Part shown: positions 1-64,000 of the stretch, piece after piece
Numbering within the stretch: the stretch's first letter is position 1
Layout: the number at the start of each line of letters is the position of its first letter
DNA from: Escherichia coli O127:H6 str. E2348/69
GTDB taxonomy: Bacteria; Pseudomonadota; Gammaproteobacteria; Enterobacterales; Enterobacteriaceae
Reading direction: 5' to 3' (one strand)
Assembly: GCF_000026545.1 (NCBI RefSeq)
Contig: NC_011601.1
Length of the DNA: 64,000 bases
Notes under the pieces: model-generated
Database searches by the model: none
What the model was told of the DNA's origin: nothing
What the model saw: only the letters and a program-made list of their open reading frames with translations
Position numbers and translations under genes: made by a program

Positions 1-1901
<1,901 letters not shown>

Positions 1902-2102
1902 TTATTTCGCATCCTCTTCGCAAACACAGTGCTGACAATTCAGCAGCCTGATATTAGGCACTCAACTAATACGCTGCTGACGCTGTCCTCAACACCAGAT
2001 ATTTTCCCTAACCCGATAGTGTATGAGAAAAGATTTAACGCTGATAAACTAATCCTTTATGGTTAGGAGAAAAAATAATGTGATTATTCTGGGCTCTTAA
2101 CA

Positions 2103-2116
2103 TTGATCGTTATCAA
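2103..2116. promoter_or_regulatory. FNR-type box TTGAT-N4-ATCAA upstream of ydhY operon
   Basis: Perfect ttgatcgttatcaa palindrome ~200 bp upstream of ydhY start in an AT-rich leader; ydhY operon is known to be FNR-dependent. Confidence 0.55.
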
Positions 2117-2356
2117 TTAAAATCACAAAGCAAGAAATTATAAGTGAACTGATATTTATTATCATTTGAAATAAATTTAACTTAACCGACAATTATTTGT
2201 GAAGTTCATCGCAGAAAATAAAAATAACTTTATCGCTATAAATTAAAATACACACCGAAATTCATATAATTTCAGCAGTTGTTATTTAGAATGATTAACT
2301 GGACCGCAACTGAACTAACAATATCAGGATGAAGCTTACCGCCTCATCCTGAATGG

Positions 2357-2566
2357 TCATTTTACCAGTGCGTTAATGACTGTCTCCATCGCCTGCTTTT
2401 CCAGCTCACTGCGCTGAATGCGTTTATTGGCTAATGCTGTACGTAATACGCCTGCGATAACAATATGCTTTGGTTCCTGCCCCAGATCGCGCATTTCCAG
2501 CACAACTTTACCGACAACTCTGCACATTTCTCGGTACAGTTCATCCTCTTTTGTCCGGTTTCCCAT
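2357..2566 (-). CDS. fumD: Small protein YdhZ/FumD (69 aa)
   Basis: 69-aa ORF at the K-12 position between ydhY and pykF. Confidence 0.65.
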   Translation of the reverse strand: MGNRTKEDELYREMCRVVGKVVLEMRDLGQEPKHIVIAGVLRTALANKRIQRSELEKQAMETVINALVK

Positions 2567-3122
2567 TCTTTATACCTATTTATCATGCCAACTATCAGCA
2601 TATATCAATCTAACCAATTAAACAAAAATCAAACAAAATCAGACAAATAACGTGATAAATTATTTTAACTGTAGCAATTGAGCGATGATGTATTTATACA
2701 CCGGATGAACTTTCACTTATCCTCACACTGACAACCCCGGCACCAGACGTTGCGCAAACAACGAAGTTTTTGCGTAACCTTTTCCCTGGAACGCTGAATC
2801 TTTGATAACAATTTATTGTCTTACAAGTTGTATATTTTTTGAAACGCTGTTTTTGTTTTCCTTTTGGATTAATTTCAGCGTATAATGCGCGCCAATTGAC
2901 TCTTGAATGGTTTCAGCACTTTGGACTGTAGAACTCAACGACTCAAAAACAGGCACTCACGTTGGGCTGAGACACAAGCACACATTCCTCTGCACGCTTT
3001 TTCGATGTCACCTATCCTTAGAGCGAGGCACAACCACTTTCGTAATACCGGATTCGCTTTCCGGCAGTGCGCCCAGAAAGCAAGTTTCTCCCATCCTTCT
3101 CAACTTAAAGACTAAGACTGTC

Positions 3123-4535
3123 ATGAAAAAGACCAAAATTGTTTGCACCATCGGACCGAAAACCGAATCTGAAGAGATGTTAGCTAAAATGCTGGACGCT
3201 GGCATGAACGTTATGCGTCTGAACTTCTCTCATGGTGACTATGCAGAACACGGTCAGCGCATTCAGAATCTGCGCAACGTGATGAGCAAAACTGGTAAAA
3301 CCGCCGCTATCCTGCTTGATACCAAAGGTCCCGAAATCCGCACCATGAAACTGGAAGGCGGTAACGACGTTTCTCTGAAAGCGGGTCAGACCTTTACTTT
3401 CACTACTGATAAATCTGTTATCGGCAACAGCGAAATGGTTGCGGTAACGTATGAAGGTTTCACTACTGACCTGTCTGTTGGCAACACCGTACTGGTTGAC
3501 GACGGTCTGATCGGTATGGAAGTTACCGCCATTGAAGGTAACAAAGTTATCTGTAAAGTGCTGAACAACGGCGACCTGGGCGAAAACAAAGGTGTGAACC
3601 TGCCTGGCGTTTCCATTGCCCTGCCAGCACTGGCTGAAAAAGACAAACAGGACCTGATCTTTGGTTGCGAACAAGGCGTAGACTTTGTTGCTGCTTCCTT
3701 TATTCGTAAGCGTTCTGACGTTATCGAAATCCGTGAGCACCTGAAAGCGCACGGCGGCGAAAACATCCACATCATCTCCAAAATCGAAAACCAGGAAGGC
3801 CTCAACAACTTCGACGAAATCCTCGAAGCCTCTGACGGCATCATGGTTGCGCGTGGCGACCTGGGTGTAGAAATCCCGGTAGAAGAAGTTATCTTCGCCC
3901 AGAAGATGATGATCGAAAAATGTATCCGTGCACGTAAAGTCGTTATCACTGCGACCCAGATGCTGGATTCCATGATCAAAAACCCACGCCCGACTCGCGC
4001 AGAAGCCGGTGACGTTGCAAACGCCATCCTCGACGGTACTGACGCAGTGATGCTGTCTGGTGAATCCGCAAAAGGTAAATACCCGCTGGAAGCGGTTTCT
4101 ATCATGGCGACCATCTGCGAACGTACCGACCGCGTGATGAACAGCCGTCTCGAGTTCAACAATGACAACCGTAAACTGCGTATTACCGAAGCGGTATGCC
4201 GTGGTGCCGTTGAAACTGCTGAAAAACTGGATGCTCCACTGATCGTGGTTGCTACTCAGGGCGGTAAATCTGCTCGCGCAGTACGTAAATACTTCCCGGA
4301 TGCCACCATCCTGGCACTGACCACCAACGAAAAAACGGCTCACCAGTTAGTACTGAGCAAAGGTGTTGTGCCGCAGCTGGTTAAAGAGATCACTTCTACT
4401 GATGACTTCTACCGTCTGGGTAAAGAACTGGCTCTGCAGAGCGGTCTGGCACACAAAGGTGATGTCGTAGTTATGGTTTCTGGTGCACTGGTACCGAGCG
4501 GCACTACTAACACCGCATCTGTTCACGTCCTGTAA
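3123..4535 (+). CDS. pykF: Pyruvate kinase I
   Basis: 470-aa product starting [20 protein letters not shown]; ORF-track ORF begins earlier but the in-frame ATG at 3123 gives canonical length. Confidence 0.95.
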
Positions 4536-4566
4536 TATTGCTTTTGTGAATTAATTTGTATATCGA

Positions 4567-4590
4567 AGCGCCTTGATGGGCGCTTTTTTT
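4567..4590 (+). terminator. Rho-independent terminator after pykF
   Basis: GC hairpin agcgcc-ttgatg-ggcgct followed by T7 run. Confidence 0.7.
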
Positions 4591-4833
4591 ATTTAATCGA
4601 TAACCAGAAGCAATAAAAAATCAAATCGGATTTCACTATATAATCTCACTTTATCTAAGATGAATCCGATGGAAGCATCCTGTTTTCTCTCAATTTTTTT
4701 ATCTAAAACCCAGCGTTCGATGCTTCTTTGAGCGAACGATCAAAAATAAGTGCCTTCCCATCAAAAAAATATTCTCAACATAAAAAACTTTGTGTAATAC
4801 TTGTAACGCTACATGGAGATTAACTCAATCTAG

Positions 4834-5082
<249 letters not shown>

Positions 5083-5100
5083 TAGTACCTGTGAAGTGAA

Positions 5101-5129
5101 AAATGGCGCACATTGTGCGCCATTTTTTT
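5101..5129. terminator. Bidirectional terminator between lpp and ldtE
   Basis: Hairpin aaatggcgcac-attg-tgcgccattt flanked by A-run and T-run. Confidence 0.7.
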
Positions 5130-5144
5130 GCCTGCTATTTACCG

Positions 5145-6149
5145 CTACTGCGTCGCGCGTAACATATTCCCTTGCTCTGGTTCCCCATTCTGCGCTGACT
5201 CTACTGAAGGCGCATTGCTGGCTGCGGGAGTTGCTCCACTGCTCACCGCAACCGGATACCCTGCCCGACGATACAACGCTTTATCGACTAACTTCTGATC
5301 TACAGCCTTATTGTCTTTAAATTGCGTAAAGCCTGCTGGCAGCGTGTACGGCATTGTCTGAACGTTCTGCTGTTCTTCTGCCGATAGTGGTCGATGTACT
5401 TCAACATAACGCATCCCGTTAGGTTCCACGGAATATTTCACCGGTTCGTTGATCACTTTCACCGGCGTTCCCGTCCGCACGCTGGAGAATAAAGCTTTAA
5501 TATCCGGTGCATTCATGCGAATACAGCCCGAACTGACGCGCAAACCGACGCTGTCCGGCGCACTGGTGCCATGAATGAGGTATTCGCCATTACCATGCGC
5601 GAGGCGCAGTGCGTAACGTCCTAGTGGGTTATTGGGCCCGGCAGGAACGACTGGTGGTAATTTAATGCCACGCTCCAGCGAACGTTGACGAATGCCCGCC
5701 GTAGGCGTCCAGGTTGGGTTAGGGATTTTCTGCCCCACACGCGTTTCCATCACCGGCGTTTCCAGCCCCTGCAAACCAATACCTATCGGATAAACCTGCA
5801 CGATATTTTCTCCCGGCGGATAATAATAAAGGCGCAGCTCTGCAAGGTTTACAATAATCCCCTGACGCGGCGCATCAGGTAATAATAGTTGTGAAGGAAT
5901 AGTTATCGTCGTACCGGGTTTTGGCAGCGGGGCGATAGTGTTATTGGCTTCAAGGATCAACATTGCCGCAGTATCAAAACGTCGGGCGATGGCCTGAAGG
6001 TTTTTATCCCCTTCTTGCACCGTATACGTTTGATTTTGCCCAACCAGTCGACTGCCGGTTGGTGGTAGCGGATAATCAACCGCCCAGGCAGCCTGGATGG
6101 CGCTAAAAGCGCCGATAAGCGTGAGTGTAAGCAAAGACGCGCGTTTCAT
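5145..6149 (-). CDS. ldtE: L,D-transpeptidase (LysM + YkuD domains)
   Basis: 334-aa ORF with signal peptide and catalytic SSGCIRM motif; synteny next to lpp/sufE. Confidence 0.85.
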
Positions 6150-6297
6150 TGTAAACCTCCTGTATTTGCCGGAGACTCACGCTGAAACGTCGGATGGCGC
6201 TTATGTTCACCTGAAACCAAAACACTCCTGTGCAGGCCAGTGTAAACATTGACCACCCGGCAATGTGAGCCAACCGGATGAAAGCTGTCCCTTTAGT

Positions 6298-6714
6298 TTA
6301 GCTAAGTGCAGCGGCTTTGGCGCGAATTGCGCGAATCATCGCTTCCAGACCTTGTGAGCGTGATGGGGTGAGATGTTGGGTGAGCGCCATTTTTTCAAAC
6401 CACGGGCGCACATCGAAATTGACAATATCCTGCGGCGTCATTTGATCGTAAAGAATAAAGACGACCGCAATAAGCCCTTTTACAATGGCCGCATCGCTGT
6501 CGCCCTGTAATTCAATAATTCCCTGCGCATTTTGACGCATCACAATCCACACCTGACTCTGGCAGCCCTGGATGCTATTTTGCGGGCTTTTGTCTTCGTC
6601 ACGTAATTCTGGCAGACGCTGACCCAACTCAATAATGTAGAGATATTTCTCTTCCCAGTTGGCGCAGCGTAAAAAATTACGCAGCAATTTTTCTTTATCC
6701 GGCAATAAAGCCAT
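6298..6714 (-). CDS. sufE: Cysteine desulfuration protein SufE
   Basis: 138-aa ORF; position downstream of sufS. Confidence 0.9.
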
Positions 6715-6726
6715 AGTGCCTCCCTG

Positions 6727-7947
6727 TTATCCCAGTAGACGGTGAATACGTTGCAGGCCGGTCACCAGACGATCCACTTCTTCATGGGTGTTATACATGG
6801 CCAGCGATGCCCGACACATCGCAGGGACGTTGTAATAGGCCATTAATGGCATTGCGCAGTGATGTCCGGTACGCACAGCAATGCCGTAATTATCGAGAAA
6901 ACTGCCAACATCATAGGCGTGGTGTTTACCGAGATTAAAAGCAATAACGCCAAGTCTGTCCGGCGGACCATAGAGCGTAAGATCCGGCACCGCTGCCAAC
7001 TGCGACAATGCGTAATGCATCAGATTTTGTTCATACTCGGCAATGTTGTTAAGCCCCAGCGCCGAAACATACTCCAGCGCCGCGCCAAGGCCAATAATAC
7101 CTCCGGTATTGGGCGTACCGGCTTCAAACCGCCACGGCGCTTTGGTCCAGGTAGTGCCTTCACTCAGGCTAACGGTGGCAATCATAGAACCGCCCCCTTC
7201 CCACGGCGGCATCTCCTGCAACAAGGCTTCTTTGACATAAAGAATGCCAATTCCGGTAGGGCCATACAGTTTATGCCCGGAGAACACGTAAAAATCGCAA
7301 TCCAGCGCCTGAACATCCACCGGATGATGCATCACCGCCTGAGCGCCATCCACCAGCACTTTTGCGCCATGTTGATGCGCAAGTGTGATCATCTCCGCCA
7401 GCGGATTTTCTGTCCCAAGCACGTTGGAGACATGAGTAATTGCCAGCAGGCGAGTTTTCTCATCAAACAGCGTAGGCAGCGTCTCCAGTTGCAGAGTACC
7501 GTCGGGGTTGAGCGGGATCACACGCAGCTCTGCGCCAACGCGTGCACAAAGCATCTGCCAGGGGACAATGTTAGCGTGGTGCTCCATCTGACTGATGATG
7601 ATGTTATCGCCCGCCCGCACATTGCTGTTGCCCCAGCTATTGGCGACCAGATTGATCCCTTCCGTCGTACCGCGGACGAACACCAGCTCTTCCGCCGAAC
7701 GGGCATTAATAAACAGCGATGCCCGCTTGCGCACGTTCTCCATTTTCTCGGTCGCCTGGGCGCTTAAGGTATGAATACCGCGATGCACCGCCGCGTAGCC
7801 GTGACGATAAAACTCAGCCTCGGCGTCAATCACCTGGCTTGGTTTCTGCGCACTGGCGGCACTGTCGAGATAAGCCAGCGGCAAACCGTTTACCTCACGA
7901 GAAAGCACCGGAAAGTCGGCCCGCACTTTGTCGACGGAAAAAGTCAT
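6727..7947 (-). CDS. sufS: Cysteine desulfurase SufS (PLP-dependent)
   Basis: 406-aa class-V aminotransferase-like ORF in the suf operon. Confidence 0.9.
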
Positions 7948-9215
7948 CTTGCACCTCCTGGCAGTCGTTGACCGATTCGGGCCAGCACCTGCTGTTTAAG
8001 CCCCTCATCACGCAGTGCTTCCGTCAGTTCGGCAGCAAAGGCGTAAATGATCATCTGCTGGGCATCTTGCTGATTGATCCCGCGCGAGCGCAGATAAAAC
8101 ATCTGTTCGTTATCAATACGCCCCACCGTCGCGCCGTGGCTGCATTTCACATCATCTGCATAGATTTCCAGCTGCGGTTTCGTATCCACTTCCGCCAGTT
8201 TGCCCATCAGCAGATTATTGTTGGTCATCTGACCATCCGTTTTGATGGCGTGCTGCGCGACGTTGATCAAACCGTTAAATACCGCGCGGCCTTTGTCGCT
8301 GACGATAGTTTTGTGCAACTGTCGGCTGTTACAAAAACCTTTATTGTGTTCCAACCAGGTACGAGTATCACACACCTCGTTTTTCACCGGCATCGCCAGG
8401 CTATTGATCCGCACCGTGCTGTTTTCGCCATTGAGTTGCGTACTGGTGTTGTGTCGTAACACTGCGCCACCCAGCAGGAAACTGTGGCTAAATGCGGTGG
8501 CATCGTCAGCCAGCAACAAATCGTTATGAGCAAAGTGGTGACTGAGCGGGTTTTCAAACGCCAGCTTGATATGCTGCAAATGGGCGTTCGCTGCGACGTT
8601 GATAGTGAACCGTGCGCCGGTGAAGTGACGAGCATCATTAAGGCTGACAAAATGTTCGATCACCGTTGCTTCGGCACCTTCCGCCAGATCCAGATGATGC
8701 CGGTAATGGGCAGTATTCACCTCTTCACCTGCCACGCCCTGGGTGATATGCATTAACAGCAATGGCTTTGCCGGCCGTTGACCGCGCTTCACGGCGATAT
8801 GCGTCACGCTTTGTGCCAGGCTTTCCGTCAAATGCAGAAACACTTCCGCCTGAATAGCGTCGGGTAACCCCTGACGGTCGTCGTTAATGCTCACTTCATA
8901 TCCGCTGCCTTCAGTTGCATCGCTCAGTGCGGGCACGTAACGTCCATCGACAAACACCAGCCGCACGGCGTCTAATGTTAACGCTAAGGCATCACGCTGC
9001 TGTGGGGATATCTCCCCCGCAATGCTGACAAACTGGCTATTGGTCAGCCCGTCCAGCGGCGTATATTTCCAGTTTTCATGTTTACGTGTCGGCAGTCCGG
9101 TACGCAGCAATTGTTGTAAATGCTGCTGTGCTTGCGGGGAGCGTTTCGCCCCTTCAGCTTCAAACAAATGATTCCACTGTTGCAGTGCGTTACTGCTGTT
9201 CGGTAAGCCAGCCAT
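7944..9215 (-). CDS. sufD: Fe-S cluster assembly protein SufD
   Basis: 423-aa ORF, 4-nt overlap with sufS. Confidence 0.9.
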
Positions 9216-9936
9216 AACCCTGCTCCTCCAGTTGTTTGACCAACGTGAAATCGCTGGATTTCACAATTCGTCCCTGATACAGCACATGGACGTAATCAGG
9301 CTTGATGTAGTCGAGAATGCGTTGGTAGTGCGTAACAATGATGAATGAACGCTTGCCGTCACGCAGCGAGTTCACGCCATCGGCAACCACTTTTAATGCG
9401 TCAATATCCAGCCCGGAGTCTGACTCATCAAGAATGCATAACTCCGGTTCCAGCACCGCCATTTGCAAAATATCGTTGCGCTTTTTCTCGCCGCCGGAAA
9501 AACCAACGTTTACCGAACGGGTTAATAAATCTTCCGGCATCTTCAGGAGAGCGATTTTCTCTTCCATCAAATCCTGAAAATCAAAGCGGTCGAGCGTTTC
9601 CTGGCCGCGATAGCTGCGCACCGCATTAAGTGCCGTTTGCAGGAAAAACTGGTTACTGACGCCGGGAATTTCCACCGGATACTGGAAGGCCATAAAGATG
9701 CCTTCACCTGCACGATCTTCCGGCGACAGCGCAAGCAAATCTTTGCCTTTAAACTCAACCGTGCCGCTCGTCACTTCATAATCTTCTCGCCCGGCAAGCG
9801 TTGCCGATAAGGTACTTTTGCCCGAACCATTGGGCCCCATAATGGCGTGAACTTCGCCGGGACGAACGTCGAGGCTTAATCCACGCAGGATAGCTTTATC
9901 TTCCACGCTGACGTGTAACTCTTTAATACTTAACAT
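9190..9936 (-). CDS. sufC: Fe-S cluster assembly ATPase SufC
   Basis: 248-aa ABC-type ATPase ORF (GPNGSGKST Walker A). Confidence 0.92.
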   Translation of the reverse strand: MLSIKELHVSVEDKAILRGLSLDVRPGEVHAIMGPNGSGKSTLSATLAGREDYEVTSGTVEFKGKDLLALSPEDRAGEGIFMAFQYPVEIPGVSNQFFLQTALNAVRSYRGQETLDRFDFQDLMEEKIALLKMPEDLLTRSVNVGFSGGEKKRNDILQMAVLEPELCILDESDSGLDIDALKVVADGVNSLRDGKRSFIIVTHYQRILDYIKPDYVHVLYQGRIVKSSDFTLVKQLEEQGYGWLTEQQ

Positions 9937-9945
9937 ATTTATTCC

Positions 9946-11433
9946 TTATCCGACGCTGTGTTCAAGACTGATGGCGAGGAGTTTTTGTGCTTCAACGGCA
10001 AATTCCAGCGGCAGTTCCGAGAACACGTCTTTGCAAAAACCGTTAACAATCATCGAGATGGCATCTTCTTCGCTGATCCCGCGTTGCAGGCAGTAAAACA
10101 GTTGATCTTCACCAATACGTGATGTCGTTGCCTCGTGCTCCAGCTGAGCGCTGTTATTGCGACATTCGACATACGGGAAGGTATGCGCCCCACAATTAGC
10201 GCCAATCAGCATTGAGTCGCACTGAGTGAAATTGCGCGCATTGGTTGCCGTCGGCATGATTTTCACTAAGCCGCGATAACTGTTCTGACTATGTCCGGCA
10301 GAGATCCCTTTCGAGATAATGGTCGATTTGGTGTTTTTACCGATGTGGATCATCTTGGTGCCGGTATCCGCTTGCTGATGACCGCTGGTCAGCGCCACTG
10401 AGTAAAACTCACCAATGGAGTTATCGCCGCGCAAAATGCAGCTGGGATATTTCCACGTAATCGCTGAGCCGGTTTCTGATTGCGTCCATGACATTTTGCT
10501 GTTTTCGCCTTCGCACAAAGCACGCTTAGTGACGAAGTTGAGAATACCGCCGGTGTTGTTATCGCCAGGGAACCAGTTTTGTACCGTGGAATATTTCACC
10601 TCGGCGTTTTTATGGATGATGACTTCCACCACCGCCGCGTGTAACTGATAGCTGTCACGCACCGGAGCGGAACAGCCTTCAATGTAGCTAACGTAGCTGT
10701 CTTCGTCGGCCACCAGAATGGTGCGCTCAAACTGCCCGGTTTTTTCCGCGTTAATACGAAAATAGGTGGAAAGTTCCATCGGGCAACGCACGCCTTTAGG
10801 CACATAAATAAACGTACCGTCAGAGGCTACCGCCGCATTAAGTGCGGCAAAGAAGTTGTCATTCCCCGGCACCACGGTGCCGAGATATTTACGCACCAGT
10901 TCCGGGTGATCGTGGATCGCCTCGCCAAAGGAACAAAAAATAATTCCCTGCTCCGCCAGTTTTTCGCGATAAGTAGTGGCAACCGAAACAGAGTCGAAAA
11001 TGGCATCCACTGCCACCTCTTTGCCTTCCCGCACGGGAACGCCCAACTGCTCAAACGCCGCCTCCACCTCTTTACTTAAAAAGGCGTTCGCGCCAGTTTG
11101 CTGCACCGCGCCGGGTTCAGACGCGCAGTTGTCGTCACAATGACCGCACGATGGTGCCGAGTAGTAGCTGTAATCCTGATAATTCAGCTTGTCGTAGTGC
11201 GCTTTCAACCAGTGTGGTTCTTCCATCTCCAGCCATGCGTGATAGGCATTGAGACGAAACTCCAGCATCCACTCCGGCTCATTACGCTTCGCCGAAATTG
11301 CGCGCACCACCTCTTCGTTTATCCCCTTTGCCAGCTCATCGGTGGCTAACTGGGTGAAGAATCCTTCTTTATAATTCAGCGGGCCGCCGGTCCAGGTTTT
11401 GACATCGTCAGTTGCTTCAGTATTACGAGACAT
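9946..11433 (-). CDS. sufB: Fe-S cluster assembly scaffold SufB
   Basis: ORF-track ORF is 508 aa; start set at internal Met ([10 protein letters not shown]...) giving 495 aa. Confidence 0.9.
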
Positions 11434-11441
11434 AGTACCGC

Positions 11442-11810
11442 CTATACCCCAAAGCTTTCGCCACAGCCACATTCATTCTGGGCTTTAGGGTTGTGAAATT
11501 TGAATATCTGATTAAGTCCTTCACGAACGAAATCGACTTCCGTGCCATCAATAAAAGGCATCGCTTGCAGCGGGACAAACAGCTTCGCGCCGTCGTGTTC
11601 AAACAGCAGATCGTCTTTGTCCGGCTCGCTAACACTGTCGAGCACATAGCCAAAGCCCGCGCAGCCCGTTTGCTTCACGCCTAAGCGCACGCCGATCATA
11701 CCAGGCTGCTTTGCCACCAGTTCGCGGATGTGTATCGCCGCTGCGGGTGTCAGCGTTAAGCCTTGCCAGGCGAAATCCTGTGGATTAAAGGTTCCTGAAT
11801 GCATGTCCAT
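11442..11810 (-). CDS. sufA: Fe-S cluster A-type carrier SufA
   Basis: 122-aa ORF ending ...CGCGESFGV. Confidence 0.92.
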
Positions 11811-11854
11811 CGATTTACCTCACTTCATCGCTTTCAGCGTATAACAGCATGTTA

Positions 11855-11871
11855 GTGATAATGATTATCAG
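11855..11871. promoter_or_regulatory. Fur-box-like site in suf promoter (gataatgattatc)
   Basis: Close match to the GATAATGATAATCATTATC Fur consensus ~50 bp upstream of sufA start; a second similar AT palindrome (tagataatgattattatcta) at ~11988-12007. Confidence 0.5.
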
Positions 11872-12089
11872 TTCAACCCAGCAAACGCAGGGGCTTTAGC
11901 GTAAAACATGCTTTTTACCTGCTTTTAATAAGCATAGACCCTGATTTGTGGGTTAACAGGCACGCTAAGAATTAGGTATCTCATTGTTAGATAATGATTA
12001 TTATCTAAGGAGCATTAAGGCTGTGATGAAAAAGAAAAAGTTGTATTGAAAATGACTATTTAAGGGATAGGTAAAAAAGTGCAGCGTTC

Positions 12090-12175
12090 AGAAATAAGAA
12101 AACCCTTAAGTCTGTGCGACACAGGCTTAAGGGTTTCTACCCCATCCGGCGCTTATCTCCGGCACTCACAGTGGC
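12090..12175 (-). ncRNA. Candidate small RNA (position expected for rydB): two stem-loops, the second followed by a U-rich tract on the minus strand
   Basis: Long perfect inverted repeat aacccttaag...cttaagggtt plus a second ccgg hairpin in the sufA–ydiH intergenic region; identity to RydB not confirmed. Confidence 0.35.
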
Positions 12176-12358
12176 TTAGCTCTTGAAGGGGCAATAAGGA
12201 TAATCTCATAAAGCTAACCCACTGTTTTAACACAAACTGCGATTTGTATTATTTTTGAACGTTATCAGTCGGGTAGATAGGCAGTATTAAGAAGGCCCTC
12301 GAACCTGGACGAAGATTAATCCAGGCCGATTTGGCGAACTCGCGACATTAAATCAGGA

Positions 12359-12547
12359 TCAATGCACGCCCAGACGCCAGGCGAAGTAGATTTCTTCTTT
12401 TAATTCAGCAGAAGAGAGAGTAAGCAGGTCAGCAAATTCAAGTTCTAATTGTTTCAGACGCTTGAGATATTGGGCAGGTGAAAGATTGCTTTGGTCACGG
12501 CGTAAAAATTCAATGGCCAGTTGGGTGGGATCAAGTTGAGTAGACAT
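12359..12547 (-). CDS. ydiH: Small protein YdiH
   Basis: 62-aa product from internal Met of the 72-aa ORF; synteny. Confidence 0.6.
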   Translation of the reverse strand: MSTQLDPTQLAIEFLRRDQSNLSPAQYLKRLKQLELEFADLLTLSSAELKEEIYFAWRLGVH

Positions 12548-12646
12548 AGCATCCTCGCTTTTAGACAAGACCTGCACAGTATACCACCGTTTACTGTGCA
12601 GATAACAACCAAAAGCAATATGCGTCTCACTTTTCTGGTTACAACG

Positions 12647-13057
12647 TCACAAAATGGCGGTCGTCAATCGTGAAGAACAGCACAAACGCCCTTTCTCATC
12701 GAAGATTTCAATCTGCCAGACCTGGTGACGCGAACCGAGATGCAACGGTTTGCATACGCCGCGCACCCGCCCTTCTCGTGCCGAGCGGACGTGGTTAGCA
12801 TTGATTTCCAGACCAACCACTTTTTGCTCACCTTCGGTACATAAATAACCGGCAACGGAACCGATACTTTCGGCCAGTACCACGGATGCACCTCCATGCA
12901 GCAACCCGAAAGGCTGCTTTGTCCGCGAGTCTACTGGCATTGTCGCTTCAAGGGTGTCATCACCAATATGTTCAAAGCGAATATCCAGCAACCCCACCAT
13001 GTTTCCTTCACCCATGGCATTCAGTGCTTCCAGGGTGATTTTTCGTTTCCATATCAT
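12647..13057 (-). CDS. menI: Hotdog-fold thioesterase (1,4-dihydroxy-2-naphthoyl-CoA hydrolase type)
   Basis: 136-aa ORF with LHGGAS motif; synteny (ydiI). Confidence 0.85.
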   Translation of the reverse strand: MIWKRKITLEALNAMGEGNMVGLLDIRFEHIGDDTLEATMPVDSRTKQPFGLLHGGASVVLAESIGSVAGYLCTEGEQKVVGLEINANHVRSAREGRVRGVCKPLHLGSRHQVWQIEIFDEKGRLCCSSRLTTAIL

Positions 13058-16000
13058 TTAATAATCTCCAGTAAAGCCTGCACAGGATGGCGTACCCCTG
13101 TGCCTTCAACCCGTTTTACCTGACTACGGCAGGAATATCCGGTCGCCAGACAGCGGTTACGCGGCAGTCGCTGCATAGCCTGATGCCAGGATAATTCATA
13201 GATCCCGAGCGAATTTTTATGGTTTTTCGCTTCATGTCCGTAAGTCCCTGCCATGCCGCAGCACCCCACGCTGACATTTTCCAGTTTCGCGCCAAAACGG
13301 GCAAATATTGCCGCCCATTGTGCTGGCGCGCCTGGCAAGGCGGTAACTTCGGTACAGTGACCAAAGAAATACCATGATTCACCGCTGACTGTAGCCACTG
13401 GCTGTGACTCAAGTGCGCTTGCCAGCCATTCATTTGCCAGTAAGACGTTAAACTCGCCACGCTCCTCGCCCAGAGCCAGTTTATATTCATCGCGATAACA
13501 AAGTACCAGCGCCGGGTCGACGCCTACCATTGGCATACCCAGCTTCGCCATACGGTTGAGGAAATCCGCCGTCTTTTTCGCCGTCTTCGCAAAACGATTA
13601 AGAAAACCTTTGATATGCTGGGCTTTTCCATTTGGCGAAAATGGCAGTAACACGGGCTGGAAACCTAATTTTTCGACCAGACGGACAAAATCCGCCACCA
13701 CTTGAGCATCGTAATAGCTGGTAAAGGGGTCCTGCACCACCAGCACCGTGCGCGCTTTCTGCTCTGCATTGAGAGCTTCAAGCTGTTCCAGCGTCATGTT
13801 TGCCGAGCGATGCCCCACCATTTGTTGTTGTAGCGAGGGGACCGACAGCAGCGGCAAATCAACCATGCCGATATGTTTTTCCGAGAGTTTGCGCACCAGC
13901 GGCTGGTTAATGAAGAAGTTAAAGGTTTTCGGCGCGCGTGCCATCAGCGGTGCGTAACTCTCAACCGTAGCGACGAGGTGGTCGCGCAGCGGGCGTAAAT
14001 AACGGGTGTGATAGAGTTGCAGGAAACGAGAGCGAAACTCCGGCACATCAATTTTGATGGGGCACTGAGTCGAACAAGCTTTACAGGCCAGACAGCCCGA
14101 CATCGCCTCTTTGACTTCGTGTGAGAAGTCATATTCGCCTTTATTCGCATGCCAACTATTGCGCGTGCGGGCAATTAACGTCCGCAAACTGACGCCGGAT
14201 TCAGGCAGTTCTTGTTCCAGTTTGAGTGGGTCAACGCCGCGATCCGCCAACAAACGCAGCCATTCACGTACCAGCGTTGCGCGCCCTTTCGGTGAATGAA
14301 TCCGGTTCTGGGTGATCTTCATCGACGGGCACATCGGACTACGAGCATCAAAGTTGAAGCATAAACCGTTGCCGTTACACTCCATTGCACCACGCCACTG
14401 CTGGCGTACCGCAATGGGGATCTGTCGATCGAATGTACCGCGCTTCACCGCGTCCACTTTCATCATCGGCGCATCGAGACATTCTGGCGGGCAAATCTTC
14501 CCAGGGTTGAGTCGGTTATGCGGGTCAAATACCGCTTTCACTTTACGCAGTTCTGCAAAAAGTTCCTCACCGAAAAACGCCGGGCTGTATTCGGCGCGAA
14601 AACCTTTGCCGTGTTCGCCCCACAACAAACCACCGTATTTCGCGGTAAGCGCCACTACATCATCAGAGATTTGCTTCATCAAAATCTCTTGTTGCGGATC
14701 GCACATATCCAGTGCAGGACGGACGTGCAAGACACCTGCGTCGACGTGACCGAACATACCGTAGCTTAAGCCGTGGCTGTCGAGCAGCGCGCGAAATTCA
14801 GCAATATAATCCGCCAGGTGTTCCGGCGGTACGCAGGTATCCTCAGCAAACGGAATTGGCTTAGCAGCACCTTTGGCATTGCCAAGCAGACCAACGGCTT
14901 TTTTGCGCATCGCATAGATACGTTCAACACCCGCCAGCTCGCGGCACACCTGCCAGCCGATCACTCCTGCCTGTTGGCTGGCAATCAGCTCATCAAGCCG
15001 CACACAGAGTGCATTAACTCGCTCGTCAATCAGTGCCTCATCATCACCAGCAAATTCCACAATGTTCAGCCCGAGCATCTCTTTATCAGGCACATCGGTA
15101 ATCAACTCGCTGACGGAATGCCAGACAATATCTTCCCGCGCCAGATTCAGCACTTTTGAGTCCACCGTCTCTACCGAAAGCGCCCGCGCCTCAACCATAA
15201 ACGGCGCGTTACGCAGCGCGGAGTCAAAAGAGTCATATTTGACGTTCACCAGACGGCGTACTTTAGGCAAGCGCGTAATATCCAGTCGCGCTTCGGTAAT
15301 AAAGGCCAGCGTCCCTTCTGAACCCGTCAGAATGCGCGTCAGATCGAACTCGGTCATCTCATCGTTAAAGACATGACGCAGATCGTAACCGGTAAGAAAG
15401 CGGTTAAGCTTGGGGAAGTTGTCGATGATTAACTGGCGTTGCTGACGGCAACGTTGATAAACCGTGTTATAAATTCGCCCGATTGTGGTATTGGATTTAC
15501 CCAGCGTTTCCGCCAGTTCGACGGGTAAAGGTTGCGTATCGAGAATATCGCCCCCCAACAACACCGCGCGTACGCCAAGTACGTGATCTGACGTTTTGCC
15601 ATAGACCAGCGATCCCTGACCGGATGCATCGGTATTGATCATCCCGCCGAGCGTTGCCCGGTTGCTGGTCGAAAGTTCTGGCGCAAAAAAGTAGCCAAAG
15701 GGTTTCAGGTACTGATTGAGTTGGTCTTTAATCACCCCGGCCTCAACGCGCACCCAGCCCTCTTCAGGGTTAATTTCGATGATGCGGTTCATATGGCGGG
15801 ACATATCAACAATAATCCCCTGGTTGAGCGCCTGACCGTTAGTGCCGGTGCCGCCGCCGCGGGGGGTAAAGATCAACGATGAATAGCGTTCCTGCGCGGC
15901 AAGACGGGCGATCAGCGCCACATCTGCGGTTGAACGCGGAAATACCACCGCATCGGGGAGAAGTTGATAAATACTGTTGTCAGTCGACATTGTCAGACGA

Positions 16001-16110
16001 TCGGCATAACTTGTCGCCGTATCGCCGGTAAAACCCTGTTGCTCCAGCTCTTGCAAAAAATTAAGCACCAGTTGAACGACGCCGGGTGCCTGGGAAATCT
16101 GTGGAATCAT
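13054..16110 (-). CDS. ydiJ: FAD-linked oxidoreductase with C-terminal Fe-S domain, YdiJ
   Basis: ORF-track ORF is 1042 aa; start at internal Met (MIPQISQAPG...) gives ~1018 aa. Confidence 0.85.
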   Translation of the reverse strand: MIPQISQAPGVVQLVLNFLQELEQQGFTGDTATSYADRLTMSTDNSIYQLLPDAVVFPRSTADVALIARLAAQERYSSLIFTPRGGGTGTNGQALNQGIIVDMSRHMNRIIEINPEEGWVRVEAGVIKDQLNQYLKPFGYFFAPELSTSNRATLGGMINTDASGQGSLVYGKTSDHVLGVRAVLLGGDILDTQPLPVELAETLGKSNTTIGRIYNTVYQRCRQQRQLIIDNFPKLNRFLTGYDLRHVFNDEMTEFDLTRILTGSEGTLAFITEARLDITRLPKVRRLVNVKYDSFDSALRNAPFMVEARALSVETVDSKVLNLAREDIVWHSVSELITDVPDKEMLGLNIVEFAGDDEALIDERVNALCVRLDELIASQQAGVIGWQVCRELAGVERIYAMRKKAVGLLGNAKGAAKPIPFAEDTCVPPEHLADYIAEFRALLDSHGLSYGMFGHVDAGVLHVRPALDMCDPQQEILMKQISDDVVALTAKYGGLLWGEHGKGFRAEYSPAFFGEELFAELRKVKAVFDPHNRLNPGKICPPECLDAPMMKVDAVKRGTFDRQIPIAVRQQWRGAMECNGNGLCFNFDARSPMCPSMKITQNRIHSPKGRATLVREWLRLLADRGVDPLKLEQELPESGVSLRTLIARTRNSWHANKGEYDFSHEVKEAMSGCLACKACSTQCPIKIDVPEFRSRFLQLYHTRYLRPLRDHLVATVESYAPLMARAPKTFNFFINQPLVRKLSEKHIGMVDLPLLSVPSLQQQMVGHRSANMTLEQLEALNAEQKARTVLVVQDPFTSYYDAQVVADFVRLVEKLGFQPVLLPFSPNGKAQHIKGFLNRFAKTAKKTADFLNRMAKLGMPMVGVDPALVLCYRDEYKLALGEERGEFNVLLANEWLASALESQPVATVSGESWYFFGHCTEVTALPGAPAQWAAIFARFGAKLENVSVGCCGMAGTYGHEAKNHKNSLGIYELSWHQAMQRLPRNRCLATGYSCRSQVKRVEGTGVRHPVQALLEIIK

Positions 16111-16194
16111 TATATTGACCCTTTCCTGCGGTCTGTGATGTAGGTCGATACATTGTTCTTTCAGGCTGCTGCAATAGCGCACTGAAAGGTGATG

Positions 16195-16330
16195 TTTGTT
16201 TACTCTATGGATTTCGAGTTGCAGGAAGGCGGCAAGCGAGTGAACTCCAGGAGCTTACAAAAGTAAGTGACTGGGGTGAGCGAACGTAGCCGCAGCATAT
16301 GCAACTTGAAATACAACGAGTAAATCGTTT
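16195..16330. repeat. ERIC / intergenic repeat unit element
   Basis: Contains aagtaagtgactggggtgagcg (ERIC2 primer sequence) and the partner arm gtgaactccaggagcttaca in imperfect-palindrome arrangement, between ydiJ and ydiK. Confidence 0.8.
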
Positions 16331-16498
16331 GCGTGTTGCCTGAGTTGTTGTACCACATTTTTTTCTTACACGCCCATCAGAATTAAGGGCAGAATCGACC
16401 TGTTAAAAACCGCTGAAATTGCTCATCATTATGCAGGTGAGTTTCGCGTGTTCACGTCGCGTCGACGATTTGACGCACAAAAAAGGTGAAAAGTAGTT

Positions 16499-17611
16499 AT
16501 GGTAAATGTTCGTCAGCCCAAGGATGTCGCACAAATTCTGCTTTCGGTGCTGTTTTTAGCCATCATGATTGTGGCATGTCTGTGGATTGTACAACCCTTT
16601 ATTCTCGGCTTTGCATGGGCCGGTACAGTGGTTATCGCCACCTGGCCGGTATTGTTACGTTTGCAAAAGATCATGTTTGGTCGCCGCTCTCTCGCCGTTC
16701 TGGTGATGACGCTGTTATTAGTGATGGTGTTTATCATCCCTATTGCTTTGCTGGTTAACAGTATCGTCGACGGCAGCGGCCCGCTAATTAAAGCCATTTC
16801 CAGTGGTGACATGACATTACCCGATCTGGCGTGGCTTAAAACCATTCCGGTGATTGGCACGAAGCTATATGCAGGCTGGCACAATTTGCTGGATATGGGG
16901 GGGACGGCGATCATGGCGAAAGTCCGTCCTTATATTGGCACCACCACCACCTGGTTCGTTGGGCAGGCGGCGCATATCGGGCGCTTTATGGTGCATTGTG
17001 CGCTGATGCTTCTCTTCAGCGCCCTGCTGTACTGGCGCGGTGAACAGGTGGCACAAGGCATTCGCCATTTTGCAACCCGTCTGGCAGGCGTTCGCGGAGA
17101 TGCCGCCGTGCTGCTGGCGGCACAGGCTATCCGCGCGGTGGCGCTGGGTGTGGTGGTGACGGCGTTAGTACAGGCAGTGCTTGGCGGTATCGGCCTCGCC
17201 GTATCCGGCGTACCTTATGCAACTTTGCTAACGGTGTTAATGATCCTCTCCTGCCTTGTCCAGCTTGGACCGTTGCCGGTACTGATTCCGGCGATTATCT
17301 GGCTCTACTGGACTGGCGATACCACCTGGGGAACGGTATTGTTAGTTTGGAGCGGTGTGGTTGGCACGCTCGATAACGTCATCCGCCCAATGTTAATTCG
17401 CATGGGTGCCGATTTACCGCTGATCCTGATCCTCTCTGGCGTTATTGGTGGTTTGATTGCTTTCGGGATGATCGGTCTGTTTATTGGTCCGGTTCTGTTA
17501 GCCGTTTCCTGGCGTCTGTTTGCCGCGTGGGTGGAAGAAGTCCCACCACCGACGGACCAACCGGAAGAAATTCTCGAAGAACTTGGCGAAATCGAGAAAC
17601 CGAATAAGTAA
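16499..17611 (+). CDS. ydiK: AI-2E family transporter YdiK
   Basis: 370-aa polytopic membrane ORF. Confidence 0.85.
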   Translation: MVNVRQPKDVAQILLSVLFLAIMIVACLWIVQPFILGFAWAGTVVIATWPVLLRLQKIMFGRRSLAVLVMTLLLVMVFIIPIALLVNSIVDGSGPLIKAISSGDMTLPDLAWLKTIPVIGTKLYAGWHNLLDMGGTAIMAKVRPYIGTTTTWFVGQAAHIGRFMVHCALMLLFSALLYWRGEQVAQGIRHFATRLAGVRGDAAVLLAAQAIRAVALGVVVTALVQAVLGGIGLAVSGVPYATLLTVLMILSCLVQLGPLPVLIPAIIWLYWTGDTTWGTVLLVWSGVVGTLDNVIRPMLIRMGADLPLILILSGVIGGLIAFGMIGLFIGPVLLAVSWRLFAAWVEEVPPPTDQPEEILEELGEIEKPNK

Positions 17612-17796
17612 TTTCTCATCAGGCGGCTCTGCCGCCTGATTGTTAACCCTGGCTAATTGATATTTGCTTGCTCTTCCCCATATTTTCCTGCTTACCGCTA
17701 TTCAGCTGGTAGTACCTGTCGCAAATTCTTTACAGTTTTTAAACTAATGAGACGAATCTGATCGACGCAAAAAGTCCGTATGCCTACTATTAGCTC

Positions 17797-17901
17797 ACGG
17801 TTATAAATCAACATATTGATTTATAAGCATGGAAATCCCCTGAGTGAAACAACGAATTGCTGTGTGTAGTCTTTGCCCATCTCCCACGATGGGCTTTTTT
17901 T
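17797..17901 (+). ncRNA. rprA: RprA small regulatory RNA
   Basis: Sequence acggttataaatcaacatattgatttataagcatggaaatcccctgagtgaaacaacgaattgctgtgtgtagtctttgcccatctcccacgatgggcttttttt matches remembered RprA, ending in hairpin + T-run. Confidence 0.85.
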
Positions 17902-18039
17902 TAACATTTTTCCGCTTCGCTACCTCGCCCCTCACTCTTTCCAATAATGTTGCACAAGATACTGTGACTCTCTTCAAGCCGTCAGCAGGCTGATAATGTT
18001 ATTTATATTTTATTGTTTATTTCATGCAGCCATTACACG

Positions 18040-18396
18040 ATGAACGCTTATGAACTCCAGGCACTTCGCCATATTTTTGCCATGACTATTGATGAATGCG
18101 CGACCTGGATTGCCCAGACCGGTGACAGTGAAAGCTGGCGTCAGTGGGAAAATGGCAAATGCGCCATTCCTGATTGTGTAGTAGAGCAACTGTTGGCTAT
18201 GCGTCAGCAACGAAAAAAACATCTTCATGCCATCATAGAGAAAATAAATAACCGCATCGGCAACAACACCATGCGTTTTTTCCCCGACTTAACCGCGTTT
18301 CAACAAGTCTACCCTGATGGCAATTTTATTGACTGGAAGATCTATCAATCGGTAGCCGCTGAATTATATGCACACGATCTGGAGCGGCTTTGTTAA
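18040..18396 (+). CDS. ydiL: Uncharacterized protein YdiL
   Basis: 118-aa product from internal Met (MNAYELQALRH...). Confidence 0.7.
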   Translation: MNAYELQALRHIFAMTIDECATWIAQTGDSESWRQWENGKCAIPDCVVEQLLAMRQQRKKHLHAIIEKINNRIGNNTMRFFPDLTAFQQVYPDGNFIDWKIYQSVAAELYAHDLERLC

Positions 18397-18495
18397 TTTC
18401 TCCACAGAAAGGAATTGTCGTTGTTACAACAATAATGAACGGATACTGACACAACATCGCTACACTTTTTAAAGCACCTTTGCTAAGTAGAACCT

Positions 18496-19710
18496 ATGAA
18501 AAATCCCTATTACCCTACCGCACTTGGGTTGTATTTTAATTACCTGGTGCATGGTATGGGCGTCATTTTGATGAGCCTGAATATGGCCTCGCTGGAGACG
18601 CTTTGGCAGACTAATGCCGCGGGCGTCTCGATAGTTATCTCATCACTGGGCATTGGTCGATTAAGTGTCTTGCTTTTTGCAGGATTATTATCCGATCGCT
18701 TTGGTCGCCGCCCTTTTATCATGCTCGGGATGTGCTGCTATATGGCCTTCTTTTTTGGCATCCTGCACACCAATAACATCATTATCGCTTATGTTTTTGG
18801 CTTTCTGGCGGGAATGGCAAACAGTTTTCTCGATGCAGGCACCTATCCCAGTTTGATGGAAGCTTTTCCACGCTCACCGGGTACAGCCAATATTTTAATT
18901 AAAGCATTTGTTTCCAGTGGACAATTTTTATTACCGCTAATCATCAGCCTGCTAGTGTGGGCTGAACTGTGGTTCGGTTGGTCCTTTATGATTGCCGCAG
19001 GCATTATGTTTATTAACGCTCTGTTTTTATACCGTTGTACGTTCCCACCCCATCCGGGTCGTCGCTTACCTGTCATAAAGAAAACCACCAGCTCTACGGA
19101 ACATCGCTGTTCAATTATCGATTTAGCCAGTTATACCTTATATGGCTATATCTCAATGGCAACGTTTTATCTGGTTAGCCAGTGGCTGGCACAGTACGGA
19201 CAATTTGTTGCAGGCATGTCATACACTATGTCGATCAAACTACTTAGTATCTACACCGTGGGTTCGCTGCTTTGTGTATTTATTACCGCTCCACTCATTC
19301 GTAATACCGTTCGCCCAACAACATTACTGATGCTGTACACCTTTATCTCATTTACTGCTCTGTTTACCGTCTGTCTGCATCCCACATTTTATGTGGTGAT
19401 AATATTTGCTTTCGTCATCGGTTTTACCTCCGCAGGCGGTGTTGTACAAATTGGCCTGACGTTAATGGCGGAACGTTTTCCCTACGCTAAAGGAAAAGCA
19501 ACGGGGATCTATTACAGTGCGGGCAGCATTGCAACATTTACCATTCCGTTGATTACGGCTCATCTTTCGCAAAGAAGTATTGCCGATATTATGTGGTTCG
19601 ATACCGCCATCGCTGCTATCGGCTTTATACTGGCACTGTTTATTGGCTTACGCAGTCGCAAAGAAACGCGGCATCACACGCTAAAGGAAAATATCGCTCC
19701 GGGTGGGTAA
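18496..19710 (+). CDS. ydiM: MFS transporter YdiM
   Basis: 404-aa 12-TM-like ORF. Confidence 0.8.
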   Translation: MKNPYYPTALGLYFNYLVHGMGVILMSLNMASLETLWQTNAAGVSIVISSLGIGRLSVLLFAGLLSDRFGRRPFIMLGMCCYMAFFFGILHTNNIIIAYVFGFLAGMANSFLDAGTYPSLMEAFPRSPGTANILIKAFVSSGQFLLPLIISLLVWAELWFGWSFMIAAGIMFINALFLYRCTFPPHPGRRLPVIKKTTSSTEHRCSIIDLASYTLYGYISMATFYLVSQWLAQYGQFVAGMSYTMSIKLLSIYTVGSLLCVFITAPLIRNTVRPTTLLMLYTFISFTALFTVCLHPTFYVVIIFAFVIGFTSAGGVVQIGLTLMAERFPYAKGKATGIYYSAGSIATFTIPLITAHLSQRSIADIMWFDTAIAAIGFILALFIGLRSRKETRHHTLKENIAPGG

Positions 19711-19936
19711 TGCAATATTCTTTTCAGGTTATGCAAGATCTTACGGATAAATAACTCTTTCTGCGCTAACTAAGGAAAATCGCGATCAAAAACAAACTAT
19801 GACATGCAATATTCCTGGAAACATAAACTTTATGCCATGTACCCAGGGAAAATCATCTTCAGTATAGTAATTATGTAAACCGTCGGAGAACAATACGTAC
19901 GGTAACGAAATTATCTTTCAGCAAGGAGCTGTGAAA

Positions 19937-21202
19937 ATGTCTCAAAATAAGGCTTTCAGCACGCCATTTATCCTGGCTGTTCTTTGTATTTACTTCAGCT
20001 ATTTCCTGCACGGCATTAGTGTTATTACGCTTGCCCAAAACATGACATCTTTGGCAGAAAAGTTTTCCACTGACAACGCGGGCATTGCCTATTTAATTTC
20101 CGGTATCGGATTGGGGCGATTGATCAGTATTTTATTCTTCGGAGTGATCTCCGATAAGTTTGGTCGTCGGGCGGTGATATTAATGGCAGTAATAATGTAT
20201 CTGCTATTCTTCTTTGGTATTCCTGCTTGCCCGAATTTAACTCTCGCCTACTGTCTGGCAGTGTGCGTAGGTATCGCTAACTCAGCGCTGGATACGGGTG
20301 GCTACCCCGCGCTCATGGAATGCTTTCCGAAAGCCTCTGGTTCGGCGGTCATACTGGTTAAAGCGATGGTGTCATTTGGGCAAATGTTCTACCCAATGCT
20401 GGTGAGCTATATGTTGCTCAATAACATCTGGTACGGCTATGGGCTGATTATTCCGGGTATTCTGTTTGTACTGATCACGCTGATGCTGTTGAAAAGCAAA
20501 TTCCCCAGCCAGTTGGTGGACGCCAGCGTAGCTAATGAATTACCGCAAATGAACAGCAAACCGTTAGTCTGGCTGGAAGGTGTTTCATCAGTACTGTTCG
20601 GTGTAGCCGCATTCTCGACCTTTTATGTGATTGTGGTGTGGATGCCCAAATATGCGATGGCTTTTGCTGGTATGTCAGAAGCTGAGGCATTAAAAACCAT
20701 CTCTTATTACAGTATGGGTTCGCTGGTCTGTGTCTTTATTTTTGCCGCACTGCTGAAAAAAATGGTCCGGCCCATCTGGGCTAATGTATTTAACTCTGCA
20801 CTGGCAACAATAACAGCTGCCATTATCTACCTGTACCCTTCTCCATTGGTGTGTAATGCCGGAGCCTTTGTTATCGGTTTCTCAGCAGCTGGCGGCATTT
20901 TACAGCTCGGCGTTTCGGTCATGTCAGAGTTTTTCCCAAAAAGCAAAGCCAAAGTCACCAGTATATATATGATGATGGGTGGACTGGCTAACTTTATTAT
21001 TCCGCTGATTACCGGTTATCTGTCGAACATCGGCCTGCAATATATCATTGTTCTCGATTTTACTTTCGCGCTGCTGGCCCTGATTACCGCAATTATTGTT
21101 TTTATCCGCTATTACCGCGTTTTCATTATTCCTGAAAATGATGTGCGGTTTGGCGAGCATAAATTTAGCACCCAGTTAAACACAATTAAGCATAGAGGTT
21201 AA
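19937..21202 (+). CDS. ydiN: MFS transporter YdiN
   Basis: ~421-aa membrane ORF, paralogous in sequence to ydiM. Confidence 0.8.
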
Positions 21203-21213
21203 AGGAGTTAATT

Positions 21214-22080
21214 ATGGATGTTACCGCAAAATACGAATTGATTGGGTTGATGGCCTATCCCATCCGCCACAGTTTATCGCCCGAAATGCAGAATAAAGCC
21301 TTAGAAAAAGCGGGATTGCCATTTACCTATATGGCCTTTGAAGTGGATAACGATAGTTTTCCCGCAGCAATTGAAGGATTAAAAGCCCTCAAAATGCGCG
21401 GAACTGGTGTATCAATGCCGAACAAACAACTGGCGTGTGAATATGTTGATGAATTAACGCCAGCAGCCAAACTGGTGGGTGCCATCAACACCATCGTAAA
21501 TGATGATGGCTATCTGCGTGGCTATAACACCGACGGCACGGGCCATATTCGCGCCATTAAAGAGAGCGGTTTTGATATCAAAGGCAAAACGATGGTGCTG
21601 TTAGGGGCCGGAGGTGCCTCAACGGCAATTGGCGCGCAGGGGGCAATTGAAGGTTTAAAAGAAATTAAACTCTTTAACCGTCGGGATGAGTTCTTCGATA
21701 AAGCCCTCGCCTTCGCGCAGCGGGTTAACGAAAACACCGATTGCGTCGTGACAGTCACCGATCTCGCCGATCAGCAAGCCTTTGCTGAAGCCCTGGCTTC
21801 CGCCGACATTTTAACCAATGGCACCAAAGTGGGTATGAAACCCCTTGAGAATGAATCATTGGTTAATGATATCAGTCTGTTACATCCGGGACTTCTGGTC
21901 ACTGAATGCGTGTATAACCCGCATATGACGAAGTTATTGCAGCAGGCGCAACAAGCGGGTTGCAAAACGATTGATGGATACGGCATGTTGTTGTGGCAAG
22001 GGGCTGAACAGTTCACGTTATGGACTGGCAAAGATTTCCCTCTGGAATATGTTAAACAGGTCATGGGGTTCGGTGCCTGA
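21214..22080 (+). CDS. ydiB: Quinate/shikimate dehydrogenase
   Basis: 288-aa ORF with GAGGAS NAD(P)-binding motif. Confidence 0.9.
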
Positions 22081-22110
22081 CAGGCTGACCGCGTGCAGAA
22101 AGGGTAAAAA

Positions 22111-22869
22111 ATGAAAACCGTAACTGTAAAAGATCTCGTCATTGGTACGGGCGCACCTAAAATCATCGTCTCGCTGATGGCGAAAGATATCGCCAGCGTG
22201 AAATCCGAAGCTCTCGCCTATCGTGAAGCGGACTTTGATATTCTGGAATGGCGTGTGGACCACTATGCCGATCTCTCCAATGTGGAGTCTGTCATAGCGG
22301 CAGCAAAAATTCTCCGTGAAACCATGCCAGAAAAACCGCTGCTGTTTACCTTCCGCAGTGCCAAAGAAGGCGGCGAGCAGGCGATTTCCACCGAGGCTTA
22401 TATTGCACTCAATCGTGCAGCCATCGACAGTGGCCTGGTTGATATGATCGATCTGGAGTTATTTACCGGCGATGATCAGGTTAAAGAAACCGTCGCCTAC
22501 GCCCACGCGCATGATGTGAAAGTTGTCATGTCCAACCATGACTTCCATAAAACGCCGGAAGCCGAAGAAATCATTGCCCGTCTGCGCAAAATGCAGTCCT
22601 TCGACGCCGATATTCCTAAGATTGCGCTGATGCCGCAAAGTACCAGCGATGTGCTGACGTTGCTTGCCGCGACCCTGGAGATGCAGGAGCAGTATGCCGA
22701 TCGTCCAATCATCACGATGTCGATGGCAAAAACTGGCGTAATTTCTCGTCTGGCTGGTGAAGTATTTGGGTCGGCGGCAACTTTTGGTGCGGTAAAAAAA
22801 GCCTCTGCGCCAGGGCAAATCTCGGTAAATGATTTGCGTACGGTATTAACTATTTTACATCAGGCATAA
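22111..22869 (+). CDS. aroD: 3-dehydroquinate dehydratase, type I
   Basis: 252-aa [29 protein letters not shown]... Confidence 0.95.
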
Positions 22870-23013
22870 GCAATAATATTTCGGCGGGAATACCCTCCCC
22901 CGCCGAACTAAAAAAGTATTTTTAACCGTATTTAATAAAAATATTTCGTGAGTCTCTGTGCGCTAATTCTCCATCTGGCGTAGGGAAAATCACACCTGAA
23001 TCAGGAATTAACA

Positions 23014-24609
23014 ATGAAACCTGTAAAACCACCTCGTATTAATGGACGAGTGCCGGTCCTGTCGGCACAGGAAGCGGTGAATTATATTCCCGACGAAGCA
23101 ACACTTTGTGTGTTAGGCGCTGGCGGCGGTATTCTGGAAGCCACCACGTTAATTACTGCTCTTGCTGATAAATATAAACAGACTCAAACGCCACGTAATT
23201 TATCGATTATAAGTCCAACAGGGCTTGGCGATCGCGCCGACCGTGGTATTAGTCCGCTGGCGCAAGAAGGTCTGGTGAAATGGGCATTATGCGGTCACTG
23301 GGGACAATCGCCGCGTATTTCTGATCTCGCAGAACAAAATAAAATTATTGCTTATAACTATCCACAAGGTGTACTTACACAAACCTTACGCGCCGCCGCA
23401 GCCCACCAGCCTGGTATTATTAGTGATATTGGCATCGGAACATTTGTCGATCCACGCCAGCAAGGCGGCAAACTGAATGAAGTCACTAAAGAAGACCTGA
23501 TTAAACTGGTCGAGTTTGATAACAAAGAATATCTCTATTACAAAGCGATTGCGCCAGATATCGCCTTCATTCGCGCTACCACCTGCGACAGCGAAGGCTA
23601 CGCCACTTTTGAAGATGAGGTGATGTATCTCGACGCATTGGTTATTGCCCAGGCGGTGCACAATAACGGCGGTATTGTGATGATGCAGGTGCAGAAAATG
23701 GTTAAGAAAGCCACGCTGCATCCTAAATCTGTCCGTATTCCGGGTTATCTGGTGGATATTGTGGTGGTCGATCCGGATCAAACCCAACTGTATGGCGGTG
23801 CGCCGGTTAACCGCTTTATTTCTGGTGACTTCACTCTTGATGACAGCACCAAACTTAGCCTGCCCCTAAACCAACGTAAATTAGTTGCACGGCGTGCATT
23901 ATTCGAAATGCGCAAAGGCGCAGTGGGGAATGTCGGCGTCGGTATTGCTGACGGCATTGGCCTGGTCGCCCGGGAAGAAGGTTGTGATGATGACTTTATT
24001 CTGACGGTAGAAACAGGTCCGATTGGCGGTATTACTTCACAGGGGATCGCCTTTGGCGCGAACGTGAATACCCGCGCCATTCTGGATATGACGTCCCAGT
24101 TTGATTTTTATCACGGCGGTGGTCTGGATGTTTGTTATTTGAGTTTTGCTGAAGTCGACCAGCACGGTAACGTCGGCGTGCATAAATTCAATGGTAAAAT
24201 CATGGGCACCGGTGGATTTATTGATATCAGTGCCACTTCGAAGAAAATCGTGTTCTGCGGCACATTAACTGCGGGCAGTTTAAAAACAGAAATTACCGAC
24301 GGCAAATTAAATATCGTCCAGGAAGGACGGGTGAAGAAATTTATTCGGGAACTACCGGAAATAACTTTCAGCGGAAAAATCGCTCTCGAGCGAGGGCTGG
24401 ATGTTCGTTATATCACTGAGCGCGCCGTATTCACGTTAAAAGAAGACGGCCTGCATTTAATCGAAATCGCTCCTGGCGTCGATTTACAAAAAGATATTCT
24501 CGACAAAATGGATTTCACCCCAGTGATTTCGCCAGAACTCAAACTGATGGACGAAAGATTATTTATCGATGCGGCGATGGGTTTTGTCCTGCCTGAAGCG
24601 GCTCATTAA
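23014..24609 (+). CDS. ydiF: Acyl-CoA:acetate CoA-transferase family protein YdiF
   Basis: 531-aa ORF; synteny. Confidence 0.85.
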   Translation: MKPVKPPRINGRVPVLSAQEAVNYIPDEATLCVLGAGGGILEATTLITALADKYKQTQTPRNLSIISPTGLGDRADRGISPLAQEGLVKWALCGHWGQSPRISDLAEQNKIIAYNYPQGVLTQTLRAAAAHQPGIISDIGIGTFVDPRQQGGKLNEVTKEDLIKLVEFDNKEYLYYKAIAPDIAFIRATTCDSEGYATFEDEVMYLDALVIAQAVHNNGGIVMMQVQKMVKKATLHPKSVRIPGYLVDIVVVDPDQTQLYGGAPVNRFISGDFTLDDSTKLSLPLNQRKLVARRALFEMRKGAVGNVGVGIADGIGLVAREEGCDDDFILTVETGPIGGITSQGIAFGANVNTRAILDMTSQFDFYHGGGLDVCYLSFAEVDQHGNVGVHKFNGKIMGTGGFIDISATSKKIVFCGTLTAGSLKTEITDGKLNIVQEGRVKKFIRELPEITFSGKIALERGLDVRYITERAVFTLKEDGLHLIEIAPGVDLQKDILDKMDFTPVISPELKLMDERLFIDAAMGFVLPEAAH

Positions 24610-24622
24610 CAGGAGTATAATG

Positions 24623-25774
24623 ATGGATTTTTCTTTAACTGAAGAACAAGAACTGCTGCTGGCCAGTATTCGCGAACTGATTACGACTAACTTTCCGGAA
24701 GAGTATTTCCGCACCTGCGATCAAAACGGGACATACCCGCGTGAGTTTATGCGGGCACTGGCGGATAACGGTATTTCCATGCTTGGCGTGCCGGAAGAAT
24801 TTGGTGGTATCCCTGCGGATTACGTCACCCAAATGCTGGCGCTGATGGAAGTGTCAAAATGCGGTGCTCCGGCATTTTTGATTACCAACGGTCAATGTAT
24901 TCACAGTATGCGCCGTTTCGGTTCTGCAGAGCAGCTACGTAAAACGGCAGAGAGCACCCTAGAAACGGGTGATCCCGCCTATGCCCTGGCATTGACGGAG
25001 CCAGGCGCAGGCTCAGACAACAACAGTGCCACTACCACTTACACGCGTAAAAACGGCAAGGTTTACATCAACGGACAGAAAACCTTTATTACCGGTGCGA
25101 AAGAGTATCCATATATGCTGGTGTTGGCGCGCGATCCGCAACCGAAAGATCCGAAAAAGGCCTTTACTCTGTGGTGGGTCGACTCCAGTAAGCCCGGCAT
25201 TAAAATCAATCCACTGCATAAAATCGGCTGGCATATGCTCAGCACCTGCGAAGTCTATCTCGACAACGTGGAAGTTGAAGAGAGCGACATGGTGGGCGAA
25301 GAAGGAATGGGTTTCCTCAATGTGATGTACAACTTTGAGATGGAGCGCCTGATCAACGCCGCGCGCAGCACCGGCTTTGCCGAATGCGCATTCGAAGATG
25401 CCGCCCGCTATGCCAACCAGCGTATCGCTTTTGGTAAGCCCATTGGTCATAACCAGATGATACAGGAAAAACTTGCGCTGATGGCGATTAAGATCGACAA
25501 CATGCGCAACATGGTGTTGAAAGTGGCATGGCAAGCCGATCAGCATCAGTCACTGCGCACCAGCGCGGCGCTGGCAAAACTGTACTGCGCACGTACCGCA
25601 ATGGAAGTCATTGATGATGCGATTCAAATCATGGGCGGTCTGGGCTATACCGATGAGGCGCGCGTCTCCCGCTTCTGGCGTGATGTCCGTTGTGAACGTA
25701 TCGGCGGCGGTACAGACGAAATTATGATTTACGTAGCAGGTCGGCAGATCCTGAAAGATTATCAGAACAAATAA
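24623..25774 (+). CDS. ydiO: Acyl-CoA dehydrogenase family protein YdiO
   Basis: 383-aa product from MDFSLTEEQELL; ORF-track ORF starts 18 codons earlier. Confidence 0.85.
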   Translation: MDFSLTEEQELLLASIRELITTNFPEEYFRTCDQNGTYPREFMRALADNGISMLGVPEEFGGIPADYVTQMLALMEVSKCGAPAFLITNGQCIHSMRRFGSAEQLRKTAESTLETGDPAYALALTEPGAGSDNNSATTTYTRKNGKVYINGQKTFITGAKEYPYMLVLARDPQPKDPKKAFTLWWVDSSKPGIKINPLHKIGWHMLSTCEVYLDNVEVEESDMVGEEGMGFLNVMYNFEMERLINAARSTGFAECAFEDAARYANQRIAFGKPIGHNQMIQEKLALMAIKIDNMRNMVLKVAWQADQHQSLRTSAALAKLYCARTAMEVIDDAIQIMGGLGYTDEARVSRFWRDVRCERIGGGTDEIMIYVAGRQILKDYQNK

Positions 25775-25816
25775 TCTGCAGGCGGCGCAGCTTCTTAACA
25801 AACTGCGCCGCCAGAT

Positions 25817-26728
25817 TTATCCGGCAAGACTTACCGGTTGAGGAAATTCAGATAGGATTTCTTGTTCCGCAAAACAGTTTTTAAATTGCCTGCGGTAATC
25901 GCTGGGCGAACAGCCGACATGGCGCAAAAACAGTTTGGCAAAGTGATCGACATTTTCATAACCCACACGCCAGGAGATCTCTGCCTGTGATAATTCAGTA
26001 TTAGTGAGTGACCATTTCGCTTCCGTCATACGCCGTTGAATAACATAGTTAATAGGGGAAATACGATACTCTTTGGTAAATTCATGGCAGATATAACTGA
26101 CGCTGGCACGAAATTTTTTCGATAACTGCTCTAAAGTGATTTTTTCGCGATAGTTATTATTCAGATAGAAAAGAATATCTTTTATCAGAACATCTTTTTT
26201 AATATACCCCTGCTCCGAACGATAAGCATTTTTAAAGTTTTCGTAGTAAAGAATTGCTAACGTATAGGCAAATGCGTCCCATAACGAAGATGTTTGGCTA
26301 TTTTTACTTTGCGGCAAAATCACACTTAGCTCATTAAATAAGGTTTTAATGACTTCTTTTCCCTGCCCTGCGGCAATTACCGGGCAAGAATGCGGTTGCA
26401 GTAGCTGATTTTCCTCAGCCCCCTGAAACTGAAAGCCGTACAGCGCACAGGTACACGTCGTTGCCGGATCGTTAACGTCAGAGGCCACCGCATGCAGCCT
26501 GCCACGTTCTATCACCACAATGTCATCGGCATGCGCGACATATAACGAAGAATCGATGGTAAACCTTGCTACCCCTTTCTTGACGTAAATCAGCTCGGTT
26601 TCATTGTCATGAACGTGATGTCCAGACTCCCATTTTGGATCATCGCTAAATGCGAAACGTGAAAGCCGTGGCGTTTTACCGGCGACAAACAGCGTTTCAC
26701 TGGCATTATCAAAACAGCGTTGATACAT
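25817..26728 (-). CDS. ydiP: AraC-family transcriptional regulator YdiP
   Basis: 303-aa ORF with cupin-like N-terminus and C-terminal AraC HTH. Confidence 0.8.
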   Translation of the reverse strand: MYQRCFDNASETLFVAGKTPRLSRFAFSDDPKWESGHHVHDNETELIYVKKGVARFTIDSSLYVAHADDIVVIERGRLHAVASDVNDPATTCTCALYGFQFQGAEENQLLQPHSCPVIAAGQGKEVIKTLFNELSVILPQSKNSQTSSLWDAFAYTLAILYYENFKNAYRSEQGYIKKDVLIKDILFYLNNNYREKITLEQLSKKFRASVSYICHEFTKEYRISPINYVIQRRMTEAKWSLTNTELSQAEISWRVGYENVDHFAKLFLRHVGCSPSDYRRQFKNCFAEQEILSEFPQPVSLAG

Positions 26729-27043
26729 GACAACCTCCCTATTCCATGAGCAAACAAAAACAATATATGCCGGATAAAATACGGCGTGTATTGCGGTTAT
26801 ACAACCGCGTTTAGCGAGAGCTAAACAAGATTATTTACACTGAATGCAAGATTGCACGGTCATGGAATAACTATATTGCCGCAAATTGCACTTTTGTTTT
26901 AGCGATCGCATTTTTTTTGCAAGATTGTTGGCAAGGAAAACAGCTTGCTCCGTCGAAAACCCCGCACCGCTATCGCACACTATTTTCAGGCCATTTTTAC
27001 CTTCCATCGGAGATGGTTCCGTATGCGACTCACAGGAGAAATC

Positions 27044-27808
27044 ATGAAAATAATAACCTGCTTTAAGCTGGTGCCTGAAGAACAGGACATTGTTGTCACT
27101 CCAGAATACACCCTGAATTTCGACAATGCCGACGCCAAAATCAGCCAGTTCGATCTCAATGCCATTGAAGCTGCAAGCCAGCTTGCAACAGATGACGATG
27201 AGATAGCCGCGTTGACCGTCGGCGGCTCTTTGTTGCAGAACTCGAAAGTGCGCAAAGACGTGCTATCCCGCGGGCCGCACAGCCTGTATATGGTGCAGAA
27301 TGCACAACTTGAGCATGCACTGCCTCTCGATACCGCAAAGGCGCTGGCGACAGCAGTTGAAAAGATCGGCTTCGATTTACTGATCTTTGGTGAAGGTTCC
27401 GGCGACCTTTATGCCCAGCAGGTTGGCTTGCTGGTCGGAGAAATTCTGCAACTTCCGGTGATTAATGCAGTGAGTGCCATTCAGCGTCAGGGCAATACAC
27501 TGGTGATTGAACGCACGCTTGAAGATGATGTTGAAGTTATTGAACTCTCTGTTCCAGCCGTGCTCTGCGTCACCTCCGATATTAACGTACCACGTATTCC
27601 TTCGATGAAAGCCATCCTCGGCGCGGGTAAAAAACCGGTAAATCAGTGGCAGGCAAGTGATATTGGCTGGAGCCAGAGCGCACCACTTGCTGAACTGACC
27701 GGTATTCGCGTACCGCCGCAAACAGAACGTAAGCACATCATTCTCGATAACGATTCGCCGGAGGCCATTGCCGAGCTGGCGGAACATCTGAAAAAAGCCC
27801 TGAACTGA
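27044..27808 (+). CDS. ydiQ: Electron-transfer flavoprotein beta-subunit-like YdiQ
   Basis: 254-aa product from MKIITCFKLVPEEQD. Confidence 0.85.
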   Translation: MKIITCFKLVPEEQDIVVTPEYTLNFDNADAKISQFDLNAIEAASQLATDDDEIAALTVGGSLLQNSKVRKDVLSRGPHSLYMVQNAQLEHALPLDTAKALATAVEKIGFDLLIFGEGSGDLYAQQVGLLVGEILQLPVINAVSAIQRQGNTLVIERTLEDDVEVIELSVPAVLCVTSDINVPRIPSMKAILGAGKKPVNQWQASDIGWSQSAPLAELTGIRVPPQTERKHIILDNDSPEAIAELAEHLKKALN

Positions 27809-27827
27809 AGCCTACGGAGAAGAAACG

Positions 27828-28766
27828 ATGAGTCAATTAAACAGCGTCTGGGTCTTTAGCGATAATCCTGAACGTTATGCTGAACTGTTTGGCGGCGCTC
27901 AGCAATGGGGCCAACAGGTGTATGCCATTGTACAAAATACCGACCAGGCGCAGACAGTTATGCCTTATGGGCCAAAATGCATTTATGTTCTTGAGCAAAA
28001 CGACGCGCTGCAACGTACTGAAAATTACGCCGAAAGCATTGCTGCCCTGCTGAAAGATAAACACCCCGCTATGTTGCTATTGGCCGCGACGAAACGTGGT
28101 AAAGCTCTGGCAGCACGGTTAAGTGTGCAACTGAATGCGGCGCTGGTGAACGATGCCACGGCGGTGGATATTGTCGATGGTCACATTTGCGCCGAACACC
28201 GGATGTATGGCGGGTTAGCGTTCGCTCAGGAAAAGATCAACAGCCCGCTGGCGATCATTGCCCTTGCGCCCGGTGTTCAGGAACCGTGCACCCGTGATAT
28301 CTCTCATCAGTGCCCGACAGAAACGGTACCTTATGTTGCCCCGCGTCATGAAATTCTCTGTCGCGAACGCCGTGCGAAAGCGGCAAGCAGCGTGGACCTG
28401 AGCAAAGCAAAACGTGTGGTTGGCGTCGGTCGTGGTCTGGCGGCGCAGGATGACCTGAAAATGGTCCACGAACTGGCGGCAGTGCTGAATGCTGAAGTTG
28501 GCTGTTCACGTCCAATTGCCGAAGGCGAGAACTGGATGGAGCGTGAACGTTATATCGGTGTCTCCGGTGTGTTGCTGAAATCCGATCTCTACCTGACGCT
28601 GGGGATCTCCGGGCAGATCCAGCATATGGTTGGCGGCAACGGCGCAAAAGTGATTGTCGCCATTAATAAAGATAAAAATGCGCCAATCTTCAACTATGCC
28701 GACTACGGTCTGGTGGGCGATATCTACAAAGTCGTCCCTGCCCTGATTAGCCAGTTGAGTCGCTAA
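27828..28766 (+). CDS. ydiR: Electron-transfer flavoprotein alpha-subunit-like YdiR
   Basis: 312-aa ORF. Confidence 0.85.
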   Translation: MSQLNSVWVFSDNPERYAELFGGAQQWGQQVYAIVQNTDQAQTVMPYGPKCIYVLEQNDALQRTENYAESIAALLKDKHPAMLLLAATKRGKALAARLSVQLNAALVNDATAVDIVDGHICAEHRMYGGLAFAQEKINSPLAIIALAPGVQEPCTRDISHQCPTETVPYVAPRHEILCRERRAKAASSVDLSKAKRVVGVGRGLAAQDDLKMVHELAAVLNAEVGCSRPIAEGENWMERERYIGVSGVLLKSDLYLTLGISGQIQHMVGGNGAKVIVAINKDKNAPIFNYADYGLVGDIYKVVPALISQLSR

Positions 28767-28820
28767 TTCCCTTTCAACCACATCTCCCGCTGTAAACGCA
28801 GCGGGAAGGGAGCATAACGC

Positions 28821-30110
28821 ATGTCGGATGACAAATTTGATGCCATTGTGGTCGGTGCGGGCGTTGCCGGTAGCGTTGCCGCACTGGTCATGGCGCGAGC
28901 CGGGCTGGATGTCCTGGTGATAGAACGCGGCGACAGTGCCGGATGTAAAAACATGACCGGCGGGCGTCTTTATGCCCACACACTCGAAGCAATTATTCCA
29001 GGCTTTGCAGCATCAGCGCCGATAGAACGCAAGGTCACACGCGAGAAAATCTCCTTCTTAACCGAAGAAAGCGCCGTTACCCTCGATTTTCACCGCGAGC
29101 AACCAGATGTTCCGCAACACGCGTCTTATACCGTATTGCGTAATCGTCTGGACCCGTGGTTGATGGAACAAGCCGAGCAGGCGGGCGCGCAGTTTATCCC
29201 GGGCGTACGCGTCGATGCACTGGTTCGTGAAGGAAACAAGGTCACTGGCGTCCAGGCCGGGGATGATATTCTCGAAGCGAATGTGGTGATTCTGGCTGAT
29301 GGCGTTAACTCGATGCTTGGCCGCTCGCTGGGAATGGTTTCCGCTTCCGATCCGCATCATTACGCTGTTGGTGTTAAAGAGGTTATAGGCCTGACACCAG
29401 AACAGATCAACGATCGCTTTAATGTTACGGGCGAGGAAGGTGCCGCCTGGCTGTTTGCCGGTTCCCCTTCTGACGGCCTGATGGGCGGCGGATTCCTCTA
29501 TACCAACAAGGATTCCGTATCGTTGGGGCTGGTTTGTGGATTGGGTGATATCGCCCATGCGCAAAAAAGCGTGCCGCAAATGCTGGAAGATTTTAAACAA
29601 CACCCCGCCATTCGCCCGCTGATTAGCGGCGGCAAACTGCTTGAATATTCCGCGCATATGGTGCCGGAGGGCGGTCTGGCAATGGTGCCGCAGCTGGTTA
29701 ACGATGGCGTGATGATCGTTGGTGACGCCGCAGGCTTCTGCCTGAATTTGGGTTTTACAGTTCGCGGCATGGATTTAGCCATTGCATCAGCTCAGGCTGC
29801 CGCCACAACGGTGATCGCCGCCAAAGAACGCGCGGATTTCTCCGCCAGCAGTCTGGCGCAATACAAACGTGAGCTGGAACAAAGTTGTGTTATGCGCGAT
29901 ATGCAGCATTTCCGCAAGATCCCGGCGCTGATGGAAAACCCGCGCCTGTTTAGCCAATACCCACGAATGGTCGCCGACATCATGAACGATATGTTCACCA
30001 TTGACGGCAAACCAAACCAGCCGGTACGCAAAATGATCATGGGACACGCGAAGAAAATTGGGCTGATCAACTTGCTGAAAGATGGCATTAAGGGAGCAAC
30101 CGCGCTATGA
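28821..30110 (+). CDS. ydiS: FAD-dependent oxidoreductase (FixC/ETF-QO-like) YdiS
   Basis: 429-aa ORF with N-terminal GAGVAG dinucleotide-binding motif. Confidence 0.85.
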   Translation: MSDDKFDAIVVGAGVAGSVAALVMARAGLDVLVIERGDSAGCKNMTGGRLYAHTLEAIIPGFAASAPIERKVTREKISFLTEESAVTLDFHREQPDVPQHASYTVLRNRLDPWLMEQAEQAGAQFIPGVRVDALVREGNKVTGVQAGDDILEANVVILADGVNSMLGRSLGMVSASDPHHYAVGVKEVIGLTPEQINDRFNVTGEEGAAWLFAGSPSDGLMGGGFLYTNKDSVSLGLVCGLGDIAHAQKSVPQMLEDFKQHPAIRPLISGGKLLEYSAHMVPEGGLAMVPQLVNDGVMIVGDAAGFCLNLGFTVRGMDLAIASAQAAATTVIAAKERADFSASSLAQYKRELEQSCVMRDMQHFRKIPALMENPRLFSQYPRMVADIMNDMFTIDGKPNQPVRKMIMGHAKKIGLINLLKDGIKGATAL

Positions 30111-30400
30111 GCCAGAACGCTACGGTTAACGTCGACATCAAATTAGGCGTCAATAAATTCCATGTTGATGAGGGCCACCCGCATATCATTTTGGCGGCAA
30201 ATCCCGATATCAATGAATTCCGTAAATTAATGAAAGCTTGCCCTGCCGGACTTTATAAGCAGGATGACGCAGGAAACATTCATTTCGATTCCGCCGGTTG
30301 TCTGGAGTGCGGCACCTGTCGGGTGCTGTGCGGCAACACTATTCTCGAACAGTGGCAATATCCCGCAGGCACCTTCGGTATTGAATTTCGCTACGGCTAA
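30107..30400 (+). CDS. ydiT: Ferredoxin-like protein (FixX-like) YdiT
   Basis: 97-aa ORF with CxxCxxC motif, overlaps ydiS stop. Confidence 0.85.
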   Translation: MSQNATVNVDIKLGVNKFHVDEGHPHIILAANPDINEFRKLMKACPAGLYKQDDAGNIHFDSAGCLECGTCRVLCGNTILEQWQYPAGTFGIEFRYG

Positions 30401-30456
30401 TCATGCATCCCACAGGCCCGCATCTCGGGCCTGATGTTCTGTTTCGAGAGTCCAAA

Positions 30457-32103
30457 ATGAAAGTGACATTAACGTTCAACGAACAACGTCGTGCGGCGTA
30501 TCGTCAGCAAGGGTTATGGGGCGATGCTTCGCTGGCCGATTACTGGCAGCAGACCGCTCGTGCGATGCCAGACAAAATTGCCGTGGTCGATAATCATGGT
30601 GCAACGTACACCTATAGCGCGCTCGATCACGCCGCGAGCTGTCTGGCAAACTGGATGTTAGCGAAGGGTATTGAATCAGGCGATCGCATCGCATTTCAAC
30701 TGCCAGGCTGGTGTGAATTTACCGTTATCTATCTTGCCTGCCTGAAAACCGGTGCGGTTTCCGTGCCGCTGTTACCTTCCTGGCGGGAAGCAGAACTGGT
30801 GTGGGTGCTCAATAAGTGTCAGGCAAAAATGTTCTTTGCACCGACGTTGTTTAAACAAACGCGTCCAGTAGATTTAATCCTGCCGCTGCAAAATCAGCTT
30901 CCACAACTACAACAAATTGTCGGCGTGGACAAACTGTCTCCCGCCACCTCTTCCCTCTCATTAAGTCAGATTCTCGCCGACAATACCCCTCTGACCACGG
31001 CGATAACGACCCACGGCGATGAATTAGCCGCTGTGCTATTTACCTCCGGAACCGAGGGTCTGCCAAAGGGCGTGATGCTAACGCATAACAATATTCTCGC
31101 CAGTGAGCGGGCTTATTGCGCGCGGCTAAATCTGACCTGGCAGGATGTCTTTATGATGCCTGCGCCACTTGGTCACGCAACGGGCTTTCTGCATGGCGTA
31201 ACAGCACCTTTTTTGATTGGTGCTCGCAGCGTGTTGTTAGATATTTTCACTCCTGATGCGTGTCTCGCGCTGCTTGAGCAGCAGCGTTGCACCTGTATGC
31301 TCGGCGCAACGCCGTTTGTCTATGATCTTTTGAATTTACTAGAGAAACAACCCGCAGACCTTTCAGCGCTGCGCTTCTTTCTTTGCGGAGGTACCACAAT
31401 CCCCAAAAAAGTGGCGCGAGAATGCCAGCAGCGCGGCATTAAATTATTAAGTGTTTATGGTTCCACAGAAAGTTCGCCGCATGCGGTGGTGAATCTCGAC
31501 GATCCTTTGCCGCGCTTTATGCACACCGACGGTTACGCTGCCGCAGGTGTAGAGATTAAAGTGGTCGATGACGCACGCAAGACTTTACCGCCAGGTTGCG
31601 AAGGTGAAGAAGCCTCGCGTGGCCCCAATGTGTTTATGGGGTATTTTGATGAACCTGAATTAACCGCCCGTGCGCTGGATGAAGAAGGCTGGTATTACAG
31701 CGGCGATCTCTGCCGCATGGATGAGGCTGGCTATATAAAAATAACCGGGCGCAAGAAAGATATTATTGTCCGCGGCGGCGAAAATATTAGCAGCCGTGAA
31801 GTAGAAGATATTTTATTGCAGCATCCTAAAATTCACGATGCCTGTGTGGTTGCGATGCCCGATGAACGTTTAGGTGAACGTTCATGCGCTTATGTCGTGC
31901 TGAAAGCGCCGCATCATTCATTATCGCTGGAAGAGGTGGTGGCTTTTTTTAGCCGTAAACGGGTCGCAAAATATAAATATCCTGAACATATCGTGGTAAT
32001 CGAAAAACTACCGCGCACTGTCTCAGGTAAAATACAAAAGTTTTTGTTAAGGAAAGATATTATGCGGCGATTAACTCAGGATGTCTGTGAAGAGATTGAA
32101 TAA
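30457..32103 (+). CDS. fadK: Short-chain acyl-CoA synthetase
   Basis: 548-aa AMP-binding enzyme from MKVTLTFNEQRR; ORF-track ORF starts upstream. Confidence 0.85.
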   Translation: MKVTLTFNEQRRAAYRQQGLWGDASLADYWQQTARAMPDKIAVVDNHGATYTYSALDHAASCLANWMLAKGIESGDRIAFQLPGWCEFTVIYLACLKTGAVSVPLLPSWREAELVWVLNKCQAKMFFAPTLFKQTRPVDLILPLQNQLPQLQQIVGVDKLSPATSSLSLSQILADNTPLTTAITTHGDELAAVLFTSGTEGLPKGVMLTHNNILASERAYCARLNLTWQDVFMMPAPLGHATGFLHGVTAPFLIGARSVLLDIFTPDACLALLEQQRCTCMLGATPFVYDLLNLLEKQPADLSALRFFLCGGTTIPKKVARECQQRGIKLLSVYGSTESSPHAVVNLDDPLPRFMHTDGYAAAGVEIKVVDDARKTLPPGCEGEEASRGPNVFMGYFDEPELTARALDEEGWYYSGDLCRMDEAGYIKITGRKKDIIVRGGENISSREVEDILLQHPKIHDACVVAMPDERLGERSCAYVVLKAPHHSLSLEEVVAFFSRKRVAKYKYPEHIVVIEKLPRTVSGKIQKFLLRKDIMRRLTQDVCEEIE

Positions 32104-32127
32104 GTTTCATCTTCGGGGATCACATAA

Positions 32128-32165
32128 ACCCGGCGACAAAACGCCGCCGGGTATTTATTTTATTT
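32128..32165. terminator. Terminator hairpin between convergent fadK and ppsA
   Basis: acccggcg-N8-cgccgggt stem followed by T-rich tract. Confidence 0.6.
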
Positions 32166-34538
32166 CTTCAGTTCAGCCAGGCTTAACCAGGTTTGCACCA
32201 CGGTGTCCGGGTTCAGAGACAGGCTATCGATCCCCTCTTCCATCAACCATGCAGCAAAGTCTTCGTGGTCGGATGGACCCTGACCGCAAATCCCGACATA
32301 TTTGCCCTGTTTCTTCGCGGCACGAATCGCCATCGACAGCAGTGCTTTCACCGCATCGTTGCGCTCATCGAACAGTTCAGACACCACGCCGGAGTCACGA
32401 TCCAGACCGAGCGCCAGCTGCGTCATGTCGTTTGAGCCAATTGAGAAGCCGTCGAAATATTCCAGGAACTGCTCTGCCAGCAAGGCGTTGGACGGAATTT
32501 CACACATCATGATGATTTTCAGCCCGTTCTCGCCACGTTTCAGCCCCTGACGCGCCAGTTCCTCAACCACCGCTTTCGCCTGATCAACGGTACGCACGAA
32601 CGGGATCATGATCTCAACGTTAGTCAGCCCCATGTCGTTGCGCACACGTTTCACTGCTTCACACTCCAGCGCGAAGCAGTCGCGGAAGCTGTCGGAAACA
32701 TAGCGGCCCGCGCCACGGAAGCCGAGCATCGGGTTCTCTTCATCTGGCTCGTAACGCTCACCACCGACCAGATTGGCATATTCGTTCGATTTAAAATCAG
32801 AGAGACGGACAATGACGCGCTTCGGATAAAACGCGGCACCCAGCGTCGCGATCCCTTCAGTCAAACGCCCAACGTAAAATTCACGCGGAGAATCAAAACC
32901 TTTCATCATCTCGCGGATTTCGTTTTGCAACTGCGGTTCCTGATCGTCAAACTCAAGCAGTGCGCGTGGGTGGACGCCAATCATACGGTTGATGATAAAT
33001 TCCAGACGCGCAAGGCCCACGCCTTCGTTCGGCAGGCAGGCGAAGTCGAAAGCACGGTCCGGATTACCGACGTTCATCATCACCTTCAACGGCAGGTCCG
33101 GCATCGTTTCTACGCTGGAGCTTTTCACGCTAAATTCCAGCAACTCCGCATAGACGTAACCGGTATCACCTTCGGCACAAGAAACAGTGACGTTCTCGCC
33201 GTCTTTCATCCGTTCTGTTGCATCACCACAGCCCACTACCGCCGGAATGCCGAGTTCACGAGCGATGATCGCCGCGTGACAGGTACGACCGCCACGATTG
33301 GTGACGATGGCAGATGCTTTCTTCATGATCGGTTCCCAGTCCGGGTCGGTCATGTCAGTAACCAGCACGTCGCCAGGTTCGATGCGGTTCATTTCGCTGA
33401 TGTCATGGATGACTTTCACCGGACCCGCGCCGATGCGATGACCGATAGCACGGCCTTCGGCGATAATCTTACCCTGTGAATGCAGCGTATAACGCTCCAT
33501 GACCTGACCGCGTGAGCGCACGGTTTCCGGACGCGCCTGCACAATGAACAGTTTGCCGGTGTGGCCATCTTTCGCCCACTCAATATCCATCGGGCGACCG
33601 TAGTGTTTCTCAATTTGTACGGCCTGTTTTGCCAGTTCCTGCACTTCTTCGTTGGTCAGCGAGAAGATGTCACGCTGTTCCTGCGGTACGTCTTCGATTT
33701 TAACCTGCTTGCCGTGCTCCTGGGTCGGCGCGTAAACCATGCGGATTTTTTTCGACCCCATGGTGCGGCGCACGATAGCCGGGCGATTCGCCGCAAGTGT
33801 CGGTTTATGCACATAAAACTCATCCGGGTTAACCGCACCCTGCACGACCATTTCACCAAGGCCCCATGCGGAAGTGATAAACACCACCTGGTCAAAGCCG
33901 GATTCGGTATCAATGGAGAACATCACGCCAGAAGATGCGAGGTCGGAGCGCACCATCCGCTGAACACCGGCGGAGAGCGCTACGCCACGATGGTCGTAAC
34001 CCTGGTGCACACGATAAGAGATGGCGCGATCGTTAAACAGAGAAGCAAATACATGCTTCACTGCCACGAGAACGGCGTCAAAACCCTGAACGTTGAGGAA
34101 AGTTTCCTGCTGACCGGCAAAAGAAGCGTCCGGCATATCTTCTGCAGTAGCGGAGGAACGCACCGCAAACGAAGCGTTTTCGTCATCGGCGGAAAGCTGT
34201 GCATAGGCTTCGCGGATGGCGTTTTCCAGCTCAGGCTGGAAGGGAGTGTCGATAATCCACTGGCGGATTTGCGCGCCCGCTTTCGCAAGCTGGGTAACAT
34301 CGTCAATATCCGTTTTATCCAGCAGTTCATAAATGCGCTGGTTTACGCCGCTTTGGTCCAGAAACTGGTTAAACGCGTCGGCGGTTGTGGCGAAACCATT
34401 CGGAACGGAAACACCCATTCCGGAAAGGTTAGTAATCATTTCACCCAGGGAGGCATTTTTGCCCCCAACCCTGTCTACATCATTCATGCCGAGTTGGTTA
34501 TACCAAAGCACCAGCGGTGACGAGCCATTGTTGGACAT
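32160..34538 (-). CDS. ppsA: Phosphoenolpyruvate synthase
   Basis: 792-aa ORF with PEP-utilizing and pyruvate phosphate dikinase-like domains. Confidence 0.95.
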
Positions 34539-34624
34539 CGAACAATCCTTTTGTGATAAATGAACGGTTTGAGAAACACATTTCTGCGCATTTATCTTTG
34601 CATATTTAACCGGATGAAAAAAAC

Positions 34625-34640
34625 GGTGAATCGTTCAAGC
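34625..34640. promoter_or_regulatory. Cra (FruR)-like site in ppsA promoter
   Basis: ggtgaatcgttcaagc resembles Cra consensus, ~90 bp upstream of ppsA start; ppsA is a known Cra-activated gene. Confidence 0.45.
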
Positions 34641-34870
34641 AAATATATTTTTTTACTTTTTAAGACTGATCCCAGCGTTGCGCAAATCTGCTCTCTTCGA
34701 CAATTTCCACATAAACCATCGGTATAAACGAAACCATAAAAATGAAATACTGTTTTCATAAAAAATAAAATTTAAGTTTCATTTTATAAACCAGACATAA
34801 CGTTCTACGCTTCTGTGCGTTTTTAATTTATGCTTTCATAGAATTATGTCTGCATCACGGGAAGAACAAA

Positions 34871-35704
34871 ATGGATAATGCTGTTGATCGCCACGTTTTT
34901 TATATTTCTGATGGTACGGCAATAACTGCGGAGGTATTAGGACACGCAGTAATGTCACAATTTCCCGTCACTATCAGCAGCATTACGCTGCCGTTTGTCG
35001 AAAATGAGAGCCGTGCACGGGCAGTGAAGGATCAGATTGACGCAATTTATCACCAGACAGGTGTGCGCCCGCTGGTCTTCTACTCCATCGTGTTGCCGGA
35101 GATTCGCGCTATCATCTTGCAAAGTGAAGGCTTTTGCCAGGATATCGTTCAGGCGCTGGTTGCCCCGCTACAACAAGAGATGAAACTGGATCCAACGCCG
35201 ATTGCTCATCGTACCCATGGCCTTAACCCTAATAATCTCAATAAATATGATGCGCGCATTGCGGCGATTGATTACACCCTTGCCCACGATGACGGTATTT
35301 CGTTGCGCAATCTGGACCAGGCTCAGGTGATCCTGCTCGGTGTTTCTCGCTGTGGTAAAACCCCCACCAGTCTGTATCTGGCAATGCAATTTGGTATCCG
35401 CGCGGCAAATTACCCCTTTATTGCCGACGATATGGATAATCTGGTGCTACCCGCGTCGCTCAAACCGCTTCAGCACAAATTGTTCGGCCTGACTATCGAC
35501 CCGGAACGTCTGGCGGCGATTCGCGAGGAACGTCGGGAGAACAGTCGCTATGCCTCGCTTCGTCAGTGCAGGATGGAAGTCGCGGAAGTGGAAGCGTTGT
35601 ACCGTAAAAATCAGATCCCGTGGATTAACAGTACCAATTATTCGGTAGAAGAGATTGCCACCAAGATCCTCGATATCATGGGCCTTAGCCGCCGAATGTA
35701 CTAG
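34871..35704 (+). CDS. ppsR: PEP synthase regulatory protein (kinase/pyrophosphorylase)
   Basis: 277-aa ORF with GVSRCGKT P-loop; divergent from ppsA. Confidence 0.9.
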
Positions 35705-35717
35705 AGAACTAGTGCAT
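35698..35717. promoter_or_regulatory. TrpR operator of aroH
   Basis: gtactagagaactagtgcat matches Trp-repressor operator half-sites (GTACTAG..CTAGT) immediately upstream of aroH promoter. Confidence 0.6.
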
Positions 35718-35860
35718 TGGCTTGTTTTTTTGTTATCATGCTAACCACCCGGCGAGGTGTGACACACCTCGCACTTGAAATCAGCTGCGATTGGTTTATC
35801 GTGATGCGCATCACTTCCCGGTAGTCCTGCCGTAGAAGCAACAAATTTCTGAGACTTGTA

Positions 35861-36907
35861 ATGAACAGAACTGACGAACTCCGTACTGCGCGTATTGAGA
35901 GCCTGGTAACGCCCGCCGAACTCGCGCTACGGTATCCCGTAACGCCTGGCGTCGCCCCCCATGTCACCGACTCCCGCCGTAGAATTGAAAAAATACTGAA
36001 TGGTGAAGATAAGCGACTGTTGGTCATTATTGGCCCCTGCTCGATCCACGATCTCACCGCTGCGATGGAGTACGCCACCCGTCTGCAGTCGCTACGCAAC
36101 CAGTACCAGCCACGGCTGGAAATCGTAATGCGCACCTATTTTGAAAAACCACGAACGGTTGTCGGCTGGAAAGGACTCATCTCCGATCCAGATTTAAACG
36201 GTAGCTATCGGGTAAATCACGGTCTGGAGCTGGCGCGCAAATTACTTTTACAGGTAAATGAGCTGGGCGTCCCTACCGCGACTGAGTTCCTCGATATGGT
36301 GACCGGTCAGTTTATTGCTGATTTAATCAGTTGGGGCGCGATTGGCGCACGTACTACCGAAAGTCAGATCCACCGCGAAATGGCTTCGGCACTCTCCTGT
36401 CCGGTGGGTTTTAAAAATGGTACCGATGGCAACACGCGGATTGCCGTGGATGCTATCCGCGCAGCCCGCGCCAGCCATATGTTCCTCTCGCCAGACAAAA
36501 ATGGTCAGATGACCATCTATCAGACCAGCGGCAACCCGTATGGCCACATTATTATGCGTGGTGGCAAAAAACCGAATTATCATGCCGATGATATCGCCGC
36601 AGCCTGCGATACGCTGCACGAGTTTGATTTACCTGAACATCTGGTGGTGGATTTCAGCCACGGTAACTGCCAGAAGCAGCACCGTCGCCAGTTAGAAGTT
36701 TGTGAGGATATTTGTCAGCAAATCCGCAATGGTTCTACGGCGATTGCTGGAATTATGGCGGAAAGTTTCCTGCGCGAAGGAACGCAAAAAATCGTCGGCG
36801 GTCAGCCGCTCACTTACGGTCAATCCATTACCGACCCGTGTCTGGGCTGGGAAGATACCGAACGCCTGGTCGAAAAACTCGCCTCTGCGGTAGATACTCG
36901 CTTCTGA
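35861..36907 (+). CDS. aroH: DAHP synthase, Trp-sensitive
   Basis: 348-aa ORF MNRTDELRTARIESLVTPAEL... Confidence 0.95.
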   Translation: MNRTDELRTARIESLVTPAELALRYPVTPGVAPHVTDSRRRIEKILNGEDKRLLVIIGPCSIHDLTAAMEYATRLQSLRNQYQPRLEIVMRTYFEKPRTVVGWKGLISDPDLNGSYRVNHGLELARKLLLQVNELGVPTATEFLDMVTGQFIADLISWGAIGARTTESQIHREMASALSCPVGFKNGTDGNTRIAVDAIRAARASHMFLSPDKNGQMTIYQTSGNPYGHIIMRGGKKPNYHADDIAAACDTLHEFDLPEHLVVDFSHGNCQKQHRRQLEVCEDICQQIRNGSTAIAGIMAESFLREGTQKIVGGQPLTYGQSITDPCLGWEDTERLVEKLASAVDTRF

Positions 36908-37038
36908 ATGCGTGCCCATTCCTGACGGGATGGGCATTTCTGCGCAACTTGTTGTCTTCTCAACAAATTACTACTTGCTCTGGCTCGCCATAATATTGAT
37001 AATAAGAATCATTGTTATATAAATTATTATTAATTTTT

Positions 37039-37230
37039 ATGCGTTATACGGATAGCAGAAAACTCACGCCTGAAACGGATGCCAATCACAAGACCGCTTC
37101 CCCGCAGCCCATCCGGCGAATTACCAGCCAGACACTGTTAGGTCCGGATGGCAAACTGATTATCGATCATGACGGGCAAGAATATCTGCTCCGTAAAACT
37201 CAGGCTGGCAAGCTGCTGTTGACCAAGTAG
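37039..37230 (+). CDS. ydiE: HemP-like small protein YdiE
   Basis: 63-aa product from internal Met of 72-aa ORF. Confidence 0.65.
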
Positions 37231-37233
37231 CCT

Positions 37234-38709
<1,476 letters not shown>

Positions 38710-38732
38710 CTAAACACCAGCAAACAGGAGGG

Positions 38733-39446
38733 TTATCGCTGAACTAACGTCGTTATCTGATTTATAGGAACCGCAGGCCACAGGCATCCCTGGAGAGCAT
38801 GGAAATCAAAGGGGATAATCTGTGCCAATATTTCTGGCGTATCAATGCCCCCCGCGATGATGCAATTGCAACAAGGGGAAATTTGCGCCTGGATCGCACG
38901 AATAAACGGTTCGAAGGAACGATGCGTGATTTGTTGCTGAATAAAACTTTTATCCAGCATGACGCGGGTGAAAAGACCATCAAAAACCGCTTTCATTGTG
39001 CTATTACCTGCTCCCAAATTACCTAACACAAGGGGATACATTTGCGATAAGGATAAAAGATCGCGATTATCTTTTCCTTCATTGAAATGCGGGTAATTCT
39101 CATTAATCAACAGTTCAATAAACGGATATTTTAATAGTTCGCCTGCGAAATTATCCCTGTCTAATAATAATGTAGCCACGTGTGGCGTTAAATTAAGCCA
39201 GGCAAAGAGTTTATGTTGAATAAAAAAGTGTTGGCATGATTTTAGTAATTCCAACTGCTCTGAAAATAATTGCCAATGTTGCTCCTCGGTAAGTTGCGCT
39301 ATAACCCGACTCGTCGGGATACGAACCGTACCATCTTCACTGGAGAAATGGGTAATTAACTCAACGCCGACAAGGTCTTGCTGGTTATCTCTTATCGGCA
39401 GGAAATAGCAATCAGAATGATAAAGATTCTCCAAAAAAATCTTCAT
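38733..39446 (-). CDS. ydiV: EAL-like anti-FlhDC factor YdiV
   Basis: 237-aa ORF. Confidence 0.85.
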   Translation of the reverse strand: MKIFLENLYHSDCYFLPIRDNQQDLVGVELITHFSSEDGTVRIPTSRVIAQLTEEQHWQLFSEQLELLKSCQHFFIQHKLFAWLNLTPHVATLLLDRDNFAGELLKYPFIELLINENYPHFNEGKDNRDLLSLSQMYPLVLGNLGAGNSTMKAVFDGLFTRVMLDKSFIQQQITHRSFEPFIRAIQAQISPCCNCIIAGGIDTPEILAQIIPFDFHALQGCLWPAVPINQITTLVQR

Positions 39447-39692
39447 GGTAACCGTCCCTCTCGAAGGATGTTTTTCAGTATCCGGCTAAAAGGGATGAGG
39501 CCATAAGACATAACAATTACAGAAGGAGTAACTTTCATTTGTTCCATGTTAACCACTTTTTCAGGGGTCCTTTTTTTAGATTATCCTGATTATAAACGAA
39601 GAATCCATTTACGGAATTTTTGTCTGCAAAATACTACTGTATTCAGGAGTAAATGGACGGCGATGTATCATCGCCGTCCATTTTTCGACATA

Positions 39693-40157
39693 CTAGATTC
39701 GTCTCGCCTGCCAGAAATTTTTCTGCCAATAGACATTATCAAGTGAGGAACGCATCACTCCCTTGCTGGTAGAGGCGTGGATAAATTGGTTGTTGGTATC
39801 GTAAATACCTACATGCAAACCATTTTGTCCGGAACCCGTTTTGAAAAAGACCAGGTCACCTGGCAGCAACTCGTCTTTATCAATTTGCGTGCCAATAGCG
39901 GCTTGTTGTTTGGTTTCACGGGGCAGCTGCAAATCGAAACGATCACGCATCGTCACAACCACAAATCCCGAACAGTCCACACCGCGCCGCGTCATGCCAC
40001 CATAACGATACGGCGTGCCATGCCAGCTTTGTAGCTGGTCGTTCAAACCGGCAATAACGGTGATCGAATCAGAAAGTCTGGCATTTGGCGGCGGTGCTTT
40101 ATGGTGGCTACACCCGGCCAGAAACAGTGCTGTGATCAAAATAAGGCAGAAACGCAT
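39693..40157 (-). CDS. nlpC: NlpC/P60 lipoprotein endopeptidase
   Basis: 154-aa ORF with lipobox LAGCS and Cys-His NlpC/P60 core. Confidence 0.85.
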   Translation of the reverse strand: MRFCLILITALFLAGCSHHKAPPPNARLSDSITVIAGLNDQLQSWHGTPYRYGGMTRRGVDCSGFVVVTMRDRFDLQLPRETKQQAAIGTQIDKDELLPGDLVFFKTGSGQNGLHVGIYDTNNQFIHASTSKGVMRSSLDNVYWQKNFWQARRI

Positions 40158-40234
40158 TCCGTACGGTTCCTCTGTTTTTTATTCTTGCATTAATTTAGCG
40201 TCGTAATTACCCGATTTTCAAGATACTAATGAAA

Positions 40235-40984
40235 TCAGATGGTCGAAATCAGCATTCTGTGACCTTCGATATCCAGACGGCGAAAATTCATCCCATAGGC
40301 CTGCGCCAGATTTGCCGGCGTGAGCACCTCTTCTCTGCGTCCACTGGCCAGCATTTTTCCACCTTTTAGCAACCACGCCCGATGCGCATGACGCAATGTG
40401 TGGTTGAGATCGTGACTGCTCATCACAATCGCCAGTCCTTGCTGACACAGCGCGCTCAGAATTTTGTCTAAGGCGCTTTGTTGCGCAACATCAAGACTGT
40501 TCATCGGCTCATCAAGAAGCAGCAATTGGCCTGCGGGATTGGCTTGTGGTGTGATTTGCAGCACCACCGCAGCAAGACGTACGCGTTGCCATTCACCGCC
40601 GGAAAGTTGATTGGTGCTACGTCCGAGTTTGTCATCAAGAGCCAGCGCCCCTGCGACATCATTCAGTAGTTCGGTACGCGTTTTATCGTGCTGATGCAGT
40701 GTCAGGTAGTGCCAGACCGGCATTGCAAACGGCGGCGTCTGCTGTTGTGAAAGATAGGCGCGATGCAGCGCGAGCTTTGTTGCAGACCATGCTTCCAGTG
40801 GTTGCCCCGCGAACTGAATGCTTCCCTTACCGCTGGTCATTCCGGCCATTCGCGCCAGTAAGGTACTCTTACCCGCGCCATTCGGCCCCACCAGGTGCAG
40901 GATCTCCCCAGCCCGAACCTCGCCAGAAAGCGGCCCCAGGCGGGTAGATTCCGCAACATCCTGTAACTGCATCACAATAGACAT
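40235..40984 (-). CDS. btuD: Vitamin B12 ABC transporter ATPase
   Basis: 249-aa ABC ATPase (GPNGAGKST). Confidence 0.9.
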
Positions 40985-41535
40985 TATTTTGCCAACGCCA
41001 GTTTAATGCTTTCCATCACAATGGGATCTTCCGGCGTCATATCCGGGGAAAAACGCTGGATGACCTTTCCGTCCCTGCCAACTAAAAATTTCTCAAAATT
41101 CCATAAAATATCATCAGGGTACAGCGGTGCACGACCTTTGCTGACCATTCGGGCATAGAATCCGCTCTCTTCCGGCGCGACTGCAGTCGGCGCTGCGGCA
41201 ATCAATTTTTGATACAGCGGATGACGTCCTTCGCCATTAACTTCAATCTTACTGAACATCGGGAACGTCACCCCCCATGTGGTGGTGCAATAAGTTTTAA
41301 TCTCTTCATCGCTACCCGGTTCTTGCTCCAGAAACTGGTTACACGGGAATCCCAGCACCACAAAACCACGATCAGCCCAAGCTTTCTGAATATTCTCCAA
41401 CTGCTCATATTGCGGCGTTAAGCCACACTTTGAGGCGACATTGACAATCAACAGCACATTACCGGCGTACTTCTCTAGCGTGGTCACTTCACCGTCGATA
41501 TCTTTCACTACGGTCGTCAGAATGGAATCTTGCAT
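40984..41535 (-). CDS. btuE: Glutathione peroxidase-family protein BtuE
   Basis: 183-aa ORF. Confidence 0.9.
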
Positions 41536-41596
41536 CGTTTCTCCTGGGTGTGGTCAGTAAAAATCTTAGCTTTTAATCATAGACCGTCTTTTGCGG

Positions 41597-42577
41597 CTAA
41601 CGTCCTGCTTTTAACAATAACCAGATAAACACCGGCGCACCCAACGTTGCGGTGACCACGCCAATTGGCAGCTCTGCGGCAGCTAATGCCAGGCGCGCTA
41701 CAATATCGGCCAGCAGCAATGCGCTCGCCCCTGCCAGCGCGCAGCCGGGAAGTAATACGCGATGATCGGTTAAACCACACAGCCGGAGAATATGTGGGAT
41801 CACCAGACCAATAAAGCCGATAGCACCCGCCAGCGCCACACTGACGCCAACCATCCAGCCGGTCGCTGCCACCAGCACATTGCGCCAGAACCACAGGGGT
41901 AAACCCAGTTGCCGCGCCGAGATCTCGCCAAGTGCTAATATATTCATCGGCCTGGACTGACAACAGATCCACAACAACACGGGGATCAATGCCAGCATCA
42001 GCCAGCTTTGCCGCCAGTCTACGCCGCCAAAACCGCCCATCATCCAGTACATCAGCTGACGTAAATCAACAGAGGTGGAAAAGTAGATAGCCCACGTCAT
42101 TAGTGCGCTACAGATAATCCCTAATGCAACGCCAGCCAGCAATAACCGACTGGTCGAAAGATGACGACGGGCGAAACGTAAGAGTATTAAAGTGATGATA
42201 AGTGCGCCTGCAATCGCACACAGCCCTAGCGCCCAGTTGGGGAGTTGCCCTTGCCCAAGCAATACCGCGGCGATAAGCCCCACGCCTGCGCCGTTAGAGA
42301 CGCCAAGTAGTCCAGGTTCTGCCAGAGGATTTTCAAACAACGCCTGCATTACAGCGCCGGATATAGCCAGCGCCGCACCAACCAGCAATACAGCCAGCGT
42401 ACGTGGCAGGCGAATTTGCCAGACGAACAGTTCGCCACGAGGAGAAAACCAGTCACCTGGCAAAATCCATAGTTCACCGGCGCAAAGGCTTAAGAGAAGC
42501 GCCAGTAGCATCAAAACTGACAAGCATAATAACCAGCGAATATTTTGTCGCTGTTGTTGGCGGGCAAGTGTCAGCAT
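41597..42577 (-). CDS. btuC: Vitamin B12 ABC transporter permease
   Basis: 326-aa polytopic membrane ORF. Confidence 0.9.
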
Positions 42578-42766
42578 GGTATCCGTTCTGCTGAAGTGTC
42601 ATGGCGTTGATTTTACGGTGACTCTTCGACAGTGAAAAGAAAAAAGGCCGCAGAGCGGCCATAAACACAAACAAAAATCAATAAGTTAGATAATTATCAA
42701 AGACTTACAGACACACAAAAACACAGCCAACCACAACAAATAACAGGGATGTGGTCACTTTGTGGA

Positions 42767-43183
42767 TCATTCGCTCCCCTCTTTTTCCTTATTTCGTTGA
42801 ACGCCAATTGCGACACACGTACTAAGCAAATCTTTACATTTCTCTACATCTTCAGACTTACGCAATTTGATGCTTTTTACAGACTGCGGGCTACTGTCCG
42901 TAGCACGATACATCGTTATTTCAATATCATTTCGGTCTAAGAGTCCCATAATGGCTTTTGCAACCTCCACACCCTTCTTCGCGAAATCAAAGAACAGAGC
43001 AAGTTTATATGGATTTTCGACGGAAAAAACTTCAATTTTGCTAAAACCAACATCGTGTAGAGAAAAATATTGCTCAACCTCATCTCGAAGTTCTGGATCG
43101 CATACAATGTCTATTCTCCAGTACTGACCTAAATGCAAATCGCTATTAACTGTTTTTTCCACAACATCCTCCTTACCCAGCAA
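42767..43183 (-). CDS. Hypothetical protein (138 aa), AT-rich, immediately downstream of and overlapping the int stop
   Basis: Complete ORF with acidic/lysine-rich composition; no family recognised. Confidence 0.45.
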   Translation of the reverse strand: MLGKEDVVEKTVNSDLHLGQYWRIDIVCDPELRDEVEQYFSLHDVGFSKIEVFSVENPYKLALFFDFAKKGVEVAKAIMGLLDRNDIEITMYRATDSSPQSVKSIKLRKSEDVEKCKDLLSTCVAIGVQRNKEKEGSE

Positions 43184-44147
43184 TAGGATTAAATCTCACC
43201 GCATCCTGCAAGTAATCCGGCGCAAGATGGGCATAAATCATCGTTGTCTGAATCTTTGCGTGCCCCAGAATTTTCTGGAGCGTCAGAATATTGCCGCCGT
43301 TCATCATGAAATGACTGGCGAAGGTGTGGCGCAGCGCATGAACAGCCTGGCCGTCAGGAACATCAGGTGCGACCGTTTTGATGACATCGCGAACCAATGG
43401 ATAATCCAGCGTCGGAAACACCAGTTTCCCGCCCCGTTTTTTGATCTTTTCAAACAGGCTTTCAGAAATAGGAACGGTACGGTTTTTGCTGTTCTTCGTT
43501 TTTGAAAAAGTGATTCGACAATGAAGAACACGGCGCTGCTCCAGTGCCGCTACCTCGCCCCATCGCGCCCCGGTCGACAGAAGGATTTCGACAGCCAGCC
43601 GTTCATCGGGATTTTCAGCCAGTGCATCCAGCAACTGAACACATTCAGACTTACTCAGATATCCCATTTCGCGCTCGTTAACCTTCATTCCTTTAAGGCC
43701 TTGAACGGGGTTATCGTTAAGAAAATGGCCGGATGAGATGAGTGCGGTAAACATCGCGCTTAACGCCCCAATCTCTCGATTAATGGTGCTGGGCTGTATC
43801 CCCTGCTCTATCCTGGACACACGTAGCTCGGTGAGCATCGTTGTATTAAGTTTATGCACACACGGGTCATCCATTGCCTCACTCAAGCGCAGCAATTTAA
43901 GGCGCGTGTTATGCCCTGACTTCATTAGCTGGCCGTGGTATTTCCACCACAAGTCAATAAGCACCGACAGCGGACGGCGATCAATGGAGTTTCCTTTCCA
44001 CTCATTGTTATGCTGTTGCGCCAGCACCCACCGCTCATATAAAACTGCATCCGATTTCGTTTTAAATTTTTTGCGAATGCGTTTGCCTTTACGCCCCTCA
44101 GGGCGCATGTCAAGAAGATACCCTCCCGGAATTGATTTTATGCTCAT
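43173..44147 (-). CDS. int: Tyrosine integrase (P2 Int-like)
   Basis: Strong similarity to P2 integrase (…EGRKGKRIRKKF…, …LSTGARWGE…, …HALRHTFASHFMMNGGNILTLQKILGH…MIYAH…); start taken at internal Met (MSIKSIPGGY) of the 374-aa ORF. Confidence 0.9.
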   Translation of the reverse strand: MSIKSIPGGYLLDMRPEGRKGKRIRKKFKTKSDAVLYERWVLAQQHNNEWKGNSIDRRPLSVLIDLWWKYHGQLMKSGHNTRLKLLRLSEAMDDPCVHKLNTTMLTELRVSRIEQGIQPSTINREIGALSAMFTALISSGHFLNDNPVQGLKGMKVNEREMGYLSKSECVQLLDALAENPDERLAVEILLSTGARWGEVAALEQRRVLHCRITFSKTKNSKNRTVPISESLFEKIKKRGGKLVFPTLDYPLVRDVIKTVAPDVPDGQAVHALRHTFASHFMMNGGNILTLQKILGHAKIQTTMIYAHLAPDYLQDAVRFNPIAG

Positions 44148-44196
44148 TCGTGAAACCCCAGCGTTACAAGACCACCATGCCCCCAGCGTTCCATGA

Positions 44197-44505
44197 TTAA
44201 CCGGGCTGTGTACCAGTCTTGCGGGATTTTTGAGAAGACGATGTGTTTTCTGGCCCATCAGGGGAGAGAGAGGGACTGATCTGCCCAGCAGCCTCATTTG
44301 TTTTTCCCGTCATAAGCCAATTCATGTACTTAAAAAAGCGAGGGTGATTAACAATCTTGATAAGCACTTCGCCCCCTATGTTTTCAATCCGCCCCGTTTC
44401 ATAACGACGCAAAGTGCCGATAGGCACATCAATCAGGCCGCAAAATTCTTCGCGCGTTAAATCCTCTGATTCACGAATCACTCTAATTTTTTCACCGATA
44501 AGCAT
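44197..44505 (-). CDS. C: Immunity repressor (P2 C-like, HTH)
   Basis: 102-aa ORF divergent from cox, HTH at N-terminus, resembles P2-family C repressors. Confidence 0.75.
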   Translation of the reverse strand: MLIGEKIRVIRESEDLTREEFCGLIDVPIGTLRRYETGRIENIGGEVLIKIVNHPRFFKYMNWLMTGKTNEAAGQISPSLSPDGPENTSSSQKSRKTGTQPG

Positions 44506-44515
44506 TGACAGTGTT

Positions 44516-44563
44516 CCTATAAGTACACTAAGCTTGCGCGCAAGGTGTACTTATAAGTACACC
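44516..44563. promoter_or_regulatory. Candidate operator in the C/cox divergent promoter region
   Basis: tataagtacac half-site followed 16 nt later by the 18-bp perfect palindrome gtgtacttataagtacac. Confidence 0.5.
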
Positions 44564-44601
44564 AAGTCACAAACAACCACAGATAGCGCAGGTTATCACA
44601 C

Positions 44602-44880
44602 ATGGCAAAAGTCCTGAACACACACGAACAGGCAGACTTTGAGCGTTTAGCAGCGTTCTATCCCTACCGCGATGAGCATGGGTTACCAGTACTTGAAGAA
44701 AGCCTGAAAGATTACGCAAAGCGTACCAACCAAGCTGTTAACACAGTGAAAAGACAGGCTGACAGAGGTTCAATTCCCATCAACCAGGATGAAAAGAACT
44801 CAAGACGCACAGTAAATCTCTTCGCTCTTTTCCTGAAAACAATCAGGAGCGCAGAAAAATACGTGCAGATGACAAAATAA
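44602..44880 (+). CDS. cox: Cox/Apl-like excision-directionality and early-promoter regulator (positional call)
   Basis: 92-aa first gene of rightward early operon; weak sequence support. Confidence 0.45.
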   Translation: MAKVLNTHEQADFERLAAFYPYRDEHGLPVLEESLKDYAKRTNQAVNTVKRQADRGSIPINQDEKNSRRTVNLFALFLKTIRSAEKYVQMTK

Positions 44881-44894
44881 CGAGGTGTCATTTT

Positions 44895-45233
44895 ATGCTG
44901 AAGCAACGCCGTAATTTTCGTACCGGAACAGAACGCCACGCTAACCGTTTCACTACTAGTGCATCACGCAGCAACATCCGCTACAGCCTGAGTGATACAC
45001 ACGCAACGCCGGATGGCTACCCAGTAAAACAAATCGGCGAGCACGCCTGGCTGATTGAGAAAGCTGGAATCGTGATCCACAAATGCCCACGCAATCCGTT
45101 TACCGGAAACCGCATTTTTGCATTGAGCTGTGGTGACAATCAGTTCGGGCAGGATTTCACATTATACGAAGCACTTCGCACGGTTGATCGTCTGCTTCGC
45201 GGGCAAAGTTTTATTAAACAGGCTGATTTATAA
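44895..45233 (+). CDS. Hypothetical early protein (112 aa)
   Basis: ORF with upstream GAGG RBS. Confidence 0.4.
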   Translation: MLKQRRNFRTGTERHANRFTTSASRSNIRYSLSDTHATPDGYPVKQIGEHAWLIEKAGIVIHKCPRNPFTGNRIFALSCGDNQFGQDFTLYEALRTVDRLLRGQSFIKQADL

Positions 45234-45243
45234 CAGGTGCTTT

Positions 45244-45531
45244 ATGACCAAAGACCATGCACAAGGTGTATTTATCCGTTTTATTGATTTTCGCGGTGAA
45301 CTGTTATTACGTGCATCCGCTATTGACGGAGTGACTCCGGCGGGTAAAAACGGAGCCGACGAAGCCACTTACGTTTATCTGAACGGCACGCGACTGCTTG
45401 CGGAACTTCCGTACCAGACCGTACGAGAAATCATTAGCGAAGCTGAAAAGGCACGCCAGGTTAATGGCGATGAACCCTATATCGAAATTATTTGTATGGA
45501 TTCAGAAGCTGAAATACAGAAAGCAGATTAA
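45244..45531 (+). CDS. Hypothetical early protein (95 aa)
   Basis: Internal-Met start of ORF 45130..45531. Confidence 0.4.
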   Translation: MTKDHAQGVFIRFIDFRGELLLRASAIDGVTPAGKNGADEATYVYLNGTRLLAELPYQTVREIISEAEKARQVNGDEPYIEIICMDSEAEIQKAD

Positions 45532-45539
45532 AGGGCGTT

Positions 45540-45785
45540 GTGATGGGCAAAGAATATAAAACTCTCATTAACAAAGCACTTGAGCGTTTTTATTTTCGCT
45601 TAAGTGCATCTGGCGCTCATGCTGAACGTGCGGCCCGTGACTCATTGACCAGAGCAATCCGAAGTCTGTATGACGTGGCTTTTTACGCTGATGATCTGGA
45701 TGCACTTAACGAACTTTCCGAGCTGATCTGTGCCGCAGAATGCGGGGAACATATTGAACCGTATAAGCTGGGAAATATCGCATGA
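45540..45785 (+). CDS. Hypothetical early protein (81 aa)
   Basis: Complete ORF, overlaps next gene by ATGA. Confidence 0.4.
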   Translation: MMGKEYKTLINKALERFYFRLSASGAHAERAARDSLTRAIRSLYDVAFYADDLDALNELSELICAAECGEHIEPYKLGNIA

Positions 45786-45895
45786 GTATATTTATCTCAT
45801 GGCTTGTTCTGATTATTTCGGTGGTCTGCGCCATTGGGATTATGCGAATTATTAATTCAGTAAAAAAGATTGAACGCTTTTTCACTGAAGAATAA
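45782..45895 (+). CDS. Small hydrophobic peptide (37 aa, single predicted TM helix)
   Basis: MSIFISWLVLIISVVCAIGIMRIINSVKKIERFFTEE; below ORF-track size cutoff. Confidence 0.35.
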   Translation: MSIFISWLVLIISVVCAIGIMRIINSVKKIERFFTEE

Positions 45896-45981
45896 CCGCG
45901 CAAATAAGCCCCCAGGTTAAATAAGAAAATGTGAAAACAATCCGCATTCGCGGAGGTATTCGCACACGCCAAGGAGGCGTA

Positions 45982-46185
45982 ATGGCAATTAAGCATTTTC
46001 CTGTCGTTCGTTTCACCTCCAGAGGACGTGAATACGAAGTTGACGAACGCCTGATTACCACAATCGACAAACACCGTTCAGAAAAGGATGCACATCACAT
46101 CTATCTCACTGACGGCACTTACTTCTGCGCCACCAACGTGGTGCAGGTGAATCTTATCAGACAGGTACAGGAGTCACGCAGATGA
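45982..46185 (+). CDS. Hypothetical early protein (67 aa)
   Basis: AGGAGG RBS 7 nt upstream of ATG. Confidence 0.45.
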   Translation: MAIKHFPVVRFTSRGREYEVDERLITTIDKHRSEKDAHHIYLTDGTYFCATNVVQVNLIRQVQESRR

Positions 46186-46427
46186 CCATTCTGGACTACA
46201 TCGCTGCCAATCCGGGTTGTAGCGGTGGAGAAATCGCCGCAGCACTGAATACACCAACCACAACCATTAATGCGGAGCTACGCCGTCTCTGGCGCAGCGG
46301 TTCAGTCATAAGAAAAGAGCGCAAAACAGGCGGTCGCTTTTCTTATCAGGTAAACCCGATGCCGTTTGGGTGTAGCAACCCACTAACCCAGATGTTCAAC
46401 CAGCTACTGAGGGAAATCAGAGCATGA
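46182..46427 (+). CDS. Small winged-helix-like DNA-binding protein (81 aa)
   Basis: Pattern GEIAAALNTPTTTINAELRRLWRSGSV resembles MarR/wHTH recognition helix; inference only. Confidence 0.4.
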   Translation: MTILDYIAANPGCSGGEIAAALNTPTTTINAELRRLWRSGSVIRKERKTGGRFSYQVNPMPFGCSNPLTQMFNQLLREIRA

Positions 46428-46568
46428 GCACCTCCAACTGCCGGAAACCACGTCGGGCTTCAGCAGCTCATCCGGCAGCAAAACAAACTCCATTAATTCC
46501 TGTTCCGGGCCTTTCCTGCACCTTGTGGCGGGAGGCCTTCGCACATCTGTAACAAGAGGATTGCCGCA

Positions 46569-46934
46569 ATGATTCTCGCCAACGACTTTCTTGAATACCT
46601 GCTCAACACAGAGCGTGATCTTGCCGTTCGCGTGCGTGAACGTTATGACATGTACCTGAAATCCCTGCCTGTACCGCAGCTCGCTGACGGAAAGATTGTT
46701 ATTGATGGTCGCTACATGATTGACAGCCACGAGGGAAATTACAGGCTTTACCGCATTGAAGGTGGCACCCCGTCCGTTATTGGCATTTACCAGCGCCCAT
46801 CCTCTGCAATCGTCGATGTGATTGCCGACAGCATCCGCATCACACATCGCCATGCCGACACAGAAGACACCGTGCTGGAAATTCAGCGGCTGGCTACAGT
46901 CTGCCGCGACACCCTGAATGGCATGACGAAGTAA
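46569..46934 (+). CDS. Hypothetical early protein (121 aa)
   Basis: Complete ORF directly upstream of gene A. Confidence 0.4.
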   Translation: MILANDFLEYLLNTERDLAVRVRERYDMYLKSLPVPQLADGKIVIDGRYMIDSHEGNYRLYRIEGGTPSVIGIYQRPSSAIVDVIADSIRITHRHADTEDTVLEIQRLATVCRDTLNGMTK

Positions 46935-46940
46935 ATCACT

Positions 46941-49763
46941 ATGACGGCAGAGTACATCAGGGACTGGCAACAACCGCGCCACGCAGTGGGGCGTGAAGGA
47001 ACGGGGATCCCCGCTCCTGAATCCGCGCTTTCCTCCTGGCTGGATGCCTACCGGGCAGAGAACGAGCACCGCCAGGAAATGGCTGATGCGGCGTTCTCCG
47101 CCACGCCGCTGGGCAACCTGATTAATAAAAGCCTGGACGCACAGGAAAAACAGGACAAAACCATCACACTGGCAGGAGACGCCAGAAAACAGGCACGCGG
47201 CGCGGTGGATGAAGCCATGGCCTCGCTGCGCCTGCTGCCGTCCTATCTGCGCGATCCGCTTATTCGCCACCTCTCCTTCCTGCGCAAAAAACAGGAAGCC
47301 GATCGTCAGAAAGGAAAAAACGCCAGGCAGGCAGAACGCTATGCGCGTGGGACCCTGCGCAAAATATTCGAACGTCTGGAGCGCACCGATCACCGCTGGC
47401 TGACACCGGGTTATCGCTCCCTTGCCGGACGCGAACGCCTGGACGATTTGCTTTACCTGCCGCAGCTCAACAAACACCAGATAAAGACGCTGGCAACCAT
47501 GACGGCGGCGATGTTCAGCAGCACCTTCGAAAAACTCTGCGATGGCTTTGGCGCGACCGATGGCGAGCTGACCATGGATGTAACCCTGAAGGCGTATCAG
47601 ATGCTGGCCCGCATGGCGTTACACCTGCACGCCATGCCTCCACATTATGACGCACTGACAACAGACAAAGACCGGAGGAACGAACCGGACACGGAGCTGC
47701 TGCCGGGCGCAATCCTTCGCCTGACCTGTGCGGAATGGTGGAAACGCAAACTGTGGCTGTTACGTTGCGAGTGGAGAGAAGAACAACTCCGCGCCGCCTG
47801 TCTGGTTTCCAGAAAAACATCGCCCTATCTGAGCCAGGACGCGTTAAGCGAGTTTCGCGCACAGCGCGAGAAAACACGCGATTTCCTGAAAAGTTTCATG
47901 CTGGAAAACGAAGACGGGTTCACGATTGATCTCGAGACAGTGTATTACGCGGGAGTAAGTAACCCGGTTCACCGTAAGGCAGAAATGATGGCCACCATGA
48001 AGGGACTGGAACTTCTGGCCGAAGCCCGTGGCGACAGAGCGGTGTTTCTGACTGTCACCTGCCCGTCAAAATACCACGCAACAACGGAGAACGGTCATCC
48101 GAACCCCAAATGGAACGGGGCCACCATGCGCGACTCCAGCGATTACCTGGTTAACACGTTTTTTGCGGCGGTCCGCAAAAAACTGAACCGCGACGGCCTG
48201 CGCTGGTATGGCATCCGCACGGTGGAGCCTCACCATGACGGCACCGTGCACTGGCATATGATGGTCTTTGCTCATCCGGAAGAAATCGACAGCATCGTGA
48301 CCATCACCCGCGATATTGCCATTCAGGAAGACCGCCACGAGCTGGGCAATGATATTACTCCGCGCTTTAAGGTGGAGTACGTCGACGGCACCAAAGGCAC
48401 GCCAACCAGCTACATCGCCACCTACATCGGAAAAAACCTGGACAGCCGCGCCGTGGATGGCATCGACCCGAAAACGGGCAAACCACGCGTTGACCACGAA
48501 ACCGGAAAATCAATGGCCGAGAGCGTGGAGCGCGCCATCGGTTGGGCACGCCTTCACCGGGTCCGCCAGTTCCAGTTCTTTGGCATCCCCTCCCGTCAGG
48601 TGTGGCGTGAACTCCGCCGCCTTGCCAGCCAGATGGCACGCAACCCGGAAGGCCCGCAACGGCTGAAGGATGACGCAATGGATGCGGTACTCGCTGCCGC
48701 TGATGCCGGATGTTTTGCCACCTACATAGAGAAACAGGGCGGTGTACTTGTTCCACGCAAAGACTACCTGATTCGCACCGCCTACGACCTCGCCGATGAG
48801 CTGAACGATTACGGCGAACAGAGTGTACAGATTTACGGGATCTGGTCACCACTCATCGGGGAATCCTCCCGTGTGTGCACGCACCCGGATAACTGGAAGC
48901 TGGTAAGACGTAAACCGGAACAGGAAGGCAGCGCCCACGAAAATGGTTTTGACCTTCAGGGCGGCCCTGCCGCCCCTTGGACTCGTGGCAATAACTGTCC
49001 CCGTGTACAGGAAACGGACAACAACGGGACAGAACAGCCGGAAGAACGGCCAGCACCGTGGCCGCAGCTCCCTGACGGCGTTGAAGTGAACGAATGGGTG
49101 CGCTCACTGAAACGGCACGAACGCCGGGCGCTGATGCGTTCGCTTCGTGACAAACAGGCAAAAAACAGCAGTGATGAAATGCAGAGCTGGACACAGAGCC
49201 GCAAACAGCAGCGGCCTTTGCCTGATAACCACGAATTACTCGCTAAAGAATGGCGGGAGTCTGCTGAATCTCTCGGCCTGCATATCGGTGAACAGCAGAT
49301 GCAGCACCTGTTACGGGGCGGCAGCCTGTACGTTGACGGCAGCATCATTGCACCGCAGGGATATGAAATTGTACGTAAACCGGATACCCGCCCGGACAGC
49401 CGAATCACGCAGCTCTGGCAACGCCTGAGCCGTAACCACGGCGTAAGCAGCACGGAGATCCGCCATAACCCGGTCGCCAGCTATCTGGAACAACTAGGGG
49501 CATCAGACCCTGAAGCCGCCGCACGCCTGGCATCCACACTTCAGCAAGACCAGAACACCATGAAAACACCCGTTACCGTACTTTCTGACATGCTGCGCGC
49601 CATCCGCGACGCAGAGCACGAACAGAGAATCAGTGAAACAACTGAACGCGCCCGCCGCAAAGCAGACCTGCTGCGGGGTGGCCTGACCAGTGGAAACAAA
49701 AAACAGACAAAAACGGGATTCACAAATCCCGTAAATGAGCAAAAAACGCGCCGCGATATATGA
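46941..49763 (+). CDS. A: Rolling-circle replication initiator (P2 gpA-like HUH endonuclease), 940 aa
   Basis: HUH motif (GTVHWHMMVF) and Y-x3-Y active-site pair (YIATYIGKN) as in P2 A. Confidence 0.85.
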   Translation: MTAEYIRDWQQPRHAVGREGTGIPAPESALSSWLDAYRAENEHRQEMADAAFSATPLGNLINKSLDAQEKQDKTITLAGDARKQARGAVDEAMASLRLLPSYLRDPLIRHLSFLRKKQEADRQKGKNARQAERYARGTLRKIFERLERTDHRWLTPGYRSLAGRERLDDLLYLPQLNKHQIKTLATMTAAMFSSTFEKLCDGFGATDGELTMDVTLKAYQMLARMALHLHAMPPHYDALTTDKDRRNEPDTELLPGAILRLTCAEWWKRKLWLLRCEWREEQLRAACLVSRKTSPYLSQDALSEFRAQREKTRDFLKSFMLENEDGFTIDLETVYYAGVSNPVHRKAEMMATMKGLELLAEARGDRAVFLTVTCPSKYHATTENGHPNPKWNGATMRDSSDYLVNTFFAAVRKKLNRDGLRWYGIRTVEPHHDGTVHWHMMVFAHPEEIDSIVTITRDIAIQEDRHELGNDITPRFKVEYVDGTKGTPTSYIATYIGKNLDSRAVDGIDPKTGKPRVDHETGKSMAESVERAIGWARLHRVRQFQFFGIPSRQVWRELRRLASQMARNPEGPQRLKDDAMDAVLAAADAGCFATYIEKQGGVLVPRKDYLIRTAYDLADELNDYGEQSVQIYGIWSPLIGESSRVCTHPDNWKLVRRKPEQEGSAHENGFDLQGGPAAPWTRGNNCPRVQETDNNGTEQPEERPAPWPQLPDGVEVNEWVRSLKRHERRALMRSLRDKQAKNSSDEMQSWTQSRKQQRPLPDNHELLAKEWRESAESLGLHIGEQQMQHLLRGGSLYVDGSIIAPQGYEIVRKPDTRPDSRITQLWQRLSRNHGVSSTEIRHNPVASYLEQLGASDPEAAARLASTLQQDQNTMKTPVTVLSDMLRAIRDAEHEQRISETTERARRKADLLRGGLTSGNKKQTKTGFTNPVNEQKTRRDI

Positions 49764-49808
49764 AGCGCGCACAAAACAGGCGAAAACGGGATTTAAAAAT
49801 CCTGTAAC
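49710..49808. repeat. Two ~27-bp near-identical interrupted palindromes (aaaacgggattNANAAATCCNGTAA), candidate parC-like centromere or ori element
   Basis: Copy 1 at ~49710-49736 (inside the 3' end of A), copy 2 at ~49782-49808 (32 bp upstream of parM start). Confidence 0.45.
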
Positions 49809-49839
49809 CGATTAATTAATCAACATAAGGAAAAGCGAC

Positions 49840-50799
49840 ATGAAAATTTGTATCGACGACGGCTCCACCAACATCAAGCTGGCATGGACTGAGAACGGCG
49901 AACACCGCAACGCCATCAGCCCGAACAGCTTCAAGTCGGAATGGTCTGCGCCGTTCGGTGGCACGCAGCCCGCGAACTACATGCTTGATGGCGTGCGCTA
50001 TGGTTTTGATCCGGTCAGCGATCGCTTTGTCCAGACGACCGACACGCAATACCAGTACAGCGATGTGAATGTCATTGCCATTCATCATGCGCTGGTCAAA
50101 TCAGGCATCACGCCACAGGAGGTGGATGTGGTTGTCACCCTGCCACTGAGCGAGTATTTCGACACAAACGCACAGCCGGACATGGCCAACATCAACCGCA
50201 AAAAAGCGAACGTTATGCGCCCGGTGGAGTACCAAAACGGCGAGGCATTCACTATCCGTAACGTGCGGGTTATGCCTGAATCCATTCCGGCTGGCTTTAA
50301 AGCACTGGCTGACATGAGTCCGTTTGAATCCCTGCTGATTGTGGATTTGGGCGGAACCACGCTGGATGTGGCAAAGGTTCAGGGGCAACTGGCAGGTATC
50401 AGCCAGGTGTTTTGCGATCCACACGTAGGCGTTTCTCTGATGGCCGATGCCGTGCTGTCGGTGATGGCCACCAACGGTATGCGCACCAGTCACCACATCG
50501 CCAATACCATTATCGAACATCGCCACGATGAAGCCTGGCTGCGCCAGCACATCCACAATGACGCGCATTACGCCAGCCTGATGGCAGTTATTCGTGAAAA
50601 GGAGGAAACACTGAAACAACGCGTGATCCGCGCGCTGGCGGTTTTTTCGGGTTACGGGCGGGTGATGGTTGTCGGTGGAGGGGCGGAGATTGTGGCACCC
50701 GCTATCCGCGAAGCCTGCGGAGTTAATGCGACTTTCATCGCGGACGGGGTGCCACAGTTTGCTCTGGTTAATGGGCTGTACGCAATGGACAAGGAGTAA
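49840..50799 (+). CDS. parM: ParM/StbA-like actin-type partition ATPase
   Basis: IDDGSTNIKL...ISPNSFK...YSDVNVIAIHHAL...RKKANV...VMPESIPAG...DLGGTTLD...VVGGGAE closely parallels plasmid R1 ParM. Confidence 0.85.
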   Translation: MKICIDDGSTNIKLAWTENGEHRNAISPNSFKSEWSAPFGGTQPANYMLDGVRYGFDPVSDRFVQTTDTQYQYSDVNVIAIHHALVKSGITPQEVDVVVTLPLSEYFDTNAQPDMANINRKKANVMRPVEYQNGEAFTIRNVRVMPESIPAGFKALADMSPFESLLIVDLGGTTLDVAKVQGQLAGISQVFCDPHVGVSLMADAVLSVMATNGMRTSHHIANTIIEHRHDEAWLRQHIHNDAHYASLMAVIREKEETLKQRVIRALAVFSGYGRVMVVGGGAEIVAPAIREACGVNATFIADGVPQFALVNGLYAMDKE

Positions 50800-50803
50800 A
50801 CCA

Positions 50804-51115
50804 ATGACGACTCCAACCAGACGGATAAGTTTCTATCTGAAGCCCACCGCCGTCAAGAACGAAGGAGAAGCATGCGCCTGGCTGGACAGCCTTACACCAG
50901 AAGCCCGCAAAAGCGGCCAACGCGTGGCTTTTCTGGCCGGGCTGGCACTTCTGAAAATGAATCCGGCAGAGGCTTACCGACTGGCTGCATGGGCTGATGA
51001 TGAGGTGTTATCAGTGACACAAACCAAGACAGAACGCCCCGCGTCACAGCCAGTATCAACCGCACAGATAACCAGTCAGATGGCCGGAAATATCCGGGCG
51101 TTATTTCCTGAATAA
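50804..51115 (+). CDS. parR: ParR-like centromere-binding adaptor
   Basis: RRISFYLKP...WLDSLTPEARKSGQRVAFLAGLAL...RALFPE parallels R1 ParR (RTIAFKLNP...TLDSIP..RS..RAALTAGLAL...SLFPKE); internal-Met start. Confidence 0.7.
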   Translation: MTTPTRRISFYLKPTAVKNEGEACAWLDSLTPEARKSGQRVAFLAGLALLKMNPAEAYRLAAWADDEVLSVTQTKTERPASQPVSTAQITSQMAGNIRALFPE

Positions 51116-51493
51116 CATCAGGGCGTATTCGCCCTGCCACCAATCCCATAACATAAAGAACGGGGTGCAAATCACTATACACCCCGTTCCAATACAAACC
51201 ATCAGAAGATCTACACATCTTTCTCAAATGGCCAAGTAATCGAGCTGGTTCAGGAATAAGCATGCTGCCAACACAAGTGAAGGAGATAAAACTGTAGAAC
51301 TGATCAATCGTTGGAAACAAGTATTGACAGTATGTTCGAGTAACCCAACTGGATAGATTTTATGCTGATTATCCATACAGTAAAAAAGTAAGGATACTCT
51401 TTGAATTACGCCAGCAAGAGTGGTAACATTAGTCAATGATTTTCATTAATGTAGTTACCAGCTTACACAAGCTGATGTTTTATTGGGGGTTTT

Positions 51494-52576
51494 ATGGTAA
51501 ACGTGAGGGAGGATGAACTTTTCAAACTCATCGAGCAAGGCATCAAAGGCAACGCAAATGCATTTACACTCCTATGCAGAAAGATGATTAACAACATCCG
51601 TAAAAATGATGAGGCTTTAGCTTCTAAGCTGGCTTCGTTAGTTGCTGAGGGAACAGTATTACGTGGGGCATCTAGTAAGGCTCCTATGCCTGTGGATGGA
51701 GACTCCAGACGAAACCTTTTGCAGGAAACATCTGTCAACGCAATTGTTGAAGAACCTGTATGGAATACGGATATCTCAAAGAAGCTGGAGTCAATTGTTA
51801 ACGAAAGAGAGAATGCGGTTTCTTTGTTCAAAGCTGGTCTTGAACCTGTGAAGACGGTTTTACTTTCTGGCCCGCCAGGCGTAGGCAAAACAATGTCCGC
51901 ACATTGGCTTGCTGCAAAGTTAAATTTACCTCTTTTAACATTGGATCTCTCATCTGTAATGAGTTCTCTTTTGGGAAAAACAGGTAATAATATTAAATCC
52001 GTTATGGATTATGCCAAAGAGAAACCATGTGTCCTTTTGCTTGATGAATTTGATGCTGTTGCAAAAAGACGTGATGATGACAGGGACGTTGGAGAATTAA
52101 AACGTTTAGTTACTGTACTCCTACAGACCATAGATGAGTGGCCAGCGACCTCGCTTCTTGTTGCTGCGACTAATCACCCTGATATCTTAGATCCGGCTGT
52201 TTGGCGTCGATTTGAGCACATCCTTAAATTTAATATGCCATCAGTAGAACTGATAGATAGATATTTAGTCAATCATAATATTGAACCTGAACTATCTAAA
52301 AAACTTGCACCATTATTAGATGGCATGTCCTTTGCCATCATTAACCGTATTTTGAATTTCTCCAAAAAGAATGAGGTACTTAGAAATATTCCATTTGAAA
52401 GCTCATTAATAGAAGCCGTAATTACGGAGAGGGTTTCATTGGATGAGTTTAGCGATAATGATCTCAATATAATTAAATATCATTTTGACGGTTTTTCAAA
52501 TAGGAAGATAGCTGAATTAGTTGGTGTTTCACATCCAACAATCGCGAATAAATTACAAAAGTGGGGGATTAAATGA
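51494..52576 (+). CDS. Classic-clade AAA+ ATPase with C-terminal LuxR/GerE-like HTH (360 aa); candidate defence component
   Basis: Walker A GPPGVGKT (aa 126-133), Walker B LLLDEFD (aa 181-187), sensor-1 ATN, second-region-of-homology-like DILDPAVWRRFEH; C-terminal NRKIAELVGVSHPTIANKLQKWGI HTH. Confidence 0.85.
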   Translation: MVNVREDELFKLIEQGIKGNANAFTLLCRKMINNIRKNDEALASKLASLVAEGTVLRGASSKAPMPVDGDSRRNLLQETSVNAIVEEPVWNTDISKKLESIVNERENAVSLFKAGLEPVKTVLLSGPPGVGKTMSAHWLAAKLNLPLLTLDLSSVMSSLLGKTGNNIKSVMDYAKEKPCVLLLDEFDAVAKRRDDDRDVGELKRLVTVLLQTIDEWPATSLLVAATNHPDILDPAVWRRFEHILKFNMPSVELIDRYLVNHNIEPELSKKLAPLLDGMSFAIINRILNFSKKNEVLRNIPFESSLIEAVITERVSLDEFSDNDLNIIKYHFDGFSNRKIAELVGVSHPTIANKLQKWGIK

Positions 52577-54777
52577 TGGAAAGGAACTTACTTTTAGGTA
52601 ACGGTCATGTTCTGACAAAAAAGGAACCTTTGCCTAAAGGAAGGGATGGTAAGCGCTATCCCTATACTCTTGAAGAAGTAAGGGAGCATTTAAACCCAGA
52701 GATTGATACTTTACTCTCACGCTTTCGCAGTTTGGATGATGCGGCTAAGCCAAGGGGGGAGAGTGTATTCAATTTAACTTTACACCCAGCGTTTTTGGGT
52801 AAAAGCTACTTTCCGGAAGGATTGCTTAGAGCGACAGGTTTACGGGATGTCGGCAGCCGTCAGGTAATCATTCGCCCACGGAAAGCGGCACGTCAGTGCG
52901 ATCAGAATAAGGACTTAGTAACGGCGCAACTGTTTGTTAGCGGTGATGATGATGCCGTTATAAGATTTAAGGAAATTTTAAATTCCCCTACAGCTCCGAA
53001 GGGCGTACAAAAGGATTTGATCGAAATTGAAAGTGTTAGCTTTTTTGAAGGAAAAGAGAGAGCACGCAATTTTGAGCATGCGAAAAGTGATTTGATAAAA
53101 TTTGAAGTGGTTCTTCATGCTGGGGTTGAAGACGATGATATCGTTAAAGCCTATATTAGCTATGCGGCACAATATGATGTCTCTGTTGATTACAAAAGTA
53201 GAATCCAAGTTGGTGGGCTGACTTTCATCGTTGCACACGCGCGACCTGAAGATATGAAAAAAACACTCGATTTTTCATTAATCCGCGTTGTGCGGCCGAT
53301 GCCGTCTCTCAGGTGTACTCAGCCGAACATTGTCAGAAAGTTATCTAATATAGTTACACCGGAGCTCCCTAATTCTAAAGCTGTTCTTGAATCCGAACGT
53401 ATTGCCATTTTTGATGGTGGCTTGGGGACAGCTGACTTGAGTAATTGGGTTACGGAATACGTGTATCCAGACACCAAAGAAACAAGCGGATTATTATTGC
53501 AGCACGGTAATGAAGTGACATCCACTTTCTTATTCGGACGTGTCGAGGAAAATGCACCTTCTTTTAAAAGACCGTTTATGAATGTAGATCATTATAGAGT
53601 TCTTTCACCGACATCAGGTGACAATGGCAATTGGGATTTATTTGATGTCCTTAAGAAAATACAGTCCGTTCTTGATAGTGGTGACTATAAGTTCGCTAAT
53701 CTAAGTATTGGTCCTCATCTTCCAATTGGTGATGATGAGGTTCATGTATGGACTGCTGTTTTAGACCAAATCTGTGCTAAGCATGGGATATTACTTACTG
53801 TTGCTGTTGGGAATGATGGCAATGAGGACGGTGATGCAGCGAGAATACAACCTCCTTCCGATATGGTAAACGCGCTAGCGATTGGTGCTGCTGATCGTAG
53901 CGGTGAAAAATGGGGGCGGGCACCATATAGCTGTATTGGGCCAGGCAGAAGCCCCGGATTCGTTAAACCTGATGGTGTTATTTTTGGTGGAAGCGACGAC
54001 GAGCCTTTTTACACTTACAACCCTCTGCTTGGTTCTATAGTTGGAGTTCAAGGAACCAGTTATGCCTCTCCATTAGCATTGAGAACGGCCGCTGGAGTTG
54101 CGGCTCTATCAGGAACTCCATTGAACACCATTGCATTGAAAGCGTTGCTTGTTCATCATGCTGAAACATCAAGAAAATATTCGCGTGAACATATCGGTTG
54201 GGGACGGTTTAGTGAGGATCCTAACGTTTTAATCGATTGTCCAAATGATACTGCTACAGTAATTTACTATGGTTCATTAGCAAAAAATAAATATTTAAGG
54301 GCACCGATCCCATTCCCTGATGTTCCCTTTGACGAAGCATTTGAGCTTACCGCTACTTTATGCATTCAAACCCCAGTAGATCCTGAACATTCAGTAAACT
54401 ATACAAGGGCCGGTATGCAGGTAACTTTCCGCCCAAGATTCGGCCTTGACGATACCGATACAGATGATTTCTTTGGTCAAAAAAGCCAGTATAAGACTGA
54501 AAGGGAGTGTAGGAGTGAAGGTCATAAGTGGGAAACTTGTTTGCACAGAAGCAAAAAGTTCAGTGCTGATACATTATTAAGCGATCCAGTTTTTGATATA
54601 CGGTATCATGCCCGAGATTCTTCGCGCCATGTTAAGGGAGTTTCAGCCCCTGATATGCAATATGCGATGGTAATAAGCGTAAGGGTAAAAGACTTTGATT
54701 TATATAATGTTATTCGCCAGCGATATACAATTCTGAATCCTATTCAACTGCGCACACAAATTTCTCTCGACACGTAA
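52573..54777 (+). CDS. Subtilisin-like (S8) serine peptidase, 734 aa, no signal peptide; candidate defence effector
   Basis: Catalytic order D-H-N-S: IAIFDGG (D281), HGNEVTS (H311), VAVGNDG (N414), GTSYASPLA (S496); ~270-aa N-terminal and ~230-aa C-terminal regions unassigned; start overlaps ATPase stop (ATGA). Confidence 0.85.
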   Translation: MMERNLLLGNGHVLTKKEPLPKGRDGKRYPYTLEEVREHLNPEIDTLLSRFRSLDDAAKPRGESVFNLTLHPAFLGKSYFPEGLLRATGLRDVGSRQVIIRPRKAARQCDQNKDLVTAQLFVSGDDDAVIRFKEILNSPTAPKGVQKDLIEIESVSFFEGKERARNFEHAKSDLIKFEVVLHAGVEDDDIVKAYISYAAQYDVSVDYKSRIQVGGLTFIVAHARPEDMKKTLDFSLIRVVRPMPSLRCTQPNIVRKLSNIVTPELPNSKAVLESERIAIFDGGLGTADLSNWVTEYVYPDTKETSGLLLQHGNEVTSTFLFGRVEENAPSFKRPFMNVDHYRVLSPTSGDNGNWDLFDVLKKIQSVLDSGDYKFANLSIGPHLPIGDDEVHVWTAVLDQICAKHGILLTVAVGNDGNEDGDAARIQPPSDMVNALAIGAADRSGEKWGRAPYSCIGPGRSPGFVKPDGVIFGGSDDEPFYTYNPLLGSIVGVQGTSYASPLALRTAAGVAALSGTPLNTIALKALLVHHAETSRKYSREHIGWGRFSEDPNVLIDCPNDTATVIYYGSLAKNKYLRAPIPFPDVPFDEAFELTATLCIQTPVDPEHSVNYTRAGMQVTFRPRFGLDDTDTDDFFGQKSQYKTERECRSEGHKWETCLHRSKKFSADTLLSDPVFDIRYHARDSSRHVKGVSAPDMQYAMVISVRVKDFDLYNVIRQRYTILNPIQLRTQISLDT

Positions 54778-54784
54778 TTTTTAT

Positions 54785-54806
54785 GGCCGCGAAAGCGGCC
54801 TTTTTT
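54785..54806 (+). terminator. Rho-independent terminator after the peptidase gene
   Basis: ggccgc-gaaa-gcggcc hairpin followed by T6. Confidence 0.65.
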
Positions 54807-54953
54807 CTGTAATTTTTTTATGAATTTACATGCACGATAGTGCACAAATTTGCACAATTTTTTTGAACGAATTTTTGCCCTTCTGGCCCGCGTGGCGGCT
54901 GGATCCGTCAGGGATCCGTGCGTGCACAAAAAAACGCGCTTTTTCTGCGCGCA

Positions 54954-54972
54954 GGTGACGGGGGAACAGCCC
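54954..54972. other. Candidate cos (cohesive-end) site
   Basis: ggtgacgggggaacagc resembles the P2/186 cos core GGCG(A/T)GGCGGGGAAAGCA(C/T) and lies at the expected place upstream of the Q 3' end. Confidence 0.3.
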
Positions 54973-55281
54973 GCGTTTCAGGGGGTAAATAGCATCCCCT
55001 GAACGATGTCGCAGCGACACAACAGAATGGCTGTATTTCTCACGCTGAGCGTGAAAAAGACGTGAGGGCTTTTGATTTGATGGGGTGACAGATAAGGCCG
55101 TCAAAATCGCACTGAGGCGGCGAGAACATGCAGTCAACGCGGTGGGATTGCGTAAGAGCCTGACCGTCGATGATGGCGATAAGCTGGAAGACGTCGTGAA
55201 ATTATCTGATTGATACAGGAGCTGGAGAGTCGGGGCATAAATTTTTTATGCCCCGACGAAGCAGCAGACAAGCGAAGCGCG

Positions 55282-56328
55282 TCAGGATGTGGGCTGGGTG
55301 TCTAACAGTGCGTAAGGGTTAAAGCGGATCACCTCTTCGCCAAGCCAGTCATTGATGTGCTTCATAGCCTCCATAACGGGCATCAGCTCGTTAATTGCAT
55401 AAACCCGCGCGGCCTTCTCCACATCACCAAACGCACTTTTTTCGCCCGGCATCGCCCCCATCAGTTGCGGCGGAACGCGGTGCGCAGCCAGTACATCATC
55501 ACGGGATGCCGCCTTAACATTCATGAACTCATCCTTTGCGGTGATCTGCTGGAACGGCAAAATTTGCACCCCCTCTTTGCCCCCGTTGGGCGCATGAATG
55601 AGCACGTTTTTAAATGCACCACCACCACGCGCACCCTGTAACGTTTCTTTCAGGGAGTCCATGCTTTCGCGGTTTACCTGCGCTGCACCGATGTAGATGA
55701 TGCACCCGGCGTGGGATCCGTTGTCGTAGTACAGTTTTCTGAACATGTCCGCCGAATGAGAAAGGCTGGCCGAGAGTAATGCGCCAAGATATTCCGGCAT
55801 GCCGTAGATTTCCTGGTTAATATCCGGATTCATCAGGTGGCATACTTTGCCAGGGCGAAACTGAAACGCGTCCTTACCATCCTGCACATACCACCATGAT
55901 TCAAGATCGCTTCCGCGTCGCATGTATTTCGCCAGGGCGTGCCGTAATTTAAGCGGTTCGCCGAGCATATTGCTTCGAAGCTCAAGGAATGCATTACCGA
56001 ACACAAACCAGTCCAGCGCCAGCGCCGAGAAATCCTGCCGGGAAAGCAGCGGGTGCGGGATGTAGCAACCGAGTAATACATTGCGCTTAAAGTAAAGCGC
56101 AGACTGATGCCAGGACGTTTGCCGGGCTGCTCTTGCCAGACCGTACCAGTCCACCGGGGTTTCATACCACCGCCCGTTATCAGCACAGTACATATTGTCC
56201 AGCAGGTCATGCCCGGTCAGGCGATAAGGACCATCAAATGTGAATGCACTGAGCGATGATTCTTTCCTGAGCGCATCAGCGAGATCAATGCGTGAACTCA
56301 TGCGCACTTTTTTGTTTTTTCTGCTCAT
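55282..56328 (-). CDS. Q: Portal protein (P2 gpQ-like)
   Basis: 348-aa ORF, size and position as P2 Q, paired with P on minus strand. Confidence 0.88.
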   Translation of the reverse strand: MSRKNKKVRMSSRIDLADALRKESSLSAFTFDGPYRLTGHDLLDNMYCADNGRWYETPVDWYGLARAARQTSWHQSALYFKRNVLLGCYIPHPLLSRQDFSALALDWFVFGNAFLELRSNMLGEPLKLRHALAKYMRRGSDLESWWYVQDGKDAFQFRPGKVCHLMNPDINQEIYGMPEYLGALLSASLSHSADMFRKLYYDNGSHAGCIIYIGAAQVNRESMDSLKETLQGARGGGAFKNVLIHAPNGGKEGVQILPFQQITAKDEFMNVKAASRDDVLAAHRVPPQLMGAMPGEKSAFGDVEKAARVYAINELMPVMEAMKHINDWLGEEVIRFNPYALLDTQPTS

Positions 56329-58079
56329 CAGAACTCCATAACCGTGAAACGCTCGTTTTCTCCTTCGCCGCCAATCGGTTCGTTAATGACAGCAAGCATG
56401 GTTGCCCACGCAAGGTCGCCGTGGCTGATCCCCCTCGCGCGGTCCGTTTCGTAAGTGATAAAGCCGCCCGGTGTTTTCACCTTACGCACGGCGTTAAAGG
56501 CCGCGACCAGCTCGCGTTCGGCGCGATCGTATTCCCACCGCCCGGCACGCATTATGTGCAGCATTTTCAGTACCAGCGACCGTTTTGATGACAGCGTGAA
56601 GGTGTACGGAATAGCAGCAGGGAAAAACCGTTTCACTATCTGATAAACAGCCTCCCCGTTCCCGCCCGTCACATCAATGCCGATGTGTTCCACGTTGTAG
56701 CGATACGTGAACTCTTCAATGACTCTGGCCTGTTCTTCAAACTCCAGCCCTTGAACGCGTCGCGTCTCCACCGTTCGAAAACGGCCACCAGGAACAGCCG
56801 GAGGAACCACCACGGACACAGCGCCGCTGTCGCCGTTGCCACTACTGCCGTTTGCGTCATACCCAATCCATACCGGACGATTCCCCATCGGGCGGGGAGC
56901 AAAAGGTTTCCAGTCTTTCCAGTCGTCGTATCCGTCAACACCGCAGCCAATCAGGATATTCAGGTTAAATGCCGATTCCCCTTCGCGGACAAACTCACAC
57001 ATATAGAGATTGAGGAACTCGTCTTCGGTGTTTTCATCACGAATTTCGTCGATATCAGTGTGTTTCCAGCCGTGATTAACCACATCTTCCAGCGTGACAA
57101 TTTGCCGCCACGTCCGGTCAGGGCAGATAAGCCCGTTATGCAGCGTTTTCCAGTCCACAGAAAAACGCTGGCGTTTATGCGAGGCCTTTTTCTCATTCCA
57201 GCGGTCGCCGTTCCAGTAGGCGTATGCCTCGTGCGTTTCGGTGGATGGCGTGGAGAAGTAGGTGCGCCGCAGTCCGCTGAGGGTTGCCATAGCGCCAGCC
57301 ACCTTGCGCAGTTCAGCAAAGCGACTGACCCAGAAAAATTCATCAAAATAAAAATTGCCCGTATAGGACTGTGCCGACGCAGCAGAAGTGCCGAGAAAAT
57401 GCAGCTCTGCGCCGTTGGAGAGGATGATTTTATCGCCCCCTTTCAGCTCCACATCAACTTCAGCCGCGGCCTTCTGAATAATGCTTTTAAACTGGAACGC
57501 CTGACGACGCGACGCAGACAAAAAAATCTGGTTACGCTGGTAAGGTTGCGCCACATCGTCACGCAGCGCCATCAGCAGTGCTTCCTGTGCAAAATACCAG
57601 GTCGCCCCAATCTGTCGGGATTTCAGGATCATCCTGTTACGTATCCCGGCTTCCCTGCAAAGGGTCAGGGAGTCAAACCAGCCCCGCTGATGCCACTCCA
57701 GCCTGCTGATGATTTTTTCCCGCAGTGCGGCAATCTGTTCCGGCGTGAAATGATTTTTGAGTTTTTTCGCCCGGCCTTTCTTTCCTGCGGCCGTCGCATC
57801 CGGCTGGCCATCATGCAGCTTTTTAAGCTGCCGGGTCAGCAGGTCTATTTCCTTAAAGTCACCGCCTGTTTTATTCTGTTTTTCAGTAAGCTGGATGAGA
57901 CGCGCATCGATGGACTGCGTGACACGCTGCACGGGTGGCGTTTCATCCCACTGGTCACGTTTTTTCCACGCATAAATCGTGTTCGGGTTTATTCCCATCA
58001 GACGTGATATTTCTGCGGGCGGATAACCCTGCCAGTAAAGTTGCCGCGCACGCTGGCGCACAAAAGCGTCCTGAATCAT
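56328..58079 (-). CDS. P: Terminase large (ATPase) subunit (P2 gpP-like)
   Basis: 583-aa ORF; Q/P divergent from O N M L as in P2. Confidence 0.88.
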   Translation of the reverse strand: MIQDAFVRQRARQLYWQGYPPAEISRLMGINPNTIYAWKKRDQWDETPPVQRVTQSIDARLIQLTEKQNKTGGDFKEIDLLTRQLKKLHDGQPDATAAGKKGRAKKLKNHFTPEQIAALREKIISRLEWHQRGWFDSLTLCREAGIRNRMILKSRQIGATWYFAQEALLMALRDDVAQPYQRNQIFLSASRRQAFQFKSIIQKAAAEVDVELKGGDKIILSNGAELHFLGTSAASAQSYTGNFYFDEFFWVSRFAELRKVAGAMATLSGLRRTYFSTPSTETHEAYAYWNGDRWNEKKASHKRQRFSVDWKTLHNGLICPDRTWRQIVTLEDVVNHGWKHTDIDEIRDENTEDEFLNLYMCEFVREGESAFNLNILIGCGVDGYDDWKDWKPFAPRPMGNRPVWIGYDANGSSGNGDSGAVSVVVPPAVPGGRFRTVETRRVQGLEFEEQARVIEEFTYRYNVEHIGIDVTGGNGEAVYQIVKRFFPAAIPYTFTLSSKRSLVLKMLHIMRAGRWEYDRAERELVAAFNAVRKVKTPGGFITYETDRARGISHGDLAWATMLAVINEPIGGEGENERFTVMEF

Positions 58080-58233
58080 TGCTCCCCCTGAGTAATTACA
58101 GGAAGATTACCCGCGCGCGAAACTGTTCTCCTTAACCCCCTGTTCTGGCCGTTTTCTTACAACAAAAGCCCTTTGTATCAGCCTGTTACGCTTTGCCATC
58201 ATGACTGAAGAACCAGTCAGAGGGGCAAAAACT

Positions 58234-59070
58234 ATGGCTAATGAAAAAAAGACATCCCGCAAAAAGTTTCGCGTGGCTGTCTCCGGATCAACTGTTGATG
58301 GCCGTGAAATCAGTCCGGTGCATCTGCGTGAAGCCGCCGAGAACTTCAACCCGGATGTTTACGCTGCCCGCGTGAACGTTGAGCACTATCTCTCGCCATG
58401 CCCGTCAAGCGAATTTTCCGCAATGGGCGATGTCACCGCACTGAGTACGGAAGACATTACGGAAGGTCCGCTGGCCGGACGTACTGCGCTGTATGCAGAA
58501 ATCGAACCGACCGAGCGCATGAAGCAGCTTGTCGCGGACGGCAAGAAAATCTATTCCAGTATCGAACTGCACCCGCAGTTCTCCGTTAACGGGCGCGCCT
58601 ATCTGGTCGGGCTGGCGATGACCGACACCCCGGCAAGCCTGGGCACTGAGCGCCTGAAATTCACGGCACAGCAACGTCAGGCGGTGATGACGTTCAACAG
58701 TATCCAGGGTGAAGCGCCGCTTATCTCCGAAGCCATCGAGTCTGAAATCATCGAAATGGCAGAACAACGCCAGGAAGAAGGCACCCAGTGGTTTAACCGC
58801 GTAATGGGGATTATTGGCCGTGGCCGCAAAGCGGATGACGCCAGTTTTTCCCGTATTCAGGAAGCGGTGGAAGGCGTCGCAACGTCACAGGCCGACATTA
58901 TCGACCGTTTTAATGTGCTGGAAACCCGCCATCAGCAGGACCGCCAGAAAATTACGTCACTGACCACAGAGCTGGCAGCACTGAAGGAAAAACTGCGCAC
59001 GCAGGACGGCGATCCGCAGAACCGGTTCACCGCAACAGGTGCAGCCTCCGACCAGCTGGCTGACTTCTGA
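58234..59070 (+). CDS. O: Capsid scaffolding protein (P2 gpO-like)
   Basis: Similarity to P2 O (…YLVGLAMTDTPASLGTE…); start at internal Met MANEKK. Confidence 0.85.
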   Translation: MANEKKTSRKKFRVAVSGSTVDGREISPVHLREAAENFNPDVYAARVNVEHYLSPCPSSEFSAMGDVTALSTEDITEGPLAGRTALYAEIEPTERMKQLVADGKKIYSSIELHPQFSVNGRAYLVGLAMTDTPASLGTERLKFTAQQRQAVMTFNSIQGEAPLISEAIESEIIEMAEQRQEEGTQWFNRVMGIIGRGRKADDASFSRIQEAVEGVATSQADIIDRFNVLETRHQQDRQKITSLTTELAALKEKLRTQDGDPQNRFTATGAASDQLADF

Positions 59071-59093
59071 TAAGACAAAGGAGCAAATTTTTT

Positions 59094-60146
59094 ATGAATC
59101 TGGTGATGTCAGATATTACCCGCAACAAGCTGGGTTGCTATATGGCGCAGCAGGCGTCGCTTAATAATATTCCGGTTTCCGCACTGGTATCGCGATTTAC
59201 CGTGGAACCCTCGGTGCAGCAGCGTTTTGAAAACGCCTCAAAGGAAAGCACCGAATTTACAAAAAGAATTAACGTGATCGGCGTGACCGACCAGAAAGGC
59301 GAAAAAATCCTCCTGGACACCACCGGGCCAATTGCACGCACGAATACCGGTTATGACGGCACAAAACGCCGTAACCCGAATAACGTGGTTGATCTGAAAA
59401 ACCGCAAATACCAGTGCGAACAGGTGAACTACGACACGTTTATTTCATATCCGCAGCTTGATGCCTGGGCGGCACATCCTGATTTTCAGTCCCGCATCAG
59501 CGCACAGATTGCCCGGCAGGTGGCGCTTGACCGCATCATGATCGGTTTCAACGGCACGTCTCACGCGGATGAGTCCAACTTCAGCACCAACAAGCTGCTT
59601 CAGGACGTTAACGTGGGATGGCTGGAGCACATCAGAACCGACGCCAGCGAACGCGTTATGAATGACGTGACGCTGACCTCCCGCAACATGGACAACACCG
59701 TGGCGCACGCGGGTAAGTATGCGAACGCTGATGCACTGGTACAGGACGCGCGTTCATCCCTGCTGGATGAATGGCACAAGGAAGCTGACGACCTTGTGGT
59801 GATTATGGGGCGCAACCTGTTTAACTCGCTGCGTCTGCCCGTGCTGAACAGCATCAGCGGCCAGAATCCCAATGCGGAATTACTTGCCGGGCAGCTCATC
59901 CTGTCATCGCGCACCATTGGCGGGCTGGGCGTGTTCCTTGCACCGTTCTTCCCGGATGCAACGATGCTGATCACCTCGTTCAACAACCTGTCGATTTACT
60001 GGCAGAAAGGTTCAATGCGTCGCCTGATGAAAGACGAGCCGGAATACAACCGCATCGCCACCTACCAGTCCATCAATGACGCTTATGTCGTTGAAGACTA
60101 TGGCAAGTGCGCGATGGTTACTGGCCTGAAGTTCGCCGACAGCTAA
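59094..60146 (+). CDS. N: Major capsid protein (P2 gpN-like)
   Basis: 350-aa ORF after scaffold gene. Confidence 0.88.
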   Translation: MNLVMSDITRNKLGCYMAQQASLNNIPVSALVSRFTVEPSVQQRFENASKESTEFTKRINVIGVTDQKGEKILLDTTGPIARTNTGYDGTKRRNPNNVVDLKNRKYQCEQVNYDTFISYPQLDAWAAHPDFQSRISAQIARQVALDRIMIGFNGTSHADESNFSTNKLLQDVNVGWLEHIRTDASERVMNDVTLTSRNMDNTVAHAGKYANADALVQDARSSLLDEWHKEADDLVVIMGRNLFNSLRLPVLNSISGQNPNAELLAGQLILSSRTIGGLGVFLAPFFPDATMLITSFNNLSIYWQKGSMRRLMKDEPEYNRIATYQSINDAYVVEDYGKCAMVTGLKFADS

Positions 60147-60191
60147 TCAACTCACGGCGGGCATCATGCCCGCCTGTAACGGAGAGAAAAA

Positions 60192-60992
60192 ATGATTACT
60201 CCTGCACAGCAACACTGGCAGAACGTGATGGCACAGCGCGCAGGCCGGGCGAATGAAGGCGTGGACCACGCCGCGCGTACCGCGCATGAAGAGGTGCTGT
60301 ATCGTCTGCGTCTGGCACAGGCCCGGCTTAAGGGCGTACAGGCCAGAAGCGCGAAAGCCGCCATCAAAAAAGAGTTGTTGCCGGATTTTTCCGGCTGGAT
60401 TGAGGGAACGCTGGAGGCTGACGGCGGGCAGCAGGATGAAGTGATTGCCACGCTGATGGTGTGGGCGATTGACTGTGGCGATCTTCCGCTGGCGTTGCGT
60501 ATTGGTGCGTATGTGGTCCGTCACAACCTCATCATGCCGGATAACTTTGGCCGTACTGCTGCCACGGTACTGACCGAAGAAATCTGTAATCCGGTACTGA
60601 CGCAGGCCGGGACGGATGCCGACGCGGATTTGTCCGCCTTTATCGAACCACTGGACACCCTCCGGGAGATTGTCACCGACCAGGACATGCCGGACGAAGT
60701 GCGCGCCAAATTATGCAAAGCGTGCGCCTTTGCCCGCCGTGGCCTGAGTGATGCGGACAGCATGGCCCTGTCACTGAAGCTGCTGCGCGAAGCAATGCAC
60801 CTGAACCCGAACGCAGGTGTGAAACGCGAGATTGCAACCCTTTCCCGCGCCCTGAAAAAAGCCGATTCCGCAGCCGCACCAGAAGATGCCAGCACACCGC
60901 AGGCGCAGGACGAAAGCAGCAAAAGTAAAAAGACAACGCGGAAGCCTGCAACACGAAAAACCACCGCGACGCAGAAGGCGAAGCGCGGTTAA
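60192..60992 (+). CDS. M: Terminase small/endonuclease subunit (P2 gpM-like)
   Basis: Contains MPDEVRAKL motif shared with P2 M. Confidence 0.85.
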   Translation: MITPAQQHWQNVMAQRAGRANEGVDHAARTAHEEVLYRLRLAQARLKGVQARSAKAAIKKELLPDFSGWIEGTLEADGGQQDEVIATLMVWAIDCGDLPLALRIGAYVVRHNLIMPDNFGRTAATVLTEEICNPVLTQAGTDADADLSAFIEPLDTLREIVTDQDMPDEVRAKLCKACAFARRGLSDADSMALSLKLLREAMHLNPNAGVKREIATLSRALKKADSAAAPEDASTPQAQDESSKSKKTTRKPATRKTTATQKAKRG

Positions 60993-61084
60993 CGACTGAC
61001 CCCGTCAGCGGGCGGCGTGCGCGGTGTTCCGGTTTGACTCCGTGACCGCTTACACCGCGCACCCACCGCCCGATTTTTTCAGGA

Positions 61085-61588
61085 GTGAACCCCATGAGTA
61101 TGGTTGCCAGAACCAACCCCGGACCCGCAGAGGACGACATCACCGATACCGATGATGGCGATACCCGCATTTCAGCGGGTGCATTCTGGCCGGATATTGT
61201 GCTGCGCGAGCTGCGTCTGGCGGTACGACTGCCGGGGCGCGTGACCACCTCCCGCCTGCTGCATACTGCCACCGGGGCTGTGGCACACGTTACCCGCGAG
61301 CTGGAAGCATGGCAGCAGGAACAGCAGGCAGCTGGCCATCAGACGCTGGCCGATGTTCCGGCACCCGTAATTAACGGAGAAAGCGTCAATCTCTGGCACT
61401 GGCGCAATGCTGTTTATACCGCCACGCGCGCCCTGATTCTGGAGCGTTATCGTGATGCAGACACTACGGACAAGGGCGACCGCCGGGCGGACGCTCTGGA
61501 TATACAGACATCGGATTTGTGGCGTGATGTGAGCTGGGCCATCTCTGACATTCTGTGCCGCCCGCGAATCTTTGCGGAGTTGTGCTGA
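61085..61588 (+). CDS. L: Head completion/stabilisation protein (P2 gpL-like)
   Basis: 167-aa ORF, position. Confidence 0.8.
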   Translation: MNPMSMVARTNPGPAEDDITDTDDGDTRISAGAFWPDIVLRELRLAVRLPGRVTTSRLLHTATGAVAHVTRELEAWQQEQQAAGHQTLADVPAPVINGESVNLWHWRNAVYTATRALILERYRDADTTDKGDRRADALDIQTSDLWRDVSWAISDILCRPRIFAELC

Positions 61589-61788
61589 TGAAAGTGAAGG
61601 CACTGGAAGGCGACACCGTGGATTCGCTCTGTTTCCGGTACTACGGCACGACGCAGGGCGTCACCGAAAAGGTGCTGGATGCCAACCCCGGACTCTGTCA
61701 GCAGGTATTTCTGGACGCCGGGCAGGAAGTGGAGATGCCGGAGCCGGAGAAGAAGAAACGAGAAATGATTCAGTTGTGGGGGGAGTAG
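61588..61788 (+). CDS. X: Tail protein X (LysM-like)
   Basis: MKVKALEGDTVDSLCFRYYGTTQGV...LWGE parallels P2 gpX; TGATG overlap with L. Confidence 0.75.
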   Translation: MKVKALEGDTVDSLCFRYYGTTQGVTEKVLDANPGLCQQVFLDAGQEVEMPEPEKKKREMIQLWGE

Positions 61789-61790
61789 CA

Positions 61791-62114
61791 GTGAGCACCA
61801 TTCAAACAGGGATCACAGAGCAGGTTATTGCGTGGCTCTTTGACCACCTGCCAACGGTGTATGCAGTAGGCGCGGCGGTCAGCATTTCCGCGCTGATGAG
61901 CCTTTATGACGGACGAACACTGGTTCAGACCGTAACGGGATCGCTGGCGTGCGGCGTTCTTGCCATGGCCGTGGCCGGGTCGTTGCGCTTCTTCGGGTTT
62001 CCTGAAGATGCCGTGACGTTTATCGGCGCATCAATCGGTTTTATGGGTGCAGAGAAAGCACGCGACAAGGTTATTGCGGCCTTTAATCGCAGGGTGAAGG
62101 AGAAGGACGAATGA
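61791..62114 (+). CDS. Y: Holin (P2 gpY-like), GTG start assumed
   Basis: Hydrophobic ~107-aa product with two or three predicted TM segments directly upstream of endolysin. Confidence 0.55.
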   Translation: MSTIQTGITEQVIAWLFDHLPTVYAVGAAVSISALMSLYDGRTLVQTVTGSLACGVLAMAVAGSLRFFGFPEDAVTFIGASIGFMGAEKARDKVIAAFNRRVKEKDE

Positions 62115-62503
62115 GCAACACATTTAAATTCAGCAGCCGGAGCGAAAAGAATTTGCAGGGCGTAAATCCTGATCTGGTGAAAGTGACCCGACGGGCACTG
62201 GAAATCTCGGAAGTGGATTTTGGTATCACCGAAGGGTTGCGCAGCCGTTACCGCCAGAAGCAACTGGTGGCCACGGGTAAGAGCCAGACCATGAACAGCC
62301 GCCACCTTACGGGGCATGCCGTGGATGTTGTGGCTTATATCGGCAGCCAGGTGTCATGGGAATGGCCGCTGTACGAAAAAATCGCAGCAGCATTCAGACA
62401 GGCCAGCCGGGAACTGAATATTCCGGTGGAATGGGGCGGCGACTGGAAGACCCTGAAAGACGGACCGCATTTTCAGTTACCACACGGAGCCTATCCGGCA
62501 TGA
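62111..62503 (+). CDS. Endolysin, peptidase M15 family (L-alanyl-D-glutamate endopeptidase type)
   Basis: 130-aa ORF resembling T5-type endolysin (MS..FKF...SEKNL..V.P.L..V.RRALE....DF.I.EG.R....Q......G.S....SRH.TG.A.D...Y). Confidence 0.8.
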   Translation: MSNTFKFSSRSEKNLQGVNPDLVKVTRRALEISEVDFGITEGLRSRYRQKQLVATGKSQTMNSRHLTGHAVDVVAYIGSQVSWEWPLYEKIAAAFRQASRELNIPVEWGGDWKTLKDGPHFQLPHGAYPA

Positions 62504-62907
62504 AGCTCTGGCCCACGCTTGGCGTCGCTTTCCTTCTGACTGCCGGATGGGGAACATCCATGCGTCTGTCGTGGTCGCTGGGCCGGGAGAACGCCAGAAA
62601 CGAAGCGCAGGCCAGCACCCTGAAAAGTACCGCCGACACCCTGAATATCATCAGCGCCGGGGTACAGGATATGCAGCAGGTGCTGGCGCAACTCCGCGTG
62701 GAAAATCAGCAACGCAATCAGGACGGAGAGGTAAGACGTGAACAGCTACGCAACGATATTGCAAAAGATGAATGCGCCCACGCTTTGCCTGACGCTCGTT
62801 TTACTGACAGGCTGCGCAGGCACGCAGAACGCGCCACTGCCAGCGCCGTCAGTCCGGCTTATACCGCAGACGCTGACCATACCGGTAACGCCTCCCCCCT
62901 TCCCTGA
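62500..62907 (+). CDS. lysB: i-spanin (LysB/Rz-like)
   Basis: N-terminal TM segment MKLWPTLGVAFLLTAGWG then coiled-coil-like periplasmic part; start overlaps endolysin stop. Confidence 0.6.
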   Translation: MKLWPTLGVAFLLTAGWGTSMRLSWSLGRENARNEAQASTLKSTADTLNIISAGVQDMQQVLAQLRVENQQRNQDGEVRREQLRNDIAKDECAHALPDARFTDRLRRHAERATASAVSPAYTADADHTGNASPLP

Positions 62908-63058
62908 CACTCCCACATGGGGAAAACTCGGTATATGGGGCGACCACCTTCTGGATGCACTGGAAACCTGTAACGCGGATAAACGGGCCATTGAATTACT
63001 GGAACAGCGCAGGCTGCAACGACTGAACAACGAGGATAACAACCATGCTGAAAACTGA
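62768..63058 (+). CDS. lysC: o-spanin lipoprotein (LysC/Rz1-like), starts inside lysB in another frame
   Basis: Signal peptide with lipobox LTGC and Pro-rich mature region. Confidence 0.55.
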   Translation: MNAPTLCLTLVLLTGCAGTQNAPLPAPSVRLIPQTLTIPVTPPPFPDTPTWGKLGIWGDHLLDALETCNADKRAIELLEQRRLQRLNNEDNNHAEN

Positions 63059-63512
63059 TTCCCTGCGTGAAGCCATGACCCGTTCATGCCGATGGTGTCA
63101 GGCCAACCCGGAAAAATTCACCATTTTCGTGGAGAGCGGCAACATTGAAACGACCGGAGAAACTCCCTCGTTTGTTTACCGCTATCAGATGGTGATGTTT
63201 GTCATGGATTACGCCGGAGAGCTGGACGACCTCACGCTGCCGCTGCTGGCCTGGTTATCCGAAAATCAGCCACAGTTGTTGCTCAATCCGGAGCGTAATC
63301 AGGACATCAAATTTTCTGCCGTTATCAATGACGATGACAGCGCCGATCTCCTGTTTACGCTCCCCCTGCGGGAACGCGTTCGCATCACGCGCAGCAGTCA
63401 GGGTACACCGCAGGCAGAACACCTGCCGGAGCCAAAACCCCGCCTGCCCTCTTCCGAAGGCGAATGGTCGCATGTATTCCAGGATGTGACGTGGGGTGAA
63501 AGCGATGGATAA
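63045..63512 (+). CDS. R: Tail completion protein (P2 gpR-like)
   Basis: 155-aa ORF, size/position as P2 R. Confidence 0.7.
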   Translation: MLKTDSLREAMTRSCRWCQANPEKFTIFVESGNIETTGETPSFVYRYQMVMFVMDYAGELDDLTLPLLAWLSENQPQLLLNPERNQDIKFSAVINDDDSADLLFTLPLRERVRITRSSQGTPQAEHLPEPKPRLPSSEGEWSHVFQDVTWGESDG

Positions 63513-64000
63513 GGCATTCATCCGCGTGGATGAAACCCTTGAGGCCATCCGCGACAGCCTGAATCAGCAGGCCATCAATAACATCGCCAGAAAGCTGGCA
63601 CAGGATTTACGCCGCGCCCAGCAGGCGCGCATCCGGTCACAGAAAGCGCCGGACGGGACCGCGTGGACACCACGCAGACGCCGCGTAACCCGGATACAGG
63701 AGCGCATTCGCTTTATCTGGAATAACGAAGCACGCACGCTGAAAAACTGGCATCACGACACGGGGAAATACGGGCGAACCATTACCGGGTGGGATGAGGA
63801 TAAAAACAATATCCGCACGTTTTACCGGGATGACATCGACCGTTTTCTGGAAATACGCACCCGGCGCATCAACCAGGACAGTACAAAGCGCGTCCCCATG
63901 TTCGTAAAACTGCGCACCGCCCGCTACCTGAAAGCCCGTGCAGATGCTTCCGGTGTGACGGTGGGTTACAGCGGCGTGGCCGCACGTATTGCACGCGTTC
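63505..64000 (+). CDS. S: Tail completion protein (P2 gpS-like), 3' end beyond window
   Basis: Open frame from ATG ~63505 (MDKAFIRVDETLEAIRDSLN...) to window end. Confidence 0.7.
   Translation, partial: MDKAFIRVDETLEAIRDSLNQQAINNIARKLAQDLRRAQQARIRSQKAPDGTAWTPRRRRVTRIQERIRFIWNNEARTLKNWHHDTGKYGRTITGWDEDKNNIRTFYRDDIDRFLEIRTRRINQDSTKRVPMFVKLRTARYLKARADASGVTVGYSGVAARIARV

Follow-up and report, generated by a model that had tools for sequence, protein, structure and literature searches.

The window analyzed here is a stretch of 64,000 nucleotides from the chromosome of Escherichia coli O127:H6 str. E2348/69 (NC_011601.1), in which the host genes nlpC, btuD, btuE, and btuC (39693..42577, all on the minus strand) are followed by a P2-like prophage of 36.4 kb. 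In this EPEC O127:H6 strain, the prophage occupies the btuC/ihfA interval; in K-12, where the site is empty, ihfA-pheT-pheS comes directly after btuC. The first prophage base in the window is 42661, and attR lies past the window end. The gene content of the prophage includes int, the repressor gene C, a cox-like gene, gpA, the portal, capsid, lysis, and tail genes, D, and ogr. A small gene, designated orf131, lies between int and the left attachment site, and the features that surround it are as follows.

41597..42577, minus strand: btuC, the host gene flanking attL.
42636..42660: attL core, 25 bp, AAAGAAAAAAGGCCGCAGAGCGGCC, the K-12 homology overlap at the two junctions; the second copy is attR, outside the window.
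42636..42660, minus strand: intrinsic terminator, GGCCGCTCTGCGGCC plus TTTTTTCTTT, known in K-12 as that of ihfA, and the first such site to be met downstream of C-int-orf131.
42750..42769, plus strand: P2-type Int arm-site repeats (predicted P' arm), TGTGGTCA at 42750-42757 and TGTGGATCA at 42761-42769, 11 bp apart.
42767..43162, minus strand: orf131, 131 aa, GTG start, TGA stop (WP_000416304.1; phrog_14142).
42771..43185: exchangeable cassette, delimited by homology breakpoints and containing the last few int codons, the int stop, the Shine-Dalgarno sequence, and orf131.
43168..43175, minus strand: TAAGGAGG, in which the TAA stop of int (43175..43173) runs into the Shine-Dalgarno sequence AAGGAGG (43174..43168).
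43173..44147, minus strand: int, P2-type tyrosine integrase, 324 aa as annotated (PGAP), with Int_N and Phage_integrase matches.
44197..44505, minus strand: C-type immunity repressor with a helix-turn-helix (HTH), 102 aa, whose gene opens the presumed lysogenic operon.

The att core was defined by aligning the empty K-12 site to both prophage junctions, which gave the 25-bp overlap. AAAGAAAAAAGGCCGCAGAGCGGCC has exactly two copies in the E2348/69 record, with about 36.4 kb between them, and comparison with K-12 identifies the core as the GC hairpin belonging to the bidirectional terminator of ihfA. The same hairpin lies in the middle of the Rfam model STnc540, which the K-12 ihfA-btuC intergenic region (comparison locus L002, 3154..3312) matches with 67.4 bits against a gathering score of 38. 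At attL of the lysogen (compared window stretch 42578..42701, minus strand), a sub-threshold fragment of 22.5 bits is left of this Rfam match, so integration splits the annotated sRNA region and duplicates its hairpin. The host gene at this junction also appears in a 2026 survey of P2-like viruses, in which "BtuC permease" is listed as a phage auxiliary metabolic gene (PMC13100340); because btuC is the host gene directly next to attL in a P2-like prophage that is common, the listing probably stems from a prophage-boundary artifact.

Several other cargo genes were observed in the same prophage. The slot that separates gpA from the portal gene, which in P2 is the classical old/tin hotspot, contains an IetAS defense system composed of an AAA ATPase (51494..52576, plus strand; PADLOC IetA, E 3.6e-89) and an S8 peptidase (52573..54777, plus strand; IetS, E 6.6e-41). 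Just past gpA, the annotation places a ParM-like segregation ATPase (49840..50799, plus strand) and a "plasmid partitioning/stability" gene (50804..51115, plus strand), an uncommon cargo for an integrating P2-like phage. At the attR end, outside the window, a hok/gef toxin gene separates ogr from attR, and a gene for a hypothetical protein of 221 aa separates ogr from D (L003 4887..5027 and 5628..6293). When the map is closed into a circle, hok and orf131 are convergent across attP, and the order orf -> <-hok <-ogr is also found in a Yersinia prophage (L056).

The first-pass annotation of this DNA had described an AT-rich ORF of 138 codons tucked between attL and int and overlapping the int stop by 11 nt. 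Such an ORF is present (42767..43183, minus strand, TTG start), and its composition is unlike that of its neighbors, as had been claimed, with a GC content of 39.4%, against 49.4% for int, 54.8% for btuC, and 51.5% for the prophage part of the window. The overlap, however, is an artifact that arose because the first in-frame start codon, TTG, was taken. The start region reads ...ATT GCT GGG TAA GGAGG ATGTT GTG GAA AAA..., with an in-frame GTG at 43162 located 5 nt past the Shine-Dalgarno sequence and 10 nt separating int from orf131. TTG 43183 is ruled out as the start by the position of the Shine-Dalgarno sequence, by the PHROG profile alignment, which begins at residue 8 of the 138-aa ORF, by the PGAP gene call (42767..43162, WP_000416304.1), and by the homologs, all of which begin with M-E/K-K-T at the GTG-equivalent codon (ATG in Salmonella). 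TAAGG(A/T)G is kept at the homologous E. coli and Salmonella loci. The start of orf131 is GTG 43162, and the gene does not overlap int. A similar discrepancy was noted for int, whose mechanical ORF (43173..44297, minus strand) has 374 aa; in PGAP and among the homologs the protein has 311-324 aa, with the start at 44147, and the 50 codons upstream of that start, which enter the C-int spacer and the end of C, are probably untranslated.

Sister prophages at the same btuC/ihfA site, with int sequences that are 98-99% identical, carry either orf131 or unrelated cassettes. Homology between the window and three such loci (L015, L016, and L017) ends at 42770-42774 and returns at 43186, with 98-99% identity on both sides. 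Within the int lineage, which was represented by 305 E. coli genomes, orf131 was present in 158, a second cassette (B) in 86, and a third or fourth (C or D) in about 39. Cassette B consists of a 120-aa gene and a 145-aa gene in the same interval, and the roughly 39 genomes with cassette C or D carry a 166-aa gene together with a 145-aa DUF1640/CCDC90-like coiled-coil gene, or the coiled-coil gene alone. The alternative cassettes (L015 726..1522, L016 710..1748, and L017 710..1147) lie on the same strand as orf131 and begin 2 nt after int, and their first genes encode mutually related CxxC...CxxC zinc-ribbon proteins (120 or 166 aa). Remote homology between orf131 and these first genes was rejected (hhalign probability, 0.1%), and PADLOC yielded no confident match between the alternative-cassette proteins and known defense families. 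The zinc-ribbon and coiled-coil cassettes thus resemble orf131 in having the same breakpoints and strand and in being uncharacterized, but they are two-gene systems and unrelated to it. Because unrelated cassettes alternate between shared breakpoints, orf131 is swappable; it is an exchangeable piece of prophage cargo between int and the att site.

The left cassette breakpoint directly adjoins the arm repeats. Arm sites of P2-type integrases are direct repeats with the consensus tgTGGaCa (PMC3448106), and TGTGGTCA and TGTGGATCA, the latter of which overlaps the TGA stop codon of orf131, are predicted from their sequence and placement to be Int binding sites. The distance from the start of the arm repeats to the core is 90 bp here and 89 bp in P2, whose annotated P' arm consists of two copies of TGTGGACA. 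Arm repeats are also present downstream of the Salmonella homolog. As the first-pass annotation had stated, P2 has no gene between int and attP, and its P' arm overlaps the 3' end of int. On the predicted arm sites, then, the cargo appears to be inserted precisely between int and a P' arm that is intact, a position that would leave the attP geometry untouched. Between the att core and the P' arm there is, in addition, a 16-nt direct repeat, TAAACACAAACAAAAA at 42662..42677 and TACAGACACACAAAAA at 42706..42721, with copies 44 bp apart; its position matches that of the Cox-binding sites of P2, and the repeats are possibly Cox/Apl boxes.

The arrangement around attP is maintained across the family. 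At the E. coli and Salmonella loci, a gap of 10 nt always separates int from the gene, and in the window orf131 lies 106 bp from the att core. In a distant branch, the gene is found at the other prophage end, where it is the last gene before the host junction and reads inward. The following orders were observed.

Distant branch: ketoacyl synthase -> orf -> <-ogr <-D.
Yersinia: mlaA -> orf -> <-hok/gef <-ogr.
K. oxytoca: yccJ -> orf -> <-ogr.
Citrobacter and Salmonella: raiA -> orf -> variable gap -> tail spike and fiber genes.

Distant-branch copies are preceded by TCCACA-type repeats, followed by a hairpin, a Shine-Dalgarno sequence, and ATG, and one distant copy is flanked by IS. When the phage map is drawn as a circle, the family members thus always lie in the int-to-ogr interval, oriented like int and immediately outside one of the two attP arms. 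Directly after one distant homolog, in an IMG/VR prophage, a gene for an ATPase of the PADLOC candidate-defense family HEC-04 was noted (E 3e-204; L045 651..2123, minus strand); the slot beside the distant homolog is variable, and at L012, L047, and L049 it contains other small genes or no called gene. Between the window and variant E. coli and Salmonella loci, identity was 82-88% for int, 62-77% for orf131, and 53-60% for C, which implies that in this lineage the gene, though replaceable, has been linked to int for a long time.

C, int, and orf131 are co-oriented, with no terminator-like site between them. From 44700 to the btuC gene, the minus strand has a single terminator-like site, the att core, about 107 nt past the orf131 stop; a second one lies inside btuC (42553..42534). 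Upstream of the orf131 start, only 23 bp of DNA is specific to the cassette, which leaves no room for a promoter of its own, so that any promoter must sit in conserved int sequence. No minus-strand promoter was seen in int or upstream of orf131 in a consensus-based scan, which is weak evidence for the absence of a promoter since the scan also misses Pc. An Rfam scan of 42400..44700 revealed no RNA family in the cassette. In P2, the Pc promoter drives a "lysogenic operon" consisting of C and int (PMC3936717). Given the packing against int and the lack of a terminator before the att core, orf131 is most likely the third cistron of the corresponding operon, Pc-C-int. Cotranscription with int, which had originally been proposed because of the overlap, is thus supported as probable on other grounds, namely, the lack of a terminator between int and orf131 and the lack of room for a promoter. 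In the most economical model, a single Pc-C-int-orf131 transcript would end at the att-core hairpin, orf131 would be translated independently and efficiently from the strong Shine-Dalgarno sequence that overlaps the int stop, and the protein would be made in lysogens and early after infection.

Homologs from E. coli and Salmonella, retrieved from an index of 5.8 billion proteins, were 60-98% identical to orf131 and all 131-132 aa in length, and an exhaustive profile scan of 1.84 billion representatives added only a handful of distant members. With the distant members included, the profile covered 69 clusters of 126-138 aa, all from Enterobacterales, all annotated as "hypothetical," and none with a Pfam domain; the genera represented include Salmonella, Citrobacter, Enterobacter, Klebsiella (K. 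oxytoca), Raoultella, Yersinia, Pectobacterium, Kosakonia, and Pantoea. Length and start codon are kept over 30-98% identity in many genera. The dN/dS ratio (Nei-Gojobori) was 0.19 in comparisons with a 77%-identical E. coli copy (dS 0.66) and with a 62%-identical Salmonella copy, and it ranged from 0.19 to 0.22 over dS values of 0.66-1.7. Invariant or near-invariant residues include H10, F33, the block A68-x-x-I-M-G-L, R77, D79, and E81, and the motifs IMGLLNRNDIEIE and DVxxCExL are invariant. The check across related prophages that the first-pass annotation had proposed therefore shows conservation, and orf131 is a genuine conserved gene under purifying selection. Products of 57-67 aa from E. 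coli, Salmonella, Klebsiella, and Pantoea (P0080-P0090), whose start was called at the Met inside the IMGLL motif, correspond to the C-terminal half of the family proteins and are probably truncated gene remnants.

The exact orf131 protein was found on at least 1000 contigs, with no name in any source. Among 5426 complete E. coli genomes, 158 (about 3%) carried the gene, in one copy each, always on the chromosome and always at the btuC junction; the carriers include EPEC E2348/69, O26:H11 11368, O111:H- 11128, O55:H7 CB9615, and O104:H4. A total of 35 family loci were found in IMG/VR, all at prophage edges. Searches with megablast and tblastn gave no match to orf131 in 50,697 GenBank phage records and 72,556 plasmids, and the distant members P0073 and P0061 likewise had no match in the 50,697 phage records. 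A literature search for WP_000416304, phrog_14142, and A0A0B0XRU7 found no paper. The initial statement that no family could be recognized holds for Pfam, NCBIfam, and PADLOC; it does not hold for PHROGs v4, in which phrog_14142 was matched over its full length (ORF residues 8-135 against profile positions 1-128 of 128, E 8.6e-70). As phrog_14142 has no annotation, this membership is silent on function.

The protein, taken to be cytoplasmic, has a mass of 15 kDa and a pI of 5.15, within a family range of 5.1-9.4, and no transmembrane segment, signal peptide, or catalytic motif was found in it. Scans against Pfam and NCBIfam gave no match, the lone NCBIfam line (ribosomal protein L23, E 0.14) being noise, and none of the defense HMMs in PADLOC-DB 2.0 matched at E<=10. 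AF2 models were compact (pLDDT 75-78, pTM 0.70-0.72) and showed a beta-alpha-beta-beta-alpha-beta-beta-alpha-beta sandwich with disordered termini, a generic alpha/beta architecture. Foldseek comparison of the model with PDB and BFVD returned nothing at E<=1e-3, and a profile search of PDB sequences gave a best E value of >=0.27. There was a weak resemblance to the ferredoxin-fold domains of the ACT, PII, and CutA type, extending over about 75 of the 131 residues at 3-12% identity; the scores were in the range of generic folds, Foldseek found nothing significant, and the resemblance provides no evidence of homology. The profile search and structure prediction suggested in the first-pass annotation thus yielded the phrog_14142 match and a generic predicted sandwich, with no relative in PDB or BFVD.

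The position of orf131 corresponds to a cargo hotspot of P2-like elements. A minor "integrase to att" hotspot has been described in P2-like phages and contains 3% of the known P2 defense systems (bioRxiv 10.64898/2026.02.27.708500), a third hotspot extends from a tail gene to CI (bioRxiv 10.1101/2024.10.15.618418), and cargo of an analogous kind between int and att has been reported in PICIs. The locus studied here shares the defining traits of the int-att hotspot: orf131 is inside the prophage, between int and the att core, and closely related elements differ in content, with at least three cassettes between near-identical flanking core genes. It differs from the cases in the preprints in that recognized defense systems were counted there, whereas orf131 and the allelic cassettes match none. 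Over one-third of the systems cloned from P2 and P4 hotspots were antiviral (PMC9122126).

Since the hotspots of P2-like phages are dominated by phage-conflict functions (old/tin/fun, the systems of PMC9122126, int-att, and tail-CI), a role in such conflicts is favored for orf131. We put the probability at roughly 40% that orf131 is a lysogen-expressed factor that acts by binding in conflicts with other phages or satellites, a reading based on the locus and the kind of protein. The product would be a small alpha/beta-sandwich binder of a target and, having no enzymatic signature, probably not a catalyst, and it would serve the lysogen or the prophage against other mobile elements, for instance through the exclusion of superinfecting phages or satellites. 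The HEC-04 ATPase gene beside a distant homolog, and the persistence of intact copies beside partial or IS-flanked prophage ends, are offered in favor of the conflict role. A more specific and more tentative version is that phrog_14142 is a single-protein immunity factor, of unassigned fold and expressed from the lysogenic operon, that binds a protein of a superinfecting phage or P4-type satellite and thereby blocks it; the slot between int and P' would then be a dedicated, promoter-less "plug-in" site, and the zinc-ribbon and coiled-coil cassettes would be alternative alleles.

An unlikely alternative is that orf131 encodes a counter-defense binder or sponge, made from Pc right after infection and in the lysogen, that protects the P2-like genome, whether incoming or resident, against host immunity (such as restriction or signaling of the CBASS/Thoeris type). 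Small size, no domain, a narrow distribution, and a fold without close neighbors are the usual profile of anti-defense proteins, the weak fold resemblance is to ligand-binding domains, and Pc of P2 is active on infection. This reading fits poorly, however, with the retention of intact copies beside degraded prophage ends, with a large survey in which known anti-defense genes occurred in only 28 P2-like elements, and with the absence of the family from the 50,697 GenBank phage records, which include virulent phages. A pI that varies from 5.1 to 9.4 across members is not that of a conserved DNA mimic, and a DNA-mimic anti-restriction protein is ruled out on this ground.

It is similarly improbable that orf131 is a host-directed lysogenic-conversion factor that alters bacterial physiology or virulence. 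Many carriers are pathogens, as in the strains listed above, and the gene is placed for expression in the lysogen; yet commensal, animal, and environmental isolates carry it too, its homologs extend to plant-associated and environmental Enterobacterales (Pectobacterium, Kosakonia, and Pantoea), and the protein lacks a signal peptide, a transmembrane segment, and any secretion-related domain.

Very unlikely is an accessory regulator of phage lysogeny, integration, or excision that would act at attP/attL or on Int, Cox, or IHF. Such a regulator would fit the constant placement of the family beside attP, immediately beyond the arm sites and oriented like int, as well as the joint divergence of the gene, int, and C within the E. 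coli-Salmonella lineage. Against it, unrelated genes replace orf131 beside int sequences that are 98-99% identical and arm and core sites that are identical, P2 works without such a gene, and the protein has no HTH, excisionase, or DNA-binding signature and no conserved pI. An Int cofactor or recombination directionality factor of the Cox or Xis type was rejected for the same cassette swaps and missing domains, and the prophage already has a Cox-like gene (44602..44880). In phage 186, tum lies near attP; a Tum-like antirepressor was rejected here because no DinI-like Pfam match was found and because an antirepressor in a lysogenic operon would be self-defeating. A type II toxin-antitoxin system was also rejected, the cassette having a single gene and no Pfam or PADLOC match. 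Finally, a spurious or decaying ORF without function, which the absence of a domain, the label "hypothetical" in every source, and the 57-aa truncated remnants in some genomes might have suggested, is refuted for practical purposes by the conservation data, namely, the dN/dS values, the length and start codon kept across many genera, the two invariant motifs, the strong Shine-Dalgarno sequence, and the exact sequence on at least 1000 contigs.

Among known systems, the old, tin, and fun(Z) genes of P2, which exclude lambda, T-even phages, and T5, are like orf131 in being non-essential, AT-rich cargo of a P2-type prophage and, if the operon model is correct, in being expressed in the lysogen. 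They differ in occupying the gpA-portal and tail hotspots, in having promoters of their own (old and tin mRNA starts are annotated), and in showing no sequence similarity to orf131. Like the classical lambdoid morons, orf131 is an extra gene between neighbors that are adjacent in relatives, with a GC content 10 points lower; unlike them, it has no promoter and terminator of its own but is probably carried on the transcript of int, which would end at the terminator in the att core. The description of the ORF as a moron-like accessory gene at a prophage end is therefore essentially borne out by the cassette swaps, the absence of the gene from P2, and the low GC content, with the correction that the promoter and terminator of a textbook moron are lacking.

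In sum, orf131 is uncharacterized hotspot cargo of a P2-like prophage, an accessory gene of an ordinary kind; the type of slot had already been flagged by two recent preprints, and the family had already been cataloged as phrog_14142. The main practical value of the analysis lies in the corrected gene model and the exact boundaries of the cassette and the att site. If a function in exclusion or counter-defense is borne out, a very small effector without a recognizable domain, present in about 3% of complete E. coli genomes, would be added to the cargo repertoire of P2-like phages, and the int-attP junction would prove to be an expression slot that has no promoter of its own and depends on the lysogenic one.

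Follow-up and report, generated by a model that had tools for sequence, protein, structure and literature searches.

Two dyad-symmetric sites around the early promoter are putative operators of the P2-type C repressor in an Escherichia coli E2348/69 prophage

To our knowledge, the C repressor of phage P2 poses a puzzle, in that a symmetric HTH dimer is said to read asymmetric direct repeats, and we know of no structure of its complex with DNA. The immunity switch region of a P2-like prophage in Escherichia coli E2348/69 carries a perfect palindrome, with a similar sequence upstream of it, and raises the question of what a repressor of this type would recognize there. P2-type C repressors have been described as binding non-palindromic direct repeats, which all of classes I-VII seem to do; P2 C itself is a symmetric dimer, and the model put forward for it places one dimer on each 'half-site' (PMC2995052). 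On the other side, P2 C superimposes on P22 c2, a palindrome binder, with a similar distance between the recognition helices, and C.Esp1396I places one dimer on each of two directly repeated palindromes (PMC2995052). The sites of WPhi are 10-bp non-palindromic repeats, 34 bp apart, that flank the -10 element of the early promoter Pe (PMC1904268). The literature that could be searched, outside which lies the work of Karlsson et al. 2006 on the operators of classes I-VII, yielded neither a description of palindromic P2-type C operators nor an account of the switch of this prophage.

The stretch of DNA analyzed here (64,000 nucleotides, hereafter the window) covers the switch region of a P2-like prophage that measures 36.5 kb and lies between ihfA and btuC. 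Its genes include those for capsid, terminase, tail, Ogr and replication endonuclease of the P2 family. The genes around the switch are the following.

43173-44147, minus strand: integrase gene (RefSeq annotation; Pfam Int_N and Phage_integrase), downstream of C in the lysogenic operon.
44197-44505, minus strand: gene of the C immunity repressor, P2 C family, 102 aa.
44602-44880, plus strand: Cox-like gene, 92 aa, phrog_575, first gene of the early operon.

The 102-residue C protein matches the P2 C structures (PDB 2L49/2XCJ) over its full length, residues 3-98, with E=4e-16; besides P2 C, its PDB sequence matches comprise only two weak HTH matches. It is assigned to phrog_147 (E=2.5e-31) and Pfam HTH_3, and its identity to P2 C ranges from 39% to about 47%, the latter value being obtained by tblastn. 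The Cox-like protein belongs to phrog_575, 'Cox-like excisionase and repressor' (E=1e-7), and its gene occupies the position that cox has in P2 and WPhi. It is followed on the plus strand by early genes and an A-type replication endonuclease, so that int-C faces cox and the early replication genes, which lie on the opposite strand. With C on the minus strand, the Cox-like gene on the plus strand and a spacer of 96 bp between them, this spacer is where the lysis-lysogeny switch would be expected, in agreement with the initial annotation, which had located the palindrome between C and cox.

The 801-bp switch region is present nearly full-length (at least 98.5% identity) in 110 of 5,426 complete E. 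coli genomes, and all 110 copies are chromosomal. A megablast search of the phage collection with the switch region gave no match, and no phage in that collection has a C more than 53% identical to that of the window. A named immunity class of P2-like coliphages requires at least 95% identity of C to the class representative (PMC3448106). The window's C is 39% identical to that of P2 (class I) and 38% identical to that of WPhi (class III), and UTI89 (class IX) differs from the window in both protein and spacer; classes I, III and IX are thus out.

Several further features of the prophage were recorded. A small gene of about 131-138 aa (42767-43183, minus strand; 42767-43162 in RefSeq) separates int from the end of the prophage that faces btuC; its position, downstream of the lysogenic operon, is moron-like. 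To the right of the replication endonuclease, between the replication and portal genes, a cargo block (29943-34880 of L173, the E2348/69 prophage) encodes an S8 family peptidase and an AAA ATPase, a possible defence pair, together with a ParM-like segregation protein and a partition/stability protein. A Hok/Gef toxin gene is found at the ihfA-side end, and a recombinase (invertase-like) gene adjoins the tail-fibre genes. The prophage family integrates directly beside btuC (41597-42577 in the window). In a survey of P2-like viruses published in 2026, the BtuC permease is counted among the phage auxiliary metabolic genes (PMC13100340); through imprecise prophage boundaries, BtuC-type calls of this survey may include flanking host genes.

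Sequence analysis of the switch region revealed the following symmetric elements, given without strand.

44544-44563: O2, a perfect 20-bp palindrome, GGTGTACTTATAAGTACACC, with an 18-bp core at 44545-44562.
44511-44528: O1, an 18-bp site, GTGTTCCTATAAGTACAC, coextensive with the 18-bp spacer of the putative Pe.
44533-44544: a 12-bp palindrome, CTTGCGCGCAAG, in the spacer between the two sites.

O2, composed of a left arm GGTGTACTTA and a right arm TAAGTACACC, is longer than any other perfect palindrome of the 64-kb window, the runners-up measuring 14 bp. By chance, about 0.06 palindromes of 20 bp are expected per window (64000 x 4^-10), and about 1e-4 in the 96-bp C-cox spacer. O1, which starts 34 bp before it, is identical to O2 at 16 of 18 positions and dyad-symmetric at 7 of 9 pairs. 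In each site, GTAC-containing arms surround TTATAA to form a dyad of about 18 bp, and an exact 11-bp direct repeat, TATAAGTACAC, recurs at 44518-44528 and 44552-44562, again 34 bp apart. Because O2 is palindromic, direct and inverted orientations of the O1/O2 pair are indistinguishable. The initial annotation had reported a perfect 18-bp palindrome preceded by an extra half-site; the sequence is as described, but the palindrome is 20 bp long, and the upstream TATAAGTACAC copy, 16 nt before the 18-mer, is part of a full site.

A search with the 18-mer, allowing up to 3 mismatches, returned O1 and O2 only from the window and the whole prophage, and nothing from shuffled sequence. Distal operator copies such as those of phage 186 were not found in the 36.5-kb prophage. 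The commonest relatives have CTTGCGCACAAG in place of the 12-bp palindrome between the sites, which breaks its symmetry, and in two diverged loci, L043 and L046, it is replaced. Given this lack of conservation, the GC palindrome was rejected as a functional element and is probably incidental.

A strict scan for sigma-70 promoter and terminator consensus over 44300-44800 called no promoter and no terminator. We thus placed Pe with a looser geometry scan, which asks for a -35 element with at least 5 of 6 matches to TTGACA, a 16-19-nt spacer and a TAnnnT -10 element, and which returns on P2 exactly the annotated Pe hexamers of NC_001895. The 16 P2-type switch regions scanned were drawn from the window, two diverged class-A loci (class A being that of E2348/69), two sister classes from E. 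coli genomes, eight classes from IMG/VR contigs, phage SEN5, UTI89, P2 and WPhi. All 16 regions have such a promoter in the same position, next to the C start codon or overlapping it, and its spacer invariably contains site 1. This spacer is 17 nt long in P2 and WPhi, and all others have an 18-nt option (L158 also 16 and 19). The elements assigned in the window are listed here.

44505-44510, plus strand: putative Pe -35 element, TTGACA, abutting the C start codon (CATTGACA), from the geometry scan.
44529-44534, plus strand: putative Pe -10 element, TAAGCT, from the geometry scan.
44580-44608, minus strand: tentative Pc, with -35 TTGCCA at 44608-44603, a 17-nt spacer and -10 TATCTG at 44585-44580.

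The putative Pe (44505-44534) thus reads TTGACA-18-TAAGCT, with a weak -10 element and an 18-bp spacer wholly occupied by O1, and the 18-bp core of O2 would fall at about +4 to +21 of the transcript, whose start is predicted at about 44541 on the plus strand. In the class-A alignment, the -35 hexamer is invariant, and the -10 position reads TATTCT in L043 and TAAGAT in L046, keeping the TAnnnT frame. TATAAG at the center of O2 and TATAGG in O1 were discarded as -10 candidates on either strand, as they have no conserved -35 partner. The placement of Pc, which the strict scan of 44300-44800 also missed, is weak and tentatively follows the annotated face-to-face Pe and Pc of P2; the predicted Pc start is at about 44573 on the minus strand. 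The initial annotation had expected Pe, Pc and the C operators at this location: the sites do overlap a putative promoter whose placement exactly matches that of the Pe annotated in P2, whereas Pc is only tentative.

The imperfection of O1 can be related to the translation start of C, for which one further element is needed.

44515-44518, minus strand: putative Shine-Dalgarno sequence of C, AGGA (minus strand TATAGGAACACTGTCAATG), 9 nt before the ATG.

O1 differs from O2 only at 44515 and 44517, and these two differences, which make TAGGAACAC out of TAAGTACAC on the minus strand, create the AGGA. The left arm of O1 thus appears to double as the ribosome-binding site of C, which would explain why this arm is degraded.

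The overlap with a ribosome-binding site also brings up a mainly RNA-level role, in which a 5' hairpin of the Pe leader, or O2:O1 pairing that hides the C Shine-Dalgarno sequence in the Pc leader, tunes mRNA stability or C translation. An O2 hairpin is indeed predicted in the Pe leader (-17.7 kcal/mol, z=-4.9), and in the putative Pc leader (44503-44573, minus strand) O2 is predicted to pair with O1 across the AGGA (MFE -29.4 kcal/mol, z=-6.2). However, any two similar palindromes fold in this way by construction, and O1 lies outside the Pe transcript. Furthermore, the short arms and 6-8-nt non-complementary centers of the sites in other classes make poor hairpins, yet their placement relative to the -35 and -10 elements is the same, and changes in the sites go together with changes in the DNA-binding domain of C, as described below. 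A mainly RNA-level role is accordingly very improbable in our judgment. Since O1 overlaps the ribosome-binding site of C, O2:O1 pairing in the putative Pc leader may, speculatively, limit C translation in addition, as a secondary effect.

The reading of O1 and O2 as operators of C draws further on their conservation. IMG/VR contains 37 loci with a near-identical C and two informative diverged loci, which compare with the window as follows.

L043: C 88% identical, Cox 74%; O2 18/18, O1 16/18, inter-site spacer 10/16.
L046: C 68% identical, Cox 33%; O2 18/18, O1 17/18, inter-site spacer 10/16.

Downstream of O2, the DNA of L046 and that of the window are essentially unrelated. The helix-3 segment PIGTLRRYETGRIEN is identical in the C proteins of the window, L043 and L046, and the left arm of O2 is invariant in both diverged loci while adjacent bases vary. 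As most class-A relatives are nearly identical, this conservation argument leans mainly on L043 and L046, and the left arm of O2 could be kept for another cause, such as the initially transcribed region of Pe or RNA structure.

Two sister classes, B (O104:H4, L002) and C (E275a, L003), present the reverse combination. Compared with the window, both have a closely similar Cox, the same C tail and the same right half of the spacer; the HTH domain of their C differs, and the left half of the spacer contains wholly different repeats, AGACGACT twice in L002 and TGAATAC plus TGAGTAC in L003. Taken with L046, which keeps the sites beside a Cox of 33% identity, this amounts to a double dissociation, and the sites therefore travel with the DNA-binding domain of C and not with Cox. 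Such co-travel is what would be expected of C operators.

The double dissociation also weighs against the view that the sites serve Cox, and with it we considered a site for a host factor such as IHF and a terminator between convergent promoters. The element does lie between C and cox, and P2 Cox binds within the switch region (PMC3936717). But the sites persist or are replaced irrespective of Cox, and Cox and Apl sites are direct repeats one helical turn apart (PMC7498355), not 18-bp dyads. As to a terminator, the stem is not followed by a T-run, and the consensus scan of 44300-44800 called none. We regard this group of explanations as extremely unlikely. Given the dissociation from Cox, the lack of a T-run or called terminator, and the link of the sites to the HTH domain and promoter geometry, the Cox-site, IHF-site, terminator and RNA-only readings were rejected.

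The comparison of the window with L002, L003, L004 and L006 also revealed that the immunity modules of three heteroimmune E. coli prophage classes are mosaic. The C tail (from ...TNEAAGQISPSLSPDG), the right half of the C-cox spacer and cox are common to the three, and the HTH domains and left spacer halves are unrelated. This mosaicism implies recombination breakpoints inside C, near codon 66, and just right of O2. Module swapping is thus visible here: the HTH domain and the left spacer half move together, against a constant background of Cox, C tail and int. A class-B prophage of E. coli AR_0128 (L005, 1560-1890) still has C and its putative operators but only about the first 30 codons of cox, and it has lost the early genes as far as the replication region; it resembles a prophage that has decayed but kept its immunity.

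Dyad symmetry was assessed across immunity classes by comparing the best 16-bp dyad of each of 12 class representatives with shuffles of its own spacer. The following classes gave the lowest p values.

Window class (A): TGTACTTATAAGTACA, p=0.002.
L162: GGAGCTAATTAGCTCC, p=0.002, with a second copy, GGATCTAATTAGCTCC, 33 bp upstream.
UTI89 (PhiECO5, class IX): TTCACCACATGGTGAA, p=0.016.
L002: GTCGCCTATAGACGAC, p=0.03.
L132: GGTGCTCATGAGTACC, p=0.03.
L161: GGTAGCACTTGCTACC, p=0.05.

P2, WPhi, the L003 class, SEN5, L158 and L131 gave no individually significant 16-bp dyad against shuffles of their own spacers (p=0.32-0.94). The combined Fisher p value for the 12 classes is 2e-5. In most of them the best dyad lies at the O2 position, where near-perfect dyads are found in L162 (GGAGCTAATTAGCTCC), UTI89 (TTCACCACATGGTGAA), L161 (GGTAGCACTTGCTACC) and L002 (AGTCGCCTATAGACGACT). 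UTI89 was rejected as the window's class despite its near-palindromic O2. A GGT-N10-ACC frame that fills the Pe spacer is common to many classes. In the first 60 nt after the C start codon, L131 and L132 (both from IMG/VR) contain GGTGC-N6-GTACC as site 1 and GGTAC-N6-GCACC as site 2; these pseudo-dyads are mirror images of each other and form an inverted pair, not a direct one, unlike the published rule for the family. As a separate observation, L162 (IMGVR_UViG_2851019069_000003) has, upstream of C, a perfect 20-bp palindrome of its own, ATGGAGCTAATTAGCTCCAT, around the 16-bp core GGAGCTAATTAGCTCC, and the copy 33 bp upstream, which matches at 15 of 16 positions, abuts the C start codon. Judged by sequence, the putative operator of the window is the clearest case of a dyad feature that recurs in uncharacterised classes and is weak or absent in P2 and WPhi.

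These comparisons bear directly on the classic P2/WPhi arrangement, by which only the right-hand TATAAGTACAC copies would be read, by one subunit per dimer, and the left arm of O2 would go unrecognised, being kept for some other cause or by chance. Direct repeats are the paradigm of the family, as in WPhi with its 10-bp repeats 34 bp apart (PMC1904268, PMC2995052); an exact 11-bp direct repeat is present in the window, the left arm of O1 is degenerate, and P2 and WPhi have no significant dyad. However, a perfect 20-bp palindrome would arise in the spacer with a chance of only about 1e-4, L043 and L046 keep its left arm unchanged amid changing bases, and the overlap with the Shine-Dalgarno sequence accounts for the degeneracy of O1. 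The near-perfect dyads of L162, UTI89, L161, L002 and L132 (Fisher p=2e-5 over the 12 classes) point the same way. We thus consider recognition of the right-hand copies alone unlikely.

Taken together, the features observed in the sequence, the way they are conserved and linked to the HTH domain, and the geometry of the promoter indicate that O1 and O2 are in all likelihood the two operators of the prophage's P2-type C repressor at Pe, with C as the putative binding protein. One symmetric C dimer would occupy each dyad of about 18 bp, both recognition helices reading a GTAC-containing arm, and the two dimers, about three helical turns apart, would bind cooperatively. The bound dimers would occlude the Pe spacer and the start region, so that RNA polymerase is excluded from Pe. 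Shutting off Pe would in turn repress the early operon, maintain lysogeny and confer immunity to superinfection. In this model we infer the binding, its stoichiometry and cooperativity, as well as the transcription start sites. Palindromic sites aside, the arrangement is an ordinary repressor-operator one.

Symmetric recognition by P2-type C is, on the sequences compared, not a proven property of the family, because P2 and WPhi show no significant dyad. A broader proposal is that the direct-repeat rule is not general, the ancestral or common mode being one symmetric dimer per (pseudo)palindrome of 16-20 bp, with two sites 31-34 bp apart around the Pe -10 element; P2 and WPhi would then be degenerate cases with one recognisable arm. 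We offer this proposal tentatively, as a serious possibility that falls somewhat short of probable. If it is true, the E2348/69 class, with its perfect 20-bp dyad, and the L162 class, with a 16-bp core extended to 20 bp by its flanks, are natural substrates for the way a C dimer reads DNA. A common prophage class would in any case provide a P2 C homologue with a perfect-palindrome putative operator, a clean substrate for co-crystallization, stoichiometry and half-site mutagenesis, and the likely immunity determinant of the E2348/69 prophage is hereby defined.

Comparison with known systems places this switch closest to those of WPhi and P2. The window shares with WPhi a C-int operon that faces cox, a TTGACA -35 element immediately next to the C start codon, a site 1 within the Pe spacer right before the -10 element, and a site 2 placed 34 bp downstream (PMC1904268). 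In contrast, the 10-bp half-sites of WPhi (TATTGGTGAC) have no significant dyad, whereas the sites of the window are 18-20 bp long and dyad-symmetric; the early genes also differ, being DUF4761 and DUF4754 genes in the window and orf78 and B in WPhi. With P2, the switch shares a repressor homologous over its full length and the order -35, O1, -10, O2, but the P2 operators are non-palindromic 8-bp direct repeats (GTTTAGAT) 22 bp apart, as against palindromic sites 34 bp apart.

Dyad-symmetric sites bound by HTH dimers are known from C.Esp1396I, P22 c2 and 434 cI (PMC2995052), and the window's C would resemble these proteins in this respect, although they are not close sequence relatives and act in another genetic context, and the sites of C.Esp1396I are spaced 15 bp apart. 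Phage 186 likewise combines a P2-like phage switch and face-to-face promoters with inverted-repeat operators (PMC1904268). However, 186 CI is a two-domain protein of about 190 aa that forms a heptamer of dimers, uses distal operators and works with CII, whereas the C of the window, with 102 aa and a single domain, is of the P2 C type, and the search of the prophage returned no distal sites. Of the comparison with P2, WPhi and 186 suggested at the outset, the layout and spacing thus fit P2 and WPhi, whose own dyads are insignificant, and the 186 CI type is excluded. The different operator architecture proposed by the initial annotation holds at the level of the single site: in place of the direct repeats of the P2-type family, O2 is a perfect 20-bp palindrome and O1 is dyad-symmetric at 7 of 9 pairs. 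The layout of the pair is the usual one, in which two similar sites flank the Pe -10 element with the geometry of P2 and WPhi and at the 34-bp spacing of WPhi.

Follow-up and report, generated by a model that had tools for sequence, protein, structure and literature searches.

The window analysed here, a 64,000-nucleotide stretch of Escherichia coli O127:H6 str. E2348/69 (RefSeq assembly GCF_000026545.1, contig NC_011601.1), carries at positions 44895-46934 eight same-strand (plus) open reading frames, here called o1 to o8, which are flanked by a cox-like gene and gene A (Phage_GPA). The features at this locus, numbered from the first letter of the window, are as follows.

44197-44505, minus strand: repressor gene (HTH_3), divergent from cox
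44505-44566, plus strand: putative early promoter Pe with two palindromic operator copies (repeat search; P2-like position)
44602-44880, plus strand: Cox-like excisionase/repressor gene, 92 aa, first in the early operon (phrog_11533, E 1e-54; phrog_575, E 1e-7)
44895-45233, plus strand: o1, DUF4761 protein, 112 aa, pI 10 (PF15958, 228.5 bits, cut-off 27, full-length)
45244-45531, plus strand: o2, phrog_3800 protein, 95 aa, acidic, pI 4.6 (phrog_3800, E 2e-61)
45543-45785, plus strand: o3, DUF4754 protein, 80 aa, acidic predicted three-helix bundle (PF15946, 181.7 bits, cut-off 27, full-length)
45782-45895, plus strand: o4, single-pass membrane peptide, 37 aa, ATGA overlap with o3 (PGAP-annotated; GRAVY 1.23)
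45896-45981, no strand: empty cargo slot between o4 and o5, 86 nt (gap sizes in relatives)
45982-46185, plus strand: o5, phrog_3459 protein, 67 aa, predicted all-beta with five strands (phrog_3459, E 1e-45)
46182-46427, plus strand: o6, predicted stand-alone winged-helix DNA-binding protein, 81 aa, pI 10, ATGA overlap with o5 (phrog_1687, E 3e-31)
46424-46568, plus strand: deletion scar with o7, 42 aa, at 46424-46552 (alignment to P88_4B11)
46569-46934, plus strand: o8, 121 aa, directly upstream of A (phrog_3237, E 7e-55)
46941-49763, plus strand: gene A, rolling-circle replication endonuclease, 940 aa, the cluster's right edge (Phage_GPA, PF05840, E 8.8e-131)

A preliminary description of this DNA had recognised six or seven small early ORFs between cox and A. 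Family matches at both flanks (phrog_575 and Phage_GPA) confirm the placement, and the number stands for seven real genes; the eighth ORF, o7, is a junction made by deletion, which corrects the count to seven protein-coding genes and a scar left by a deletion. The RefSeq/PGAP calls for E2348/69, to which the DNA is 100% identical, comprise the same seven genes. The ORF lister extended o2 upstream to a GTG at 45130 and o5 to a GTG at 45931; a strong Shine-Dalgarno sequence (AAGGAGG) precedes the o5 ATG at 45982.

The element that carries the cluster is a P88-like (Xuanwuvirus, P2 family) prophage adjoining btuCED in EPEC E2348/69, and 44895-46934 is the accessory middle part of its early lytic operon. 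Depending on the record, DNA identity to P88-like phages is 89-97% over 50-82% of the query, and the prophage genes run in the order int-C-cox-...-A, with Phage_GPA. The switch is laid out as in the operon of P88-like and P2-family phages, with the repressor gene running leftward, cox first in the rightward direction and an operator repeat between them, and gene A, whose product is 35% identical to 186 A and 30% identical to P2 A, closes the block as in the P88-like early operon. The ORFs also correspond gene for gene and at high identity to gp04-gp09 and gp15 of P88 (NC_026014) and gp44-gp49 and gp52 of P88_4B11, with identical gene order, 76-100% protein identity, and annotations that read, in sequence, DUF4761, hypothetical, DUF4754, membrane protein, hypothetical, winged helix and hypothetical. 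P88 and 4B11, unlike E2348/69, carry cargo downstream of the winged-helix gene and ahead of the last small gene, namely an Ea22-like gene, isrK/C4 RNAs, a derepression protein and further genes, among them one for an SPFH lipoprotein. The E2348/69 cox and C alleles differ from those of P88, with C 36-43% identical and cox giving no match. The earlier assignment of these ORFs to the early region of a P2-family temperate phage is borne out by their context between cox and A.

We compared alleles of the cluster genes across 83 related loci. The pN/pS values ranged from 0.14 to 0.34 for o1, o2, o4, o5, o6 and o8, and were 0.22 for o1, 0.31-0.34 for o2, 0.14 for o5, 0.21 for o6 and, for o4, 0.25 in frame compared to 0.93 and 1.69 out of frame; the allele comparison gave 0.18 for the cox-like gene. 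Purifying selection thus acts on o8 and five others, and the 39 DNA alleles of o3 (pS 0.107) encode one identical protein, an extreme conservation that is in part an ascertainment effect of ranking the loci by their identity in o3. The order o1-o2-o3-o4-(slot)-o5-o6-(slot)-o8-A is found in most of the 83 loci. A lineage in which A is only 52% identical retains o1, o3, o4, o5 and o8; o2 and o6 are absent from this divergent lineage and so are not needed by the remaining genes. Some divergent lineages lack o2, and one divergent lineage of prophages keeps o1 at 50% identity. Judged by this synteny, the seven genes are an invariant backbone, and variability is confined to the slots between them, which are empty here.

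Among the related loci, the slot between o4 and o5 comes in three sizes, 88-100 nt (42 loci), 355 nt (6 loci) and 528-546 nt (34 loci), and the longer gaps hold a 105-aa or ~137-aa ORF. In E2348/69 this 86-nt gap is mildly stable as a fold (z -2.2) and contains no plus-strand terminator. The second slot, between o6 and o8, ranges from 516 to 2408 nt among the 83 loci. Alignment to P88_4B11 shows that ~780 bp have been lost at this point, corresponding in relatives to the Ea22-like gene, the isrK and C4 RNA genes and a 76-aa derepression protein, and PGAP annotates a pseudogene fragment of the 'ash family' at 46453-46572. Searches of Pfam and PHROG gave no family match for o7, and an Rfam search of the interval gave no RNA gene (SNORA22, at E 0.16, is a chance match). 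The identical o7 junction occurs in 8 of the 83 loci. On this alignment evidence, o7 is not a gene but an ORF made by deletion. The missing module resembles P1/P7 immI (c4 antisense RNA, icd, ant) and Salmonella IsrK, in that the prophage's relatives carry C4 (80-83 bits), isrK (64 bits) and a small derepression protein; the module itself is absent from the window, and the likeness bears solely on the origin of o7.

The scar lends some colour to the reading that all of these ORFs are chance frames or decayed pseudogenes of a defective prophage, since o7 is indeed a deletion junction and the DNA lost includes the isrK/C4-derepression module. The other seven ORFs, however, are under purifying selection, have full-length Pfam or PHROG matches and identical PGAP calls, and occur in P88 and phiSM, which are inducible and form plaques. 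We consider this reading scarcely tenable, and the selection analysis refutes it for seven of the eight ORFs.

Upstream of the cluster, a -35 box (TTGACA) of the putative Pe lies at 44505-44510, and the repeat search found the palindrome GTGTaCtTATAAGTACAC twice, at 44511-44532 and 44545-44566. Promoter and operator roles are putative and follow from placement between the divergent HTH_3 repressor gene and cox, as in P2. The spacings along the cluster are, in order, 14, 10, 11, -4, 86, -4, -4/141 and 6 nt; gaps of ≤14 nt or 4-nt overlaps therefore run throughout, the two cargo slots excepted. ATGA overlaps join o3 to o4, o5 to o6 and o6 to o7, with one more at the o8 start, and the tight packing and ATGA junctions of the preliminary description are present where it had placed them. 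Within the cluster we found one promoter-like site, compared to 3.4 expected by chance, and no convincing plus-strand terminator. We infer that rightward transcription would begin at the operator-controlled Pe (~44505) and read o1-o8 as one unit with cox and A, with the short gaps and ATGA overlaps leading to translational coupling. The products would be made only once the C repressor is lost, on infection or induction, and the cluster should be silent in a lysogen because it lies behind the operator-controlled early promoter.

Superinfection exclusion, one of two functions that had been suggested for the cluster on general grounds, fares poorly on these and other results. Small membrane peptides like o4 serve in some exclusion systems, and defence cargo is known in P2-family prophages, as would suit exclusion or defence genes expressed in the lysogen (morons). 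Against this stand the position of the cluster downstream of an operator-controlled promoter, the lack within it of a promoter excess or plus-strand terminators, and its character as a conserved backbone. A scan of the cluster with PADLOC-DB 2.0 was blank for every ORF apart from unspecific winged-helix matches of o6 (E no better than 9e-4), and the recognisable defence cargo of the same prophage lies elsewhere, at 51494-54777, where the scan, as a positive control, identifies IetA (E 4e-89) and IetS (E 7e-41). A set of lysogen-expressed morons is thus a highly improbable explanation. The second suggestion, a possible role in host take-over, is taken up below as a putative function.

The protein families are very narrow, with 85 matches among 1.84 billion representative proteins. 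Five of them have no solved-structure relative by sequence, and sequence and profile searches of the PDB gave nothing meaningful for o1, o2, o3 or o8. We folded the seven proteins as one linker-joined chain with AF2, which gave usable secondary structure at a mean pLDDT of 53.6; a Foldseek search of the concatenated model against the PDB gave no significant match (best E 0.31). The ORFs had been described as having no assigned function, and this remains an accurate statement, as we found no functional data in the literature on DUF4761, DUF4754, the protein accessions, P88, Xuanwuvirus or P2-like early operons. The 'ORF83' of bioRxiv 10.1101/2025.06.06.658234 is a coincidence of name and refers to an unrelated DprA/LOG-like anti-Avs protein.

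The first two genes encode proteins of opposite charge. In the AF2 model, o1 has a basic disordered N-terminal tail (approximately residues 1-36) followed by five strands and one helix (pLDDT 55-68), and o2 has five strands, a helix and a further strand (pLDDT 67-83). The basic tail and beta domain of o1 might bind nucleic acid, and the acidic o2 might bind a host protein. We also considered two paralogies. A resemblance of o2 to o5 was a by-eye pattern only (hhalign E 0.024-0.12, probability ≤2%), and o1 and o8 gave an hhalign E of 0.38; both were rejected.

The next two genes form a pair. The o3 protein (pI 5.3; AF2 pLDDT 67-86) is a signature of P88-like phages; it is present in only 14 of 50,697 phage records and is 100% identical in Citrobacter phage phiSM. 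A match of o3 to a designed helical repeat protein in the PDB reflects helical composition only. The hydrophobic character that had been noted for the 37-aa o4 peptide is confirmed by its GRAVY value. In the lineage with the 52% identical A, o4 is 65% identical and retains its overlap with the DUF4754 gene; in the most distant lineage, an unrelated 77-aa protein with two TM segments takes its place. We propose that o3 and o4 may be a conserved coupled pair acting at the inner membrane. The effect that we favour would be of the Fil/Kil type and would touch the envelope or the division of the host cell; o3 would be the soluble partner of o4 or would moderate it. The best documented precedents for possible roles of o1-o4 are fil and dhr of phage 186, which block cell division and host replication, respectively, encode proteins of 66-75 aa and directly follow the switch genes in that phage's early lytic operon. 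The likeness of o1-o4 to these genes is positional only, as no ORF of the cluster resembles 186 cII, Fil or Dhr in sequence or profile (best hhalign E for Fil/Dhr 0.045, probability 1.2%).

The overlapping genes o5 and o6 encode a small all-beta protein (AF2 pLDDT 70-85) and a winged-helix protein. Relatives of o5 are confined to Escherichia and Shigella, save for one 451-bp contig labelled Enterococcus faecalis. A possible Sso7d-like fold for o5 (profile E 0.046 against PDB sequences) is a lead only, and SH3/Tudor matches of the concatenated model were insignificant. The winged-helix-like motif reported at 46182-46427 is real: residues 2-52 of o6 score above the curated cut-offs for MarR_2 (28.7 bits, cut-off 27) and HTH_24 (27.6 bits, cut-off 21.9), and the topology is predicted as H-H-H-strand-strand with one more helix at the C-terminus. 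Canonical MarR regulators have ~140-150 aa, with N- and C-terminal dimerisation helices. At 81 aa, o6 does not fit this architecture, lacks the flanking dimerisation helices and a ligand pocket, and belongs to a phage-specific family (phrog_1687). Among solved structures, o6 comes nearest to the winged helices of single-domain FeoC/YhgG (E 0.012), which it equals in size, and it is best described, from its profile matches, as a stand-alone winged helix. It would act as a small DNA-binding regulator, and o5 may be a second nucleic-acid binder, a pairing weakened by the different upstream coupling partner of o5 in the divergent lineage.

A small winged-helix gene that follows small unknown genes also suits a different interpretation, in which the cluster serves in counter-defence, with o2, o3 and o5 especially inhibiting host anti-phage systems and o6 acting as an Aca-like repressor. 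The proteins are small, early, acidic (pI 4.6 and 5.3) and taxonomically narrow, and their genes adjoin cargo slots. The backbone is invariant, however, rather than cargo that is present or absent; o3 is identical in E. coli and Citrobacter phages, unlike fast-evolving anti-defence genes; and the genes lie in the main early operon rather than in a separate acr-aca unit. Counter-defence is thus a conceivable but doubtful explanation.

The last gene, o8, links the cluster to better known phages. A weak BLAST match of o8 to P2 Orf81 (21-protein database) was confirmed by hhalign (E 6.5e-6), which also matched o8 to P2/186 Orf83 (E 1.4e-5, probability 80%); these were the sole signals among 119 profile comparisons. 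With the corresponding Pfam family, DUF5405 (PF17399), o8 itself scores 13.9 bits, below the cut-off of 21.6, and PF17399 is matched by four of the seven o8 family members (best E 1.5e-6). In the AF2 model of o8 (pLDDT 87.5), two N-terminal helices precede a four-strand sheet and two more helices, and the model matches a DUF5405 protein in BFVD (E 1.8e-3, TM 0.68). With P2/186 Orf83 and P2 Orf81, o8 has in common a core in which two helices accompany a four-strand sheet, as well as its place just before A; o8 is longer (121 aa compared to 91-100 aa in P2/186) because of ~40 extra N-terminal residues, which form two helices. From these profiles and the predicted model, we class o8 as distantly related to P2 Orf81/Orf83 and 186 Orf83, and not as a Pfam member.

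Its genomic behaviour ties o8 to A. The o8 stop lies 6 nt ahead of the A start, o8 is always directly before A and is inherited together with the A type, and every locus with a different type of A either lacks o8 or has something else in its place. The 186 record states that A requires translation to the end of the upstream ORF. We propose that o8 probably serves A, either as a binder of DNA or of A, or by bringing ribosomes to the start of A. As the sequences are best read, o6 would be a DNA binder and o8 probably another. Among the roles proposed here, that of o8 is the best supported, followed by those of o6/o5, o3-o4 and o1/o2.

These properties could also point to a replication accessory set that replaces P2 B and gives A its helicase-loading or origin functions. 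The cluster lies, like P2 orf78-B-orf80-83, between cox and A, o8 is kin to P2 Orf81/Orf83, and DNA binding is plausible for two or three members. The comparison with B itself, which had been noted to fail on size, fails on sequence as well: the largest ORF has 121 aa compared to 166 aa for P2 B, the best BLAST score was 23.5 bits (21-protein database), and hhalign gave E 0.16 or worse. An apparent relationship of o3 to P2 B (BLAST E 0.007, 21-protein database) was rejected at an hhalign E of 0.38. Phage 186 replicates with host DnaC and, to our knowledge, does so without any B-like protein. The middle-region genes of 186 (orf80-84) are marked 'not essential' in the 186 record, a sister lineage does without o2 and o6, and a membrane peptide is unlikely as a replication factor. 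Nor can the ORFs as a whole be assigned to known replication accessories, as o8 is the sole cluster protein with P2/186 counterparts, and those counterparts are uncharacterised. We judge a replication set improbable.

The reading that we prefer, with a probability of roughly 0.6, is that the cluster consists of accessory genes, not essential ones, within the early lytic operon that the repressor of a P88-like prophage controls. By analogy with 186 orf80-84, the phage can probably do without the seven genes, which would be helpers and not core replication factors. They belong to families that are already catalogued and do not represent a new kind of system. The region is matched in 1405 of 5426 complete E. 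coli genomes, 909 of which hold most of it; the seven genes thus count among the most widespread prophage genes of E. coli pathogens that are still uncharacterised. For these genes, our analysis sorts the real ones from the scar, ties o8 to P2 Orf81/Orf83, and maps the slots and the defence cargo; the most tractable experimental targets are the pair of DUF4754 protein and membrane peptide, and the DUF5405-like protein.

Two further ideas, which we hold together only tentatively and with the odds against them, concern these same targets. The o3-o4 pair could be a new two-part early module, specific to P88-like phages and directed against a conserved host target in the inner membrane, for which the division or envelope machinery and a membrane-bound defence are candidates. 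Such a module would explain why the TM peptide has kept 65% identity and its pairing while the replication protein drifted to 52%. The Orf81/Orf83/DUF5405 superfamily, to which o8 belongs, could in turn assist A throughout the P2 family by binding DNA in the manner of AP2 or integrase-arm domains.

The small ORFs o1–o8, which lie between the cox-like gene and gene A (the rolling-circle replication endonuclease), form the accessory section in the middle of the early lytic operon in a prophage that is very common among E. coli. The cluster reported in the preliminary description was confirmed as a whole: all of its listed elements are present, and it comprises eight plus-strand ORFs. The 2.5 kb around it is 100% identical to the EPEC E2348/69 (O127:H6) chromosome, where its host prophage is integrated beside btuCED, and the cluster region is matched in 1405 of 5426 complete E. 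coli genomes and, at 89–97% identity, in P88_4B11, P88, and Citrobacter phage phiSM, which are P88-like phages of the genus Xuanwuvirus (family Peduoviridae). Upstream of the prophage lie two host sRNA genes, rydB (12132–12192) and RprA (17797–17904), confirming the chromosomal context. The early region is arranged as follows.

43173–44297, minus strand, integrase gene
44197–44505, minus strand, HTH_3 repressor gene
44505–44510, −35 box, perfect TTGACA, between the repressor gene and cox
44511–44532 and 44545–44566, two copies of the palindromic element GTGTaCtTATAAGTACAC, after the −35 box
44602–44880, Cox-like gene, upstream of the small ORFs
44895–45895, plus strand, o1 (112 aa), o2 (95 aa), o3 (80 aa), and o4 (37 aa)
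45982–46934, plus strand, o5 (67 aa), o6 (81 aa), o7 (42 aa), and o8 (121 aa)
46941–49763, gene A (Phage_GPA, E 9e-131), downstream of the small ORFs

By comparison with the annotated P2 region, the TTGACA box and the GTGTaCtTATAAGTACAC repeats would constitute an early promoter (Pe) and its operators. A 131-aa ORF (42767–43162, minus strand, ~41% G+C) lies between the integrase gene and btuC, at the end of the prophage; it belongs to phrog_14142, which has no PHROG-assigned function, lacks a Pfam match, and is possibly a lysogenic-conversion gene. Immediately downstream of A (49840–51115), a ParM actin-like segregation ATPase (StbA_N, E 3e-82) is encoded together with a 103-aa partition protein (phrog_2515); a partition system of this plasmid type is unusual in an integrating P2-family phage.

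The phage genus is a known one, and Pfam (two DUFs), PHROG, and RefSeq already list the cluster genes; nothing in the cluster points to a new kind of system. o1 belongs to DUF4761 (228 bits) and o3 to DUF4754 (182 bits), and o2, o5, and o8 are full-length members of phrog_3800, phrog_3459, and phrog_3237, respectively, none with a function assigned by PHROG. The winged-helix motif claimed at 46182–46427 was borne out by o6 matches above the MarR_2 and HTH_24 cut-offs; o6 also matched phrog_1687 and was closest to FeoC/YhgG single-domain winged helices in a PDB search. Domain and PHROG profile searches gave no family match for o4 or o7. A phmmer search of 1.84 billion representative proteins with o1, o2, o3, o5, and o8 returned just 85 hits, mainly fragments of the same proteins, indicating that these families are very narrow, and sequence and profile searches found no PDB relatives of these five. 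Relatives of o5 in a profile search, all labelled hypothetical, came solely from Escherichia and Shigella, except for one 451-bp contig labelled Enterococcus faecalis, and o3 was found in 14 of 50,697 phage records, all P88-like.

Seven of the ORFs are real genes. The PGAP annotation of E2348/69 contains the same seven proteins, with the o7 stretch labelled an 'ash family' pseudogene fragment. Successive gaps are 14, 10, and 11 nt, followed by a 4-nt o3/o4 overlap, 86 nt between o4 and o5, a 4-nt o5/o6 overlap, a 141-nt stretch containing o7, and 6 nt between o8 and A. Among alleles from 80 related IMG/VR loci gathered with o3 as bait, pN/pS was 0.22 for o1, 0.31–0.34 for o2, 0.25 for o4, 0.14 for o5, 0.20–0.21 for o6, and 0.21 for o8. 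The two incorrect frames of o4 gave higher ratios, 0.93 and 1.69, indicating that this 37-aa ORF is translated. The 39 DNA alleles of o3 (pS 0.107) encode one identical protein, partly because loci were ranked by o3 identity; o3 of the Citrobacter phage is also 100% identical. The main rival to an accessory early-operon role, that the small acidic proteins of the cluster are anti-defence factors, fits poorly with their invariance.

The order o1-o2-o3-o4, o5-o6, o8-A was held in most of 83 loci, some of which lack o6 or o8, and was interrupted by three variable slots with the following lengths across these loci.

C (repressor gene)/cox to o1, 389–2217 nt
o4 to o5, 88–100, 355, or about 530 nt
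o6 to A, 516–2408 nt

These discrete cargo slots (window 44506–44894 and 45896–45981; related loci L004–L083) hold alternative cox types, a ~137-aa ORF, a 105-aa ORF, Ea22-like genes, an SPFH lipoprotein, or an isrK/C4-derepression module; in the window, the o4–o5 and o6–A slots are at minimum length and carry no cargo gene. The o5 reading frame extended to a GTG start (MKTIRIRGG...) has its first codons in common with the cassette gene of filled o4–o5 slots, suggesting a fixed recombination junction. In E. coli prophages of a more distant lineage, whose A is 52% identical, o1 is 50%, o3 42%, o4 65% (41 aa), o5 40%, and o8 22% identical, o2 and o6 are absent, and an Rv2179c-like exonuclease, a Dam-type methylase, a DUF4406 protein, and, in some members, a ParE-like protein are present. 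In every lineage a small membrane protein is encoded by the gene after DUF4754, the two genes overlapping, and we read this as evidence for o3 and o4 acting jointly; the transmembrane sequence of the o4 type is strikingly conserved, and in the most distant lineage its place is taken by a 77-aa protein that is unrelated and has two transmembrane segments.

Comparison of the seven families with 17 early-region proteins of P2 and 186 by hhalign (119 comparisons) gave signals for o8 only, linking it to P2 Orf81 (E 6.7e-6), P2 Orf83 (E 4.6e-5), and 186 Orf83 (E 6.7e-4), with separate runs in agreement; four of seven o8-family members also matched Pfam DUF5405 (best E 1.5e-6). The o8 profile matches the same C-terminal strand-helix-helix segment in P2 Orf81 (residues 36–96; 3247–3549 of the P2 record) and Orf83 (3770–4045), which makes it possible that these two are distantly related paralogues within a single superfamily. 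In BLAST and hhalign, no cluster family resembled P2 B, Orf78, Orf80, or Orf82 or 186 CII, Fil, or Dhr, so the claim that none matches the P2 replication protein B holds by sequence as well as by size. One linker-joined model of all seven proteins predicted a disordered basic tail (residues 1–36) before five strands and a helix in o1 (pLDDT 55–68), five strands, a helix, and a strand in o2 (67–83), a three-helix bundle in o3 (67–86), a single long helix in o4, five strands in o5 (70–85), a low-pLDDT winged-helix topology in o6, and two helices, a four-strand meander, and two helices in o8. A Foldseek search of the PDB with this model gave no match below E 0.31. Modelled alone (pLDDT 87.5), o8 matched, among predicted viral structures, a Salmonella phage protein of DUF5405 (E 1.8e-3, TM 0.68), a predicted-fold match that confirms the DUF5405 relationship, and several uncharacterised ~90-aa proteins of unrelated phages; these matches are a weak lead towards a sheet-plus-helix DNA-binding fold.

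The cluster would be transcribed from Pe solely after derepression, and its genes would be translationally coupled and, by analogy with 186 orf80-84, which are marked not essential in the 186 record, dispensable. That record also states that A expression needs translation of the ORF before A. We hypothesise that o8 would assist A, that o6 and perhaps o5 would bind DNA, that o1 would bind nucleic acid via its basic tail, and that o3–o4 would have a membrane action like that of 186 Fil or lambda Kil. The analysis established the family membership and synteny of the cluster genes and found no defence-system signatures, with no PADLOC defence model matching any cluster ORF. The earlier reading was partly supported: it stood for B-unlike early genes of a phage operon, and superinfection exclusion was not supported. 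The lysogen is unlikely to use these genes for exclusion or defence, since the prophage has its recognisable defence cargo at 51494–54777, where two plus-strand genes match the models of IetA (an AAA ATPase, E 4e-89) and IetS (a subtilase, E 7e-41). This pair lies between the partition genes and the portal/terminase genes, a position corresponding to the P2 old/tin region.

Alignment with P88_4B11 showed that the window lacks ~780 bp just after the o6 stop codon and that the 42-aa o7 is a deletion scar, its codons 1–6 being the start of an Ea22-like gene and the rest coming, out of frame, from the tail of the gene (PF25738) for a 76-aa 'derepression protein'. Eight of the 83 loci share this junction, as do the complete genomes that match best. 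In P88 and 4B11, the DNA that the window has lost further includes Rfam isrK (64 bits) and C4 antisense RNA (80–83 bits), neither of which Rfam detected in the window. Relatives keep an Ea22-like gene, isrK and C4 genes, and most of a derepression gene that the E2348/69 prophage has lost (window 46424–46572; P88_4B11 3306–3923; locus L002 5028–5512). A Phage_ASH Pfam match in P88_4B11 (3351–3633; residues 16–109 of a 205-aa ORF, 26.5 bits) coincides exactly with the isrK (3363–3437) and C4 (3473–3560) genes and overlaps the real 76-aa derepression gene in a different frame; the 'Ash protein family' annotation there probably represents translated RNA genes, and the pseudogene that PGAP names 'ash family protein' in the window derives from that same 205-aa ORF, as a remnant. 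The lost DNA resembles a second module for immunity and derepression, P1 immI-like or P4-like, in P88-like phages, and its loss may affect the inducibility of the E2348/69 prophage.

Follow-up and report, generated by a model that had tools for sequence, protein, structure and literature searches.

Two palindromes lie close together in a prophage of Escherichia coli E2348/69, one within the end of the replication gene A and the other just ahead of the partition gene parM, which raises the question of whether they serve DNA partition, DNA replication or something else. The textbook case of an actin-like machine for DNA segregation is ParMRC, whose centromere, parC, is canonically an array of tandem direct iterons; to our knowledge, ParMRC centromeres have so far been described as direct-repeat arrays on plasmids. 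An earlier note, made from the sequence alone, had proposed the palindromes as a parC and/or as a replication-origin element. The first half of this proposal is the better supported, with the dyads as a candidate parC, by the identity of ParM and ParR, by the position and spacing of the dyads across genera and by their linkage to parMR, while the origin half is not supported. Throughout, the window denotes the whole stretch of DNA that was analyzed, 64 kb in length.

The Repeats and the Genes Around Them

The prophage in the window is P88-like (Xuanwuvirus, P2-family), and of 5426 complete E. coli genomes, 1369 have its locus, E2348/69 and O157:H7 strains among them. The features around the palindromes are as follows.

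46941–49763, plus strand: gene A, P2-type replication endonuclease, 940 aa (PHROG 91 ‘nicking at origin of replication’, 5.9e-277)
49697–49734, plus strand: repeat unit 1 (38 nt), within the final ~20 codons of gene A; A-tract leader CAAAAAACAGACAAAA, then dyad 1
49713–49732, no strand assigned: dyad 1, ACGGGATT-CACA-AATCCCGT, core GGG-N10-CCC; candidate ParR site
49746–49771, no strand assigned: central GC-rich inverted stretch, cgcgccgcg-atatatgaa-gcgcgc, which holds the gene A stop; variable spacer between the dyads
49770–49807, plus strand: repeat unit 2 (38 nt), intergenic, from the repeat search; CACAAAACAGGCGAAA, then dyad 2
49786–49805, no strand assigned: dyad 2, ACGGGATT-TAAA-AATCCTGT; candidate ParR site
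49811–49834, plus strand: conserved parM leader, ATTAATTAATCAA motif, then the Shine-Dalgarno sequence AAGGAAAAG of parM
49840–50799, plus strand: parM, actin-like partition ATPase, 319 aa (Pfam StbA_N 3.7e-82, ParM_N 9.8e-69; PHROG 691 partition protein)
50804–51115, plus strand: parR, ribbon-helix-helix centromere-binding adaptor, 103 aa (Pfam PF10784, E 8.5e-24)

Both palindrome copies are present at 49710–49808, by direct reading as well as by a repeat search of the window, copy 1 being aaaacgggattcacaaatcccgtaa (49710–49734) and copy 2 aaaacgggatttaaaaatcctgtaa (49783–49807). They belong to a direct repeat of 38 nt, longer than the element of the earlier note, with copies at 49697–49734 and 49770–49807 that are 84% identical and start 73 bp apart, which corrects the spacing of about 72 bp given before. 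Each 38-nt copy ends with a 20-bp palindrome, ACGGGATT-N4-AATCC(C/T)GT, with arms of 8 bp. The spacer between the arms had been described as N5, a pattern with no match, and is corrected here to N4, for which a search of the window returns exactly two sites, the two dyads; likewise, the elements had been called 27 bp long, and each as written is 25 nt and contains the 20-bp palindrome. The two real sites have 0–1 mismatches to the 20-bp pattern, and no further site exists in the 64 kb at up to three mismatches, with 0.91 expected by chance. As had been noted, the first copy lies within the end of gene A (stop TGA at 49761–49763), whose last ~20 codons run through repeat unit 1, the second lies just upstream of parM, in the 76-bp spacer between A and parM, and the GC-rich inverted stretch cgcgccgcg...gcgcgc is found between them, at about 49747–49770.

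The product of gene A shares 30% identity with P2 A across 744 aligned positions, and ParM is 47% identical to R1 ParM (loci L026/L027). The ParR family profile finds pB171 ParR (2JD3, E 4.8e-19), and the protein has an N-terminal β-strand, RRISFYLKP, and a C-terminal tail, NIRALFPE, in which the aligned N-x-R-x-L-F-P is retained. Judged by these profiles and motifs, the genes 3′ of the dyads are a true ParM and a ribbon-helix-helix ParR, and the dyads thus adjoin a cognate ParM and a ParR with a C-terminal ParM-binding tail, as in a parC system. Among E. coli alleles of ParR, the N-terminal 14 residues are common to all (MTTPTRRISFYLKP), with scattered changes only at positions 4 and 15–16, and the β-strand is invariant throughout the E. 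coli clade, while the C-terminal two thirds are hypervariable. The central region of ParR in the window is atypical; a frameshift was considered as an explanation and rejected, as the other frames contain stops. The cargo downstream of gene A is here IetAS, and the plus strand carries parM, parR and ietAS alike.

Conservation Within E. coli and Across Genera

The E. coli-type sample consists of 162 fetched loci, which are redundant and represent 86 distinct haplotypes. Both dyads are kept in 160 of the 162 loci, at a spacing of exactly 73 bp in 155 of these, and in one natural variant one repeat was lost through a 73-bp deletion. Across the 86 haplotypes the core of dyad 1, GGGA(T/C)T / AATCCC, is nearly invariant; in dyad 2 the central 4 nt vary (TAAA/TCAG/TGAA/CCAG) and the arms are retained, the majority allele of the right arm among relatives being AATCCCGT. 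No part of the region is more polymorphic than the central GC-rich stretch (for example, GCGATATAT becomes CATAAAACA). Within the E. coli population the dyad arms show no clear excess of conservation over the 3′ flank, since minor-allele frequencies of at least 5% occur at 4 of 32 sites in the arms and at 4 of 34 in the leader.

Searches of the phage collection at the DNA level, for near and distant relatives, returned only 14 near-identical P88-like records, too little diverged to be informative, and tblastn with the C-terminus of gene A returned these same 14; a scan of viral contigs with a ParM alignment was filled by E. coli loci of 98–100% identity, and with Hafnia ParM it gave no match. 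The divergent lineages came instead from searches of genome contigs. The ParM of the Hafnia and Plesiomonas prophages is only 62% identical to that of the E. coli prophage, and the dyads nevertheless occupy the same place directly upstream of the parM-parR operon, at −125/−52 from the parM ATG in E. coli, −128/−55 in Hafnia (three variants) and −131/−59 in Plesiomonas. The spacing of the GGG-N10-CC(C/T) dyads is 73 bp in E. coli, 73 in Hafnia and 72 in Plesiomonas, whereas the 56–57 nt between them show no similarity among the three, and the Hafnia and Plesiomonas loci contain no further GGG-N10-CCC between −400 and +1000. The two copies are alike within each lineage and different between lineages. 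In Plesiomonas the copies (GGGACAACAAAAACCC / GGGACAACACTAACCC) have a self-complementarity of only 3–4 bp around a 10-nt loop and would form no stable hairpin; hence, the hairpin is not what is conserved, and a protein site on duplex DNA is favored.

Relatives of the Serratia/Enterobacter type have another layout, with one 19-bp inverted repeat whose arms are ~30 nt apart. The phage-type ParRs share the strand R-R/K-I/V-S-F-Y-L and their sites begin with GGGA, whereas plasmid relatives with other strands (RRTIAFKL in R1, RRKILFYI in others) have 11-bp iteron arrays. The shared RR(I/V)SFYL strand goes with GGGA-type half-sites, a correlation that would fit specific, cooperative binding by ParR.

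Mosaic Variants and the Replication Origin

Mosaic variants of the locus show with which neighbor the dyad pair travels. In one of them (L102), repeat 1 and parMR are joined to a different upstream ORF exactly at AAAAACAGAC (breakpoint 49699), which makes the start of repeat unit 1 the left edge of the par module; in another (L209) the breakpoint is at 49768. The equivalent site remains with parMR in L211 and L212, where other genes stand between it and gene A, and in L219, where an extra ORF has been inserted before parM, the dyad pair still heads the operon; in all three, other genes stand between the element and gene A, and the element is found with the par operon. Conversely, the E. coli prophage locus L210 carries a gene A with the nick motif, with a different 3′ end, without the dyad and without parMR. 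The dyad pair therefore segregates with parMR.

The origin itself can be placed by alignment with the P2 ori region, the comparison that the earlier note had suggested: the annotated nick site of P2 at position 29892 of NC_001895, GCGCCTC/GGAGTCCTGTCAATAAC, corresponds to the following feature.

48969–49000, plus strand: homolog of the P2 ori nick-site motif (GCCGCCCCTTGGACTCGTGGCAATAACTGTCC), from the P2 rep_origin annotation and the A-protein alignment

It lies ~715 bp 5′ of dyad 1. The motif, absent from 49710–49808, is retained by all gene A homologs and loci examined, and 48969–49000 is likely, from these alignments, to be the true origin, separate from the dyad element. It would still be conceivable that the dyads form an accessory part of the rolling-circle origin, as a binding site or enhancer for the A protein or as a signal for lagging-strand initiation: the 3′ end of gene A contains dyad 1, A is also the gene that holds the P2 origin, and it acts in cis (P2 annotation), and hairpins are able to serve as single-strand initiation signals. 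However, dyads of this kind are missing from the end of A in P2, and the element is not co-conserved with gene A across P2-like phages; together with the distant nick site kept in all A genes tested, the A gene of L210, which has the nick motif and not the dyad-encoding tail, and the loci in which the element stands apart from A with the par operon, this makes an accessory origin role very improbable.

A Candidate Centromere of the ParMR System

We consider it fairly probable, on comparative grounds, that the dyads are the ParR-binding centromere, parC, of this phage's ParMR system, and the pair probably acts additionally as an operator. The typical place of parC is directly upstream of parM-parR, and ParR normally autoregulates through it (PMC5016525); the dyads have this place in E. 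coli, Hafnia and Plesiomonas. In internal structure the site departs from the canonical one, as no tandem direct iteron array (units of ~10–20 bp, usually in 4–10 copies) was found in the region, which has instead two 38-nt repeats with inverted half-sites in each; the A-tract units are degenerate, phased at 10.5 bp and not clear iterons. According to a paper of 2022, all characterized ParRs bind direct repeats (PMC9426499). The AA/TT periodicity of 10.5 bp at 49690–49814 is the second strongest among 6388 windows of the 64 kb, with a power of 2.75, similar to the 2.55 of R1 parC.

In the mechanism that we propose, the dyad-bearing 38-nt repeats (dyad of 16–20 bp, GGGATT-N4-AATCCC) would be the cis-acting, centromere-like site of a type II ParM-ParR system, and ParR dimers would contact the GGGA-type half-sites through the major groove, into which the β-ribbon (RRISFYL) of their ribbon-helix-helix fold would insert. 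As 73 bp correspond to ~7 helical turns, the dyads would lie on one face of a DNA curved by the 10.5-bp-phased A-tracts, so that ParR on both sites could draw the 110-bp segment, by bridging or wrapping, into a single compact partition complex. Its C-terminal N-x-R-x-L-F-P tails would catch the growing ends of ParM filaments, which in turn would push or position circular phage DNA, be it excised or replicating genomes or an episomal state. Dyad 2 lies 35–54 nt upstream of the parM start codon and ~24 nt before the ribosome-binding site, and given this proximity the ParR complex may also damp parMR expression.

A more specific and speculative version, which we regard as possible and rather doubtful, is that P88-type P2-like phages have a minimal two-dyad centromere at which a ribbon-helix-helix ParR reads inverted half-sites seven helical turns apart rather than direct iterons, and that, with the left site in the coding end of whatever gene lies upstream, transcription or translation of the early operon through it could switch the partition complex on or off.

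Alternative Explanations

The palindromes could act as nucleic-acid hairpins, either as signals for processing, stability or attenuation in an early A-parMR transcript or as leftward intrinsic terminators, for an 8-bp stem is possible in each, the minus strand of copy 1 resembles a terminator (a hairpin followed by TTTTTGTCTG), the 153-nt region folds better than its shuffles (z = −3.6 on the plus and −2.5 on the minus strand), A-runs precede the palindromes in Serratia-type sites too, and the C/T polymorphism at 49803 retains a G-U pair on the plus strand. Neither plus-strand hairpin is followed by a U-tract, however, and there is no minus-strand gene to terminate; Hafnia and Plesiomonas lose both the stem potential and the flanking T/A runs, and with them the terminator-like feature of copy 1, and keep the positions of GGG-N10-CCC. 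Of the population variants, the common T49719C allele (in 33% of haplotypes) puts a C opposite an A in the plus-strand stem, and G-to-A changes disrupt pairing on either one strand or the other, with no compensatory double changes among the 86 haplotypes. No Rfam family was matched (E-value mode, 49000–51500), and we judge a hairpin role to be unlikely. In the minimum-free-energy fold the two dyads pair with each other, which is expected of any two copies of a palindrome and is not counted as evidence.

If the dyads are a protein site on DNA, the protein might be one other than ParR, such as an early or late regulator of the phage or a host factor, and the site a pure operator for parMR or the cargo, with the true centromere elsewhere or absent. 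This would fit the constant position of the pair at the head of the operon, even ahead of the extra ORF in L219, and the fact that palindromes are more typical of classical repressors, ParR having so far been shown on direct repeats (PMC9426499). Yet the element co-occurs strictly with parMR and with no other particular neighbor, as the upstream gene varies (A, a 155/167-aa ORF, a methyltransferase) and so does the downstream cargo; the sole DNA-binding protein encoded in the conserved module is ParR, and autoregulation through parC, as mentioned above, is normal for ParR proteins; another protein as the ligand thus seems improbable. The repeats might also have no function and be a recombination scar or module boundary of the cargo hotspot after gene A, that is, a 73-bp tandem duplication. 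The mosaic breakpoints at or beside the repeats, the natural 73-bp deletion between them and the use of this region as a known cargo site agree with such an origin, but a neutral duplication would not hold its positions and its 72–73 bp spacing in the diverged Hafnia and Plesiomonas, persist with near-invariant arms in 160 of 162 loci or show helical A-tract phasing, and a mere scar is quite improbable.

Relation to Known Partition Systems

As the candidate ParR site of the phage, the dyad pair resembles R1 parC in being cis to and directly upstream of parM-parR, in having two repeat-bearing blocks around a central non-repeat core, and in being A/C-rich with A-tract phasing of 10–11 bp. The ends of the R1 iterons (...AAACCC) and of the right half-sites of the dyads (...AAATCCC) are alike, and the two ParRs belong to the same Pfam family and have the same C-terminal ParM-binding tail, next to ParMs related at the 47% identity given above. 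The differences are that R1 parC resides on a plasmid and comprises ten direct iterons of 11 bp (5+5), with a strong promoter in its core, whereas the phage site, in which no recognizable sigma-70 promoter was found, has two 38-nt units with four half-sites in all, has its left unit inside the coding end of an upstream phage gene and belongs to an integrating P2-like phage.

Similarly minimal is the site of pB171 par1, whose ParR (PDB 2JD3) is the closest solved ParR to the phage family by sequence profile, at the E-value stated earlier, and reportedly binds no more than two repeats of 10 bp ahead of parM (PMC9426499). Those repeats are described as direct, while the phage sites are each a dyad, and in the alignment the recognition strand is KKYTLYL in pB171 and RRISFYL in the phage. 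The srpMRC system of SXT/R391 ICEs is, like that of the phage, a type II partition system on an element that is normally integrated into the chromosome, and its repeats bind the adaptor SrpR by EMSA (PMC4489591), whereas binding by the phage ParR is predicted; it further differs in that its host is an ICE and in that SrpR has no detectable homology to ParR, while the phage ParR is a clear PF10784 member. In the prophage CGP3 of Corynebacterium glutamicum, AlpAC/alpS consists of an actin-like filament protein and a DNA-binding adaptor with sites in its own upstream region, and, as described in two reports, it serves the transport and replication of phage DNA and not plasmid inheritance (PMC4446434, PMC5539076). 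As its lineage (Actinobacteria), proteins and site sequences are unrelated to those of the phage ParMR, this is a functional analogy only.

A defined cis site of the phage would help to test why an integrating phage keeps a partition system, be it for an episomal carrier state or for the positioning of replicating genomes, what the smallest number of ParR sites is that a functioning segrosome needs, and whether ParR can read inverted half-sites. If the two-dyad centromere is true, a prophage in about a quarter of complete E. coli genomes would gain an actively segregated episomal phase or actin-driven positioning of its replicating DNA. The separation of the origin (48969–49000) from the par leader also matters for prophage annotation and for the building of mini-replicons.

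Transcription Signals in the Leader

A type II centromere is expected to hold or overlap the par promoter and to mediate autorepression, besides giving stability in cis and incompatibility in trans. No sigma-70 consensus was found in any phage-type leader scanned; the scan does find the promoter of a plasmid-type locus and misses the known R1 promoter, hence the lack of a promoter here is uninformative. Two placements were considered and rejected: a promoter between the dyads (TGAGCA...GATATAT), in which the −10-like GATATAT gives way to ATAAAAC in several haplotypes and which the scanner does not detect, and a promoter with its −35 element in the center of dyad 2, which varies between TTTAAA and TTTCAG. 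The leaders of E. coli, Hafnia and Plesiomonas have TTAATCAA in common, 12–15 nt past dyad 2, which may be a −10 element or a 5′-UTR element.

Paired Dyads Between Gene A and parM

The interval between the end of gene A and parM holds a 38-nt direct repeat, located by repeat search at 49697-49734 and 49770-49807 (84% identity, 73 bp spacing), and each copy closes with a 20-bp palindrome of 8-bp arms around a 4-nt centre (49713-49732 and 49786-49805, hereafter dyads 1 and 2). The surrounding features are:

46941-49763, gene A, P2-type replication endonuclease (PHROG 91; 30% identity to P2 A)
49690-49842, region with both repeats, gtggaaaCAAAAAACAGACAAAAACGGGATTCACAAATCCCGTAAatgagcaaaaaacgcgccgcgatatatgaagcgcgCACAAAACAGGCGAAAACGGGATTTAAAAATCCTGTAAccgattaattaatcaacataaggaaaagcgacATG
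from 49840, parM, actin-like partition ATPase (Pfam StbA_N at 3.7e-82, ParM_N at 9.8e-69)
50804-51115, parR, 103-aa ribbon-helix-helix adaptor (Pfam PF10784 at 8.5e-24)

The paired palindromes described in the earlier note are confirmed, and so is their placement, with copy 1 within the final codons of the 940-aa gene A ORF and copy 2 in the 76-bp gap ahead of parM. The N5 spacer given there is off by one: that pattern has 0 matches, while the true N4 pattern finds these two sites alone in the 64 kb, even at three mismatches.

The 49690-49842 stretch is 100% identical to the E. coli E2348/69 chromosome, and the A-parMR locus occurs in 1369 of 5426 complete E. coli genomes, nearly always on the chromosome; at the DNA level, the locus matches P88-like phages only (Xuanwuvirus, Peduoviridae). 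P88 has been noted to carry partition genes and may exist in both episomal and integrated form (Pfeifer et al.; PMC7969092). The same A-parM-parR region, inspected over 4.8 kb, is found in PLSDB on a circular 'plasmid' of 34,461 bp from an E. coli isolate (pZ1323PEC0009-2, NZ_CP148288.1), which has the length of a P88-like phage genome and may represent an episome or a replicative form that was captured.

Conservation of the Dyads and Their Linkage to parMR

ParM relatives of 54-62% identity are all encoded behind gene A in P2-like prophages, and in those of Hafnia and Plesiomonas the dyads recur as a 16-bp element at nearly constant positions.

GGG-N10-CC(C/T) dyads (16 bp) and their distance from the parM ATG
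E. coli window: -125 and -52, spacing 73 bp
Hafnia (two variants): -128 and -55, spacing 73 bp
Plesiomonas: -131 and -59, spacing 72 bp

Across the three genera, the 56-57 nt that separate the dyads are without similarity, and no further GGG-N10-CCC occurs from -400 to +1000 in the Hafnia and Plesiomonas loci. Within a lineage the two copies are alike (GGGATT-N4-AATCCC twice in E. coli, GGGACAACA(A/C)(A/T)AACCC twice in Plesiomonas), and their inner bases differ from lineage to lineage. A third Hafnia variant (L219) carries an inserted 93-aa ORF and a duplicated leader ahead of parM, and the dyad pair, still spaced by 73 bp, heads a three-gene operon; this arrangement was seen at 1072-1545 of that locus, where the leader/SD segment occurs twice (CTATTAACCAGAGGGAG... 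and ATATTAATCAAAAAAGGAATG...). In a Serratia/Enterobacter subgroup the layout is related but not the same: AAAAAC-GGGAACGAWATAGAAAAAT, then ~30 nt and ATTTTTCTRTTTCGTTCCC, from -118 to -52.

Both dyads are kept in 160 of 162 fetched E. coli-type loci, exactly 73 bp apart in 155 of them. Among 86 distinct haplotypes, there is almost no variation in the GGGA(T/C)T and AATCCC cores; the 4-nt centres (TAAA, TCAG, TGAA, CCAG) and the outermost pair do vary, and polymorphism peaks in the central GC-rich stretch. In mosaic loci the site travels with parMR: where a methyltransferase and a small ORF lie between A and the par site (L211 and L212), the site stays beside parMR, and in L102, which has an 871-aa A and then a 155-aa ORF, the 3' end of this ORF joins the par module precisely at AAAAACAGAC (window ~49699), hence the par module gives the last ~20 codons to any upstream gene. 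In L209, the break falls at 49768, just past the A stop; parMR and dyad 2 are replaced, and dyad 1 persists as a remnant. One natural contig (IMGVR_UViG_2657245439_000011, L049/L208; ~3437 in L049) has lost exactly 73 bp between the 38-nt repeats, so that one hybrid dyad remains and gene A ends at a new stop codon.

Replication Origin, Hairpin or Centromere

The dyads had also been proposed as a replication-origin element, a reading that is rejected. The A nick site is annotated in the P2 record at 29892, within GCGCCTC|GGAGTCCTGTCAATAAC, and the A-protein alignment places it at window A residues ~675-687, where the DNA (48969-49000, GCCGCCCCTTGGACTCGTGGCAATAACTGTCC) carries recognisably the same motif; the likely origin therefore lies ~715 bp upstream of dyad 1. 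In the alignment with the P2 ori region that the earlier note had named as a check, ori matches 48969-49000 and not the dyads. No dyads of this kind occur at the end of P2 gene A, and the A gene of one E. coli prophage (L210) combines the nick motif with an alternative 3' end without a dyad; parMR is missing there. With 2-7 substitutions, the motif is found in P2 and in all gene A loci fetched (E. coli, Hafnia, Plesiomonas, Serratia, Enterobacter), which makes it a handy marker for origin annotation in Peduoviridae; its core TGKCAATAACTGT is kept at the DNA level despite an A-protein identity to P2 A of only ~30%.

That the palindromes act in RNA, as hairpin or terminator signals, fits the minus strand of copy 1, which has a terminator pattern, and the fold of the region, which is better than that of shuffled sequences; however, the plus strand lacks a U-tract, there is no gene on the minus strand to terminate, no Rfam family matched, and the pattern is not kept in other genera. 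The Plesiomonas copies have only 3-4 self-complementary bp around a 10-nt centre, thus conservation applies to a 16-bp duplex bounded by GGG and CCC and not to a stable hairpin. No compensatory substitutions in the dyad arms were seen among the 86 haplotypes. As for transcription, a sigma-70 consensus was found in none of the phage-type leaders by a scan that misses the known R1 promoter and finds one plasmid-type par promoter, and three genera keep a motif, TTAATCAA, 12-15 nt past dyad 2. Transcription of parMR may come through A from the early operon, may start at a weak promoter that overlaps dyad 2, or may use both routes.

According to a review and a 2022 study, parC consists of direct repeats in tandem ahead of parM, and every ParR characterised so far binds direct repeats: R1 ParR needs at least two 11-bp repeats, while pB171 has two 10-bp repeats and pSK41 20-bp repeats (PMC5016525; PMC9426499). 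Upstream of plasmid ParM homologs of 47-53% identity, including R1, two blocks of 11-bp-spaced iterons flank the promoter, a form that the window element does not have. It resembles R1 parC in DNA shape, as 49690-49814 has a strong 10.5-bp AA-dinucleotide periodicity (power 2.75, reached by 0 of 2000 mononucleotide shuffles; R1 parC, 2.55), the second-strongest locus when the 64 kb is scanned in 6388 sliding 125-bp windows; this periodicity is not seen in Hafnia and Plesiomonas. A literature search found no paper defining the cis site of P88-type ParMR. Judged from sequence comparison, the most probable identity of the dyads, at moderate confidence, is the ParR-binding centromere/operator of phage-borne ParMR, in the unusual form of two dyads on phased, curved DNA.

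ParR and Its Variation

A profile of the window ParR and its relatives matched the pB171 ParR structure (2JD3) at E 4.8e-19, and the alignment retains both the N-terminal beta-strand and the C-terminal N-x-R-x-L-F-P tail, which in R1 ParR binds ParM (PMC5016525). The predicted recognition strand, R-R/K-I/V-S-F-Y-L-K/N-P, is common to phage-type ParRs, and iteron-type plasmid ParRs carry other strands (R1 RRTIAFKLNP, also RRKILFYINP). Among E. coli alleles the first 14 residues (MTTPTRRISFYLKP) are identical, with scattered changes up to ~residue 17; the alleles are hypervariable over their C-terminal two thirds, and the same dyads precede all of them. The shared strand and dyads agree with ParR reading the dyads, as a correlation and not a covariation test. 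The hypervariable part includes the ParM-binding tail, which occurs as NIRALFPE, NIQAFFPE, NIQTLFPE and NIQSFFPE (including L215-L218), and ParM beside these alleles is still 98-99% identical; this suggests that parR contains a recombination boundary or that the adaptor is under diversifying selection.

In the alignment, the relatives of the window ParR are longer by 13-44 residues, and at residues ~50-70 (50950-51010) the window protein has KMNPAEAYRLAAW in place of the near-invariant D-x-R-L-P-x-L-L of the family. A frameshift artefact was ruled out, since the other reading frames of this region hold stops.

Neighbouring Genes

Directly after parR and in the same direction, PADLOC identified IetA (AAA ATPase, 3.6e-89) and IetS (S8 peptidase, 6.6e-41) at 51494-54777, an IetA/IetS-like anti-phage defence pair in the usual P2 cargo position. 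As its NCBIfam IteA/IteS matches stay under the curated cut-offs, we take it to be a diverged IetAS at the P2 hotspot for cargo genes. In L210, which lacks parMR, a related AAA ATPase and S8 peptidase pair comes directly after gene A. The stretch past the IetS stop (54780-54930), upstream of the portal gene (55282-56328, minus strand), holds a terminator-like hairpin, ggccgcgaaagcggcctttttt, followed by the strongest 10.5-bp A/T-tract phasing of the window, and TGCAC boxes ~10 bp apart near 54831, 54842, 54852 and 54924; it could be a cos/terminase recognition region or a late-promoter region.

Follow-up and report, generated by a model that had tools for sequence, protein, structure and literature searches.

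The in-gene replication origin as probable junction between the nicking core and an exchangeable tail module in the gene A protein of a P88-like prophage

In this article, I describe gene A of a P2-family prophage lying in a 64-kb stretch of Escherichia coli O127:H6 str. E2348/69 DNA (the window), and the account that I consider probable as a whole is that the origin carried inside the gene for this P88-like rolling-circle initiator forms the junction to an exchangeable four-part tail module. By homology with P2 gpA, the core (residues about 180-690) would nick the in-gene origin at about 48979/48980, become covalently attached to the DNA and prime rolling-circle synthesis, while residues 688-940 and the cargo behind gene A would be exchanged jointly from phage to phage, with the origin block as the junction. 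The module would consist of a disordered linker, a small domain at residues 764-814, a helical appendage of ~100 aa and ~40 unconstrained codons. The features of the gene on which this account draws are as follows.

46941 to 49763, plus strand: gene A, HUH nicking endonuclease and replication initiator (ORF list, 436-bit Pfam Phage_GPA match, identity to phiSM and P88)
47475 to 48449, plus strand: Phage_GPA domain, residues 179-503, which holds the catalytic motifs (Pfam)
48249 to 48257, plus strand: HUH motif, H437-W-H439 (invariant columns in alignment A1)
48411 to 48425, plus strand: active-site tyrosines Y491 and Y495, Y-x3-Y (counterparts of P2 Y450 and Y454; invariant in A1)
48959 to 49002, plus strand: putative origin, made up of a GC hairpin at 48959-48975 and an invariant block at 48968-49002 (sequence comparison)
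49002 to 49229, plus strand: post-origin linker and helix, residues 688-763 (AF2, dN/dS about 0.2)
49230 to 49382, plus strand: small conserved C-terminal domain, residues 764-814 (alignment A3, AF2 pLDDT 80-90)
49383 to 49640, plus strand: lineage-specific helical extension, residues 815-900 (dN/dS, AF2, family-limited occurrence)
49641 to 49763, plus strand: unconstrained terminal codons 901-940 and the stop codon (dN/dS 1.3-1.4, junction mapping, frame change)

The reading frame opens with ATG and encodes 940 aa before its stop codon, and the product matches Phage_GPA (PF05840) with 436.1 bits against a cut-off of 31.4, as well as phrog_91, 'nicking at origin of replication', with E=6e-277. 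The Pfam match is confined to residues 179-503 and leaves the C-terminal part beyond the nuclease core, as the initial annotation had suspected, and the HUH motif (invariant in 16 aligned sequences, P2 included) and the tyrosines are located at 46-53% of the protein length, near the middle as that annotation had also stated. P2 gpA (NP_046795.1, 761 aa, encoded at 28034..30319) belongs like the window protein to the Phage_GPA family, has the HUH motif, both tyrosines and the small domain near the C-terminus in common with it, and aligns with 30% identity across window residues 77-800, its C-terminus matched to residues 745-800; from this alignment, nicking by the HUH motif and two tyrosines, covalent attachment and cis-action are presumed to carry over from P2. 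The length difference, initially put at ~180 aa, is 179: 38 residues at the N-terminus, 22 inside the protein and 119 at the C-terminus. Measured between landmarks, the window protein is longer by 38 aa from the N-terminus to the HUH motif, by 3 from there to the tyrosines, by 19 from the tyrosines to the NNC motif and by 119 from the NNC motif to the end (257 aa, versus 138 in P2); P2 gpA stops 21 aa past the small domain, whereas the window protein runs 140 aa further. Because the P2 C-terminus has its homologue in residues 745-800, only about 801-940 are truly extra, and an extension of ~200 residues, as first proposed, overstates the size: the added C-terminal length is 119 aa by landmarks and the selected part is ~100 residues (801-900). 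The accompanying description of the last ~200 residues as Arg/Gln-rich holds for Gln, which is ~2.2-fold enriched (8.5% in residues 741-940 versus 3.8% in residues 1-687), but not for Arg, which is barely so (10.0% versus 9.2%).

The length itself had by implication been taken as unusual, and it is ordinary because the protein is the normal long form of the replication initiator of P88-like prophages of the P2 family, carried by roughly one in four complete E. coli genomes (tail DNA in 1356 of 5426, 25%). The 940-aa protein also occurs in P88, phiSM and other Xuanwuvirus phages, the norm for the subgroup is 910-946 aa (P88, phiSM, 520873, P884B11 and others), the kind of result that the initial annotation had named as its own refutation, and protein clusters with 707 to 16,881 member sequences have lengths of 940-946 aa. 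P88 gp16 (YP_009113059.1, genus Xuanwuvirus) is likewise 940 aa and 96% identical over its full length, while the replication endonuclease of Citrobacter phage Shae_phiSM (WOZ57147.1, Xuanwuvirus), again 940 aa, is 98% identical. At the nucleotide level, the window and P88 are 96.5% identical across 46454-51165 and 95.9% identical in the tail, and the order of a 121-aa ORF, A, parM and parR is common to P88, phiSM and the window; the cargo 3' of parR is IetAS in the window prophage and consists of other genes in P88 and phiSM. The long A protein is not worth chasing as an anomaly. The literature searches turned up no work on the gpA tail of Xuanwuvirus phages.

Sequence comparison points to gene A as the holder of its own putative cognate origin. 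The 33-nt block (48968-49002) shows no difference among 7 divergent loci and aligns with both the annotated P2 nick site (29892) and the 186 ori, codons 677-687 show zero synonymous changes, and the nick is predicted at about 48979/48980, in codon W680. Both P2 and 186 preserve the hairpin structure, and in L011, a 186-like phage locus, its stem is weaker. P2 has, like the window, an in-gene origin with a related nick sequence and a 5' hairpin; the 694-aa A protein of phage 186 (NP_052289.1), a rolling-circle replicase as well, shares the in-gene origin, the CAATAACTGT core and the 5' hairpin, but has only about 83 residues after the origin.

It is at this block that the DNA changes company. 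Identity switches from >=95% to <80% between adjacent 300-nt segments were seen at the origin block in 145 pairs, counted as pairs among 93 loci and not as independent events, and the same comparison of adjacent 300-nt segments in 93 loci found none at -1500, -1200, -900, -300 or +300. The locus L011 illustrates what such a switch means: its core is saturated in dS (3-4) against the window, whereas in tail, parM and parR it hardly differs from the window (dS 0.03-0.17), so that a 186-like phage bears the window-type long tail together with parMR. The DNA 3' of the origin block, encoding residues 688-940, is a separate mosaic module that is swapped along with the post-A cargo, and P2-family gene A is a two-module gene divided at its internal origin. 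The gpA-to-portal hotspot therefore starts inside the replication gene and not after it. A gpA-gpQ defence hotspot in P2-like phages was described by Rousset et al. (2022; PMC9122126), who delimited it by whole genes and speculated that recombination initiates at cos; the window agrees with it in carrying variable cargo (parMR and IetAS) between gene A and the portal gene, and differs in that variability sets in, on the left, within gene A itself, first at the origin block and a second time at codon ~900-912. I would suggest, tentatively and as something that is rather doubtful at present, that the in-gene origin is itself the recombination device that bounds the P2-family cargo (defence) hotspot on its left side: gpA would initiate at the origin of one phage and terminate at that of another, and such termination would join the core of the one to the tail-plus-cargo of the other exactly at the nick. 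Alternatively, recombination could be restricted to the 33-nt patch of identity. By either route, the tail of the initiator would be hitch-hiking hotspot DNA that has to function with foreign cores, and the in-gene junction offers a concrete site for studying the shuffling of defence cargo.

Considering the module part by part, the linker is acidic, Pro-rich and predicted to be disordered (AF2 pLDDT <50 at residues 677-704), with a helix predicted at residues 716-751, and is followed by the small domain at 764-814, modelled by AF2 as two helices and a three-stranded sheet, which is common to all family members (P2 and the 764-aa forms included) and aligns with P2 residues about 700-740. Across 24 loci, dN/dS is 0.22 for residues 688-744, 0.17 for 745-800, 0.14 for 801-873 and 0.06 for 874-900, and then rises to 1.38 for 901-920 and 1.28 for 921-940. 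These values bear on the idea, which I find unlikely, that the tail is mainly a co-translational tether or timer whose length matters more than its sequence; since the origin precedes the tail, the finished nuclease would be held to its own template via ribosome, mRNA and RNA polymerase for as long as the tail is being translated, and this would yield the cis-action known for P2 A. The in-gene origin in P2, 186 and the window is consistent with such a tether, as are tails that differ greatly in sequence and length but are seldom absent, that start with disordered linkers and that divergent cores can exchange; however, dN/dS of 0.06-0.22 and a universally conserved small domain show that sequence matters, and 186 copes with about 83 residues past the nick.

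The same data speak to whether the entire extension (801-940) might be non-functional read-through that arose when a cargo insertion removed the ancestral stop codon, a proposal that is quite unlikely. It draws on the last 40 codons, with their dN/dS of about 1.3, their unconserved frame and the disorder that AF2 predicts for them, and on the tail being the DNA in which the window and Hafnia agree least; but residues 801-900 show dN/dS of 0.06-0.14 in the 24 loci, residues 801-873 are at 0.18 in the Hafnia comparison, and the stretch at about 808-870 is still 43% identical in a distant gpA of 841 aa. Residues 801-900 are under purifying selection, and for them read-through is largely refuted by these selection data. 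A DNA-level element at 874-920, considered on the basis of low dS in the single Hafnia comparison, was dropped as well, since the 24 loci show strong selection until residue 900 and neutrality only beyond it, so the pairwise signal had mixed two segments.

What remains is a ~100-aa selected appendage on an initiator that about one complete E. coli genome in four encodes. Its helices are predicted by AF2 at low to moderate confidence (pLDDT 55-80), the underlying alignment being shallow, with 19 sequences, and the full-length model has a pTM of 0.35, too low to judge whether the tail docks on the core. Searches of Pfam with the whole protein and with the tail alone gave zero matches for residues 801-940 up to E<=10, NCBIfam and a PDB sequence search gave zero matches for the tail, and Foldseek of the AF2 tail model against the PDB returned a best match of only E=0.19; the initial annotation had offered an extra domain or a lineage-specific extension, and it is the latter that stands, with no known domain recognised in these searches. 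Residues 874-914, read by eye as a possible ribbon-helix-helix, had no profile support and are a single long helix in AF2, and this reading was abandoned. Because the appendage works with cores that are only about 55% identical, we infer that it is a non-catalytic adaptor or self-association region placed on the universal C-terminal domain, possibly contacting a host replication factor such as the Rep helicase.

Could the appendage instead stem from a fusion of A with a gene that once stood separately behind it? An ORF of 140-151 aa that overlaps the stop codon of A in short-tail relatives speaks for such a fusion, but neither those ORFs nor P2 orf91 are significantly similar to the extension (BLASTP best E=0.011 with 8 sequences, phmmer E>=0.1), and no free-standing homologue was found among 1.84 billion representative proteins, gpA fragments aside. 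In that HMMER scan, residues 801-940 gave 15 matches at E<=0.001, mostly gpA fragments or tails, and the weak matches P0145, P0152 and P0153 are long multi-stretch proteins taken as spurious. Given this absence of similarity, a fusion of A with the next ORF of the short-tail relatives was rejected, and an origin from a separate gene is highly improbable.

The end of the gene tells a different story from the selected appendage, and it is inseparable from the parM/parR cassette downstream, whose features are these.

49697 to 49734, no strand assigned: repeat unit 1, 38 nt, containing the palindrome at 49713-49732, inside gene A (sequence conservation)
49770 to 49807, no strand assigned: repeat unit 2, containing the palindrome at 49786-49805, just upstream of parM (84% identical to unit 1)
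49840 to 50799, plus strand: parM, actin-like segregation ATPase (Pfam StbA_N 275 bits, ParM_N 231 bits)
50804 to 51115, plus strand: parR/stbB-like adaptor gene, directly downstream of parM (Pfam Plasmid_stab_B 84 bits)

Residues 901-940, predicted by AF2 to be disordered, are read-through over the left junction of this inserted cassette. In relatives of 910 and 916 aa that lack parMR, homology to the window stops at about 49642-49675; in L011, a 1-nt deletion shifts the frame in the terminal codons while the DNA is still conserved; and in Hafnia, the loop of palindrome 1 holds the stop codon of gene A. In the 940-aa form, the final ~40 codons amount to by-product translation of the parMR regulatory region, and they counsel caution, as terminal 'extensions' of this kind are not safely read as domains. 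The junction also decides the fate of the view that the extension couples replication to ParMR partition and arrived with the parMRC cassette. The association is striking at first sight: the 14 long-tail records in the phage collection coincide with the 14 in which this ParM is encoded, Hafnia and the 186-like phage also pair the long tail with parMR, and among 117 loci ParM is found only behind tails of 244, 252 or 262 residues. However, the 910- and 916-aa relatives keep the extension to about residue 900-910 without downstream parMR, bearing other cargo, or IetAS directly, in its place; and with the junction of the cassette at about 49642-49675, no more than the final 30-40 codons fall on the parMR side. 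The coupling domain was rejected on the 910- and 916-aa forms and is very unlikely.

A perfect 8+8 palindrome, ACGGGATT-CACA-AATCCCGT, lies at 49713-49732 within codons 925-931, so the initial annotation was right that the 3' end of gene A carries the first palindromic repeat; the second copy, at 49786-49805, is in the 76-bp gap 5' of parM, and these two are the only matches in the 64-kb window, with 0.2 expected by chance. The starts of the two repeat units are 73 bp apart, and the units are conserved in three lineages (Hafnia, the 186-like locus and P88). From their position and conservation, the two 38-nt units are probably ParR operators or parC half-sites. In common with the type II ParMRC locus of plasmid R1/NR1 (stbA/stbB), the cassette has an actin-like ParM ATPase, a Plasmid_stab_B-type ParR and repeats immediately 5' of parM, but the repeats are arranged differently. 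The parC of R1 consists of ten 11-bp direct iterons, whereas the window has two 38-nt units with 20-bp palindromes, the first of them inside the gene A coding sequence, and its host element is an integrating phage, unlike the R1/NR1 plasmid. A plasmid search with the DNA 5' of parM, aimed at copies away from gpA, returned prophage copies only. On the minus strand, both palindromes also look like weak intrinsic terminators.

Gene A of the prophage is uninterrupted over 940 codons, and its product (gpA) is 179 aa longer than the 761-aa product of P2 gene A, so the size excess over P2 reported in the initial annotation was borne out.

46941-49763, + strand: gene A ORF, 940 codons

Phage_GPA (Pfam) was matched by residues 179-503 (436 bits), the HUH motif is H437-W-H439, and tyrosines Y491/Y495 match P2 Y450/Y454 in the alignment. 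The same annotation had described the C-terminal ~200 residues as Arg/Gln-rich, which holds for Gln (8.5% in the last 200 residues vs 3.8% in the core) but only marginally for Arg (10.0% vs 9.2%). The gene also stands out by its strand composition, with a strongly positive + strand AT skew (0.15 at 46-48 kb and 0.25 at 48-50 kb, the coding strand being rich in A over T) that is ~0 outside the gene A region (46001-50000). A 121-aa ORF (46569-46934, + strand), for which Pfam gives no hit, stops 7 nt ahead of the start codon of gene A and keeps this position in relatives that include P88, phiSM and Hafnia; according to the phage 186 record, translation of an upstream ORF is necessary for translation of A.

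The length itself is real but ordinary. The Citrobacter phage Shae_phiSM replication endonuclease shares 98% identity with the window protein, and P88 gp16 (Escherichia phage; Xuanwuvirus, Peduoviridae) shares 96%; both have 940 aa and lie in the same neighborhood as in the window (121-aa ORF, A, parM, parR). E. coli members of the 935-946-aa protein clusters number in the hundreds to thousands, and the tail DNA (49010-49763, scored as present at ≥80% coverage) occurs in 1356/5426 complete E. coli genomes; therefore A proteins of 900+ aa, implied at first to be unusual, are the norm in this subgroup, an already catalogued form that characterizes the genus and that E. coli carries very commonly. 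The chromosome beside the prophage is that of E. coli, with a fadK 100% identical to the E2348/69 copy.

Divided at landmarks, the 179-aa excess falls into 38 aa between the N-terminus and the HUH motif, 3 aa between that motif and the tyrosines, 19 aa between the tyrosines and the NNC motif, and 119 aa beyond the latter. Since BLASTP aligns residues 77-800 with P2 residues 42-740, residues 745-800 are not extra; they belong to a small domain shared by all family members examined, the 764-aa Salmonella forms among them. AlphaFold2 (AF2) models this domain (residues 764-814) as two helices and a three-stranded sheet with pLDDT 80-90.

By homology, the window gpA is a two-tyrosine HUH initiator with a putative origin inside its own gene. 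The nick site is annotated at gene A codon ~620 in the P2 record and the ori at codon ~611 of 694 in the 186 record, and the following block aligns to the P2 nick region, which predicts a nick at about 48979/48980.

48968-49002, + strand: origin block, GCCGCCCCTTGGACTCGTGGCAATAACTGTCCC

In seven loci GCCGCCCCTTGGACTCGTGGCAATAACTGTCCC is identical, including synonymous positions, with flanks only 45-90% identical. Origin structures were compared between window 48959-49040 and the loci L001, L138 and L011, the last a 186-like phage with CI, CII, Fil and Dam genes. A hairpin directly 5' of the nick block is the layout typical of HUH origins, and a GC hairpin occupies this position with its structure kept in the window, P2 and 186, stems and loops differing, while L011 has only a weak 3-bp stem there. 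A second inverted repeat (48995-49006 / 49021-49032) lies 3' of the block, with arms that seem to vary together in some relatives; the first codons of the tail may thus encode an accessory origin structure.

Past the origin block, family members differ completely in sequence and length, with tails of 25-262 residues counted from P679 (all 136 loci with the origin pattern) and main classes of 121-131 and 262 residues. The gpA core of L011 is ~55% identical to that of the window with dS saturated, and from the origin block on there is near-identity with the window across the tail, parM and parR (dS 0.03-0.17). Among 93 non-identical loci sharing the origin block (from IMG/VR and elsewhere), pairs whose identity switches abruptly from ≥95% in one 300-nt segment to <80% in the next were counted per boundary; they are sharply localized, even though the pairs are non-independent events.

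Identity switches by boundary position relative to the origin block
-1500, -1200, -900, -300 and +300: 0 pairs
-600: 34 pairs
origin block: 145 pairs, in both directions
+600: 62 pairs
+900 (gene-end/cargo junction): 470 pairs

The gpA-gpQ interval has been described as a defense hotspot, with speculation that recombination is initiated at cos (Rousset et al., PMC9122126), whereas here the left edge of variability falls within gene A. The first part of the modest added value lies in describing gene A as a mosaic of core and tail with the origin as the joint. Within the gpA-to-portal cargo interval, the two genes after parR (51494-54777, + strand) match the IetAS anti-phage models (IetA, AAA ATPase, E=4e-89; IetS, subtilase, E=7e-41), and in the related locus L017 the IetA/IetS pair directly follows gene A without parMR.

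Comparative data show that this modular tail is selected to about residue 900 and neutral further on.

Mean pairwise dN/dS (24 long-tail loci; residues 901-940 on 18 loci of the 262-residue class)
residues 688-744: 0.22
residues 745-800: 0.17
residues 801-873: 0.14
residues 874-900: 0.06
residues 901-920: 1.38
residues 921-940: 1.28

Comparison with the Hafnia protein (62% identical) gives 0.18-0.33 for residues 688-873, in agreement with these values. Pure read-through was considered as the source of the extension; the ratios indicate selection at the protein level on residues 801-900 but not on the last 40. Residues ~808-870 are kept in a distant 841-aa gpA (43% identity) and in the 870-879-aa class, and AF2 places helices at 820-833, 844-870 and 877-913 (pLDDT 55-80), with residues 917-940 disordered. 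Searches for a known domain, a solved structure or a fold match recognized no extra domain of the kind first suspected here. The 100-aa appendage may be a non-catalytic adaptor or self-association element joined to the universal small C-terminal domain, and its working with cores only ~55% identical argues for a partner invariant between phages, possibly a host factor (for example the Rep helicase, required by P2) or gpA itself; a co-translational tether was also considered for the tail. Inside the tail, an alternative-frame ORF (49147-49428, + strand) corresponds to the frame into which a database protein of 963 aa (P0062) passes at what looks like a frameshift; P0062 probably represents a pseudogene or a copy with a frameshift, not an alternative product.

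The end of the gene leads into a partition cassette, with gene A followed by a 76-bp gap, parM (StbA_N + ParM_N, Pfam) and a ParR/StbB-family gene. Fusion with a downstream gene was among the four rival accounts considered for the extension. A ParMR-coupling domain was another: the 14 long-tail genomes among phage records are exactly the 14 with this ParM, and across 117 loci ParM occurs only after tails of 244, 252 or 262 residues (16/16 cases), while relatives of 910 and 916 aa retain the extension to about residue 900-910 with other cargo and no parMR downstream. The DNA of these relatives departs from the window at ~49642-49675, which leaves only the last 30-40 codons on the cassette side of the junction. 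There, the first palindromic repeat lies at the 3' end of gene A, as initially annotated.

49713-49732: palindrome 1, ACGGGATTCACAAATCCCGT, codons 925-931 of gene A
49786-49805: palindrome 2, second copy of ACGGGATTCACAAATCCCGT

These are the only matches to ACGGGATTCACAAATCCCGT in the window, each within a 38-nt direct repeat, the repeat starts being 73 bp apart. Hafnia has its stop codon in the palindrome 1 loop, L011 has lost 1 nt from an A-run, which alters the terminal peptide with the DNA, palindrome included, still conserved, and the two 38-nt units immediately upstream of parM are conserved in three lineages; all three observations are consistent with terminal codons on the cassette side. 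The units are best read as putative parC elements or ParR operators, and they also resemble weak terminators when read on the minus strand. The second part of the added value is to have shown that the 40 terminal residues arise as a by-product of the junction with parMR.

The window holds an integrating P2-family phage with a plasmid-type partition system (49840-51115), and the nearest phage ParM homologue outside Xuanwuvirus is that of the P1-like plasmid-prophage D6 (NC_050154, 48% identity). An entire P88-like phage genome with integrase, A, parM, parR and structural genes is entered in a complete E. coli assembly as the circular 'plasmid' pZ1323PEC0009-2 (NZ_CP148288.1, 34,461 bp; locus L014); parMR might support an episomal state, or, just as plausibly, the assembly caught an excised replicative form.
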